64,000 nt of DNA, from positions 78,432,001-78,496,000 of the forward strand of contig NC_086108.1 of the NCBI RefSeq assembly GCF_963921235.1. The letters are read 5' to 3'. This DNA is from Mobula hypostoma. Its lineage: Eukaryota. A program made the position numbers and the translations under genes. Below are positions 1 through 64,000 of this stretch, one piece after another (within the stretch, counting starts at the first letter, position 1; each line of letters opens with the position of its first letter). The notes beneath the pieces were generated by a model. The model searched no databases and was not told the DNA's origin. It saw nothing but the letters and a program-made list of their open reading frames with translations.

Positions 1-759
1 GTGTATGACTTTGCAGCAAATCCATAATAGAATTCAAAGAAGCAAGGAAATCATCCTTTTTAGTACCTCTGGCCCTCCTTGTATCCATAATGAAAGAATG
101 TCACACTTAAAAAAGAAGTTTCAAGACATGTTGGAAATAGTAAGAAAATTAGAGTTTTAGCAACTGCAGATTGCTGTTACTCTATCAGCCACCACCAGGA
201 AAAGTGCACTTTTTGCCTGGATTAAATTTAAATTCTCATCTTACAGTATCATATTTAAATGTTCATTTTGTCATACAGATCATCTAGCTATGCCACATCT
301 CCACGAAGAAATTCAATCTTGTTTCCCAAGCTCTTGTCAACTTTTGAGCAAAAATTCAACCAGTGTCAAAAAAAAATCCAAGAAACATTTTAAGCAGCAG
401 CCTTTTGACAGCCAATACACTTCAGTGTGAAAAGCACTCAAACTCTTCTTTGATATCTTGGCATAACTGGTGAAATACTCTGCTATGCAATGGTTGAGTT
501 TTAATTTTGTTGATTGCTGATATTACAACAGTCATGCTTGAAAAAAGTCACTGGTTCAGCTTTTTTTTGCTGTGAGATGTTGATGATGAATTACACAATG
601 AATTACAAACGGACTTGGAATTTCTATTTACATAAGTGCCACTAAACCAGCATGGCAACCTGTCATATATGATTTTCCATCAAGAAATCATGTTCCTAAT
701 CAGAATATCTTTATCCTCAATATACATTTTGAGCTCATTATAGATTGATTCTCCATTGA
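1..759 (-). mobile_element. Decayed hAT (Buster/SCAND3/ZBED8-like) transposase remnant, part 1
   Basis: 259-500 is clearly homologous to the hAT transposase segment at 26333-26590 (shared AATGTTCATTTTGTCATACAGATCA...TATGCCACATCTCCAC). Across the Tigger insertion it rejoins 2271+ to read ...LETNINGESI on the minus strand. Confidence 0.75.
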
Positions 760-761
760 TA

Positions 762-2268
762 CAGGTTAAGCCAAAATGTCGTAAAGCAAAGAAGCAATTA
801 CCATTTATTTATATGGGAAAATTTTGTGAGCGTTCGCAGACCCAAAATTAACCTACCAAATCATGCCAAATAACACATAAAACCTAAAATAACAGTAACA
901 TATAGTAAAAGCAGGAATAATATGATACAGCCTATATAAAGTAGAAATACTTTTCCACAATCATTACTGCGCTGTTCGCCGAAGCAAAAATCTCACGCAA
1001 GCGCTGTTGGCAAAAACATGGCGCAAGCGCTCTCCAGTAACCTTTAAGCTATGAAGCTGCCAAGTCATACCAAATAACACGTAAAAATACACAGCCTATA
1101 TAAAGTAGAAATAATGTATGTACAGTGTAGTATCACTTACCGGAATTGGTTCAGCGCCGAGCACACTGATGATGGTGTGTTAGACTGAGTCGTCGCAGGG
1201 TGGGGTGGTGCAGTGGCCCCCACCCTCCAGACCGCCGACCGATACATTGCCGTGAAGCACACAGGGGTCCAGCGGTAGCCGGGAGGCACCCAGCACATCT
1301 TTAAGAAAAAAGCCGAAATAAACACGCTAATTAATTAGGTGCTGCCCGACACATAATTGTTAGCCCAGATCAGTGCCGATTGCATCGCCTCTGATCTGGA
1401 CCTTTACATGTGGGGCGGCACCTAATTAGCATGTTTATTTCGGCTTTTTTCTTAAAGATGTGCTGTGTGCCTCCCGGCTACCGCTGCATTCTCCGCGAAT
1501 CGGTACAGTACCTGTCCGCGGCCTGGGTGTTGGGGTGGTGGGACACTGGGGTGTCATCTCGTCGTCTGTTTCCATTAGAGCAGGCGGCTCATCTTCTCCT
1601 ATGACTGCCCACCTTGATGTCGAAGGTCAAGGTTCGTCGTCTGCTGTGGCTGATGTGGAAGACTTGCTCGACTGCTGAGCCTCGCGCATTTTTCTATCAT
1701 ACAGTTCTTTGTAAGGACTCAAACCATCTTGCAAATATCCCCTAAACCTACGTACCCTTTCAGAATTAAAGTCGTACTTTATCATTACTTATTCGGTTTC
1801 GATTATTATCCTTTCCTCTTCCAATTGCATCAGCTCTTCATCTATCAGTTCTTGGTCATGGGATGCCAAAACCTCTTCAACATCATCTTCGTCAGCTTCC
1901 ACAAGCCAAACTCACTTAGTTCCTACTTTGTTCACCATGATCAAAACGCTTAATTATGTCTAATTTTACACTAAGTGTAACACCCTTACGAGCTCTTTCA
2001 GGCTTTTCCAATACCTCAGAACTCATCTTGCTAACGACTGCTTACAGGCACGTGTTTAAGCAATGCCAGCTAGAATGCAGTTCCGAATCCGGGCGAGAGC
2101 GGCTGCTCAGGGCATAGGCTGCCTTTTATCGCGTGCTGATTTTTTCGCGCGCTGATATTTTTCTTAACAGTGAAAACACCTTCTGTTAGCAAAAACAGGG
2201 TACTAATGTAGGTCTTTTGTAACAGTGAGGTTTCGTAAAGCGAACGTTTGAAAAGCAGGGGACACCTG
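762..2268 (-). mobile_element. Tigger/pogo-type DNA transposon, non-autonomous internally deleted copy
   Basis: Termini TA|CAGGT...ACCTG|TA (TA at 760-761 and 2269-2270). Homologous in reverse to 19200-20362, including a transposase C-terminal fragment (FVEADEDDVEEVLASHDQELIDEELMQLEE on the minus strand near 1820-1905). Confidence 0.85.
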
Positions 2269-2270
2269 TA

Positions 2271-2950
2271 TTTGTTTCTAACTTTTTACAAAACAAAATC
2301 TCTTCATAAACTTTTCCATTTTTGATAAACCGTACATATGCCATTAGCAATGCTTTGTTGTGTCACACAATTGACTCATCCAGTTGTATCCCAAATTCCG
2401 TTTTGTGTGGCTCTGTGCATTGCTGATACTCAATTACTTCACTCATTTTGTAAATACAATAAGCCACAGAGTTATTACTCAGAGGAATTGATTTTGAAAT
2501 GCTGGTATCCATTTTGAGAACTTCATGTATCAGAAGTGAGCACTTCTGATACATGATGCATTAATAACCTTTCATCAATTGTATGAGATTTTCAGCACTT
2601 TGCTATCATTTTGGAAATGTTCTAAGAAGCAATGAGACCACTATCGAGGTCATTTTTAGCTTTCTTAGCAAGTGACTTGAATGTGCAATGCTTTTCAAAT
2701 TCTTTCATCTTCTGGAAATGAGTAATACCATAAGTAGCCTTTCTGGGGTGTCTTTTACAGAAGTCCTCCTGCAACCTTGATGGTTTCATTATACAGTACA
2801 GTGCTACAAATAAGACAGATAAGCCGTCACTGATCTAACGGGAACAGAATAAAAGCATACTCCAGGTACGTAACATTGTATTGCTGCACCTTCTGTAGTT
2901 TCTGCTTCTTAGCAATATCGAAATTCAAGGCTTCTCTGCCTTCAGATTCA
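2271..2950 (-). mobile_element. Decayed hAT transposase remnant, part 2 (N-terminal side)
   Basis: Minus-strand peptides IPLSNNSVA and EFGIQLDES...LLMAYVRF match hAT/SCAND3-type motifs (PLSNDTV, FALQLDES, LLVYVRY); frameshifted. Confidence 0.75.
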
Positions 2951-3032
2951 GAGATCGTGCCATACATATTTATCCATCATTAATAGGGCTAAATTAAAAT
3001 AAAAAATTAACACAGACTGGGAATGCCTATCG

Positions 3033-4240
3033 CAGGGGTCCCCAACCTTTTTTGCAACGCGGACCAGTTTATTATTGACAATATCCTTGCGGACCAGCTG
3101 AACAGTCGGGGGGGTTGGTGGTAGGGTTGCCAACGGACAAGAGCAGCAGTCAAATACGTTGTGTTTACCCCGAGAAAGACTACCATGACCATGAAGCCTT
3201 GCACGGACACCAGTGCGCATGCATGTACATGCCGATTTTTTCCTATAAATCATTTTTGGCGATTCTGTTCGAGGGGGCGTGTTAATCACGACTGGAATAT
3301 ACGTGATAAGTGGCTAATACACTCAATTTTGTTTCTAAAAGGGTTTATCTAACGAATTTAATATTAAACACACCGCGCATATTTTCCTCGCATGACTATA
3401 GTGATAAGTCATTCATCAGGGGAGGACAGGGGAGCTTGAAGTAAGTGTTGAACAAACTTCCAGTAGAAGTGGTAGAGGCTGGTCCGATATTATCATTTAA
3501 AGAAAGATTGGATAGGTATATGGACAGGAAAGGAATGGAGGGTTATGGGCTGAGTGCAAGTCGGTGGGACTAGGTGAAAGTAGCTTTCGGCATGGACTAG
3601 AAGGGCCGAGATGGCCTGTTTCCGTGCTGTAATTGTTATATGGTTATATAAGTCACTTATAAGTCAATAGCATCATAACATTTTAAGTAATGTTTGGATA
3701 TTAAACACACAGCGCATATTTTCCCTGTATGAACATATAAAATCATTGCAACACACCAATATCGCTGAACCAGTGGGAGCCCTGGGCTGAATACTTGTTC
3801 CCTGCAACAAAACGGTGCCATCGAGGGGTGATGGGAGACAGTGATACTCGAAGGAGGTTCCTTATGTCCAGTCTATTCTGCAATTTAGTTTTCGTTGCAT
3901 TCATTGCAGAGATATGTTGGAAATGGAAGCAACGTTTTCAGTGCTTTTGTGGCTATCTCAGGATATTTAGCCTTGACTTTGATCCAGAACGTCGGCAGAG
4001 ATGTTATGTCAAACATACTTTTCAGTCCACCGTCATTTGCAAGCTCGACAATCTCCTTCCTGACATGGATGATGCGTGGGTAATGACCTCGCGTGCGTTC
4101 AAGCTCAACAGTGCACGTGACAGGGAACGAGGAAAGGTGCAGCTGACTCATATCGCCAAATCATATTGTTTCGTCGCGGCCCAGTAGCACATGCTTTGCG
4201 GCCCGGTACCGGTCCGCAGCCCGGTGGTTGGGGACCGCTG
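3033..4240 (-). mobile_element. Non-autonomous hAT (Charlie-like) element with TIRs and 8-bp TSD
   Basis: TIRs CAGGGGTCCCCAACC / GGTTGGGGACCGCTG; TSD GCCTATCG (3025-3032) and GCCTGTCG (4241-4248). Dimerisation-domain fragment FWIKVKAKYPEIATKALKTLLPFPTYLC at ~3900-4050. Contains a CR1 3'-end fragment at ~3445-3650. Confidence 0.9.
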
Positions 4241-6224
4241 GCCTGTCGGATGTTGACAATGGCAGTGACGTGACATGGATGGAACAATGGGAGTAGCACA
4301 CAAAGGAATGGCAAGGCAAAGATGAAGACGATCACAAAAAACAAAAATTACATTGGCAAGGATTCAGATTCGGTCTGAATGTTAGTTGGGATACAACTGA
4401 TGTTCAGCATGCTACCTTTATACTATTCCAGTTAGCATGATCACATAAGGTCTCCTAATTCCTAACGGGGGTTCTTAACCACATATTTGAAGCAGAGGTT
4501 GCTTTGAACACCTCAAGAGGAAATCTCGGGGTTGGCAGGTTCACTGATTGGCTTTAATTCATCGTTTAGTTCCAGTCAGCACTCTTCTCATTGTGCAACC
4601 TGCTTTCTGTAGATCTGTAGAGAAAGTTGAGCGGGTGTACTTGACCTACCAACTGTTAAACTGCATGAACTCATTCCGTGCTGTGAGTGAAGGGGAACTG
4701 TTGGGTACCCTGGTTACTATTTTATGCATCCCCAATAACATCTGTTTGGTTGGTAAAGTCAGATGAGATTGTCGAATTTCAGACGTGTTGTGATGACGAG
4801 TGCTCACTGCCTGCAGAGCTATGGTTCTTCCTGCATTCCAGTGCCTCATCCTTTTTTGGAATTGCCTGCTCTACTAACGGTCAGTCAGGTCTCGTGTCTC
4901 AAATTAGGGTGCTGCTTACTTTCTCCCCCCCCCCAAACAATCTTGAACAGCTCCTGACAATTTCTATTTTCCCTAACACCCACTTCGGACACATAACCGC
5001 CCCGGTTGGGAATCACTGGTCCAAGCTATTCAATATTCAGCAGGTTTCATTGTGACCACCCCTTATTTTTCTAAACTCCAAATATTTTCTGTTTAGAAAA
5101 TAGTATACATTTTTATTCCTTCTACCAAAGTGCATGACCATACGCTTCCCAACACTATATTCCATCTAACAACACACACAAAAAGTGCTGGTGAACGCAG
5201 CAGGCCAGACAGCATCTATAGGAAGAAGTACAGTCAACGTTTCGGGCCCCATCTGCTACTTATTTTCTCAATCAGTCCAAGTTCTTCAGCAGACTTTTTT
5301 TATGTACTAGATAAAAGCACCTGCAATTTTATTTCTTCATTTTCTCACTTTCCCAGTTCTGACAAAGGGTCTTGAACCTAATCTTTAACTCCACTTCTCT
5401 TCCCTGAAATGCAACCGGATATGCTGTTTGTTTTCAGCATGTTGTATATAGATTTCAGTTCTCCAGTTTCTGTAGTATTTTACTTTTCATCAACTGATAT
5501 GGTCATAGTTTAAATATTGTCTAATTCATTGCAAAACTCAAAGTAAAGGATTTACTTAAGGATTTAGAAATATGAAGTCTAGAAAATGTTACATATGGAC
5601 TCATCTGGACTTAAGTTCCAAACAAACCACGACAAAGAAAGCCAAATTAAAAATACTTAAGTGGTAACAGACTTAACAAACATCAAGTAAACTTCAAAAA
5701 AGAAATCTAGCTATTCAACAGAAACAGATAAATGGACCAAGCAGTGCATCATTTCCAAAGTGAGATGCTGAAACTTTATAGATTATATCATTCCTGATAC
5801 AGCAAGAAAACACTTCACAGTTTCAAAATGTACTTTAATGTTCAGAGAGGCAATAAAATGTTCATTGTCAACAAGACTGTATTTCACTTGGATGGGAATT
5901 GACAAGCATATTTTTGCCATGCTTTCCATTTTTCTTTACATTCTTCATACTCCTTGCACTTTATGCTTGGGGTTAAATAACTTCAGATACATTTGCAACT
6001 TCTTTAGACTCTGCTTAAAAATAGGAATGGTGTAAGCCAATCCCTTTCTCAAGCTTGTCTCCCATTTCCTTTGATCACAGTTCATCCATTATTGTTTCAT
6101 ATTTCTTGAAATCTTAACAACTAAACAGTCTTTAAATGCATAAATTTCATTTAACATTTTGTATCATAGAAATTTGTTGTGCAGGAGGCCATTCAGACAT
6201 GCTCATCCATGCTAGCCAAAACAT

Positions 6225-7228
6225 AGACAAATGCTTTTCAGGACATCGGAAATGTCCTCCTTCTTCAAAGAATGGGGCTTCCCTTCCTCCACCATTGATG
6301 CTGCCCTCACCCGCATATCTTCCATTTCCCAGGCATCCGCGCTCACATCTTCCCACTGCCTTAATAGGGATGGAGTTCCTCTAGCCCTCACCTACTACAA
6401 CGAGCCTTTGCATCCGACACATCTTTCTCTGCAACATCTGCCATCTTCAATGGGACTGTCCACCAAACACACCTCCCACAAACCCCCTCCCACTCTCTGC
6501 TTTCTACTGAGAACACTCCCTCTGTGATTCCCTTGTCTGTTAATTCCTCCCCACTAATCTCCCTCCTGGCACTTATCCCTGCAAGTGGAAGAAATGCTAC
6601 ACCTGCCCATTTACCTTCTTCCTCACCTCCATATCTGTTGGGGTTGTCTACTGCATCCAGTGCTCCCGATGCTGATTCCTCTACATTGGTGAGACCTGAC
6701 ATAGATCGGGGTCAGCTTAGTCGAGCCCTTACACTCCACCTGCAAAAAGCAGGATTTCCTGGTGGTTAACCATTTCAATTCCAATTCCCATTCCGACACG
6801 ATGAGGCCACTCTCAGATTAAAAGAGCAACACCTTATATTCCATCTAGGTAGCCACACCACTAAATTTTCCCCTCCTACTTTACTCTTCTTCTCCCCAAC
6901 TGCCTACCACCTTCCTTTGGTGCCCCTCCTCCTTCTCTATCACCCATGGTCCACTCTCCTCTCTTCTCAAATTCCTTCTTCTCCAACCCTTTACTTTTTC
7001 CACCTATCACCTCCCAGCTTCTATCTTCATACCCCACCCCACACCCCTGGTTTTCACCTTCTAGTTTGTACTACTTTTTTCCCCCTACCCCCACCACTTT
7101 CTTATTTTGGCATCTTCTCCCTTCCTTTCCATTCCTGATGAAGGGTCTCGGTCCAAAACATTGACTGTTTGTTTATTTCCATAGATGCTGTATGACCTGC
7201 TGAGCCTCCAGCATTTTGTGTAGGTTAC
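6225..7228 (+). mobile_element. Penelope-like element (PLE), 5'-truncated: RT C-terminal linker, GIY-YIG endonuclease remnant and pseudo-LTR
   Basis: RTSEMSSFFKEWGFPSSTIDAALTRISS...VPLALTY; VYCIQCSRC*FLYIGET (GIY-YIG) near 6645-6696; LKEQHLIFHLGS; pyrimidine-rich 3' region ending in the CTGATGAAGGGTCTCGG terminal motif. Confidence 0.85.
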
Positions 7229-8067
7229 TTAACTAATCTGACTTCTCTTCACCTTGCTCACAACACTCTACTGTAGCTCACAGATCTTTAAGTGCTCATT
7301 GAAGGACATTCATTCACCTTATTTTCTTATTTACACTTTGTTCTTTTTAAACATATTTCTTTTTTAGTCTAAGGTATTAAGGGTCAAGTTACCCTTGTTT
7401 CTGAGCGTTCAGGCTCAGTACTGAAGTGATTCTAACTGTCAACTGTATGCCAGATCCAAGGTTCCTCTTCTTCCTTGTCAACTGTTGGTCTCCAGAGTTG
7501 TCTCTGCCCAGATACTAAATCTTTATTTTGTTCTGTTTTTACAACAATCTTTCAGAATGTTGGAACTCCCCAAATCTTAATTGATCTAATCATTCACAGG
7601 GAAATATGAAATTGCTCCTGACAATTTCCCCATGTGGGTCTCATGACCACATTTTTGCCACATAAGCATTTCACTGTTTTTAGCCTTAGCCTCCAGTTAT
7701 TTCTTATGACCATAGTCTTCTGTCTACTATTTTTGAGCTTGGATAACAAAGAGATGTTTCAAAGCATTCCCATCATTTCTTAACTCAATACCACCATACC
7801 CCTGTTGTTCTGTGGATTACAACTTACTGAAGCCAACTAACTCCCTAGCCAAAATAGGAAGGCCCAGCTTCAATGACAGCTCATTTACTACCGTTGATTT
7901 CTCTATGACTTGATTACTTTAATTATGAATCAGGAATTATTTTGAGAAGTACAGTATGGATATAGGTCCTTTAACCCAATTAATCCATTCCGAACGTGGT
8001 GCCCACCCAGTTGGTCCCAATTTCCTGCATTCATCCCATATCCCTCTAAGCCCCATACCTTCATGTA

Positions 8068-9695
8068 CAGTGGTGCTAGTAAGTTTGTGAACCCCGTACA
8101 ATTTTCTCTATTTCTGCATAAATATGACTTAAAATGCATTAAGATCTTCATGCAAATCCTGAAGCTAGAAACAGAAAACTCAATTAAATAAATAACAAAA
8201 ATATTATACTTATTCATTCATTTATTGAGAAAAATATCTAATATTACATGTATTTGTTGGAAAAAGTATGTGAACCTTTGCTTTCAGTAACCGATGTGAC
8301 CTCCTTGTACAGCAATAACTTCAACCAAATGTTTCCAGTAACCGTTGGTCAGTCCTGCACATCAGCTTGGAGGAATTTTAGGCCATTCCTCCTTACAAAA
8401 CTGCTTCAACTCTGGGATGTTGGTGGGTTTCCTTGCATAAACTGCTTGCTTCACATCCTTCCACAACATTTCTATAGGATGAAGATCAGGACTTTGACTC
8501 GGCCATTCCAAAACACAAATATTCTTTTTTGAACTATTCTGTTCTTGAGTTACTCTTGTCTTTCAGATCATTAACTTGTTGCATTATCCAACTTCAATTA
8601 AGCTTCAGGTGACAGACTGCTACCCTAACATTCTTCAGTAAAATGTCTTGATAAAATTTTGAATTCATTGTTTTCTCAATGACTGCAAGCTATCCAGGAT
8701 CTGAGGCAGCAAAGCAGCCCCAAACCATGATGCTCCTTCCACCATGCTTCACAGCTGGGATGAGACTAAGGTGTTGATATACAGTGCCCTTTATCCTCCA
8801 AACATAGCAATGCGCATTTCTGCCAAAATGTCAACTTTTGTTTCATTTGTCCACGGAACATTGTCCCAGAAGCATTGTAGAACATCCAAGTGGTCTTTTG
8901 CAAACTTGAGATGTGCAGCAATGTTTTTTTTGGAGAGCAGTGGTTTTCTCTGTGGTGTCCTTCCATGGACACCATTCTTGATCAGTTTTTTCTTATAGTG
9001 GACAGGTGAACAGAGACTTTAGCAAGTTCTTAAGATTTCTGCAGTAACTTTGCTGTTACCCTTGCATTCTTTTTCACCTCCTTCAGCATTGCATGTTGTG
9101 CTCTTGATGTGATCCTTGCAGGATGCCCACTCCTAGGGAGAGTAGCAACAGTACTGAGTTTCCTCCATTTGTAGACTACTTCGCTTACTGTGGATTCATA
9201 AACATGCAGGTCTTTTGAAATGCTTTTGTAACCTTTTCCAGCTTCATGCATCTCTACAATTCTTCTTCTAAAGTCTGTCAAAAGTTGTTTTGATTGATAA
9301 ATGGTGCACATAAACAGATCTTTCTTGAGAACAGCAGGCTCTATCAGTAATCTGACTTTGTATGTGTCTTTTTTATAAGGCAGGGCACCTCTACAACCCA
9401 CATCTCCACAACCCACACCTCCAATCTCATCTCATTGACTGGAACACCTGACTCCAAATAGCTGTTGTAGAAGGCATTCCTCCAGAGGTTCACTTACTTT
9501 TTCCAACAAATTCATGTAATATTGGATCATTTTTCTCAATAAATAAATGAAAAAGTATAATTTTTTGTGCTATTTATTTAATTGGGTTCTCTTTATCTAG
9601 GTTTAGGACACGTGAAGATATGATCACATTTTGGATCATATTTATGCAGAAATATAGAAAATTTTACAGGATTCACAAACTTTCTGGCACCAATG
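8068..9695 (-). mobile_element. Tc1/mariner transposon (IR/DR type, Sleeping Beauty/Frog Prince-like), decayed
   Basis: TA flanks (8066-8067, 9696-9697). Imperfect TIRs of ~210 bp starting CAGTGGTGCTAGTAAGTTTGTGAACC, with inner direct repeat AAAGTATGTGAACC. Paired-like HTH peptide RRRIVEMHEAGKGYKSISKDL...VYKWRKLSTVATLPRSGHPARIT; remainder frameshifted. Confidence 0.92.
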
Positions 9696-9697
9696 TA

Positions 9698-12340
9698 GCT
9701 GCTTACTATGCTTCCTAGAGGTCAGTGTGTACAGTGCGTTCCCTGCGGATTATATTGGTATGATTTTCGAAGCTTCTCTTAGTACTGCACTATTTGAATA
9801 AGTGCTTTCTCATTGGTTAACTCTTATCTTCAAATCTGAATGGGATTTTCCTGATCTATGGGTATAAAAGAGCTGACCATGAGGCCAGCACCACCTTAGT
9901 CTATCAGCTTTTTGTCTTTCCCTGCCCTTAGTAGGTCCAAGTAGAAATTGCTTGTTTCAATTTCTCTTTCTTCTAACAATGCTTAATAAAACAATTGTGA
10001 AGCAACAAGTTCTGTGCCTCTTTCCTGACTTCTGAAAGAACTTTAGATTGAAACATCAGAATCCAACAATTGGCATAGTCTGCAAGCATAGCAAAGTTTA
10101 AGGACTTGGAACAATCGTAGACAAAGTGCAATTTTTATCGTGCAACAAAAGTAATAACAACCTCCTCTGTTCCAACTTGTCTGAGAAAGCTTAATTCTGG
10201 CTTCAACATAATCAGATGGGAGTTAAGAGTGAAGAACTGCTTCATTGCTATTTTTAAAAAAACTGATCTAGAAAAAAGAAACACAAGCTGGTAGAGCCAC
10301 ATGCAAGCCAGTAGAGTGCAGATTAAATATGTAAGCTAGTAGAGCATAAATGTGTGCAAGCTAGCAAGGAAAAACTTAAAATTTTGGTTGCAACCTATTA
10401 ATACTTTGAGATCACGGTCAAAGTAAAATGAAGTATGTATAAATTAATATCAAATTAAAACTATGGCCAAAAATCACGAAACCCACTAAGAGCTCTTAAC
10501 TGAATAAGACATCTGTTTGATAAAATTAATGACAAAGTCTGGATGTAATATACCAACAATGTTAAGTTTATTAAAATCCAGAGAATTGCTGAAGGAAAGG
10601 AAAAGCCTGGAATGATTACTACTGATGTAGAGAAAAGATCGCATATTCAGTTTGGTCTAATATACGAGCAAATTAAAAGGTTGACAAGGTGAGTAAAGAC
10701 TTTTACTAATTGAAAGAGATGCAAAACATGATAAACAGCATAATTTAGTACAAAGATAGTATGATATAGGCAGTAAGATATCTTAAGAGCAAATTTCTGC
10801 ATTAACCAAATGAGCAGAAGAACAACTTGGTAGTTCAACCAAAGTGCATCATACATAGCTCAGAAGCAAACTGAAACAATATGGAGAAACTGAACAGGAT
10901 CTCCACGGGGACAGTCCTGCTAATGACGCATCCACTGACAATTCCTGTGACAATGCATTAAGAATACCTGACGTGGTTGAACTATTTACCCTGTATGTTA
11001 ACAAGAAACACACTATGGCAGTCTTAAGAACATAGAGAGAGACAGCATCATTTTGGTTGTTACTCTGCCAAAGGTCTGTACATTGATGGCTCCTCATGAT
11101 TGAGAGATGAATTTAAATGGTTGCTTCTGGAACTGAAGTGCTGGTATCAGGAAGCATGGCTCCTGGTACCTCTGCTCAACAGGCAAAACCAAAAGCTTTG
11201 ATTGAATCCCGCAAGTTGGCAGGAGGAAGATCAGCTAATACCTACACTGATTCTCAATATGCTTTTGGAGTTGTCCATATTTTTGGAAACATAGATACAC
11301 TGAGAGCATCTTTCAGCTGTAGGAAAACCAATTACAAGCACTATGCGAACTAGTACAAGGAATTATGGATTTCATACAACTGCCAGAGGTTGCTGTATTA
11401 AAATGTAAAAGCCACTTCAAAATGACTACAATGGAAAGCCATGGAAATGTATTTTCAGATGAAACAGCAAAAAGGGCAGCACAGAAAGAAATAAAAGAAG
11501 TACCAAGAACATATGCAGTGAACCCAACAACTGGAATTATGAAAACAAAGTTGAAATCTGTATCACATAAAAACATACAGTACAAGATATTTGAGGGATG
11601 CAAGTTCAATGCTCTAATCAGGAAAATTGGCTCTGGATGGAGAATGGTGAGAGGTTAAAAAGCGATGGAGCATGGAGGTATGGCACTTGTCAGACTAGTA
11701 GCTCTATGTTGCTTTCTTATCTAGCACACACTGGAGTGCAAAAGATGATCGACAGATTCTCCCAATGGTGGTGAATCCAAATATCAGGCTACAAGCTTGA
11801 CAAACATCTGAAAGATACATGACATGCCAGAAAACAAATCCTGGAGCAGCAGAGAAGTTATCACAATTAAGTGTTCCTGTCCCACCTACTCCATTTTTAC
11901 ACTTACAAATGGACTATATTACTTTATCAAAGTGTCTAAAATATTCAGGTGTACTAAGACATAATGGACAAGTTTTCAAGATGGGTGGAAGCTACCTCCA
12001 GCAAGAAAAGCCACTGCCACACACACAGCAAAAACTCTGATCAAGGACCAACTTCCTAGAAGGGGACTGCCACGTCACATTGACTCTGACCAAGGAAGAT
12101 ATTTCACTGGGACTGTTTGTCAGGAATTATGTTGACTGATGAACATTGAATGGTCTTTTCATTGTCCATATCACTCAGAGTCATCAGGAAAAGTCAAATA
12201 AATGAAAGGAATCATCAAACAGCTAAGAATCATGAGGTTGCTGTATCATGGCCTACAGCTCTTCCTATAGTCTTACATAGCATCAGAGTAAACCCAACAA
12301 GAAAACTAAACTAAGTCCAAGATGATAACAGGGTGCCTGC
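9698..12340 (+). mobile_element. Endogenous retrovirus remnant (class I-like): partial 5' LTR, PBS, RNase H and integrase
   Basis: ATTGG 9812, TATAAAA 9863, AATAAA 9985, LTR end ...CA 10068, PBS-like TGGCATAGTCTGCAAG at 10071. RNase H motifs YIDGSS, TSAQQAK, YTDSQYAFGVVHIFG, VAVLKCKSH, GNVFSDETAKRAA. Integrase motifs PFLHLQMDYI, GLPRHIDSDQGRYFTG, HCPYHSESSGKV. Left boundary uncertain. Confidence 0.8.
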
Positions 12341-12759
12341 CTTATGTCACATGCAAGTACACTTAAATTCATCCATACTGCAGCAGTATCTCTCTATTTA
12401 AACAATGAAATGAATTACACACCATATATGTACATACCATATATATTCATCACACAGAGTTGCAGGAAAAAAACAGCAAGTCTTTGTGAAGTAAATTGTT
12501 TTATCAGCATTCATGGGTTAGTACATGATTGTAAACTTCCAATCTACAGCAGAACAGCTCTGAAAACCCATGAACAGAGGCCTAATCAGTCCCCTTCACT
12601 AGAGTGAACGTCCTCTCATTGAACAACTTTTTCTTTAACCCAATTTGCCCACTACAAATTAAAACTGAAACTATGAAAACTTGAAGGGGTCTTTCTTTGT
12701 GAGATAACATATATGGACATCTTCATGTCCGTGCTGTAATTGTTATATGGTTATAGTAT

Positions 12760-13875
12760 ATTGGTCCATGCCCTCACTATTTTGAGTACATTAATAATTG
12801 TTGTGATTGTACACATTTTCAAACAAGTTTCATAAATTTTGATACCAATTTTTTAGATTAATTAGATTATAAAGACACGTAGTCCCCTTTTATTGTCATT
12901 TAGTAATGCATGCATTAAGAAATGATACATTATTTCCTCCGGTGTGATATCACAAAAACACAGGACAAACCAAGACTGAAAAAACTGACAAAACCACATA
13001 ATTATACATATAGTTACAACAGTGCACAATACCATAACTTGATGAAGAAAGTTCATGAGCACAGTAAAGTTCAAAGTTTCTCAAATGTCCCACATCTCAC
13101 GCAGATGGGAGAGGGAAGAAAAACTCTCCCTGCCATGCCGACCACAATCCGACTCTGAGTCATTCGAAAACTTCGAACTCTGATCAGCTCTCCGACACCG
13201 AGTACTGAGCGCCATCTCTATCCGAGCGATTCGAACTCTTTCTCGGTCGCCAAAAGCAAGCAAGGCCAGGGATTTTGAGGCCTACCCTCCGAAAGATTCC
13301 CAACCACACTGTAACGACAGCAGCAGATGGGTGTTTCAGAAATTTCTCCAGATGTTCCTCTGCTTTCACATCCATTCTCCATCAAATCAGAAATTGTCCA
13401 CGGCCCCTATTTAACAGATACAACATCATTTTTCACCGGAGAGCTGCACACGTGCGGTGCGCTGCCATCTTCTCCTCCCGCCTACTCTCATTTGTATGCT
13501 ACTCTCATTTTCACATGGCCCATGCCTGACACATCCCTTCCTCTTTTATTCTATCACCATTTCACAGGATAGATGAATTAACAGTATCCAATACATACTT
13601 GCAAAATTCACAGCCACCTTGATTATATTTTCTCTCACTCTGCTTCCTGCATGGACAACATTCTAATCTCCCAGTTCCTCTGTCTCCAACAGATCTGTTA
13701 TGATCCAAGTCTGGCTATCTATCCTAAGCCCACCTGGATTCGATCATAAACATGAGAAAGTCTGAGCATGCTGGAAATCAGTCCTAAAGAAGGGTCTCGG
13801 CCTGAAACATCGACTGTTTATTCATATCCATAGATGCTGCCTGACCTACTGAGATCCTCCAGCATTTTGTGTGGA
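12760..13875 (+). mobile_element. Old Penelope-like RT remnant plus pseudo-LTR, interrupted by the element at 12853-13482
   Basis: Degenerate PLE RT peptides FINFDTNF / LIFTWPMPDTSLPL / HSHLDY...SQFLCLQQIC; terminal motif CAGTCCTAAAGAAGGGTCTCGGCCTGAAACATCGACTG at 13779-13816. Confidence 0.6.
12853..13482 (-). mobile_element. Non-coding retroposon (SINE or LINE 3' end) with (TCTAA)n tail; same family as 35463-36100
   Basis: Starts with TTAGATTAATTAGATT (reverse complement of a TCTAA tail) and is colinear with 35463-36100 over ~600 bp (TTTTATTGTCATTTAG...CCATCAAATCAGAA). Confidence 0.7.
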
Positions 13876-15279
13876 CTTGACAATACATTAGGTTCAAGCA
13901 GTCAAGTGCCCATGCTTACAAAGCATTTGGTCCTACTTCATAATGCAAAGCTTATACCCGCTGAGATTTCACCACCTGACTTGAATGTAGACATGTGTTT
14001 GTTGTTGACAAGACAATCCAAGCACCTACTTACCTTTCTGAATGGTCTAATTCTGCTATGTCTTATGATCTTTCTATTTGTCAGAATCATAGAGTCAAAC
14101 AACATGGAAATTGACCCTTTGCTCCTCAGTATCTGTGTCTACTGTCATGCACCCTGCTACACTAATCCCATTTTTCCTCCCATTCCCCATAAGCCCCATC
14201 GTCAATAAGGTCAATGTGCAGTGGCCAATTACCTTACCAACCAGCACATTTTCGATGTGTTGAGGAAAACTAGAGAACCTGGGGAAACCTACACAGTCAC
14301 AGAGAAAACATAGAAATTCAACAAAAACATCACCGGAGGTCAGTATTGAACTTAAGTCACTTTAACTGAGACAGCAGTATTAATGGCTACATTATTGAGC
14401 CACCCAGTTGAAATATAGTTAATTCAAAGAACTTGTCAAACAGTAAACTGAACTCAAATCCATCAGTAGGTAGGTTCAATAACCAACCATAATGTCAACA
14501 AACTGTTGCAGCTACAAATTTAAACTCGTTATTCATCAGCTCAAGTTTCACATCTGCATATATCCTGTGACTGAATTGTAGGAGAATCCCATCCATTTCC
14601 TTAGAGACTTTAACTCAAACCACAGTACAAAAGCCACATAGTGAAAACGAGCAGCCCAAGTATATTTTAAACAGCTAAAATTCCAACCTATACCAAAAGT
14701 TTATTCAGAAAGTCTGACAGAACCCTTGAAAGGTTTTATTGTGCTTTTTCAAAAAGAAAATATAACTATTAGGTCTAACCTCTAGATTTCATTACTGTGT
14801 AATTAAATCACTAACTCCAACCTATTGAGTTGCAGATGATGCTTTGCTGTTGACTTCTTATGACTGCAAAAGCAGTATCCCTGCCTCACATGTAATATAC
14901 ATGTTTCATGTGGTTTTCATTATATATTTAATTCTAGAATAAGTGAACATTTTATTTTATTACTTTGCTTCAACTGGGTCATGTCAAATATTCACCACAA
15001 AATCTTAACATAAAGATGGAAAAACATTGACAATGGGAAAAAAATACTAGCAGTATTAGAAGGCAGAACATATATCAGTACAGCACAGGAACAAGGCCTA
15101 CAGTCCATGGTGTCTGTGCCAATTTACAATAAATTGCCAATTTGCCTGTACATGGTCTATCAACACCTGTCAATTTTCTGCCTATTTGTTTGTCTAAATG
15201 CCTTTTAAATGTTTCTACCATATCATGGAGGATAGGGAGGTCAGGAAGGGGTATGCTTACAATCTAGGCAGCGTATGTT

Positions 15280-16220
15280 AATATCAAGGAAGAGATCGTG
15301 AAGAACATTAAGGTGGATATCCCCAGGATCTGATCTGAACTATACCAGGTTCTTGACAGAGGGAAGAGATGAGATTTCTGAGAATTTAACAGAGAGAGAA
15401 CTTGAAAATACCAATGTTGTTCCTCTCTTCAGAACATAGAACAGTACAGCACAATACTGGCCCTTCAGCCACAATGTTGTGTCAACCCTTTAACCTTATC
15501 CAATCCTCTCCCAAATAGCTCTCCATTTTTCTTTTAGCCATAGGTAGGCCAGTGAGTCTTTCAAAGTTGAGAAATTATTGCAGAAGCTTCATAAGGATAG
15601 AATGTACTTGCATCTGTAAAAGCACTGACTTTATATAGTTTATAGAGTCAGCATGGCTTTCTGCAGAGGAGGTCTTGCAGACATAACTGTGTCTTTTGAG
15701 GAACTGGCATACATAATAAATTAGGGTAGGCCAGAAGATATTATATACTGTACATGGATTTTAGTACAGCTTTTGACAAGCTCCCTCATGGTGAGCTGAT
15801 CCAGAAGATTAAGGCACGTGAGATCAATGTAAACTTCGTAGATTGGATAAAAAATCCTTGGACCAGATTCAAAATTGGCTTGGCCACAGAAGACGAAGGA
15901 TGGTGGTGGGATGGGAATATTGTTCAGACTGGAGGTCTGTGACCAAAACTGTTCTGCAAGGATCTGTACTGTGACCTCTGTTGTCATTAATATGGCAAAA
16001 ATATAGGTGGATTGATTAGCAAGTTTCCAAAACTCTAAAAGGTACAAATAATGAAGAAGGTTGTCAATGGAGTCAGCAGGATACGGACCATTTGGAAATG
16101 TGGACAGAGAAATGGCAGCTGGAGTTTAACCCAGATAAGTGTGAGGGGTTGCACTATGGGAGGTCAAATTCAAGTAAAAAGTATGTAATAAACAGCAGGG
16201 CTCTTAGTAGCATTGATGCA
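15280..16220 (+). mobile_element. Decayed CR1 LINE RT fragment
   Basis: MDFSTAFDKLPHGELIQKIK; WTEKWQLEFNPDKCEGLHYGR; homologous to the CR1 copies at 29141 and 49415. Confidence 0.8.
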
Positions 16221-17341
16221 TAGTACTACGAAAAAAAATACTAGTCTGGTGGCATTGTGTGCAATTGCAATAGCCCAGGTCATATTAATTTGAAGAGAAA
16301 TGCTTCAGACCATGTTACTTAGATTAGTGCAAGCTACTTCAGGAAAGAAGTCATTAAGCTACTGAAAACTATCATAGGCTGTAGCAATGAACTCTCAAAC
16401 TTCTCTACATTATGATTCAAGAGCTGCTCAATTAGCATAAAGATTTGAAGTGCAAGATCACACATGCTTGCAATTTTTGTGTATGGAATAAGAGGGATAA
16501 CAGAATACTATTTTACTTTTATTGGATGAATGACTCCTTTTTAAATACAGTACAGACAAAAGTTTTCATAAAGTCTGCTGAAATCAGTGCATTTCCACAT
16601 TCATTCTGCATACGCACCAAAATTGAAGTGGCCATGAGAGTAAAATGGCAGGAGTCTGAAAAATTATTAAGTCCTTCAAAAAACTGTAAAGATTTTGGAT
16701 GTCCAAGAGGAGTCTAATTCTACTTTTGTATAATGCAGTACAACAATGATAATCTAATATCTAAATGTTCAAAACTCTTGATAGGTTAGCATTTCAGCAC
16801 TCTCATTTATCCAGAGTATGAACAAGTTATGTAGTCAGAGTTAAAGTTAATGATTGGAACACTAGGTGTCAGAACATGGTTAGGTTTGGGGCCAGAGCTA
16901 ATGTCCATGCCCTGTTTTTCCTCCTCTCCTTAAAAACAGGCAGGTTTTCTAGAAAATTTGTCATACCACTGTGTAACATTGAAAAAGTAAAAGTTTGCCT
17001 ATTAATAGTAGTAACATTCAATAGTCCAAGAAAATCAGCTCAACAAGCACCCAAATCCCAGGAGTGATGGCTTGCCGTAGTGGTGGCTTAACAGGGGAGA
17101 TATTGGTGATCAATTTGATGAGAAAATCAAGGTGTACAGACGTGCAATAGAAAAAGTTGCAAATGCAATCCCACAATTTGAGCAGAGAGAGGAGAAAGCA
17201 ATGTCCATGGTTCATCGACATGGACTCTTGTAAGTGATATCAGTACAATTGGAAATTTGTAACAGAATTCAGCAGAGTCAACTTGGTTTTATGAAAAGGA
17301 ACACAGACAAAGTGTTGAAGGAACTCAGCAGTCAGGCAGCA

Positions 17342-17900
17342 TCTTCTTCTTCTTCATGTGCCTTGCGCTTTACCCGCTTGGGCGATCATGGCTCTCCACA
17401 TCGACGATCCCTCGCAGCGTCAATGATACCTTGCACATTTAGATTTGTTAGTTCTTTCACAGTGTCCATATATTTTCTTCTTTGCCTTCCTCTTCCACAT
17501 TTCCCAGGCATACAGCCTTGTAACGTAAAGCATTCTATTTCTCCCTTTCTGATGACATAGCCCAGGAAATTAAGTTTCCTTTCATTTAATGTTCTCATTA
17601 GAGATCTTTTTGTATGGGCACGTTGGAGTACTGTCTCATTAGTCACCCTATCTCTATATGATATTTTCAGCACTCTTCTAAGAAACCACATTTCTGTTGC
17701 TTCTAAGTTTCTTTGGAATTCTGGTGTTATAGTCCATGTTTTGGAAGCATACAGCAAGATTGACCAGATGTAACATTTTAGTAGCCTAGGCCCTGTTGTC
17801 ATAGAAATATGTCTGTTGGTAAAAATGGGATTCATTTTTGGAAGTTGGTTTTAGCAATGACAATTTTTCTTTTTATTTCTACTTTACTTCTAGTCTTCTC
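17342..17900 (-). mobile_element. RTE-clade LINE 3' fragment with (GAA)n tail
   Basis: ORF 17386-17835: RLLKCYIWSILLYASKTWT...LEATEMWFLRRVLKISYRDRVTNETVL...GKCGRGRQRRKYMD, typical of the RTE RT C-terminus; tail TCTTCTTCTTCTTC at 17342. Confidence 0.88.
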
Positions 17901-17904
17901 TGTG

Positions 17905-18310
17905 GATTGTCACCTTGTCGTGGTGGAGAAGCTTGTGTGGTCCTGTGATTCCGAGAGCAATGCCGTCTGGAGTCATGCTCCTGGTAGGGTCACCCATGGC
18001 GGTAAGGTCGAGGGTGAGGTCCCTGACAAAGAACAATCCAACCAAGACCTCAATAGTGGAACAGGTGGATGAAGTTACTTCGAACTCAACGGCTGTGAAG
18101 ACAGATGAAAGCTACAACAAATCCATCAGCTCCAATCGTCGTGGTTTCCATGCTATTGGAATCAGTTGGTTGATTTGTGAAATATTGTATGCTTATTGGA
18201 GTGCAACATCAAGTACACGTTAAACAAATACACGCACTTCACTCTGTGGGACACTTCTTCAGAATGAAGACCATCATCCTCGACCCCGAGGGATAGCCAC
18301 GACGACGACG
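17905..18310 (+). mobile_element. Short non-autonomous RTE-derived element (RTE 5'-UTR domain joined to a 3' end with (GAC)n tail)
   Basis: CACCTTGTCGTGGTGGAG...TCCTGGTAGGGTCACCCATGGC...CTGACAAAGA resembles the conserved 5' region of RTE/Rex3/BovB elements; ends in CACGACGACGACG. Confidence 0.6.
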
Positions 18311-18357
18311 CTGACAACTTCTAGCAACTTGTGATATAAAACTACCAAGGCAATTAA

Positions 18358-18768
18358 AGCAACACACATCAAAGTTGCTGGTGAACGCAGCAGGTCAGGC
18401 AGCATCTCTAGGAAGAGGTACAGTCGACATTTCAGGCCGAGACCCTTCGTCAGGACTAACTGAAGAAAGATTTAGTAAGAGATTTGAAAGTGGGAGGGGG
18501 AGGGGGAGATCCAAAATGATAGGAGAAGACAGGAGGGGGAGGGATGGAGCCAAGAGCTGGACAGGTGATTGGCAAAAGGGATATGAGAGGATCATGGGAC
18601 AGGAGGCCCAGGGAGAAGGAAAAGGGGGAGTGGGGGAAAAACCCAGAGGATGGGTAAGGGGTATAGTCAGAGGGAGAGAGGGAGAAAAAGGAGAGAGGGA
18701 GAAAAAGGAGAGAGAGAGAGAGAATGTGTGTATAAAAATAAATAACGGATGGGGTACGAGGGGGAGAT
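18358..18768 (-). mobile_element. Penelope-like pseudo-LTR / 3' UTR fragment
   Basis: Near-identical to 46988-47103 and 43001-43370; carries the hammerhead-like core at 18421-18457 followed by a purine-rich tract. Confidence 0.85.
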
Positions 18769-20362
18769 ACGTTAGTCTTTTTGTTGAAAAATACTGTAGA
18801 GAAAATAACCTCGATAGGTGCCTTGTGATTGTTGATAATTGTGCTGCTCGTCCTCCTGACATTACCGAGTATGGCAGTAACAGATCGTATTGCGCTCTTA
18901 CCGCCAAATACAACATCGTTGCTGCAGCCGTGTGACCAAGGCCTAATAGCCACAATTAAGGCTTACTATATGCAAAATGTGATGCGTTTTATTGTAAGTG
19001 CTAATGACAGAGAGGGCAACTCCGAAGCATCTTTGCGAGAGATCTGGAAAGACTACAATATAAAACTGGCAATCGCCAACATTGGAGATGCTCTCGATAT
19101 GCTACCAGTCTCGATGAGAAATGGTGTTTGGAGGAAACTATGTCCCGAAGCAGTGAACGATTTTAAAGGCTTCGAATCATCAACAATAAATACAACAATA
19201 GTGAGCTTGGCTAAGGAGGCTGGGTTTGTGGAAGTTGACGAAGATGATGTTGAAGAGGTTTTAGCATCCTATGACCAAGAATTGACAGATGAAGAGCTGA
19301 TGCAATTGCAAGAGGAAAGGATAACAAACGAAACCGAACACAGTAGCGAAAATGAAGTCGTCCAGGGACTGAACGTGAAGCAGTTGCGAGAGATTTTCGC
19401 TGCAATTGACAGCGCTGCAATGATTGCAGAAAAGTCTGACTTTAATTTTGAAAGGGCACGTAGGTTTAGGGCAGGTTTGCAGGATGTTTTGAGTGCTTAC
19501 AAAGAACTGTATGATCTAAAAATGCTCGAGGCTCAGCAGTCAAGTATAATGTCGTTTTTCAAGCCTTGCACATCAGCCACAGCAGACGATGAACCTCAAC
19601 CTTCGACATCGAGGCAGGCAGACATAGAAGATGACCTGGCTGCCATATTGGAAATAGACTACAATGAGATGACACCCCAGTCTCCCCTACCTCCCACCAC
19701 CCCAATTTCTGACGACTCAGCCTAACACACCAACCCAATTCCTGTAAGTGAAACTACACTGTACATACATTATTTCTACTTTATATGGGTTGTGTATTTT
19801 TGTGTTATTTAGTATGATTTGTTATTTGGTATGATCTGGCAGCCTCATAGCTCAAAGGTTACTGGAGAGAGTGCTTCCGCCGACAACACCTGCGCCGACA
19901 GTGCATGTGTGAGATTTTCGCTGCACTAGACTGTGCTTCAATGATTGCAAAAAGTATTTCTACTTTATATGGGCTGTGTATTTTTGAGTTATTTAGTATG
20001 ATTTGTTATTTGGTATGATCTGGCAGCCTCATAGCTTAAAGGTTACTGGAGAGAGTGCTTCTGCCGAGAGCGCATGCGTGAGATTTTTGCTGCACTAGGC
20101 AGTACTTCAATGATTGCAAAAAGTATTCCTATTTTATATAGGCTGTGTATTTATCATATCATTCCTGCTTTTACTATATGTTACTGTTATTTTAGGTTTT
20201 ATGTGTTATTTGGCATGATTTGGTAGGTTATTTTTTGGGTCTGGAAACGCACAAAAATTTTTCCCATATTAATAAATGGTAATTGCTTCTTCACTTAACG
20301 ACATTTCAGCTTACGAACCGTTTCATTGGAACGCTCTACCTTCGGATGGCGGGGGAAACCTG
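18769..20362 (+). mobile_element. Tigger/pogo-type transposon, 5'-truncated, with DDE transposase C-terminal half
   Basis: CLVIVDNCAARP then (frameshift) LPPNTTSLLQPCDQGLIATIKAYY are DDE_1 family motifs. ORF runs to the stop at 19725. Right TIR ...GGGGGAAACCTG|TA at 20362-20364. Confidence 0.92.
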
Positions 20363-20364
20363 TA

Positions 20365-20830
20365 TTTGTACATCTACAACACGCCCTATAGCCCTGACAT
20401 TCACTGTGAGGGTCCGCCCTGATTTGATTTTACAAAATGCAATACCCCACACTTACCAAATTAAACTCCATTTCCCATTCCTAGGCCCACTTACTCAGCT
20501 AATCAGATCTCCCTGTAATTTTTGATAACCTTTTTTATTGCCCAGTATACCACCTATTTTCCTGTCATCTGCAAACTTGCTAAACATGTATTGTAAATTT
20601 CTTTCCAAATCATTGATATAGATGACAAACAACAATGGGCCCTACGCCAAGCTAAGTTATACCACTAGTCACAGGCTTCCAATCCAAAAATCAGCCTTCT
20701 AATTTGATTCTTCCATCGTGCCTATTGCATCCAATTTGCAAGTTCTCCCTAGATCTCATACAACCTAACCTTCCAAAGCAGCCTCCCATGTAGAACCTTA
20801 TCAAATGTCTTTTTTTTGTCAAGAATCTTA
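20365..20830 (-). mobile_element. Decayed CR1 LINE RT fragment
   Basis: Minus-strand peptides FDKVLHGRLLWKVR and KFADD (reverse complement of GTCATCTGCAAACTT near 20563-20578). Confidence 0.75.
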
Positions 20831-22239
20831 TCAAGATCTAACATTTTTAGTTCTGTGGCATACGATTGCTGCAACTTACTGAACCCCTCATGCAAGCTTT
20901 TTCCCCCCACTGCTGTTAGGCCCAAGAACACGCGAGTCCTTACCATTTCTCCTTCTATATTCCGTTCTACTTTTTTTTCTTCCCCAACCTATGAAAGAGG
21001 TCATCTAGTAATAAAGAATTTAGGTCCTTATTTACAACAATTAGGTCCAAGCATTACCATTAATTTTTCCCAATGATAAAAACCAGGCAGAGTAATTATC
21101 TGGACTGCTTGCCTTTACTAGCCAAGGCATAGAATTCTAGAGTAAAAGGTTATGTTGGAAGTACATACAACACTTATCAAGCCGGAACTTGAGTACAGCA
21201 CTGTTATTAAAAGAGGTCACTGCAGAAGAGATTTATGAGGATGTTGCTGGAAGGCAAGATAAATAGGCTTGGGTAATTTAATTTCTTTGGAGCATAGAGG
21301 AGGAAAAGTTTAATCGACAGAATTAAAGGACTCATTTTCTCTAGTGGGGGAATCAAAAAAAAAATCGGGACATGGGTTTAAATTAATTGGGAGGATTAAA
21401 GGAGAAATTATGTAAAGTTCTTTTCTACCAGAGGATGGTAGGAATTGAAAATTGCTACCTGAAAGGACGATAGAAGCAGTAATCTTCATTGTTCTTAAAA
21501 TCTACTTGGATGTGTCATGCAGTGCTACAGACTTAGTGCTGCTCGTTTTTCTGCTAGTTACCTTTAGTTTGTGACTACCAGATTACTTGTACACTTGCTC
21601 AAGTACTTATTTCAAAGTTATAAAATCTTCGAATTTTTTGCTTTTTAAACATGGGTATGATGAATCCAATACCATATTTTCAACCAGTAAGATGCTTTTT
21701 AATTATACTTTCCTGTTACTCAGAGGAAAGTGAAACAATTCTAAAGGACCTAAAGGCTAGATTCCAAACAAACACACATTCTGTCTGGAGGTTGGTGACC
21801 AGAGTGGTGTTCCTCAGAGATCTGTTTCGACTCCTCTGCTCTGTGATTTTTACAAGTGACTTGGATGAGGAAGTGGAAGGGTGGGTTAATAAATTTTCAG
21901 ATTACATGAAGGTTGGTGGTTTTCCTGTACTGTTCTATGTTCCATGATCCATTTGCCAGAGGTCATGAGTTTAAAACCATTTCTCTATATCAATAAGCTG
22001 GGAGGAACTTACATGCACTAACTTAAAAGGTGATGAAATCTAATTATACAAATGATGTTAAATGAGACTTGGCCAGGTACTCAAGGATAAAAATAGTTTA
22101 CAACTTTGGACCAAAAGCAAGCATAGGGGCTAAGCACAAGTTCAACAGAATGAATAGACCACTTCTGTGATCTGGCATCAAAACTTAATCACTTAAATAC
22201 ACTTAGCGGGAGTATGGCACGGATAGTGATATTTCTTGC

Positions 22240-22492
22240 CTCCGCATGCAAGTCCTGGTTGAGGTCCACTGCTGATTCTCCCAGAATTACCCTGATTTCA
22301 TCTCTCTCAGATGGAGGGACACATTCCTCTATTAGTTTCCACAGTGATGATGGTTGCTTATAGTTATTAGTAAATCTGTTTTCATCTTCAAACTTTAGAC
22401 TTTGTTCTGCGTCAGATCCAGAGGCATTAAACCAAGGTGTCTGTCCCATCGATGATTGCATATACACATGCCAATTACTCCCCAGGCAGATC
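22240..22492 (-). CDS. CCDC24: CCDC24 (coiled-coil domain-containing 24) coding exon, putative exon 2
   Basis: Encodes PSSLWKLIEECVPPSERDEIRVILGESAVDLNQDLHAE, closely matching the CCDC24 N-terminal motif as I recall it ([37 protein letters not shown]). Acceptor TTCTTTTGCAG at 22493; probable donor GAG|GCAAGA at 22239. In-frame ATGs at 22461 and 22449. Confidence 0.85.
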
Positions 22493-24021
22493 CTGCAAAA
22501 GAAAATGGTAGGATAAATGGACTGATAAATGAATCAATGAATGCTTTAGTGCTGGAAGAAACGCTGACAATTTCAAAACCTTTATTTAGGATATTCACAA
22601 ACAAAATAGTAAGAATAAGGCAGTGAGTGACGGTTAATTGCTAGGTGGAGAGCAAATTTAGAGTGCACCTCCAGTCCCAGGAAGAGCAGTGTAAGACGAC
22701 AAAGGCCTCCCTAAACTGTAAGAGGCGCTGATAGCCTATTAGGAAAGATGAAAATGTCAAAAAGAGAATATCATCAAGAGATTGAATCAGCAGGAAAATT
22801 GGAAATAACAAATATAGATTGGCTACTTTGGAAACTCAAAAAGAGAAAGGAAACATTTAGGAGATTAATACATTTAGGAATCTGAAGAATAAGGTGTGCC
22901 TGGTTTTGTTGAGGATTAAATTATAAGATTTAGTTTATATGTTACTGCTTTTCATTACCAGTCTCAAGTAGAACTTCCTCATTAGCAAAGGACCAACTTT
23001 AATGGGAAAAAAGAGGCTTTGATCCAGTTCAAGCAGAACCAAAATGAGCAAATAAAAAGGTAATGGAATACTGGGAGACATATAAATAAGAGATGAGAGA
23101 TGTTTCATATAACAGCCAAATGCATTCCCACAGAACAGGACAAAGTAGATGAACTTATGCCACAGCTGCTAATATGACAAAAGGGATACAAATACGATAA
23201 AACAAAGAAAGTGGGGGCACACAAGTGCAACACTATTACAGCTCAGGGTGGCAGAGTTCAAAGTTCAATCCCAGAATCCTCTGTAAGTAGTTTGTACATC
23301 ATCCTTGTGGAATATGTAGGTTTCCTCCAGATGCTCCAATTTCCTCCCACAGTCCAAAGGCATACCGGTTAATAGGTTAATTGGTCATTGTAAATTGTCC
23401 TGTGATTAGGCTAGGGTTAAAAGGTGGGTTGCTGGCAGCACAGCTCGAAGGGCCAATTCCAATCTGTTCCTCTAAATAAATAAATAATATAATATATGCA
23501 AGAAGAAAATCAAGCTAAATAATTGTTGAATGGATGGATGAAAAGGACAATCAAATGAGAAAAGTGAAAATAGAATTGCAAAAAATCCAAAAATCTACAC
23601 TCAACATGTGAACTATATACAATAGTAATAGGATAGAAAGAAGAGTTTAAGAACCAAGAGAGTCATCCAAGCATTCAGAAAAGACCAGAAACAGGTCAAA
23701 TAGCCCCTCAAATTTGGTCTGCTCTTTGGTAAGAACATGGTAGGTTCGATTTTGGCCTCAATTCCTTGTTCATTCCTCATCACCCTTGATCCTCCAATCA
23801 TCTCCCTCAGAATATATTTAAAGATATAGTCTTCATAGTTCTCCAGAACAAATAATTCCAAATATCCATTTCATCTGAGAGAAATAATTGCTCACTTTAT
23901 CATAAATGCTCAGTGTGTTACTCTAACAATGTTTCCTGATTTTAGATTCCTCCCCATGAGGTCATATTTATCAACTTCAGCTGTTTATAATATTAAATGA
24001 TTATTTGTCATTTTTCTAAAC

Positions 24022-26595
24022 CAGTGTTTCCCAACCTTTTGTAGCCCAACATCTCCCTAAAGCACTTTCATACTTTGCCAAAGCCCCCCTAAAGTGCATT
24101 CATACTTGCCAACACCCCTTTTAGGCACAATATACTTTCCAGTGGCCCTAGACTGTAAAAAGGTGTCTACCATATGCTAATATGAGAAAAATTATTCTGC
24201 TTTAAATTTTTTTTTGGTCTTTAAACCTAGCTTACACAGCATTTTACATTGTACAGCAGCTCGATATCAATGGGATCCTTGAGCTTGATGGTTTCTCGCA
24301 AGAGTTGAAATATCTGGTTCAGGTTGTGACAGCAAAATCCTAAAGCCCCCATGTGTAACAATGTCCAAGCAATTTGTGGTTATATGGTTCACTGTACTAA
24401 AGCCTCTTTCAACAAAGTAGGAGGATGGAAATATAATGAAGAGCAAGAAAGACCAGGAAACTTTATATACCAATATGGCCTTCTGCCCAGGCTTCTCTGG
24501 CTCTTCACACTTTGAGTTCCCCATGACTGCTGTAAGAGGGCATTGAGAGGAAAACCAACAAGCACCTGCGGAGATGGTTGGGAGTTCCCCCAAGCTTCTC
24601 TTCAGTGGGCCTCTATATTCGATCTGGGCAACTGCAGCTTCCCTCGTCATCTGTGGTGGAGGAATTCAAGGTGGCAAAATGCAGAGCCTTATTAAGCTTG
24701 AGAGATTCCAATGACATCTCGGTAAAGCAAGCAAGCGTTACAACCAGATATGGGCGCAAGTGGGCAGCCAACACAGCTGTAGAGCAGGCAGTGTGTTCTA
24801 TGAAGCTGCAAGATATCATCAGCAACCCCTGCGTCGGGTGGCAAGGCCTCGGCTCAGTTCACTTCCAGAAGTGGGGAACGCAAGCATAAGGAACAGGCGA
24901 GACATGGTACAGGCAGAAGCACGGATTCATGAGGAAGAGAAGCGGATGTTAAAGGCAGTGGAACAAGGGTCCCAGGGTGCGTGGACAAAATGAGATCTGC
25001 CCAAACACAGGATCTCATGGGCAGAGTTATTGAGACTGGAGCCCTTCTGTATTTCCTTCCTCTTGCGAACCGTGTATGATACCCTTCCTTCACCATTATA
25101 TCTGTACACATGGGGGATGAGAGAGGACCCGAACTGTAAGCTCTGTGGTCAAAAGGGGACACTGGCTCATATACAGTCTGGATGCAAAACAGCTCTAACT
25201 CAAGGATAGTATCGGTGGCGCCGTGATAAGGTGATTCTGGCTCTTGCTGACACACTAGAGCGAGAGAGATGCAAGATGAGGACGGCTGGCACAGATTTGA
25301 GGAAGGCCATCACTTTCATCAGAGGAAGCCAAGCTTTTTGTAACCAAACAACCAAAGCCCAATCTCCTGCTAACGGCCAGGTCCTGAGAGGTGAGGGTTG
25401 ATGTGGGAAGGAGGCTGCAGTTCCCGGATGTGATGCACACAACCCTCCACCTGGACATTGTACTATGGTCATCTGAAGACAGGAAAATAATTCTGGTTGA
25501 GCTGACTGTGCCATGGGAGGAGGGATGGGAAGAGGCTCACGAGAGAAAGGCCTTAAAGTACCAGCCCTTAATGCAGGAGTGCAAAGACAAGGGATGGCAG
25601 GCATGGTTGCTCCCTGTGGAGATCGGCTGCAGAGGTTTCCCAGCCAAATCAGCATGGCAGTTATCAGCTCTGGGCCTGGACAAAAGGAGAAAAAACAACC
25701 AGCTCTTAGGATGGGGGAAGAGGCAGAACGAGCCTCTTGTTGGATTTGGAGTAGGTGAGAGGAGGGAAGCTGGAAGCCAGGAGCAGATGGGCAGTGATTT
25801 GGCCACCACTGCCGACCCACCAACTGGAGAATGTCGTAGTTAAGGGTCAAAACACTCTGCGAAGGTTGGGAACCACCTGATGACATCTGCTCCTGGCTGA
25901 AGGCCACGGTTACCTTATAAGGTATCTGGAGAATGCACCCTAACAGGTGTATGCAACAAGTAACAAGCAGCCACATACCACAAAAGCTGACATTTTTTGA
26001 AAAGCATTTCTGCTTCATCATCATTCTGAGTTTCAATAATTTCTTCTTGCAAGCTCTCTTCCTGTTCTTGCACTTTGCAAAGAAAAGGGTTAACCACCCA
26101 GTCCAGAATTGCCAGGTCATTCAAATCCTTGAATCGATTCTGAAAATTTTTCTTCAGTGACTGCAGGTGTAAGCATACTCTCACAAATCTTCGTCTGTGC
26201 CATACTTTCCATGCAGAGAAACTGTGAGAACATTCTTCTTGAATGTTTTGCTTATACATCTCCAATAAAAGTGGACACTGCACTTTTCCCAGGAATAAAT
26301 TGAAATTCTCACCCTGCAGTTTCATATTTAGAATGTTCATTTTGTCATACAGATCAGGTTGGTATGCCACATCTCCACAAAGAAGTTCAACCTTGTTTCC
26401 GAAGCTCTTGTTGGCTGAGCAAAAATTTAACCACGGTGTCAAAAAGATCAAAGAAACGTTTTAACTAGCAGCCTTTTGACAACGAATGCACCTCAGTATG
26501 AATAAGCAAGCTTTCAAACTCTTCATCAATATCTTGGCATAACTGCCAAAATATTGTGCTATTTTATAGACGAGCTTTAATTTTGTTGATGATGA
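24022..26595 (-). mobile_element. hAT (Buster-like) transposon 3' half, interrupted by an R2-Hero LINE
   Basis: TIR CAGTGTTTCCCAACC at 24022. C-terminal peptide FPSSYFVERGFS...LLSQPEPDISTLARNHQAQGSH* (24267-24450). Upstream peptide DVAYQPDLYDKMNILNMKLQGEN...HLQSLKKNFQNRFKDL...DWVVNPF (25966-26451). Confidence 0.85.
24536..25965 (+). mobile_element. R2-Hero clade non-LTR retrotransposon, 5'-truncated (zinc knuckle plus restriction-like endonuclease)
   Basis: HLRRWLGVPPSFSSVGLY, VEEFKVAK, GRKWAA, QGAWTK, CKLCGQKGTLAHI.SGC (CCHC), YRWRRDKV, DIVLWS...IILVELTVPWEE (PD-D/ExK), PVEIGCRGF; several stops and frameshifts. Confidence 0.85.
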
Positions 26596-26659
26596 AATGT
26601 CAGAGCAGACTTGATGGGCTGAATGACCTAATTCTGCTCCTATATCTTGTGGTCTTATT

Positions 26660-27375
26660 TCTCTGCCCATATTTGCAACTGATTTACATCCTGCTGTATT
26701 CTTTGCGAGTCATCTATACTGTCTATAACACCACCAATCTTCATATCATCTGCAAACTTACTACAGTAACACATTGATTTTATTTTCATCCAGGTCATTT
26801 TTATACATCACAAATAACAGAGGTCACAGTACAAATCCCTGCAGGCACTTTTAATCACAGACCTCCAGCTAGAATAAGTCCGTTTAACAACCACCCTCTG
26901 ACTTCTATGGACAAGCCAGTCCTGAATCCAAATGGCCAATTCACCATGGATCTCATGTATCCCACGAGGGACCTTGTCAAACATCTTACAGAAATCAATG
27001 TAGGCAACATACACAGCTCTACCTTCATCAATCAGCCTCGTCACATCATCAAAAAATTCACATCAAGTTAGTAAGACACGACTTGTCCTGCAAAAAAAGC
27101 CATGCTAATTCTCCCTAATTAGGCAATTGTATTCAAAATGCTACTCATAGATCTTACCCCTCAGAATTTGTTCGAACAACTTCCCTGCCACTGACATGAG
27201 ACTCACCAGTCTATAGTTTTCAAGATTAACCCTTGTACCCTTCTTGAACAATGGAACAAAATTAGCTTATTGTCAGTCCTCCAGGCCCTCACCCGTGTCT
27301 AGAGAGAACACAAAAAATATTGGTCAAGGCCCCAGCACTCTCCATTTGCCTCTCTCAATAACATTGGACAAGAAA
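26660..27375 (-). mobile_element. Decayed CR1 LINE RT fragment
   Basis: ORF 26808-27044 TRLIDEGRAVYVAYIDFCKMFDKVP...WIQDWLVHRSQRVVV. Confidence 0.8.
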
Positions 27376-28062
27376 GATTTAGCTTCCTGAATACTTTTGG
27401 GTGTATAGAGATGCAACTTGTCAGGATGCTCTCAATGGTGAACCTGTAAAACACAGTGAAGATGGTGGGTGGGGTAAACCTTGCTTGCCTCAACATTCTT
27501 AGGAAGTGGAGGCACTACTGTGCCTCCTCGTTTGGGGAGGTGATATTAAGGGACCAGGTGAGGTAATCTGTGATGAGAACTCCCAGGAACCTGGTGCACT
27601 TAACTCTCTCTACAGAGGTGCCATGTATTCACAAAATCATCAGCACCATCAGGCAATTAAACACATTATATTCAATAGAAGTTTATTTCTTGTTTCTCCA
27701 AATTCTTATGTGATACAAGTAGTCTGAAGTTATATGTGTGTTCGTAATATTCTTCAAGCGGCCTTCATAACAAAAAAGATTCAGAGGAATCAACAGCTTT
27801 GAGAAAGAATTGTTGTCCATTGTGACCTGGGGTATATCCCATCAGGCCTGTGAACTTATCCACCTTAACACTCTTTGAGACCCAAAGGCCCTAGCATATT
27901 AATAATCTCAGCACTGATCTCCCTGTCCTCCCCATTCCTACCCTGGGTAAATACTTATGAAAAGTACTCATTAAGGACCTCACCTATCTTTTGTATCTAA
28001 GCAAATATTCCCCCCTTTATCCCACCCTCTCCCTTGTTATCCTCTTGCTCCTAACGTATGCC

Positions 28063-29140
28063 AGAATCAGGTTTAATATTGCTGGCATAAGTTGAGAAAT
28101 CTGTAAACTCTGCAGCAGAATTATAATAAGTATATATGTATATTAAATAGTTAAATTAAAATTGGTGCAAAAACAGAAATTTAAAAAGTAGTGAGGTAGT
28201 GTTCATGGGTTCAATGTCTACTCTGAAATTGTTTGGCAGAGGGGAAGAAGCTGTTCCTGAATCCCTAGTATGTGCCTTCAGGCTTCTGTACCTCCTTCCT
28301 GATGGCAACAATGAGAAAAAGGCACGTCCTGGGTGGTGGGGGTCCTTAATGATGGATGCCACCTTTCTGAGGCTTCACTCCTTGAAGATGTCTTGGATAC
28401 CTCAGAGGCTAGTACCTATGATGGAGCTGACTAATTTTACAACTTTCTACAGCTTACTTCAAAGAAGCCACCTCTGCAGCACCACCACCCCCCAATACCT
28501 GACAGTGATGCAGCCAGTCAGAATGCTCTCCACAGTACGTCTGTAGAAGCTTGACTGTTTTAGGTGACAAACTAAATCTCCTCAGACTCCAAATGAAATA
28601 CAGCCACTGTCTTGCCTCCTTTAAAGCTGCATCAGTATATTGAGACCAGGTTAGGTCCTCAGAGATATTGACACCCAGCAACAGGAAATTGCTCACTCTC
28701 TCCACTTCTGATCGCTTTAGGAGGATTGGCTTGTGTTCATCTTACCCTTTCTGAAGTCCACAATCAGCTCTTTGGTCTTACTGACCTTCAGTGCAATGTT
28801 GTTGCTTTAACACCACTCACCTAGTTTGTATGCCCTCTTGTCTCCATCTGAGATTCTGCCAATTTAGCAAATTTATAGATGGCATTTGAGCTATGCCTAG
28901 CCACACGGTCATGGGTGTAAAGAGAGTACAGCAGTGTGCGAAGCACACTTCCCTGAGGTGCAGCAGTATTGATTGTCAGCAAGGTGGAGACGTTATTGCC
29001 AATCTACGCAGATTGTGGTCTTCTGGTTAGGAAGTTGAGGATCCAGTTGCAAAGGGAGGCACAGAAGCTCACTTTTTGATCAGGACTGTAGGAATGATAG
29101 TGTTAAACACTGAGCTATAGTCAATAAGCAGCATCCTGAC
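28063..29140 (-). mobile_element. Rex-Babar (Rex1-like) LINE 3' portion; resumes at 31165-31260 after the CR1 insertion
   Basis: ERVSNFLLLGVNISEDLTWSQYT...RQWLYFIWSLRRF; SIIKDPHHPGRAFFSLLPSGRRYRSLKAHT; tail CAGAATCAG near 28063. Confidence 0.85.
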
Positions 29141-31164
29141 ATGACAAGAGAAATTAGGGATAGTATCAATTCCAAAGAAGTAGCATACAAATTAGCCAGA
29201 GAAAGTGGCTCACCTGAGGACTGGGAGAAATTCAGAGTTCAGCAGAGGAGGACAAAGGGCTTAATTAGGAAGGGGAAAAAAGATTATGAGAGAAAACTGG
29301 CAAAGAACATAAAAACGGACTGTAAAAGCTTTTATAGATATGTAAAAAGGAAAAGACTGATAAAGACAAATGTAGGTCCCCTGCAAACAGAAACAGGTGA
29401 ATTGATTATGGGGAGCAAGGACATGGCAGACCAATTGAATAATTACTTTGGTTCTGTCTTCACTAAGGAGGACATAAATAATCTTCCAGAAATAGTAAGG
29501 GACAGAGGGTCCAGTGAGATGGAGGAACTGAGCGAAATACATGTTAGTAGGGAAGTGGTGTTAGGTAAATTGAAGGGATTGAAGGCAGATAAATCCCCAG
29601 GGCCAGATGGTCTGCATCCCAGAGTGCTTAAGGAAGTGGCCCAAGAAATAGTGGATGCATTAGTGATAATTTTTCAAAACTCGTTAGATTCTGGACTAGT
29701 TCCTGAGGATTGGAGGGTGGCTAATGTAACCCCACTTTTTAAAAAAGGAGGGAGAGAGAAACCGGGGAATTATAGGCCGGTTAGCCTAACGTCGGTGGTG
29801 GGGAAACTGCTGGAGTCAGTTATCAAGGATGTGATAACAGCACATTTGGAAAGCGGTGAAATGATCGGACAAAGTCAGCATGGATTTGTGAAAGGAAAAT
29901 CATGTCTGACGAATCTCATAGAATTTTTTGAGGATGTAACTAGTAGAGTGGATAGGGGAGAACCAGTGGATGTGGTATATTTGGATTTTCAAAAGGCTTT
30001 TGACAAGGTCCCACATAGGAGATTAGTGTGCAAACTTAAAGCACACGGTATTGGGGGTAAGGTATTGGTGTGGGTGGAGAATTGGTTAGCAGACAGGAAG
30101 CAAAGAGTGGGAATAAACGGGACCTTTTCAGAATGGCAGGCGGTGACTAGTGGGGTACCGCAAGGCTCAGTGCTGGGACCCCAGTTGTTTACAATATATA
30201 TTAATGACTTGGATGAGGGAATTAAATGCGGCATCTCCAAGTTTGCGGATGACACGAAGCTGGGTGGCAGTGTTAGCAGTGAGGAGGATGCTAAGAGGAT
30301 GCAGGGTGACTTGGATAGGTTGGGTGAGTGGGCAAACTCATGGCAGATGCAATTTAATGTGGATAAATGTGAAGTTATCCACTTTGGTGGCAAAAATAGG
30401 AAAACAGATTATTATCTGAATGGTGGCCGATTAGGAAAAGGGGAGGTGCAACGAGACCTGGGTGTCATTATACACCAGTCATTGAAAGTGGGCATGCAGG
30501 TACAGCAGGCGGTGAAAAAGGCAAACGGTATGCTGGCATTTATAGCGAGAGGATTCGAGTACAGGAGCAGGGAGGTACTACTGCAGTTGTACAAGGCCTT
30601 GGTGAGACCACACCTGGAGTATTGTGTGCAGTTTTGGTCCCCTAATCTGAGGAAAGACATCTTTGCCATAGAGGGAGTACAAAGAAGGTTCACCAGATTG
30701 ATTCCTGGGATGGCAGGTCTTTCATATGAAGAAAGACTGGATGAACTGGGCTTGTACTCGTTGGAATTTAGAAGATTGAGGGGGGATCTGATTGAAACGT
30801 ATAAGATCCTAAAGGGATTGGACAGGCTAGATGCAGGAAGATTGTTCCCGATGTTGGGGAGGTCTAGAACGAGGGGTCACAGTTTGAGGATAGAGGGGAA
30901 GCCTTTTAGGACCGAGGTTAGGAAAAACTTCTTCACACAGAGAGTGGTGAATCTGTGGAATTCTCTGCCACAGCAAACTGTTGAGGCCAGTTCATTAGCT
31001 ATGTTTAAAAGGAAGTTAGATATGGCCCTTGTGGCTACAGGGGTCAGGGGGTATGGAGGGAAGGCTGGGTTCTGAGTTGGATGATCAGCCATGATCATAA
31101 TAAATGGCGGTGCAGGCTCGAAGGGCCGAATGGCCTACTCCTGCACCTATTTTCTATGTTTCTA
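29141..31164 (+). mobile_element. Young CR1 LINE, 5'-truncated, with uninterrupted 644-aa ORF2 fragment (reverse transcriptase)
   Basis: ORF 29141-31075 with KSPGPDGLHPRVLKE, NYRPVSLTS, YLDFQKAFDKVPH, GVPQGSVLGP and KFADD; 3' UTR GGCTCGAAGGGCCGAATGGCCTACTCC followed by a TTTCTATG tandem tail. Confidence 0.97.
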
Positions 31165-31639
31165 TGTATTGTCCAGGTGATCCACAGCTGCAGGGAGAGC
31201 CATTGAGATCGTGTCTGCCAAAGATCCATTGTGGCGGTAGGCAAATCGCAGTGTTTTCTGAGGGAAGAGTTGATTCTTAAGGAGTGAGTTGTATAGAATG
31301 CTTTTGGGATTCTCTTTAATCCTACTTGCCAAGATCTTTTTATAGCCCCTCCTGGCTTTCCTAATTCCCTTCTTGAGTTCTTTTTTTGGCGTGTTTATAG
31401 CCCCGAAGGGTTTGATTCTAGCTTCCTAAATTTATATATTTTTAAATTTGTATTCTTGACTAAATTCACTACCTCACTTGACATCCAAGGTTCTCTTTGC
31501 CATCCTTATCCCTCCTTCCGACTGGAACGTATCTGTCCTCTACTGTCTTTAAACAGCCTCCACATGTTGCATGTGGACTTGCCCAAAAACAGCTGTTTCA
31601 AATAAACTCTCCCTAGTTCCTGCCTAACGCTATTGTAAC

Positions 31640-32170
31640 TTGACCGCTCTCCACCACCCTCGGGGAGTCCGCAACTCCAAGAAACACTTCTGCAGCCGTC
31701 CATGACGACAGCCTCACACCCACTCTTCGCCCTGAAGTTACCTGAAAAGGGAGGCTTCCTCCGGTCGAACAAATCAATACACGGGAAAGGAAGCGGGCGG
31801 ACGGCACCACCGGACACTCGGAGGAGCACTCACCTACCCCGAAGCCGGCCACCGGCTTTGCCCCGCTGTGCCAGACTCCCCACCAACACCGTCGCCATCA
31901 CAAACTCTCATCTCCAAGGGCGACGTCTCGCGAGCACAGAGCTCTTAAGGCGCAGTCGCCCTTTTACCGCACCAAAGCGGCGGCGCAAAGGGCGGCTTCT
32001 AGCGGCATGCGGCACGGCAGTGATCGCGAAGAAACCTGAAAACGGGGCACGGTAACTCAATTTCTGTGACGTGTTAGTCAGACTATCAATTAAACAACTG
32101 CCCAAAGCGAGGGTTATTCTTTTCACGATGTATTGTTTCACAAAATCCTCCTTAATCGCGAGGGATAGGA
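31640..32170. promoter_or_regulatory. CpG-island promoter, probably driving CCDC24 on the minus strand
   Basis: Abruptly GC- and CpG-rich unique sequence in a CpG-depleted background; TCTCGCGAG at 31926, further TCGCGA palindromes at ~32024 and ~32156; GGGCGG boxes; consensus donor AG|GTGAGT on the minus strand at 31833. Confidence 0.8.
31834..31898 (-). CDS. CCDC24: Putative first coding exon of CCDC24 (MATVLVGSLAQRGKAGGRLRG, phase 2)
   Basis: ATG at 31898 in a good Kozak context (GTGATGG); 65 nt to the donor AG|GTGAGT; splicing to 22492 keeps the frame open into the conserved CCDC24 motif. The exon is likely real, but its coding status is inference. Confidence 0.55.
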
Positions 32171-35100
32171 ATATATACTTCAAGCAGCTAACAAGAAAAT
32201 TGGATCCGGTCTGAGGCTGAAAAAAGGATCTCGTGCTTTCCCGACGTTTGTGAGGAATAAACTGTTGTCGGGCTTCCAGTCGGGTACAGGTATCAACGTT
32301 AACCTGAAATCGGTATCTGTACCCGGCTGGAAGCCCGGTAAAAGTTTTATCTGTCTGAGGCTGTGATGATATACTCGCTCGGTTCCCCCCATGGAAGTGG
32401 CAGAACACTTCTAAACCCACCTCAGTCCGCCAGTACATCCATATTCCTGATTCCCAGGTGTTCCCTAGAGAGACTGAGATGCTGGAAACCTGGAGCAACG
32501 CAGACAAAACTGGAGTCCAGGAAATTAGTACGTCCGATACTACCTATGGAGGAATACGAATACGGGTTTCTGGCTGAAACTCTTCTTAAGGACGGTCTTA
32601 CCTTGAACTCTGTTCCTCCTCCTGTATTCAGAATTGTTCAACAATTTCAGATAATCAGAAGCAGAATCAGATTTAATGTCACTGACATAAGACATGAAAT
32701 TTGTTGTTTCGCAGAAGCAATCCATGCAAAGATATTAAAATTATTGTAAATGGCGACCCCCTCTAACCTCTAAGCTGCGTGGGTGCATGGCTTCACCTGC
32801 ATGAAGTAACTGAAATGCTCCAGCGCACATTGCCTTTGTTGCCATGCTGCTATAATTTTCTTTTAATATGTTGATACATATAATCCATAGATTTTCTAAA
32901 TAATATATACCACAACCTTTGAAAAATTTTAGACCTTTAACATATTTACATTGTCAGTGTTTGAAGTTACAACACTGTTACAAATTGTAACAATAAACAC
33001 AGAATAGAAGTTGGTAGCTCATTGTTATTAAACCACCAGCCCGCTGAATGCCAATGCCATCTTGTCAAAACATTTTACTTTTGTCATTGTGCCTGTTTGT
33101 TGTTTTGACTGCCTGACACCGTTTACTTATGTTGTGATTTGTGTTTGTTTGATGTGCATATTTCCAAAAAAATTTAAAGTGCTGCATAATTTTCAGGCCA
33201 CATTAAATTTTCCTGCTCATACCAATGTGCAGCATTAAAAAAAAAAATTAGAGGGTACATTGGTTAAAAAAGTAAATAAATAAATGGTGACAAAAAAGAC
33301 TAAGGAGACTATGTTTGTGGGTTCATGGATCACTCAGAAATTTGATGCTGGAAGGGAAGAAACTGTTTCTAAATCATTGAGTGTGGATCTACATTCTCAC
33401 CATTGGTAGTAACAAGAAGAGGGTGTGTTCCAGATGGTGATGGATGCTGTGTCCTTGCTTTCTTCATCATTGCATCAATGTGTTGGCCCCTGGATAAATC
33501 CTCAGAATGAACACTTACCAAATTCTCCCACCGTACATATTTTCTATTGGTATTTTAAATTTCCAGAATCCACAATGGATTTCTTTTCAATTTCAGGTGA
33601 TTATTCGTCTTATTTTGCCTTCACTTGACCAATCATTTCTTCCTTTGCTTGTACTATTATCACCCTTTTTCAGCAAGTACCATTTCTTTGCAATTTAAAT
33701 CCTTCCAGATGTTTCCTTTAACTCTCGCTCTTTTTCTACATTTCAAACTAGATTTTTTTTCTGGCAGACTTTAAGAAATATCATCAAACTGAAATGTCAA
33801 TTCTGTTTCATTTTGTGTAGGCACTGGCCTGAGTGTTTCCTGCTTGTATTTTCCATCCCAAATTCCTACAGTACTTAGTATTATATCAAAGAAGGTTTCT
33901 CTCATTGTTGAATGTTGGGTCCTTGCAGATTAACCACTACTCTCCTTGCAAAGAAAGATTGAAGTAAGTGGACGGAGAAGAGACTTGTATGGAGTGTAAG
34001 TACTAGTGTGGACGAAGTGGCTGTTCTTTGCAGTTTCAATGAGCAAACAGTCCTTGTTCCGGCACAGACAAGCATCAAAGCCTATAACTTCAAACATACC
34101 TTTTTAAACATAGTTGTGACATTTAATTACAGGATTGGAGCAGTATTGTTTGGTTTCTTTAGGCAAGCAGAGTTAACTTTTCCAAAATTTGCCTAGGTAT
34201 TCATTTGTATAGTGGAGATTCATAGCACATATAACAGTACAGGAAAGGAACAGGCCCTTTGGCCCACAATGTATGTGCTGAACCTAATGCTGAATTAAAC
34301 TAAATTGCTTCTTCCTGTGCATGATCCATATTCCTATATTCCCTGCATATTCATATATTTACCGTACAGCTTCTTAAATACCACTATCATATCTGCTTCC
34401 CCCCATTACCCCTAACAGCATACTCCAGGCACCTACCATACTCACTATATAAAAAAAACTTGCCGCCTCTCACCTTGAGTGTTATTTCCTCTAGTACTTG
34501 ACATTTCTAGCCTGGGCAAAATATTTTGACTGGCTATCCTGTCTATGTCTGCAATAATTGTATTAATTTCTATCATAAGTCCTCTCAGCCTCCAACTCTC
34601 TAGAGAAAACAATTCAAGTTTATCCAACTTTTCTTCAATGCTTACCTTCTAATCCTGATAGACCTCTTCTACACCCTTTCCAGAACCTTGCTATCATAAC
34701 TGTTCAAAGTTCAAAATAAATTCATTATCAAAGTATGTATACCATGTACAACCTTGAACCATGAAACAAAAAAGACAATAGAATCCACAAAAACCCCCAC
34801 AAATGTTAGTTCATTTCTCGCTCTCGCAATCCAGCTGAAGTCCACTCCAGAAATGGTGCACTGAGGCCATACCTACATTCTTGAGAGTCCAATTCGCCAG
34901 TTCCTTCAGATGACTGCAAAAATGTCAGGTCGTTCAGACAGCTCAAAAGGACACCTATTACAATAGTAAACAACCAGAATTCCATACAATACTTCCAAGT
35001 CAATTCTTACCATTGTTTTATAGAGCTACAAGTCTCGCTTACTCTTGCGTTCGATGTCTTGACCAATGAGTCTCAGGGTTGTATATGGTGACATATATAC

Positions 35101-35462
35101 TTTGGTAATAAATTTTCTTTGAACTTTGAAAATATCATAGGCATACTGTAATTTATAGCTTCAGTTACATGAAAAGTTACTGAAATGTCATTGTAAAAGC
35201 TTGATGTTATTTCATCCAGTTACAAATGAACTTGTACTCTGTTGGCTGGGGAATTAGGGTAATATTAAGTGTAACTATTTGTACAGGAGATGCCCAGTTC
35301 CGAGACCAGTAGAACTGCTGCTTCATAGCTTCAGACATCCAGTTTCAATCCAGACCTCCAGTTCTGTCTTTGTGGAGTTTGTAAGTTCTCCTTGTGGCTA
35401 CAGGGTTTCTGCTTGATGTTCCGGTTTCCTCCCATATTCTAAAGTTGTTGGCTAGTAAATTA

Positions 35463-36100
35463 ATTAGATTAGATTAGATTATGAGAACACTCAGTCCTCT
35501 TTTATTGTCATTTAGAAATGCATACATGCATTAAGAAATGGTACAATGTTTCTCCGAAGTGATATCACAGAAAACAGGACAAACCAAAGACTAACATTGA
35601 CAGAATCACATAATTATAACATATAGTTACAGCAGTGCAAAGCAATACCATAATTTGATGCAGAACAAACCATGGGCACGGTAAAAGAAGTCTCAAAAGT
35701 CCCCGAGTCGATGGACTCCCGAGTACCCGATAGCAGGCGGCAAAAGGGAGAAACTCCCTGCCAAAAACCTCCTGGCACTGTCAACTTGCCGATGCCTTGG
35801 AAGCAGCCAACACCGAGTCCATCCGTCGGAAAACTTCGAGCCTCCGATCAGCCCCTCTGATACAGCTTCCTGAGCGCCTTTGACCTAGCCCTGGCCGCTG
35901 AAACAGGCAAAACCGAGGATTCGGGGCCTTCTGCTCCGGAGGTTCCGGTTACCACACAGTAGCAGTGGCAGCGAAGCGGGCATTTCAGAAGTTTTCCAGA
36001 TGTTCCTCCGTTCTCTCACGTCCGTCTCCATCAAATCAGAATTGTGCACGGTCCCCTACTTGACAGATAACAGATATTCATCACCGGAGAAGCCACACGC
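35463..36100 (-). mobile_element. Non-coding retroposon with (TCTAA)n tail, inserted in a V-SINE-like element; same family as 12853-13482
   Basis: ATTAGATTAGATTAGATT terminus; colinear similarity to 12853-13482. Confidence 0.7.
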
Positions 36101-36904
36101 TATAGTTTGCTGCTCATATATAGATGAGTGGTAAAGTTTGGGCCAAATTGATGGATAGGTGAGAGATAATTTTAAGAAATGGGAGTAGTATAGAGTTAAT
36201 GGAAATATATACTTAATGATTACTGTGTATTTGGTCACTGAACATTTCCATGCTCTGTGACTTGGTGGCTCTTTATCAGCTAAGATACAATAAGGGTTCT
36301 GGAATGTAACTCTTTGAAGTATTTCTTGTTTAATTTTCAGTACTCAGTTGTACAATAAAATTGGACCTTTTTATATTTATAATTTCTGGCATTAGAACTT
36401 GTTAGTTTCAGCACAACATATATTCATTCAATGGAGAAGAGGGTCTGACTGTATCAGGACAGTCATTCTACATGATTCTCATTAAACATTTTGGAAATTC
36501 ATCCACACACTTAAAAATACTTCAAATGTAAACATCCTTGTACACGCATGCTTCAAAGTTTAACCTGTTTCTGATCTCAAGGATGCCAATGAATGAGATG
36601 TGTTCAGAATTTTTAAAGAAAACATTGCCTCCTTTTCAACCTTTTAAGTGTTTCTCATATTACACCTTCAACACATTAACACTCAAAACACACTGTAAAT
36701 GGTGGTTTCACTTTCTGTATGGCATTGTACAACTAAGTTTCACAAAACCGAAAACCTTGCAAATTTACTTTCATATTCCACAAAGAAGCATAACAATATT
36801 GTCAATAATCATTCACATGAACTATTAATAATGGATTAATGGATGTTGAGATAGAGGTAATTTATCATATACAGTACATGGAACACCAAGGTGGTTATGC
36901 CAGC

Positions 36905-39900
36905 TGTGGTAACTTCTACTTTGAAAGAGGCACACTCTGCAACTTCATGCTCAAAGGAACAACTTTATCTCGAACGTCAAAAATGTTATGTTTATACAGA
37001 GGCTTTCACAACCTGTACGGCATAGCAGGAACAGTATATACAAAGCACACCAGAGGTAAAAAGAACGGAAGTAAAACCCCCCCATTATCCTAATTAGTAT
37101 TAACTTACTTTTAATAATGCTGACATTACAACACTTCTCCCCCTTTAAAATACAACATTCCCCAAATGTCAAAAAAACTAGGAAATAAAACAGTGGTATT
37201 ATTAACTTGCGTACCCCTGAAAACTTAAACTAGTACCTCAGCAACAGTTAACCAATGCAAAATATTTGGAAAACATGACAGATTCAACATTCAATCTAAC
37301 AACAACAAAAAAAACTGTCCCGTCAAAGATTCATTCTGTCAGGAGGTTTACCAGTGCGCTATGAATATCCCTTCTCAGCAGCTGTCAGGGTACATGAACC
37401 AAAACCAATAGGCTTCTCTGATCGGAGCTCCATTACATGTGAGAGAATTGCCCCGACTCCATAGGGCGAGGCATTGCATGCAAGTGTGATCTCCTTGTCT
37501 GTGTCATAGTGAAGAAGCAGCTTTGCTGAGTGGAAGAGTTATTTCATTCCTTGAAAGCTTTCTCCTGCTCTTCACCCCACTGCCACTTAGTGTCATTGTG
37601 AAGCAGTTTATACAGTGGGGTCAAAACCCGTGAGAGGTCAGGAAGAAACTTGCCATAATGATTCACCATGCCTAAAAATGATCTGAGTTCTGTGACGGTC
37701 TTGATGCTTAGGGCCTCCTTAATAACTCTCACTTTGTCCTCCACAGGGCAAAGCCCCTCAGCTGTGATCTTGTGTCCCAGGTAAGTCACACTTAATGCCA
37801 GGAACACACAGCCCTGCGTCTGAGATCCTCTTCAGCACCCGTTCTAAATTAGCTAGATGCTCCACTTCCGTGATCAAAATATCATCAAGGTACACTGCTA
37901 CATGCGGAATCCCCTGCAGCAAAGTGTCCATTGTCCTTTGGAAAATGGCAGGGCTGGACGCCACTCCAAACACCAGGTGATTGTACTTGAATAGTCCCTT
38001 GTGTGTATTAATTGTGATGTACTCCTTCGAATCCTCATCAACCAGCAGCTGTTGGTAGGCATGGCTCATGTCCAGCTTTGTGAACAGCTTACCCCCTGAC
38101 AAGGTCACAAACAGGTCATCCACCCATGGCAATGGGTACTCCTCCAGCCTAGAGACCTGATTCACCGTAAGCTTATAATCCCCACGTATCCTCACCGTTT
38201 TGTCTGCCTTAAAAACTGGAACAATGGGAGCCGCCCACCTTGAAATCTGGACAGGCTCAATAATGCCCAGCCTCTGTAAACGTTCCAGCTCCTCCTCGAC
38301 TTTGCCTTTCATGGCATAGGGCACTGACCTGGGCTTAAAAAAACGTGGTGTAGCCTCAGGGTCGACATTGGAGTTTCACTGTCATGCCCTTTGGTGTTCC
38401 TAGCTCGTCCCTGAAAATGTCACTGTACCGCTGCAGAATCTCCTCCGTTGTGGGTGCATACTTAATTTCATGCCAGTTTAGTCGGATTTTGCAAAGCCAA
38501 TCACGACCCAAAAGACTGGGGCCCCTGCCCTTAGCTATCACTAGCCTGGCTTCAGCCTTCCGACCCCCGGCTGAAATGTCCACATATAACACCTCTAAAT
38601 GAGGTATGAGCTGCCCCGTATAGGTCCTGAGTTTGAGCTTTGATGGTCTAATGGGAGGCAGGTTGGACCCCCATGTCCTCCTGTAGGTCTCCTCACTAAT
38701 AAAGGATGCAGTAGCCCCTGAATCAATCTCAAACTTAATGTCCTTTCCCCTGACAGTGACTGTAGCATAATATGGTTCAGGTGGTTCCTCATCTGTTTCC
38801 ACTCCAAACATGTTGTAGACACACGCTGCCTCTTCATCTGCATCTTCTAGATGGTGTGTGACTGCCTGAGCCTGTTGAGCTTTCCCCTGCCCAAGCTTAA
38901 ATTTACCCTTTGAACTTATGCACTTTTTAGCTAAATGTCCCTTTTTGCTACAAGCATGGCAGACAGTGTCTTTGAATTTGCAATCCTTTGCATAGTGCGT
39001 CCCTCCACACCGGAAACATTCCACCCGCTTTGCCTGTTTACCAATCTCCCTCTTGACTTGGTGCACTGCCGCTGACTGCGATTCCCCCCCCCCCATGTCC
39101 TTTCTGCATATCGTTGACATTATTAGCAGCCATCCCCATGCCTTGGGCAATCTCTAAGGCTTTCTTGAAAGTCAATGGTGGGGTTTCCCTTAACAGGCGG
39201 TGTTGTATGCCATTATTATTAATGCCGAATACCAATCTATCACAGAGCATGTCTTCCAACACCGCTCCAAAATCACAATGCTCCGACAACCGCCAAAGCT
39301 CGGCCACAAAATTGGCCACAGACTGACCTGGCTTCCTGAAACAGCTGTGAAACTTACACCGTTGGACTATCACAGAAGGTTTCGGATTGTAGTGGTTCCC
39401 CACGAGCTTGACCAGTTTGTCAAACTGGTCAAGCTCGGTTTCTGCAGTGTGGCTAAATTCCTTATTAGCTTGTAAGTCTTTGCCCCACACACACTCAGGA
39501 GAATAGAGCACTTCATAGCCTCCTCAGTAATTCCATTAGCACAGAAAAAGTGTCCCAACCTTTCCTCATACTCCGGCCAGTCCTCCGTTAACTCCACAAA
39601 TTCAACAATAGTCCCAAACATAGCCATCTGAACGTGAGGCCCCTTACTAGCGCTGCTGCTCCTGTTCAAAATGTGCCGACACATCCACAAAACCAGTTTA
39701 CCTCGTCGCCAAAAATATGTGGTAACTTCTACTTCGAAAAAGGCACACTCGACAACTTCATGCCCAAAGAAACAACTTTATCTCGAATGTCAAAAACGTT
39801 ATGTTTATACAGAGACATCCAAGACCCGTATGGCATGGCAGGAACAGTATATACAAAGCACACCAAAAGTAAAAAGAACGGAAGTAAACCTACCCCCCCA

Positions 39901-39954
39901 CCCCATTATCTTAATTAGTATTAACTTACTTTTAATAATGCTCACATTACAACA
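36905..39954 (-). mobile_element. Ty3/Gypsy LTR retrotransposon (K02A2.6/Mag-like) with both LTRs; integrase deleted
   Basis: LTRs 36905-37133 and 39718-39954 (TGT...ACA). PBS TGGCGACGAGG (reverse complement of 39701-39711). PPT AAAGGGGGGAGAAG (reverse complement of 37134-37147). Gag knuckles CFRCGGTHYAKDC and CHACSKKGHLAKKC; protease FEIDSGAT; RT WAAPIVPV and YLDDILIT; RNase H start near 37400-37500. Multiple frameshifts. Confidence 0.95.
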
Positions 39955-41276
39955 CCGGGTACTAACACTTTCAAAGGAAAAAATGTAAATCTAGTGCTGC
40001 AAGATAAACTGAACTGGTTACAGATGTTTCCTTAAAATTTCTTGTCTTGTTAGAGTTATAATTATACTCCTGCACTTCTGGCTGAACATCTGCTGATTAA
40101 CAATCTTTGAGAGATAATATTTTGATTTTAAATATTAATTTGTGACTTACTCAGGTTGTCTGTCTTAAATAGACAGACCTCTAAATCACTTTTAATAATT
40201 CACTATCTTCATTTCATATGATGCTTTTATGTGTATGATTTAACTAATTAATAATTTAATTCAACTAATGATGCTTAGGAGAGTGCTTCCAGATCAAAGA
40301 CAAGGGTATCTGAGGCAATGAAATTTATTGCTGAATGTGTACATACCAGTTGAAATGAACTATCCCAGTTTTATCTACCTTTTTCAACTCTTGGCCTAGT
40401 TTACAAAGTGTAGCAAGAACCTAAATCTGTGTAGTTGTGCAAACATAAAAAAAATTCATCTCAATCATAGAATCACAGATTGATTAGAACACAAACAAAA
40501 TCCATTTTACACGTGTTGTCCTTTCTGTCTCTTTACCAATTTCACCTCTGCCCCTGTCCCTTCTCTGCAGCTTCACAGTTTATTTATCCTGTTCCCTCTT
40601 GAAGACAGCAACGGGCAGTGCAATCCAATTCCAGCTATATACTAGTAAAAAAAATTTTTACCCATATCACTTTTAATTCTGTTCCCCTATATTTTGTACC
40701 TGTGATTTCTACACTAGGACTGCTCCACTAGCAGGAACAATTTCCCACTATCCATCCTATCATTATTTTATCAGCTTCTATCCATCTCCTCTCAGCTTTT
40801 TCTTCTCCAAACAGTTGCAGACTCTTGAGTAGACCAAATAACTGTAGTCTCTCATCCTAGGAACCATTCTTGTAAATCTTTCTTTCTTTTCTTTCTATGG
40901 CCTTCAAATCCTTCCTATAATGAGAGATCTAGAATTGAACACAGTACTCAAGTTTAATGAACAGTTTTAAAAAAAGGAATAAAACGTACATCTGTAAGTT
41001 TGACACATGCCAAAATGTAGACATCTATGAGCAGGTAAGGAATTTTGTTTCATGATTTGTCTCTTTCACGATTTAAAAAGTGACACTCCTGTGTGAGGGC
41101 TACAGAAATGTGCAGTCACCTTGTGCATGCCAGTTGTGGGGTGGATCAAAAACTTTGCTCTGCGTACTCATCAGAGCAGACAGCATCTGTAGAATGGGAA
41201 ACAGAGTGAACATTTCAGGTCAAGGGCTTTTCATCAGAAAAGTTAACATTATTTCTCTCACTACATATGCTGCTTA

Positions 41277-41986
41277 GGGCTGATTTATACTTGTGTGTAC
41301 TAGCTTACGCCGTAGCCTACGCAAGTGGGCTATGCCATTGTGAGTATTTATACTTGTGCGTTGGTGTGTCTGCATTGCTTTGCAATTCACCACCAAAGTG
41401 CTAGTTGGCGGGGTTTCTATGCCACTGTGTTGAGTTTCATTGTGTTGAAACGCAACACGAAGAAACTCAAACTTCAAACAATGGTGACTGAAACTGAAGG
41501 AGGGTGAATTTTCTGTATGTACAGTGTAGTATCACTTAACAGAATCGAGAATTTGGAGCCAAAATCGATTTGTTGAAAAAAATCAGCACGTCGCGCATGT
41601 GCACACACCTGCCCGCACAAGGCTTCATGGTCATGGTAGTCTTTCTCGGGGTAAACAAGTCTAAAGCGAGCGCCTTTTTTCATAAAAGCGAAATGTGTCC
41701 TCCATAATTTCGGAGGTCTGTAAAACTTTATGGAAGGCATTGCAGACAGAGTTCCTTCCCTGCCCTTCAGTCACCCAATGAGAAGCTATTGCAGTATAGG
41801 AGGAAATGCGATGCTACCAAGTGGACCAATCACAGTTGTTTCAGTCTGCGTTGCTGCGACGCGTAGTTACATTTTGGGAGAGGTGTGCATTAGGCTACGG
41901 CGTAGGATTTGCGTAGAGTACAGCGTAGGGTTCACGGCTACGCCGTACCTACAGCATACATTTGATGCACAAGCATAAATCAGCCT
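41277..41986. mobile_element. PIF/Harbinger-type non-autonomous transposon (MITE)
   Basis: TIRs GGGCTGATTTATACTTGTG / CACAAGCATAAATCAGCCT; 3-bp TSD TTA at 41274-41276 and 41987-41989; subterminal TACGCCGTAG repeats; no ORF. Confidence 0.8.
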
Positions 41987-42999
41987 TTAATTTCATGTGC
42001 ATTTCCTTGCAGACTACAGCTGGTATTTTTCAGATCAGAATCAGGTTTAATATCACTAGCATATGATGTGCAATTTGTTATCTTTGTGGCAGCAGTGCAA
42101 TGCATGATAATAGAGCAAAGAGAAAACTGAATTACAGTAAGAATATATATATAGTTAAATAAGTAGGGTAAAATTGGAAATAAAACAAGCAGTGAGGTAG
42201 TGTTTCATGGGTTCAATGTCCGTTCTGAAATTGGATTACAGAGGGGAAGAAGCTGTTCCTAAATTGTTGAGTGTGTGCCTTCTGGAATCTGGTCCTCCTT
42301 CCTGATGGTAGCAATGAGAAGAGGGCATGTCCTGGGTGGTGGAGGTCCTTAACGATGGACGCTGCCTTTCTGAGGCCCTGCTCCTTGAAGATGTTTTGGA
42401 TACTACAGAGTCTAGTGCCCATGATGGAGCTGACTAATTTTATATCTTGCAGATTACTTCAATTCTGTGCAGTAGCCCTCCCCCCACACAATGATGAAGC
42501 CAGTTAAAATGTTCTCCACTTCTGATCTCTCAATGAGGATTGGTGTGTCTTCTCTTGTCTCATCCTTTCTGAAGTCCACAATCAGCTCTTTGGCCTTACT
42601 GAAGTTGAGTGCAAGGTTTTTGCTACAATACCATTCAACTAGCTGATATATCTTGCTCTTCTATGCCTTCTCTTCATCTTCTGAGATTCTGCCAACAATG
42701 GTTATCATCAGCAAATTTATAGATGGTGTTTGAGCTGTGCCTTGGCACACAGTCATGGCTGCAGAAAGAGTAGAGCAGTGGGCTGGGCACACATCCCTAA
42801 ATTGCACCAGTATTGATAGTCAGCAAGGTGGAGATGTTATTTCCATTCTGCGCAGATTGTGGTCTTCCAGTTGTGAAGTCAAGAATCCAGTTGCAGATGA
42901 AGGGACAGAGGCCCAGATTCTGGAGCTTTTCAATCAAAATTGTAGGAATGATGGTGTTAAACAATGAGCTGTAATTAATAAACAACACCCTGACATAGG

Positions 43000-43552
43000 C
43001 AACACACACAAAATGCTGGTGGAGCACAGCAGGCCAGGCAGCATCTATAGGAAGAAGTACAGTTGACGTTTTGGGCAGAGACCGTTCATCAGGACTAACT
43101 GAAAGAAGAGATAGTAAGAGATTTGAAAGTGGGAGAGGGGGAGATCTGAATGGGTAGGAGAAGACAGGAGGGGGACAGATGAAGCCAAGAGCTGGAAAGT
43201 TGATTGGCGAAAGGGATACAAGGCTGGAGAAGGGAGAGGATCATGGGACAGGAGGCCTGGGGGGGGGGAGAAAGGGGGAGGGGAGAGCAGGCGGGGAGTT
43301 ATTGTGAGAGGGACAAAGAGAAAAAAAAGGGGGGGAAATAATAAATAAATAATGGATGGGGTAAGAAGGGGTGGAGGCCCTCCCCTTCTTACTATCTCTT
43401 ATTTCAGTTAGTCCTGACGAAGGGTCTCGGCCCGAAATGTCGACTGTACTTCTTCCTATGGATGCTGCCTGGCCTGCTACATTCCACCAGTATTTTGTGT
43501 GTGTTACTTGAATTTCCAGCATCTGCAGGTTTCCTCGTATTTGCGTTTTTAA
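43000..43552. mobile_element. Penelope-derived insertion with inverted pseudo-LTRs and 13-bp TSD
   Basis: Left arm (~43001-43118) is the reverse complement of ~43387-43505; TSD ACCCTGACATAGG at 42987-42999 and 43553-43565. Confidence 0.88.
43410..43446 (+). ncRNA. Minimal type I hammerhead ribozyme motif (Penelope pseudo-LTR)
   Basis: AGTC-CTGACGA-A-GGGTCTCGGCCC-GAAA-T-GTC-GACT: conserved CUGANGA and GAAA core, stem II GGGU/GCCC, GUC triplet at 43439-43441, stem I AGUC/GACU. Confidence 0.7.
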
Positions 43553-43844
43553 ACCCTGACATAGGTATTTGTGTTGTCCAGGTGATCCAAGGCCACCTGG
43601 AGAGCCAGTCAGATCGCGTCCGCGTAGACCTATTGTGGCGATAGGCAAATAAAGAATTTAAAAAAACTTAGCCTCTGCCGTGTTTAATTTTGTGTAGGCT
43701 GTAAATTACATGCTACTATAATGTACGAAATAATAAGGTAGGGTGTAGTGTTAGATTTGAATATGGCTGAGGTCTGTTTTGAAAACCTCCACAATTAAAC
43801 CTATTCAAATTACCCTGATTGATTCATTTACATCAGTATGGGAC

Positions 43845-44010
43845 GAATCACGTGCATCGGAGACGGCTCTGAAGTATTAAAAAAGACTGCTGCGGTATGC
43901 AAAGTCCATTTGGAAAACTAGAACTCCGGTAATTGGGTAGTTCTGAGTCGAGAATCTTCCTCGGTGATAAAAGCCAATAAATAAATCCATCTATCACATA
44001 AATCCAGAGT
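43845..44010 (+). promoter_or_regulatory. Candidate core promoter of the VWC-domain gene
   Basis: CACGTG E-box near 43849, CCAAT at 43974 and TATA-like CATAAAT near 43997, upstream of a CpG-enriched first exon. Motif match only. Confidence 0.3.
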
Positions 44011-44352
44011 TTGCTGCTGGAATTAAGGGAGCTTTGCAGACTTGCGTTTATTTCTTCAGCGCCAGTCTCTTTGCAAATCAGAACTCACGAGTTCTTTCAG
44101 AGAAGTTTATTTTTTTACACCGTCTATGAAAGTATTCGGCACATGCTGATTTTAAAAATATCTCAGTAACGTTTTGAAGAACCTCAAACGGTTTGCATCA
44201 AAGGTCCAGAAACGGAGACAAGGCACTCCGTGTGAAACCAAGACCCCGCTGTTTAATCTCGGGACGTGGGATTTCGCTTGAAAGTGTCTTCAGTTGCAGA
44301 TTATTAAAAATAAATATCCGGATTGCAGCAACGAACTATGCCAGAAGAAAGC

Positions 44353-44676
44353 ATGTCAGCGCAGACCGGCGGACTGCTGTCCCTCTCCCTACTGTTGTCA
44401 CTGTTGGTAAAAGGGAGCCTGGCGTTTTCGGTGCCCAGAACTTGCGAGGCTAACGGCAGCGTGTATTATCTGGGCGAATGGTACTATCTGGACTCGGATC
44501 ACTGCATTCAGTGTGAGTGCACGGTCGGCGGACCGGTGTGTGGCCGCGCCGACTGCCCGGCCCTGCCACCGCCTTGCATACATGTCAGCTACTACCCGAA
44601 CGACTGCTGTCCTCGCTGTGAAAGGATCGGCTGCGAACACCGGGGCCATGTCTATGAGCTCGGGCAGCAGTTCCAG
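44353..44676 (+). CDS. Secreted VWC-domain protein (brorin/VWC2-like family), exon 1: signal peptide plus first VWC domain
   Basis: MSAQTGGLLSLSLLLSLLVKGSLA (hydrophobic signal) then CEANGSVYYLGEWYYLDSDHCIQCEC...CPALPPPCIHVSYYPNDCCPRCERIGCEHRGHVYELGQQFQ; donor CAG|GTAATA, phase 0. Alternative in-frame ATG at 44338. Confidence 0.93.
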
Positions 44677-45941
44677 GTAATAAGCACACCATCAGGAGGG
44701 AGCATTGGTGGTGGTGGAAGTGTGTGAGTGATTGGGTGATAGGAGTAGGTGACTGGAGTCTGTGTGTGGTAGGGGCTTGGTGTACCAGTGTGCATGGTAG
44801 GGAGTTGCAGTACGTGTGTTTTGAGGGGCTGGGGTGTGTGCATGATGGGGATTTGGGGCAATTGTATGAAGGAGTGATTGGAGTTGAAGAGATGAAGTTT
44901 GTGATTGAAAAAGGAGAATGCATGATAGAGTATTTGGTGCACGTGTGCGATGTAGATTTGGAGCGTGTGTGGTGAGGAATTGGTATTTTTGCCATGGAGG
45001 GAAGGGGTGTGTGATGAATATGTGATGGAAGGGTCAATATGAGGGTACTGTGTATGAGCAGAGATTCTGATTTGCACGGAGAGCACCACATCTGTGTGTC
45101 TGCCTGTGTAGAGAAATTGTCTTGTGTATTTTGAGGGACTCTTGTGGTTTTGGCATGTTTTATGTTTTGGCACACATTGGGGGTTGCTATGTTTGTCAGA
45201 ATCAGAAATGGGCTGTTTAGACTTCATGTATGTGCTGTGTGCGGATACCCTATCCCATTTCTGCACTTAGGTGCTAATTTAAATACTTCCCCAATGTAAT
45301 GGCGTGTCTTGCCTCCACCTGCCCACTCATGCAATAATTTGTAGGTTTCAATCACCTTCTGGTGAAAAACATCTTCAAATTTCCTTTAGATCTCTGAAAC
45401 CCTGTACCTTAAACTCTGGTTATAGATCATCCACACCTTCATAATTTTGTATGCCTTAATCAGGGCTCCTCTTAACCTTTGCTTTTAAAAAAAAAACACC
45501 TTATCCAGTATCTCTTCATTGTTGAAACATTGCATCCAGACAACATCCTGGTAAATCTCTTCTGTTTTTCCTCCAGTGCAACTATAGCATTCCCATAGTC
45601 TCGCAACCAGAATTGCATGGAGTATTTCAGCTATGACCTAACTAACCAGTGTTTTATATTGTTACACCATAACCTCCTTGCTGACGAAGGAAAGTAAAAA
45701 TATTGATTGCTCATGTTACTGAAGCCCATCAGAGATTCTTGGACATGTATGCCAAAGTTCCACTGTCTCTCAGTAGTCCTTGCAACCTTACAAGTGATTG
45801 TGTATGTCCTAGCATGCTTTGTTCTCTCAAGTGTAACACCTCATATTTTTCAAGGTTAAATTCCATCTGCCAACTTTCTGCTCCTCTTATCAAACTGATT
45901 AATATTCTGTAGCTGAAGACAATTCTCTACCCTCCACAATG

Positions 45942-45973
<32 letters not shown>

Positions 45974-45983
45974 ATGTATGTAT
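45942..45983. repeat. (GT)n / (GTAT)n microsatellite
   Basis: GTGTGT run followed by ATATGTATGTATGTAT. Confidence 0.9.
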
Positions 45984-47051
45984 TGGGATACTGCTATGCA
46001 TCTGTGGAAGACAATTGCCATATGTACATGAGAAATAGGATGGTCACACACAAGTGGATGCTGGTTTAAGTCGTTCATCTTGTCCAGAAAAAAGAATCAT
46101 CTTTTCTGCCCCTCCTTTTGTTTCTTTCCACTTTATTTTTTGATTTTTTTGTACAGCATGGTACAGTACCAGGCCCTTCTGGCCCAATGAACCCATAGTG
46201 ACCAATTAACCTACTAACCTGTATGCCTTTGCCCTCCTGTTCTTTTGCCTTACACTTTCAAATGTTTTTTCCCGTTTCCCTCTTTCCTGATCCACAATCT
46301 CAGTCCATCATTTTTCCAGTTAGCATTTGTAATTGTTTATAGATTTTTTTATTTACTAGTTCCAGGAACCCTTTGTTTGTCAGTAATGGTTACACCCTAT
46401 TTGGTTGGCATTTCATTCCTATTCATTAGCATTCCTGTCTCCACCACCATCCCAGTCCTGTTTTTTGTGTCCTCTTCACTATATCCTTCAGTTTAGTGGC
46501 TGAAGCATGTGTATATGTAAGGAATCAATTTGAACGCTGACATTCCTTTGCAAGATCTTGTCTGTTCCATTCAAAGGCCTCCTACAGAATATACAAAACA
46601 GATGTATAAATAGTCCATCAAATAGAATTAACTGCATTCTCTGAATTAATGGCATTTATTGTTTTGTCTCCAAACTTAAAAGGCCAATAAAGCACTAGCA
46701 GGCTTTTGTTGTGACTGTGTCTAAGCCACATAGAGACTGAAGTTGTTATATGTAAAAGTTTTTTATTCATCACAACAAAGGCGCATTCTGATGAGATGCT
46801 CTTAGTATTATCTCCCTGAACTCAAAGAGCATTGAGTTTTTATGCTTGTAAGAACAGGTAACAGCTGATGATCCAATACAGTTTTGATAACTACAATGAC
46901 ATAATTCATTTCATTATTTTGAGTCCAACAAATGTTCCAATGAATTAAAAACGCAAACAACAGGAATTCTGCAGATGCTGGAAATTCAAGCAACACACAT
47001 TAAAGTTGCTGGTGAACGCAGCAGGCCAGGCAGCATCTCTAGGAAGAGGTA

Positions 47052-47088
47052 CAGTCGACGTTTCAGGCCGAGACCCTTCATCAGGACT
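47052..47088 (-). ncRNA. Minimal type I hammerhead ribozyme motif, best-preserved copy
   Basis: Minus strand reads AGTC-CTGATGA-AGGGTCTCGGCCT-GAAAC-GTC-GACTG: intact core, palindromic loopless stem III (ACGU), predicted cleavage after GUC between 47057 and 47056. Confidence 0.75.
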
Positions 47089-47155
47089 AACTGAAGGAAG
47101 AGTTTAGTCCAAAGAAGAGAAAGAAGAGTTTAGGAAGTTTACTCTTCCTTCAGTT

Positions 47156-47192
47156 AGTCCTGACGAAGGGTCTCGGCCTGAAACGTCAACTG
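47156..47192 (+). ncRNA. Minimal hammerhead ribozyme motif, sense to the VWC-gene intron
   Basis: AGTC-CTGACGA-AGGGTCTCGGCCT-GAAAC-GTC-AACTG: intact core; first stem I pair mismatched (G to A). Confidence 0.6.
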
Positions 47193-49414
47193 TACCTCTT
47201 CCTAGAGATGCTGCCTGGCCTGCTGCGTTCACCAGCAACTTTGATGTGTGTTGCTTCCAATGAATTACATAATTACAATGGGAACACATTGTAACTAAAA
47301 GACACCTCTGAATGTTCAAACTCTTTTCTGGAGCAAAGTAATTCACATTGATGGCCTAAATGCTTCTGAGAACAGAGAATTCAGACACCCAAAAGGGCTT
47401 GACTCTCTGAGTACATCAATATTCCAGTTATTTACCAGACAGAAAACATGTTTATGACCATATTTCATGTGTTAGTGCCTGGAACATTTCTTGATCAATG
47501 GCACAATGATATAGAAAGACTTAGCTGAAATTGTCTAATGCTTGATTTGACATAAACCAGATAAGGTTGGCTGATGGATATGAGAATGTCCTGTGGTCTT
47601 GTCAGTTTGTAAACCATATCTCTTGAGTGCCCTCCTGCCGTGGGACAGTAACCCTTGCTTGGTGGACAACACAGTTTGTTTATTAAGCTGTTACCTTAAT
47701 TTCAAAACATTATTGCATTTGAACAGGTTTTGCTTTGAAGACTGGTGCTCTTGTTCTATGTCTAACCATCTTTAACAGCCTTTAGGTCAAAGCATGATCA
47801 CATAATGTTGAAAACATTGGAAAATTGCCTACGATGTGCTTTGTCCATTATGGATAAATTATAGCCTAGTTCCCTTTTTTAGCAAATTCCTTGAATGTTA
47901 GCATCAAGATCAATGCCCATCTACAGGAAAACTCCAGTATCCCATTGTTCAGAAATCCTAATGGCTCCCATTGGAGCACTGGAATTCTGGTTCCCGTGCT
48001 CAGTATTGCACAGCTAGACCCAGCTCCTACATTGCCTTTAACAGTAGTTCCCACACTTTCATTAATACAGTAAAGCCTTGGTTCCTGTATTATTAACATA
48101 CTGGTGCCTTGTTCCAGCGGTTCCATTGACATACTGGGGCCTGGACTCCCACACTTTCATTAGCACACTTCGGCACTGATTCCTATTCTCCCTCAAAAAT
48201 TCATCTGATTTAGTTTGCTGCACTCCCTTGAAATTCAGCAGGTTTGCTGGTAATCTGTTACATTACAGCATCTAAATAAAAATTGATAACAGTGCACTAG
48301 CATATTAATTGGAATATTATGTAATAGTCATGAAAATCTGCTAGCCTGGCTCCGCCAAATTCCCAAGCACGCTGGATTGATGAGTCTTAGTGCACCTTGC
48401 AAATCTCTGCTTGAAACTCCAGTTAAATTTCCAGCTCCCACTTTTTCTCACAGAGGATCGAAAATGGCCCTAATCAAACTAGTAGCTTCCAACATGGAGC
48501 ATTTGACAGGCTATCTTTCCACTAAAGCTCATCCAATAATAGCTGGAGAGGTTTCTATTTCCCCATGTTCTTCAGCTTGTGAATCTTGCACTTATACGAA
48601 CAAAGATCAAAACACCTCCATACACCACCAATCTCCTCTGCCACGTTGAATGTTCCCACACTAAGTGACCTTTTTATACCATTCACCTCCGCAGATAAAA
48701 GATTTAATATTGGAATCTGTGTGAATAGCTTCATAAACAGCATCATGATACTGTATAGTTTAATTTTGTTTCATTTCTATAAATCTAAGGGCAATAATTG
48801 AACTATAGATTTTATTTGATTTGGCAGATATGGTGACATGAATAGATCATTTTGGCCCTTGTATCAGTATCTTCTGTGTTAGCAACTTGATCAGCGAGTT
48901 TGGCTGAGGCTAGACAGTTTACTTAAAATTTCTCCTTTGGGATTCTGAGGTAATACTATTTTCTAGCAAAACAGTAGAATTCTGTCCAGATCCAATGGCC
49001 GTTTAGGTCTTCCTCTTAATGTTGCAGTAAAGTTCATACAAATATTTTTTTTCCCAGACTAACAAGTATTGTACTGTAGAGGTAGAATAACTTCCAGTGG
49101 AAGACCATTACTCATGTTACTGTATTTGATTGAACTGCGATTCTGACCCTTCACTATACCATCTCCATCATCAAAATCACTTGCTTTCACCTCTATAATA
49201 TCACTCATTTCTATCCCTGCTTCTAACTGCTTTTATACATCCATCTATTTATTGTTACATTTGTCTCTTCCTATTTCCTCAAGTCTAATCTCCTACCTTC
49301 TTCCGGACAACAACATGACCTGATCTAAAAGTCATCATCTTTCTTCATAATAAATCACAGGCACATTACTCCCCACCATTGGTAGTATCCACAGAAGAGC
49401 TGTCTCAAGAGCAC

Positions 49415-52400
49415 CCTTGTGGCTGTACCACTTGACAATAAGTACTCCTGCTTGAGTACTGTTGGGGGAAGCAACAGTGGCAGCGCCTCTGGCATAGAGT
49501 CTGGCCCTGTGGCTCAGAAGGGTAGGGAAAGGAAGAAGATGGTAGCAGTCATAGGGGACTCTATAGTTAGGGGGTCAGACAGGCAATTCTGTGGATACAG
49601 GAAAGAAGCACGGATGGTAGTTTGCCTCCCAGGTGTCAGGGTCCGGGATGTTTCTGATCGCGTCCACGATATCCTGAATTGGGAAGGAGAACAGCCAGAG
49701 GTCGTGGTACATATTGGTATAAACAACATAGGCAGGAAAGGTGGGGGAGGTCCTGAAAGCAGACTACAGGGAAGTAGGGAAGTAAATTGAGAAGCAGGAC
49801 CACAAAGGTAGTAATCTTGGGATTACTGCCTATGCCACGTGACAGTGAGTATAGGAATAGAGTGAGGTGGAGGATAAATGTGTGGCTGAGGGATTGGAGC
49901 AGGGGATAGGGATTCAGATTTGTGGATCAATGGGACCTCTTTTGGGGCAAGCGTGACCTGTACAAAAAGGACGGGTTGCAATTGAATCCGGGGGGAACAA
50001 TATCCTGGCAGGGAGGTTTGCTAAGGCTATTGGAAAGAGTTTAAACTAGAGTTGCTGGGGGGTGGGAACCAAACTGAAGAGACGAAGGAAGAGGCGGTTG
50101 GCTCACAAATAGAGAAAGCTTTGAGACAGTGCGAGAGGGGGGATAGGCAGTTGATAGAGAAGTGATGCGCTCAGACCGATGGTTTGAGATGTGACTTTTT
50201 TAATGCAAGGAGTATTATGAACAAAGTGGATGAGCTTAGAGCATGGATCAGTACTTGGAGCTATGATGTTGTGGCCATTACAGAGACTTGGATGGCTCAG
50301 AGGCAGGAATGGTTACTTCGAGTGCCAGACTTTAGATGTTTCAGAAGGGACAGAGAGGGAGGCAAAAGAGGTGGGGGTGTGACACCGTTGATCAGAGATA
50401 GTGTCATGGCTGCAGAAAAGGAGGAAGACATGGAGGGATTGTCTGCAGAGTCTCTGTGGATGGAAGTTAGGGACTGGAAGGGGTCAATAACTCTACTGGG
50501 TGTTTTTTGTAGACCACCCAATAGTAACAAGGACATCGAGGAACAGCTAGGGAGACAGATTCTGGAAAGGTGTAATAATAACAGGGTTGGCGTGGTGGGA
50601 GATTTTAATTTCCCAAATATCGATTGGCATCTCCCTAGATCGAGGGGTTTAGATGGGGTGGAGTTTGTTAGGTGTGTTCTCGAAGGTTTCTTACACAATA
50701 TGTAGGTAAGCCTACAAGAGGAGAAGCTGTACTTGATCTGGTATTGGGAAAAGAACCTGTTCAGGTGTCAGATCTCTCAGTCGGTGTGTATTTTCGAGAT
50801 AGTGATCACAATTCTATCTGCTTTACCATAGTATTGAAGAGGAATAGGAACAGACAAGTTCGGAAAGTGTTTAATTAGAGTAAGGGGAAGTATGAGGCTA
50901 TCAGGCAGGAACTTGGAAGCATAAATTGGGAACAGATTTTCTCAGGGAAATGTACGGAAGAAATGTGGCAAATGTTCCAGCGATGTTTGCATGGAGTTCT
51001 GCATAGGTACGTTGCAATGAGCCAGGGAAAGGATGGTAGGGTACAGGAATGGTGGTGTACAAAGGCTGTTGTAAATCTAGTCAAGAAGAAAAGAGCTTGT
51101 GAAAGCTTCAAAAAACTAGGTAATGATAGAGATCTAGAAGATTATAAGGCTATCAGGAAGAAGCTTAAGAAAGAAATTCGGAGAGCCAGAAGGGGCCATG
51201 AGAAGGCCTTGATGGATAGGATTAAGGAAACCCAAGGCTTTCTACAAGTATGTGAAGAGCAAGAGGATAAGACATCGGAGGATGGGACCAATCAAGTGTG
51301 ACTGTAGAAAAGTGTGTATGAAACCAGAGGAGATAGCAGAGGTACTTAATGAGTACTTTGCTTCAGTATTCACTACAGAAAAGGATCTTGACGATTGTAG
51401 GGATGACTTATAGTGGACTGAAAAGCTTGAACATATAGATATTAAGAAAGAGGATGTGCTGGAGCTTTTGGAAAGCATCAAGTTGGATAAGTCACTGGGA
51501 CCAGATGAGATGTACTCTAGGCTACTGTGGGAGGCAAGGGAGAAGATTGCTGAGCCTCTGGCGATGATCTTTGCATCATCAGTGGGGACAGAAGAGGTTC
51601 TGGAGGATTGGAGGTTTGTGGATGTTGTTCCATTATTCAAGAAAGGGAGTAGAGATAGCCCAGCAAATTATAGACCAGCGAGTCTTACTTCAGTGGTTGG
51701 TAAGTTGATGGAGAAGATCCCGACAGCCAGGATTTATGAACATTTGGAGAGGTATAATATGATTAGGAATCGTCAGCATGGCTTTGTCAAAGGCAGGTCG
51801 TGCCTTACGAGCCTGATTGAATTTCTTGAAGGTGTGACTATACACAGTGATGAAGGTAGAGCAGTAGGTGTAGTGTATATGGATTTCAGGAAGACATTTG
51901 ACAAGGTACCCCATGCAAGGCTTATTGAGAAAGTAAGGAGGCATGGGATCCAAGGGGACATTGCTTTATGGATCCAGAACTGGTTTGCCCAGAGAAAGCA
52001 AAGAGTGATTGTAGACGGGTCATATTCTGCATGGAGGTCAGTGACCAGTAGTGTGCCTCAGGGATCTGCTCTGGGACCCCTACTCTTCGTGATTTTTATA
52101 AATGACCTGGATGAGGAAGTGGAGGGGTGGTTTAGTAAATTTGCTGATGAGACAAAGGTTGGGGGTGTTGTGGATAGTGTGAAAGGCTGTCAGAGGTTAC
52201 AGCGGGACATTGATAGGATGCAAAACTGGGCTGAGAAATGGCAGATGGAGTTCAACCCAGATAAATGAGAGGTGGTTCATTTTGGTAGGTCAAATATGGC
52301 AGAATATAGTATTAACGGTAGACTTTTGCCAGTGTGGAGGATCAGAGGGATGTTGGGGTCCAAGTCCATAGGACACTCAAGGCTGCTTTGTAGGTTGACT

Positions 52401-53012
52401 CTATGGTTAAGAAGGCATACGGTGCATTGGCCTTCATCGATCGTGGAATTGAGTTTAGGAGCCGAGAGGTAATATTAGACCCCACTTGGAGTACTCTGTT
52501 CTAGTCGCCTCAGTACAGGAAGGATGTGGAAACCATAGAAAGGGTGCAGAAGAGATGCACCCTTTCTATAGTTTCCACATCCTTCCAGGGATGTTGCTTG
52601 GATTGGGGAGCATGCCTTATGAAAACAGGGTGAGTGAACTCAGCCTTTTTTCCTTGGAGCGACAGAGGATGAGAGGTGACCTGATAGAGGTGTATAAGAT
52701 GATGAGAGGCATTGATCGTGTGGATAGTCAGAGGCTTTTTCCCAGGGCTGAAATGGCTAGCATGAGAGGGCACAGTTTTAAGGTGCTTGGAAGTAGATAC
52801 AGAGGCAATGTCAGGGGTAAGTTTTTTTACGCAGAGAGTGGTGAGTGCATGGAATGAGCTGCCGGCAATGGTGATGGAGGTGGATACAACAGGGTCTTTT
52901 AAGAGGCCCCTGGAGCTTAGAAACCCTAGGTAATTTCTAAGACAAGGACATGTTCGGCACAGCTTTGTGGGCCAAAGGGCCTGTATTGTGCTGTAGGTTT
53001 TCTATGTTTCTA
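49415..53012 (+). mobile_element. Nearly full-length decayed CR1 LINE (ORF1 esterase, ORF2 APE endonuclease and RT)
   Basis: SGNH-esterase-like VAVIGDSIVRG...CLPGVRVRDV...VVVHIGINNIGR; APE FNARSIMNKVDEL, VAITETW, GDFNFPNIDW; RT VPQGSALGP, KFADE; tail TTTTCTATGTTTCTA; many frameshifts. Confidence 0.95.
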
Positions 53013-53219
53013 AGAAGGCAACATCTGTCATCAAGGATTCCCACCATACTGGCCATGCCATTTTATCGCAGCTACCATCGGGCAGGAGGTACAGAAGCTT
53101 GACATCCCGCTCACCAGTTTCAATAAGTTTTGGTTCTTGAAGCAACTGGCAAAGCCCTAACAACTGTAGTTAAGCAGCGCTATGAACATTTTGACCATTG
53201 AGCACTAACATGGACGTAA

Positions 53220-53430
53220 GAGATTCTGCAGTTGCTTGAAATCTAGAGCAACATACACAAAATCATGGAGCGACTCAGCAAGTCAGGCAATATCTATGAA
53301 AGAGAATAAAAAAATTGATGTTTTGGGCCAAGACACTTCTTCAGGTCTCAGCCCAAAATGTCAACTGTATATACCATTCCATAGATGCAGCCTGACTTGC
53401 TGAGTTCTTCCAGCATTTTGTGTGCGATGC
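53220..53430. mobile_element. Older Penelope-derived fold-back element
   Basis: CACAAAAT...CTCAGCAAGTCAGGC...TTTTGGGC mirrored by GCCCAAAATG...GCCTGACTTGCTGAG...ATTTTGTG. Confidence 0.7.
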
Positions 53431-53954
53431 ACTAAAATGGGCTTTTGTTTTGTTCTAAACAAAATATTGAGTGCAAATTTGCATTTGTTTTTCTTGTGAA
53501 TACTTGTGAATTTTCTTGTAAATGGCATAAATGTACATATGAAAATAAACTTGATTTTGACTTCTACTTTGAATTTGATCTTATTCATGTTATCAAAATT
53601 CTGAGAAACACGAAGTATGGTTTCCAAGTCCAGAGTTCCTTAAGTGGAAAATCAAAAATGAAAGGAGAGAGACAATTTTGAAGTTAATCATTAAACAGAG
53701 TCTTGAATTCAATTCCAACCAATACACTTTAGGAAGAATACGAATATCCCAGGGATGGTGTGAAAAGACCAATGCAGATATGGTCAGGGTCCCACCTGGA
53801 CTACTGTAATTTCAGCCTAGAATGTCAGAAGTATTTACAAATGTTGGAGGAGGTACTAGAGTAACTGCATAGAGGTCTAATTGCATAGCCTTGCTGTGTA
53901 TTTCTTTGATTTTAGTTGATTGAAATTTCTTTAAAATAGATAAAGGGATTTAAA

Positions 53955-54522
53955 TACTGGTATGGAAACACCAGTGACCTTGTAGCCATCAAAAATTAGT
54001 GGATATGGCCCAGTTCATCATGGGTATAGCACTCAGTGCCATTGAGCACATCTGCATGGAGCACTGTTGCAGGAAAGCAGCATCTATCATCAAGGAGCCC
54101 CACCGCCCAGGCCATGCACTCTTCTCACTGCTGCCATCAGGAAGGTGATACAGGAGCCTCAGAACCCACACCACCAGGTTCGGGAACAGTTATTACCCCT
54201 CAACCATCAGGCTCTTAAGCCAGAGGGGATAACTTCACTTGCCCATCACTGAACTGGATTCACTTTCAAGGACTTTTCATCTCATTTGATATTGATTGCT
54301 TACTTATTATTATTGTTATTTTTCTCTTTTTTTGTATTTGTGCAGTTTGTTGTTTTTGTTTTGCACATTGGTTGTTGTCCTTCCTGCAGGGTATAGTCTT
54401 TCATTGATTCTATTGTGTTTTTTGTATTTACGGTGATTGGCCGTAAGAAAATAAATCTCAGGGGTGTATATGGTGAGATATACATACTTTGATAATAAAT
54501 TTACTTTGAACTTTAAACTTTG
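53955..54522 (+). mobile_element. Rex-Babar LINE 3' end
   Basis: KAASIIKEPHRPGHALFSLLPSGR; 3' UTR ending GATAATAAATTTACTTTGAACTTT. Confidence 0.8.
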
Positions 54523-54883
54523 AAACCCATTTTTCTGTTGGAGAAACTTCTGAACATGAAGTTTAATTTTTATTACCGAGTTGATTGACATGAGAAAGCA
54601 TATTTTCTATTGAGTGTGATAAGGAAATCTGAAACTCTGACTTCGTGGGAATCTACCAGTAACCTTTCAAGTCTAAGAATGAGAGAAGTTTTGTTAAGAG
54701 AGTATATCAAATCATATGTAACATGGACAAGTGAACTGAGTTGAGCTATTGATCTTCGGTGGATAACTGAATGAGTTGAATGGCATTTTGTTCCCTGTTC
54801 CTTTAAAAAAAAATTAATTTTTGAGACAGATTTTTTTGCAGATCTTCCTTGCCAGTAAACTTTTTTTTTCTCCTGAATTTCAG

Positions 54884-55013
54884 CCATCAGAGTGTGAACA
54901 GTGCACCTGTGATGCAGATGGGATAGCACGTTGTCTGGTGGCTGACTGTGCTCCACCCCCCTGTGTTAATCCAACCTATGAAAATGGAAAGTGCTGCCCA
55001 GTGTGCAAAGATG
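54884..55013 (+). CDS. VWC-domain protein exon 2 (second VWC domain)
   Basis: Acceptor TTTTTTTTTCTCCTGAATTTCAG; PSECEQCTCDADGIARCLVADCAPPPCVNPTYENGKCCPVCKD; donor G|GTAAGG; 130 nt, phase 0 to 1. Confidence 0.95.
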
Positions 55014-55719
55014 GTAAGGATTTAAAATAAATGCAGACTAATACTTATCCAGCTCTAAGAAGTTGGGGATTTTTTCCCCTCTGAATTGACAAATTGTTTA
55101 TCTTATGATCACTCAAGGATTTCAAATCTTTGACCTTGAAGTTTTTAAAATGTTTTAGAGATGGCAGTGGGAGGATTCCTTGGGTTCATTTTCTATCACA
55201 ACAGTGTCTAGCAGTGTTTACTAGTAGTAGTGTTTACCTTGTGCAAATGTAAAGTTGTGACATTGTACCATACTACTGTATTATCCAATTTCTAAAAGCA
55301 TTTATTTTACCTTTTTTTTATTAAGTGCAATCATGAATAATAGCCAGATCAGAAATGCTGATCAAGTCAACCAGTTCCCAAAGAGAACTCTGACAGGCCA
55401 ATCAGATGGTTCACTGCTGATCAACGATAGAACACAAAAAAATCATATGTACAATTAAGAAACATTAAAAAATAGTAGAAATACTGGAGTCATGATGATC
55501 ATGATGATGAGAGACACTTATACACATGCTGTCCTCCATAATTCAGAGGTTGAAGGATAAGGTTGCAGGGTGACAAAACGTGGCAGGAGCACTTGGAACT
55601 AAAAACTAATTCCTACCGGGAGAAAACAGCACTTGTTCTTTCCGTACTGTTCTCCAGCAGTTTAAGGACCAAGGCCAACTGGAATATAACTCACAAGTGC
55701 TCTTGAAAGTCAGGTATTA

Positions 55720-56015
55720 GGGCTGGCTGGTGGCGCAATGACATCAGCGCTGGACCTGAGAGCCGAGGTTCCCGGGTTCGAAACCAGTCGGGTCTGTTCC
55801 CGAGTACGCTTTCCATCCGTGCCGGGTTGAGTGTTAAGATCGAAACTCGACCTCGTAGAATAGAAAGGGAAAATACTGTGAAAATGTCTGTGTGAGGAGT
55901 GGTGCGCCACACAGTCTCTCTCTCTCGCTCCGCGCCTTATAAAAGCCATGAAAAAGACATCACGGACGTGCACAGATGCGCACGCACGCAGACGTAGACG
56001 TGGAAAAAAAAAAGA
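55720..56015 (+). mobile_element. tRNA-derived SINE with poly(A) tail and 14-bp TSD
   Basis: A box TGGCGCAATGA (55731), B box GGTTCGAAACC (55775), A-rich tail, TSD AAAGTCAGGTATTA at 55706-55719 and 56016-56029. Confidence 0.9.
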
Positions 56016-56059
56016 AAAGTCAGGTATTAACCCTACCTACCAACAACCAAGCATTGCCA

Positions 56060-56515
56060 TCCTGATCCCCTTCATGATAGCTTATGAAGAAGCATGTGAC
56101 TTCCCTCCCAGAGGTGATAGGTGTTTGTGCACTCGACTCTTGAAGGCTTGGACCCCATCGTCGCAGATGTTTCCAACCACAGCATCTGGAAGCCTGTTCC
56201 AAATTCTGATAGCAGAGTGAAGGAAGCTTCTATCCAGTGTGTAGTTTCTTGCATCAGGCATAGAAACAGCATGAGCAGGCATAGATAAACTTGATCGTGT
56301 CGTGCGCCGTCTCTCATAAGATGAAGGCAGCATGGCGCGAAGGTCTGCAGGGCTGTGGCTGGTGTGCATTTTGTATAGCGCAGTAGCTGCAGCAACCTGT
56401 CATCTGTGGTGTAAGCTACTGATGACCAGCATGTCACAAGCTGTGGCGTCATCTACACCTATAATCCTGAGAGCCTTTCTTTGAATGGAATCAAGCTGGC
56501 TGAGGACACTCTGTG
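56060..56515 (-). mobile_element. L2/CR1-group LINE 3' fragment
   Basis: DRSFLHSAIRIWNRLPDAVV...QAFKSRVHKHL is a typical C-terminal LINE RT motif (SF...WN.LP...FK). Confidence 0.7.
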
Positions 56516-56522
56516 AAGCATT

Positions 56523-56672
56523 CATCTATGGAAATGAATAAACAGTCGATGTTTTGGGCGGTGACCCTTCTTCAGACTGGAGAAGGGTCTCTGCCTGAAA
56601 CGTCGATTGTTTATTCATTTCCATAGATGCTGCCCGACCTTCTGAGTTACTCCAGCATTTTGTGTGTGCTGC
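56523..56672. mobile_element. Short Penelope-derived fold-back element
   Basis: 56523-56571 is the imperfect reverse complement of 56581-56629 with a 9-nt spacer; both arms carry decayed hammerhead-core halves. Confidence 0.8.
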
Positions 56673-57198
56673 AAAGGGGATATATGTAAGGATGAGAAAG
56701 CTGGATTTGAACAAGGACTTTTTAAGGAATATAAAGAAAGCAGGAGAGAACTCTAAAACAGGGAATCAGGAGGGTTAAAAGGAGCCATGAAATGTCCTTG
56801 GTGAGTTGGATTAAAGAGAATCCCAAGGCATTTTTACATGCAACTATGTTATAAACAAGGTGGTAAATAGGGAAAGACTAGCACCACTCAAAGACAAAGG
56901 AAGAAATTTGTGCTTGGAGCAGAAGAAATGGCTGAGGTACTAAATGAGTACTATGTATCAGTGGTCACTAAGGAGGAGAACATGGAGGATAGTGAAGTCA
57001 GGGAAGGGTATGTGGATATCCTAGGCTAGGTTAATATCAAGAAAGAGGTGTTGGGCTCCAGAGGAGCATAAGGCCTGGGGCATTTTTATTGCTTTGCAGA
57101 TTAGATACTTTTTATTTGCTATAACCTATTAGCTTTGTACAGCAACCTCCAAGTTATAGATTAAAATGAAATAATTTTTTTGCACTTTAATTTTTAAG

Positions 57199-57389
57199 GT
57201 CCAAATTGTTACAGCAGCTTCACCAAAAGTCAAGTGATCCCAGGAGGGACCACCGTGTGGGTTGACAAGTGCACCTACTGCCACTGCCATGATGGTCAGG
57301 ATGCTGGATACTGGGAAGGCAATCGGGTCGCCAAGTGTGTGAAGGTTCATCACTGCACTCTCAGTGATGATCACAGTCAACAGCCATGA
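57199..57389 (+). CDS. VWC-domain protein exon 3 (terminal; absent from the supplied ORF track)
   Basis: Acceptor TTTAATTTTTAAG; phase 1 completes Gly, then PNCYSSFTKSQVIPGGTTVWVDKCTYCHCHDGQDAGYWEGNRVAKCVKVHHCTLSDDHSQQP and TGA at 57387-57389. GPNC...VIP...VD.CT.CHC is the brorin-family C-terminal pattern. Confidence 0.92.
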
Positions 57390-59999
57390 GGTTGTAGCAG
57401 ACTTTCACAGTACATCTCCAGAGCAAATTGCTCAGCAGGCTATTTGGATGTCAGAAATGCAGTGAGTCTATTATGGTATAGCTTTGAAATAGATAGCAAT
57501 GCATAGCAATAATCTTTCTTCATTACAACACTTCTACCTATTACACCATTTCTTTAGACTAAATGCTTTTTAAAATGCTATTTTTCAACATGTGTATGGC
57601 ACATCACACTAGTGATAATGGAGGAAGAAGAAAAATTTTTATTGACTAAGCGGTTAAGAACAAATCTTAAGCATAGAAAACATTGGAAACAACTTTATGT
57701 GTTCCTTAGAAGAAGGCTGGTACATTGGAAAGCTTGACAATAGCAAACTTGTATATTTATGATTAGCTTTGCAATCAGAAACTCTTCAGGAATTTTTACT
57801 TAAATTTGTATAGGTTTAAGTAGAATGATAGTCAGCAATAATTTTGCCTGGTTAGAAAATGTGGGCAAAGCTGGACCAAAAGAAAATGAGAAACATATTT
57901 AAGCCATTTGGTCTATGTCTACTCTATCATTCAATAAGATATTGGCTTCTCTTTCATCTTAACTGCTGTTTTCCGGATTCTCTTAATATTCTAGAATTAA
58001 TTAAATATACTTAAGGAGTTGACTTTCACTGTCCTTTCGAATAGAGAATTCCATAAATTCACCAACGTCTTAGTTACAACATCAAAATAAATAATGGATT
58101 GGTCAAACTTAATTTTCCCTTTCATAAATCCTCATGGACTTCGCAAATTCTATTATTATTTTCCAAGTGCCCTGCTAATAATTGATTCTAGAATTTTTCT
58201 GCTACTTGCTACATTAACTGTTTTATGTTTCCCTATTTTCTTTCTTCTCCTTTCTCAAATGCATGGGTTATATTTGTCCCCTTCCAAACTAGGAAATGTT
58301 CTAAAATCTATGGGATTTGGGAAGATGACAACTGCTGTTTCCGTTAGGTACCTCTTTAAAAACCTTGGGATGTTGGCTAGGAGATTCTGTTGATTTACTA
58401 GCATACAGTTCTATTATATTTCCCAATATCTTTTTTTTTCCCTCTAATGGCATTTTCTTTTAGCTTCTGACTCTCTTGACCTACTGAACTCCACTGTTTC
58501 CGGAATGTTTTCTGAATCTTCTGTGAAGGCAGACACAACATGCTTAATTTCCCTGCCATTTCCTTATTCCCCAAAGTATTTTTTTCAGGTTCAGTCTGTA
58601 AGGCATACATATTAACTTGTTCTAATCTGTTCCATCATATCCATTATAATTAATGCTCTAAATTTTTCCCTTCTCTTTGCTTACAGTACTGTGGCCACCC
58701 TGTAGCTGAAATCTGAAATGTTCTCAATCAGCAGGCATTTTCTCTCTTAAGCAACATTATAAAGTTTTCCATTGATCAATTACTGCCTTTCACTTAATAA
58801 AGAAACTTAAAATGCTAGAAATAATCAGCAGGCTTAGCAATCTCTGTGGAGAGATAAATTGAGTCTAAATTTGTCACTTAAGGATAGGGAGGAGGGTGTG
58901 AACCTATTATCACTTGACTTACATGGGCTCGTAGAGAGCTGAGTTTGAGCAAAGCTGGTATTGATGGAGGAAGATATTATCGTTGGATTGAATCTCGGAT
59001 GGAGACTAAAAAGATTATCAGTGTTATTTTTTTCTTATGACTATTAAGCATTTTTACATTATTGCCAAATCTTGATTTTAGCACTAATTGTAGTCAGTTA
59101 CCTTGCAGATCCTTTGAGAATTCTCCAAATAGTTGTTGTAAAATAAATGTTTTTATTATTTTTGTACAAAGGACAAACAAGAATGTCAGTTTCCAGAGAT
59201 AATTCAGCTTCTGATTCATTGTCTTTTGCAAGTTTCCAGCGATTGAGTTAGTCACAGCTCTGGAACGTCCATGGGAGAGGGTGGTGGAGATTTAAGAGTG
59301 ATTCGCTGATTTTATTAATGTCATTGGTCTTTCTTTGCTGGATAACAGGGGCTTGGGGCTCAAATAGTAAGTTTCAATTTTGTGCTGTCAGCAGCCATTC
59401 TTAATAACAATATACCATTTAAACCATCTTGGAACTTCTTTAGCACCCCACTCCAAAGTGTGAAGGGAGAGACCTAAACAGAGTGTTCTTGCTTAAATTC
59501 TGAGAGTTGAAGTTGATTGTAATTTGTTGTTTGTCTGTTATGTTAAAACCTACACTATATTCTGAGAATACTTATTAAATAAGATGATAGCCAAAGGGTT
59601 TACAAAGTGTGCTCATTGGTTTCACTTCTTGCTGGTAATGTTATTTGAGGAGTTCTAGTTAATACATCATTGTACATTTTTGATTGATGGTTTTACAACA
59701 TGCCTGATTAGTTCTTTGTTAGGTTCCCTGTTCAGCTGGAGTTTTGTTTTGCTCTTTTATGCATGACTTTTGAATCAACAGGGTTTTTTTTTCTCTCTGT
59801 TTGATGCTGTCAGTCAACTTGTTGGAATTAAAACTGATCTCTGCAGTTGATTTGGAAACATTGTTGGCTATTAGTTTCAACAGTGCTGGCACTAACAGCA
59901 GCAAATAAATAACACATAACTAAATAGCAATAAAAATAAATAGAAAAAGTGAATCTCATGCTGTTTGAAGTCTTGGGAGAGAATGGTTTCCAATCTCGT

Positions 60000-60260
60000 G
60001 GATGCTACAATAGCATAGCAGTTAGCAAGATGCTATTACAGCTGAAGATGTGGAAGTTCAGAGATCAATCATGGCGTCCTTGGAATTTGTATGTCCTTTC
60101 CGTGGAATGCATGGGTATTTCCCAAAGTCCAAAGACGGTTAAGGAAGGTTAATTGTTCAGTGTAATTTGTTCCATGATTCGGCTAGGGTTAAATCAGGGG
60201 CTGGTGGTGCAGATTGAAGTGCTGAAAGGGATTATTCCTTGCTTTATCACTGAATAACAT
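60000..60260 (+). mobile_element. Decayed tRNA-derived V-SINE-like element (similar copies near 14180-14400, 23230-23480, 35300-35460)
   Basis: Shared body GGAATTTGTATGTCCTTTCCGTG...GGGT...CCCAAAGTCCAAAGACG...GGTTAATTG...GGCTAGGGTTAAA. Confidence 0.6.
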
Positions 60261-62582
60261 TAGAAAATAAAATAAATAAATAAAATCTCCAATTTAAAAT
60301 TATCTATTTTCACGAGAATTCCATATTTACATATATTCCAACAATTCACAAAGTACTGTAAACAACCCAAAAAAAAGTATTTGTAATTTGTTAATGTGCA
60401 CCATGGAATTTTTGGATGTAAAGTTTTGAGTTTACTATTTTGGTTATAAACTAAGAACATCACAATTGTAACCACACTCTGTGTTCACTGTTACATGGTA
60501 ATGTATATGGGACATTTTTTCCTGAAGATCTCTTCCATTCAAAACCTGTACCTCTACAAAGTAAGTTTAGTTCTTTTAATTTTTGCCATAATTTGTTACA
60601 AAATTTCAATTATTGGTTCTAGTATCTGTGCCTTCCAACTCAACTAATACAATAGTGATTCCAGAGAGAAGTGAAGTTTGTACAAAGAAAATGTACATTC
60701 ATAACCATGTAGATGTATTGACCACCTTCAGTCTGTAGCTCATTTTTTGAATATGCTCATGCTATTATTTGCTCTCTGTTAAATATCACTGTTTAGACCA
60801 ATAACATGCTTGATTAGTTTAAAAACAAGTCAAAACTAACTGTCTACATTTGACACAGTCAATCTACTAGCCAGATGTTGGGATTAAATTTTCATTTATA
60901 AAGTCAGTTATTAGAATGACCTCTTCGAATCTTTCCAGTATTTAGTGTTCACTTCCAATCTACAGTAGATAGTTTCTTTAAAAATGTTAATGTTGCATTA
61001 ATTAAATTTCATTTCTGTTTTTGCAGACATTGAATTATATTGGTATAAATTCACTGCCTTGTAATAAAAGCCAAGTACTGATGCTTATGGACTTTCGTGG
61101 TTTATTTATGGCATGGTTTCTGCTGTAGAACATTATGAAACCAAGTGATTCCACAACAAAGCAATCATTTAAAATCAAATTACATAATTTGAGTAGACTC
61201 CATTCCAAACAGTAGTATAAGAGTACTATGAGGCTGAAGTACTTAAAGATATCTTAATCTAGAGTTTCTGAACTGATGACATTTCTTGGCTGAGCCCCCA
61301 ATCGGTACAAAACCCAATTACATTAACTCCATGCTATCAATAACTCTGGTATTTCTGCTGAAGTGCACTAAAATTGTCTTCAAAATTAGTACCCACTATT
61401 CCCCATCCCCATCTTTACTCAAGCTATTCAAACACAGCCCTCACATCAGAGTGACAACATGGGAAGCTACCCTGATATGGCCTTTTCTCAAATTCAGTCT
61501 GCCATTTTCAATCCCATCAGTCTTCTCCATCATCAGCAAAGAAAGATTTTGTCAAGAGTGCTAAAATCAGAAGTGTACTTACATTTCTAGAGTTACTTCA
61601 GCATTTTGTGTGTATTACATTTCTAGATTATTTTTCATGAAGATGGACAGAACCTAGTTTTTGATATTGAATGCTGGTTAATTTACCAAGTTTTTATTTT
61701 AATTTCAGAAATAATATGATAGATTACTTTTTATGATTCATTACAGTAAAGGAGGTAACTTGGACTTCCATAAATCAAGCAAAACATTTATACAGTAAGT
61801 TACAGAATTAATGTTTTTGCAATTGTTTGGAAAAACTAACAAAATAGCTGAATATGAAGTGGCTAAAACATTACTTATGCCCATTACAAAATAAAGGATA
61901 GAAGAATATGCTGAAAAATACAGCAGAGAGTACAATTTGAGTTCATTATTATGTTACTTTATTTGCTGTGTGATCATGCCCAAGGCTACAGAGACTATTT
62001 TGCTGTCAGTTTAATCTGTTAACACATTCATTGGTGCAATTTTGAAAGGAATCTTTCTTGTAATGAGCTGCAGTGAGATGGCAGTCCCTTGACCTGATGG
62101 CTATCATCTTCCAGAGCTACTTCAGAAATATGCAATATAAAATGAATTTAAATAGCAGATTGAATGATAGCTGCCCTGATTCACAATCTAGGTTAGAAGG
62201 TCACATAAGCATGTTGCTATAACAACAGCACTCAAGAACACATGGAATAGATTCATCAGTAAAAAGTTAGACTAAGCACATTAGACTAAGTTCACCCTCT
62301 TGAATCAATGCTAGATCTGTGTGGTACATCCACCGAAAAGCTGCATGAGACCAATATTTTAAATCCCAATTTCTAAAGATCTCAGCAATCTTGTACTATA
62401 AATCTGCGTATCACTACTCTGAAAATCCAAGTTTGTTGCCCTCCTTGCTAAAATTCCAAACCCTTTCTTCTAAGAAATGGCACCTTTCACACTAAATCTT
62501 CAACAGCTTAAAAATGCACACACCGTGGTGTTCCTGAAATGACCTGGTCACTTGTATTCTCCCCTACATTCTCTGTTCTCTA

Positions 62583-63377
62583 TGTTACAAACCCACAGGT
62601 TTCATTTGCTGTGGACTGTCACTTTAAGGGTGCCTAAATGAGGCAGGACTATGATGTTGTTCACCGACTGACTCGCGGCTTGTTTAACTTTAAAACAAAG
62701 ACACAGACAGAGAGAGAGAGAAAGAAGATGACTGGCTGCTGAAACTTCAGCTGGTCACTGCGACGGTTTGAAACTCTTTTAAGCCCAAATATTGGGTTAA
62801 ATACTGGCACACGGTGCACAATGAATGTGGGACTGTCACTTCGTATAATCCAAAGGAGTGGATTTTTCAGGATGTCCTGTGGAGACCACTTATGTGTTCA
62901 CCCTTTCCTGGGTATGTTGTGTGGCAGCCACTTGAAGACAATATCCCTGTGACAGATCACTTTCGGTAATAATTCGTATGTGGATTTGGAACGACACGAT
63001 GGACAAGATCTACAGAGACTGTTATCTCGTTTTCCCATCGTGGAATCTGTGAAATACTTTTGTTTACCTGTGGAATTCGACGTAACCACCTTTTCTCTGT
63101 TTCACCCTGGATTACAAATATCTCTCCCCTATCATACATTTAGTGGATGAACTGAACTTTCCTACTTTACCATCTCAAGACCCTAAGCTTTATTTCCCCA
63201 AGCTCAACTTGGTTCGGGAGCTATATTACACACATAACACTGTTAACATTTGCTTATCTTGGTTAAGTTACGATATTATAAGTAGATACTAATAAGATAG
63301 TGGTTCTAACATTAAAACCCAACTCAGTGTACAATCTTTTGCTGCTGGTTATTTCTAAAATGTTACAGTTTGTAATA
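62583..63377. mobile_element. Probable solo LTR
   Basis: Begins TGTTACAAAC and ends GTTTGTAATA (9/10 inverted terminal match); flanks TCTA / TCTG resemble a 4-bp TSD; no coding capacity. Confidence 0.55.
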
Positions 63378-63819
63378 TCTGCTTTGTAGAAATTTACAAA
63401 ATGGACACTCCTTCTATCTCTTTAAGCTGCACATTTTTGGAAACTGCCCCTGGGAGACTCAGTCAGCTTCCTTCAGAGGCCAGCATGTGATGGCAGCAAA
63501 TTTTAGAAAACTTTACTTCCACTGACCTATTAACTTAGATACATAACCCAGTTGTACAATTATTTCCAGGGTTGTACTATATAATATGTACTTGAAGCTT
63601 TCAAAATCCTGGTACACATTTTTTAAAAAATGTTAAGCCAATGGCTGGCCAGCTCATACCTTTATAACTTATTTATTGAAAACATGTTGTCTCAGAAAGC
63701 ATCCGTTGCAAATACTTTGCATGTTCAAGGCCGTCATGAAAATTTGGTTATCATGTTGAGTACAAAGTGCTTAGTGATTATATTGCTACAAAGTTTACCA
63801 ATGATTTAGAAAACTAAAT

Positions 63820-64000
63820 ATAAAATCTAATCTGGTCAAAGAACACTGAGGCTGTCTACAAGAAGGGTCAGAGCCGTCTCTATTTCCTGAGGAGACTGAG
63901 GTCCTTTAAAATCTGCCGGACGATGCTGAGGATGTTCTACGAGTCTGTGGTGGCCAGTGCTATCATGTTTGCTGTTGTGTGCTGGGGTAGCAGACACCAA
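63820..64000 (+). mobile_element. Rex-Babar LINE RT C-terminal fragment, running off the window end
   Basis: WSKNTEAVYKKGQSRLYFLRRLRSFKICRTMLRMFYESVVASAIMFAVVCWGS. Confidence 0.85.

What the first reader, a model, noticed from the sequence alone, without database searches (positions are those of the whole stretch)
47052..47192. Dispersed family of minimal hammerhead-ribozyme motifs in Penelope-derived termini
Seen: a ~37-nt motif AGTC-CTGA(T/C)GA-A-GGGTCTCGGCC(C/T)-GAAAC-GTC-GACTG recurs at 7131-7167(+), 13779-13816(+), 18421-18457(-), ~43060-43097(-), 43410-43446(+), 47052-47088(-), 47156-47192(+) and 56543-56579(-). It has the hammerhead core (CUGANGA, GAAA, GUC cleavage triplet), a 4-bp stem II, stem I AGUC/GACU, an extra A after A9, and a loopless palindromic stem III (ACGU). 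Established: Penelope-like elements carry minimal type I hammerheads thought to cleave efficiently as dimers, so the class is known but usually unannotated. Inference: most differences between copies (GAAAT, AAAAC, CCT, AAC) are CpG deamination from one active consensus, and the youngest copies may still self-cleave.
Basis: partly seen in the sequence, partly recalled or inferred. Interest (0 to 1): 0.75.

Follow-up and report, generated by a model that had tools for sequence, protein, structure and literature searches.

The report
Decaying Penelope hammerheads in ray genome
These short motifs are real leftovers of a known kind of jumping gene (Penelope-like) that carries a tiny RNA predicted to cut itself; most copies here are damaged, and the highlighted pair is one back-to-back insertion whose RNA is predicted to fold into a long hairpin that would block cutting, so the finding is ordinary.

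Summary
The motif is at all 8 listed sites (5 within 3 mismatches, 0 expected by chance), with at least 5 more partial or decayed copies. It has the published minimal type I hammerhead layout. One copy lies just downstream, in sense, of a decayed Penelope-like frame with a CX4CxxC linker and GIY-YIG, whose best hits are stingray proteins. 47052(-) and 47156(+) are a single tail-out inverted insertion with a 13-bp target duplication, predicted to fold into a 116-bp hairpin. Only 47052(-) keeps the core, stem I and the ACGU palindrome. CpG decay explains most differences between copies. The exception is U11.1 (CCT): 64-76% of depth in three organism labels against 3-6% for the mirror change, so it was inherited from a master copy. 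There are at least two subfamilies, not one consensus. No copy starts at the predicted cut site, which fits copying from uncut RNA. Cleavage was not tested. The class is known (PMC4209133, PMC8557442, PMC11167929), and this scan has noted it before: 2576 findings in at least 71 genomes, 1838 in this genome.

The parts
46935..46947 (+). left target-site duplication (13 bp; last bases overlap the element end)
   Evidence: equal score in 0 of 400 random zone pairs
46945..46987 (-). optional ~43-bp tail, present on this arm only
   Evidence: (I2, I21); one-sided 30-40 bp tail described in PMC8557442 passage
46988..47051 (-). 3' terminus of the pseudo-LTR, downstream of the hammerhead
47052..47088 (-). 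minimal type I hammerhead motif, best copy: all 11 core bases, stem I and ACGU intact, G10.1.U11.1 wobble; predicted cut between 47057 and 47056
47089..47155 (.). head-to-head junction: about 19 and 13 bases of upstream pseudo-LTR plus a spacer with short duplications
47156..47192 (+). second arm's hammerhead: core intact, U11.1, G1.1>A breaks the first pair of stem I; predicted cut between 47187 and 47188
47193..47256 (+). 3' terminus of the second arm, without the optional tail
47255..47267 (+). right target-site duplication
6157..6853 (+). decayed 3' part of a Penelope-like frame (end of RT region, CX4CxxC linker, GIY-YIG), with stops and frameshifts
   Evidence: tblastn E 1e-26 to P0001; 3e-16 to full-length P0005
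7131..7167 (+). hammerhead motif about 280 bases downstream of that frame, in sense; second subfamily; G12>A, G16.2>A, C17>U
13780..13816 (+). second-subfamily copy that begins at the 5' edge of stem I, joined to what reads as an inverted tail; G5>A, G16.2>A
18357..18704 (-). long young-subfamily terminus; hammerhead 18421-18457 with U11.1 and C15.2>U
42987..43565 (.). second tail-out inverted insertion with a 13-bp duplication (42987-42999, 43553-43565); hammerheads 43060-43096(-) (G10.1>C, G12>A, G1.1>A) and 43410-43446(+) (C11.1, C15.2>U)
53202..53440 (.). third inverted insertion with a probable 12-bp duplication (1 mismatch); the arms meet inside the hammerhead
   Evidence: (score reached by 3 of 400 random pairs)
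56523..56672 (.). fourth inverted pair; arms meet at the hammerhead's 5' part; 56543-56579(-) has G12>A and a 1-base deletion; no duplication found
5170..5248 (-). copy truncated inside stem II, so the CUGANGA half is missing
5355..5426 (+). old decayed relative with a U-A pair at 2.1/1.1
41155..41238 (-). old decayed relative

Best explanation
The motifs are minimal hammerhead sequences in the terminal repeat of an abundant Penelope-like retrotransposon, and the copies in this window are 5'-truncated, CpG-decaying insertions that likely no longer cut. In the parent element the motif would fold only as a dimer (stem I and the ACGU palindrome pairing between two units of a tandem transcript), probably with help from the element's protein, and would cut 3' of GUC (inferred from the class). 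Reverse transcription likely starts at one of two sites about 100 and 145 bases downstream of the motif's start and runs through the uncut site. Inverted pairs such as 47052/47156 likely arise when both target strands are nicked about 13 bases apart, each end primes a cDNA from the RNA's tail, and the two truncated cDNAs are joined head to head (inferred). After insertion, CpG deamination hits five CpG sites in the motif, which include G8, G12, the stem III palindrome and the cleavage site (shown for G12, stem III and the cleavage site). The latest wave in some lineages was copied from a master with a G10.1.U11.1 wobble.
For: Layout matches the min-HHR consensus in PMC4209133. Penelope frame upstream of 7131 in sense; P0002 has a weak GIY-YIG Pfam match (E 0.002, below the curated cut-off); P0001 retrieves 54 long proteins, most annotated RVT_1, and 48 of 54 have CX2-5CxxC ahead of a GIY-YIG-like motif. 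Target duplications of 13, 13 and 12 bp flank 3 of 4 inverted pairs. The tail is on one arm only. 73,878 contigs of one DNA run were laid on a 178-base stretch. CpG positions vary 9-12% per side in the motif and 14-18% at a flanking CpG. None of 12 hammerhead-bearing copies of the two main subfamilies begins at the cut site. Between subfamilies the motif is 33/37 identical against 19/29 and 25/40 downstream (18421 vs 13780), and 29/37 against 38/64, 16/27 and 25/39 (18421 vs 7131). PMC11167929: an anole element nicks and extends both strands, starts RT internally at two sites, needs protein for ribozyme cleavage and inserts uncut RNA.
Against: No cleavage or transcript-end data: no raw RNA reads were available. 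No full-length element or tandem was seen, and no genome is held. Covariation among 12 window copies is no better than shuffles (3 pairs with two-sided change; 201 of 500 shuffles as high). Nearest-neighbour energies disfavour the active dimer (-12.7 kcal/mol against -19.6 for two misfolded monomers and -27.9 for the best dimer), so even the parent's activity needs protein or tertiary help. The window's own GIY-YIG fragment has no Pfam match, and Rfam finds no hammerhead family in the window. Depth shares are weighted by contig depth and partly uncounted (warning); X19 rests on 28 contigs. The pairs at 13.7k and 56k have no detectable duplication.
Confidence: 0.85

Rival explanations
1. The youngest dispersed copies still self-cleave in host transcripts as dimers, cutting the pre-mRNA of the VWC-domain gene whose intron holds them.
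For: 47052(-) keeps all core bases, stem I and ACGU. G10.1.U11.1 occurs in 6 of the 44 published min-HHR rows I read, so it need not be lethal. The 47k and 53k pairs lie in an intron, 44677-54883, on the + strand.
Against: The sense copy in that intron is 47156(+), whose first stem I pair is broken. A read-through transcript is predicted to form a 116-bp hairpin (-242.7 kcal/mol, z -31). Monomers are predicted to misfold by pairing G5-G8 with C15.2-C17. Published min-HHRs cleave weakly even as dimers.
Confidence: 0.07
2. The short copies are a separate non-autonomous element (retrozyme or SINE-like) with its own short RNA that begins at the hammerhead's 5' edge and is mobilised by the Penelope enzyme, rather than truncations of full-length RNA.
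For: Loose ends pile up at 47086-47088 and 18455-18457, the first bases of stem I, in the runs laid; some have long, low-agreement continuations that look like unique flanks. Two of 6 second-subfamily copies (13780, 53312) begin at that edge and a third (56543) may. Li et al. 2026 derive animal retrozymes from Penelope repeats.
Against: Much of that loose-end pile resembles the second subfamily's own upstream sequence, so subfamily divergence explains part of it. Young-subfamily copies begin at scattered offsets (-13, -19, -23, about -245, about -245, +19). One copy is continuous with the coding frame. No tandem array of a fixed unit appears in the window. This is compatible with the main reading if the element's own transcript starts at the hammerhead.
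Confidence: 0.2
3. The motif was never catalytic in this lineage and is kept only as a protein-binding or promoter element, or by chance.
For: No significant covariation. The active fold is disfavoured in energy terms. A master with U11.1 amplified to high copy number. Hammerhead-less Naiads proliferate well (PMC8557442 passage).
Against: All 11 core bases, the extra base after A9 and the palindrome match a layout shared across animal phyla. The motif is the best-kept stretch between subfamilies. An old copy shows a C-G to U-A swap at 2.1/1.1 (one sequence). The anole motif cleaves with protein and shows C3/G8 rescue.
Confidence: 0.1

Closest known systems
Minimal hammerheads (min-HHR) of metazoan Penelope-like elements (Cervera and De la Pena 2014, PMC4209133; read parts 1-2 of 4 of the main text and part 2 of 3 of supplementary file 2)
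   Same: Type I layout, CUGANGA plus one extra base, G10.1, GAAA followed by loopless CGUC, short stem I, thousands of dispersed single copies, and pairs on opposite strands 100-700 bp apart.
   Different: Stem II has only 4 bp (7-8 in the schistosome examples). No shark or ray row among the 44 rows read, and no hit for shark, skate, Callorhinchus or Leucoraja in file 2; file 1 could not be searched.
EN+ Penelope-like elements of the Neptune/Nematis type (Craig et al. 2021, PMC8557442; passages only)
   Same: C-terminal GIY-YIG preceded by a CX2-5CxxC linker, 5' truncation, inverted 5'-truncated copies, a one-sided 30-40 bp tail, and a hammerhead in the pseudo-LTR.
   Different: No tree was built, so Neptune versus Nematis is not resolved. 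The insertions here are in non-repetitive A+T-rich sites with 12-13 bp duplications, not microsatellites.
Poseidon of Anolis carolinensis, PAc (Frangieh et al. 2024, PMC11167929; read parts 1-2 of 4)
   Same: Hammerhead at the pseudo-LTR, two 3' ends downstream of it, insertion of uncut RNA, activity on both target strands.
   Different: PAc is in the Penelope/Poseidon clade, which lacks the linker motif. Its frame starts inside the hammerhead, which could not be checked here. PAc was tested biochemically; this element was not.
Animal non-LTR retrozymes (Li, Clavereau and Pollet 2026, bioRxiv 10.64898/2026.07.22.740005; read part 1 of 5 and passages; supplements not seen)
   Same: Type I hammerheads related to Penelope pseudo-LTRs, reported in one chondrichthyan.
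   Different: Retrozymes are tandem arrays of a fixed unit; the copies here are single or inverted and vary in length.

Membership tests
Minimal type I hammerhead (min-HHR) | Core C3 U4 G5 A6 N7 G8 A9 and G12 A13 A14 A15.1, U16.1 H17 | tested here: met
   Complete in 4 of the 8 aligned copies (47052, 47156, 18421, 43410); G5 or G12 lost in the other 4 (53312 stood in for 56543, which also has G12>A)
Minimal type I hammerhead (min-HHR) | Open stem I, closed stem II, palindromic loopless stem III | tested here: met
   83% of cells paired against 17-39% for slid controls (the structure was drawn from these sequences)
Minimal type I hammerhead (min-HHR) | Extra base between 9 and 10.1; G10.1-C11.1 pair | tested here: inconclusive
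   Extra A present in all 12 aligned copies; pair is G-C in 5, G.U in 5, A-U in 1, broken in 1; G.U also in 6 of 44 published rows
Minimal type I hammerhead (min-HHR) | Covariation in stems I and II | tested here: inconclusive
   3 pairs with two-sided change, not above shuffles
Minimal type I hammerhead (min-HHR) | Self-cleavage 3' of H17 as a dimer | not testable with these tools
   No assay; only contigs, no raw RNA reads
EN+ Penelope-like element | Single frame with RT and C-terminal GIY-YIG | tested here: met
   Decayed 3' part at 6157-6853 matches RT/GIY-YIG proteins; the RT catalytic core itself is not in this copy
EN+ Penelope-like element | Hammerhead in the pseudo-LTR downstream of the frame, in sense | tested here: met
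   7131-7167(+) lies about 280 bases after the frame's last match
EN+ Penelope-like element | 5' truncation, inverted copies, optional one-sided tail | tested here: met
EN+ Penelope-like element | Partial tandem with a pseudo-LTR on both sides of a full frame | not testable with these tools
   No full copy in the window and no genome held; no match in metagenome or viral contigs
Neptune/Nematis clade | CX2-5CxxC linker ahead of GIY-YIG | tested here: met
   CX4CxxC in the window fragment (read-out) and in 48 of 54 long relatives
Neptune/Nematis clade | Placement on an RT tree with reference elements | not tested
   No named reference sequences were fetched
Non-LTR retrozyme | Tandem array of a fixed unit, each with a hammerhead | tested here: not met
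   Same-strand copies are 3.2 kb or more apart and differ in length
Rfam hammerhead families | Match to a covariance model | tested here: not met
   No hammerhead match up to E 1 in the window

The most novel reading that the evidence does not exclude
These copies record the Penelope insertion mechanism. A protein dimer nicks both target strands about 13 bases apart, primes two cDNAs from the two cut ends, copies straight through the uncut hammerhead and joins the products head to head. The latest burst in several rays came from a master whose ribozyme had already weakened to G10.1.U11.1, which would mean that cleavage is dispensable for spreading and that the motif mainly marks the RNA's 5' start.
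Probability: 0.35. Interest if true: 0.45.

Novelty: new member of a known kind. Interest (0 to 1): 0.18.

Why it matters
As a ribozyme discovery it matters little: minimal hammerheads in Penelope repeats have been in print since 2014, and this scan has noted them in many genomes. Two points have modest value. First, such motifs are missed by Rfam, and counting dispersed copies as active ribozymes would be wrong, since CpG decay falls on catalytic bases. Second, the tail-out inverted insertions with 13-bp duplications and the natural C11.1 versus U11.1 lineages give a ready test of two open questions: how Penelope elements integrate, and whether they need their ribozyme.

Tried and rejected
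Rfam scan: no hammerhead; two weak chance-level hits, one (PrrB/RsmZ, E 0.44) on the inverted pair. Whole genome: none held. Motif scans of metagenome contigs and viral contigs: 0 matches. Three raw-read DNA runs (X21-X23) laid 0 reads, so they gave no test. No RNA holder was listed on record; X15, X19 and X20 are only guessed to be RNA and are contigs, so expression and RNA ends were not tested. Pfam on three fragments of the window's decayed frame: no match. One search used a structure string with stem I one column off and was discarded. The CpG count wrongly treated column 10.1 as CpG and was redone. Folding z-scores of single motifs are unremarkable (-0.3 to -1.5), as are those of the tail region. 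Target duplications were not found at 7.1k, 13.7k, 18.4k or 56k, and the 6-bp match at 5.2k is chance-level. The tblastn hit at 13486-13698 was not followed up. I first read the loose-end pile at the motif's 5' edge as subfamily divergence only; it is probably a mix of that and true copy starts, and the tables shown cannot separate them. Lunse et al. (PMC5785218) is not held; I know it only through review passages (PMC6765202). Searches for this family in print listed no paper on a ray Penelope hammerhead or on two-ended priming by Penelope elements; this is weak evidence, as subscription journals, Repbase/Dfam and preprint supplements were not seen.

Full report
Observation. The 37-base motif is present at all eight listed sites. 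Five match within three mismatches, against none in 100 shuffles. BLAST and nhmmer add partial or older copies at 5170-5248(-), about 5355-5426(+), 41155-41238(-), 53244-53348(-), 53344-53430(+) and 56582-56672(+), a terminus-only piece at 17295-17344(-), and a doubtful hit near 32518-32599(-). The motif is the front part of a terminus of about 100 bases shared by all copies; some carry a further tail of about 43 bases.

Anatomy. Read as RNA, the best copy (47052-47088, minus strand) has stem I AGUC/GACU, CUGAUGA, an extra A, a 4-bp stem II with a CUCG loop, GAA, the loopless palindrome ACGU and C17. This is the min-HHR layout of PMC4209133. Rfam does not detect it. Of eight copies aligned without gaps, four keep all core bases and four have lost G5 or G12. 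Only 47052(-) also keeps stem I and the palindrome; a strict pattern finds just 47052 and 47156.

Origin. At 6157-6853(+), upstream of copy 7131 and in the same sense, lies a decayed frame with a CX4CxxC linker and a GIY-YIG motif. Its only two hits among 4 candidates are Hypanus sabinus proteins, so the window is probably from a ray (inference). One hit, P0001, retrieves 54 long proteins among 3630 candidates, most annotated RVT_1; 48 of the 54 carry the linker ahead of a GIY-YIG-like motif. That linker marks the Neptune and Nematis clades (PMC8557442 passages). No tree was built. The window fragment itself has no Pfam match, and P0002's GIY-YIG match is below the curated cut-off.

Architecture. 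The two copies at the finding's coordinates are arms of one insertion. They are 116-base inverted repeats, 97% alike, with their 3' tails facing outwards, flanked by a 13-bp duplication at 46935 and 47255 (none of 400 random zone pairs scored as high). The arms differ at three places, two of them CpG transitions. The 43k pair has the same build with a 13-bp duplication, the 53k pair a probable 12-bp one, and the 56k pair none that I could find. Inverted truncated copies and a one-sided tail are described features of these elements, and opposite-strand min-HHR pairs were noted in 2014. The 47k and 53k pairs sit in an intron (44677-54883) of a VWC-domain gene on the plus strand.

Decay. In the eight aligned copies, CpG-type transitions fill 20 of 80 CpG cells, against 8 changes in 216 other cells (arms of one insertion are not independent). 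In DNA run X5 (organism B; 73,878 contigs laid; counts partly dropped by the tool, and no differences listed above 47070), every listed difference inside the motif is at a CpG position. Three CpG sites vary 9-12% per side, and a flanking CpG 14-18%. One search gives the same picture in four other runs, with two listed exceptions (U1.4>A in 19% of X20 depth; a stem II change in one X19 contig) and nine rows not shown. Position 11.1 is different. It is C in 36% (B), 24% (A) and 26% (D) of depth, but 71% (E, 28 contigs) and 84% (F), while the mirror change G12>A is 3-8% everywhere. Per-copy decay would give similar shares on both sides, so U11.1 was fixed in a master copy that later amplified. 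G.U at this pair also occurs in 6 of 44 published rows I read, so it is not unique.

Selection on the motif. Between the two main subfamilies the motif is better kept than its flanks (33/37 against 19/29 and 25/40; 29/37 against 38/64, 16/27 and 25/39), and loose ends in the runs pile up at both of its borders. Covariation among 12 window copies is not above shuffles, so this test is inconclusive.

Can these copies cut? Probably not. A transcript across the 47k locus is predicted to form a 116-bp hairpin of -242.7 kcal/mol. Isolated monomers are predicted to misfold, pairing G5-G8 with C15.2-C17. The active dimer scores -12.7 kcal/mol against -19.6 for two monomers and -27.9 for the best dimer (the model ignores Mg2+ and tertiary contacts). 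Published min-HHRs cleave weakly even as dimers, and the anole one only with protein. None of the 12 hammerhead-bearing copies of the two main subfamilies begins at the predicted cut: young copies start at -13, -19, -23, about -245 (twice) and +19 relative to stem I; second-subfamily copies start at about 0 (13780, 53312, possibly 56543), +9, +13 or far upstream (7131). The cut lies at +32. Copies spanning that bond were templated by uncut or religated RNA, as reported in vitro for the anole element. No RNA ends could be tested.

Mechanism. Shown: the sequence layout, the link to a Penelope-like frame, the inverted build with duplications, CpG decay and the inherited U11.1. Inferred: dimer- and protein-dependent cleavage in the parent's tandem transcript; internal RT starts giving the two 3' ends; two-ended priming to make inverted pairs. 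The last follows from the anole protein nicking and extending both strands and being predicted to dimerise.

Prior work. The class is in print (PMC4209133, PMC8557442, PMC11167929; retrozymes in one chondrichthyan). My searches listed no paper on this ray family, but Lunse et al. is not held, and one supplement of PMC4209133 and the preprint's supplements were not seen. Earlier notes of this scan cover the same ground: 2576 findings in at least 71 genomes and 1838 in this genome, including 12-14 bp duplications, two-armed hairpins and copy starts at the hammerhead's edge. These are unchecked AI notes and are not counted as support. One of them made me re-read the loose ends at the 5' edge as partly true copy starts.

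Verdict. A real, correctly recognised motif of a known kind, in mostly dead copies. New member of a known kind; interest 0.18.

Noticed in passing
window 44338-44676 and 54884-55013 (+): Two coding exons of a secreted VWC2L-like protein (PF23333, PF00093), joined in phase by a GT-AG intron that holds the 47k and 53k inverted pairs.
   Followed up: partly
window 29114-31075 (+): Uninterrupted 653-residue frame with an RVT_1 domain, LINE-like (CR1 type by recall); more decayed relatives near 50166-52857.
   Followed up: no
window 37758-39777 (-): Broken gag, protease and RT stretches of an LTR retrotransposon, with 179-base direct repeats at 36905 and 39718.
   Followed up: no
window 18829-19725 (+) and 767-1919: DDE_1 transposase remnant (Tigger/pogo-like by recall) next to the 5' end of the long 18421 copy, with an inverted related copy near the window start.
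   Followed up: no
window 47089-47095 (-) and the same place in 18421, 43060, 43410, 47156: An initiator-like TCAGTT (motif recalled) lies just ahead of stem I in the young subfamily. Its CAGUU can also pair with the 3' strand of stem I and so compete with it.
   Followed up: no
window 47109-47140: The junction spacer of the inverted pair is built from short duplications of nearby sequence, as templated end-joining would leave.
   Followed up: no
window 1270-1486: 64-base inverted repeat, 97% complementary, 89 bases apart; gives a chance-level microRNA hit.
   Followed up: no
window 13486-13698 (+): tblastn match to the RT region of P0001 (E 2e-7) about 80 bases upstream of copy 13780; may be another Penelope fragment.
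   Followed up: no
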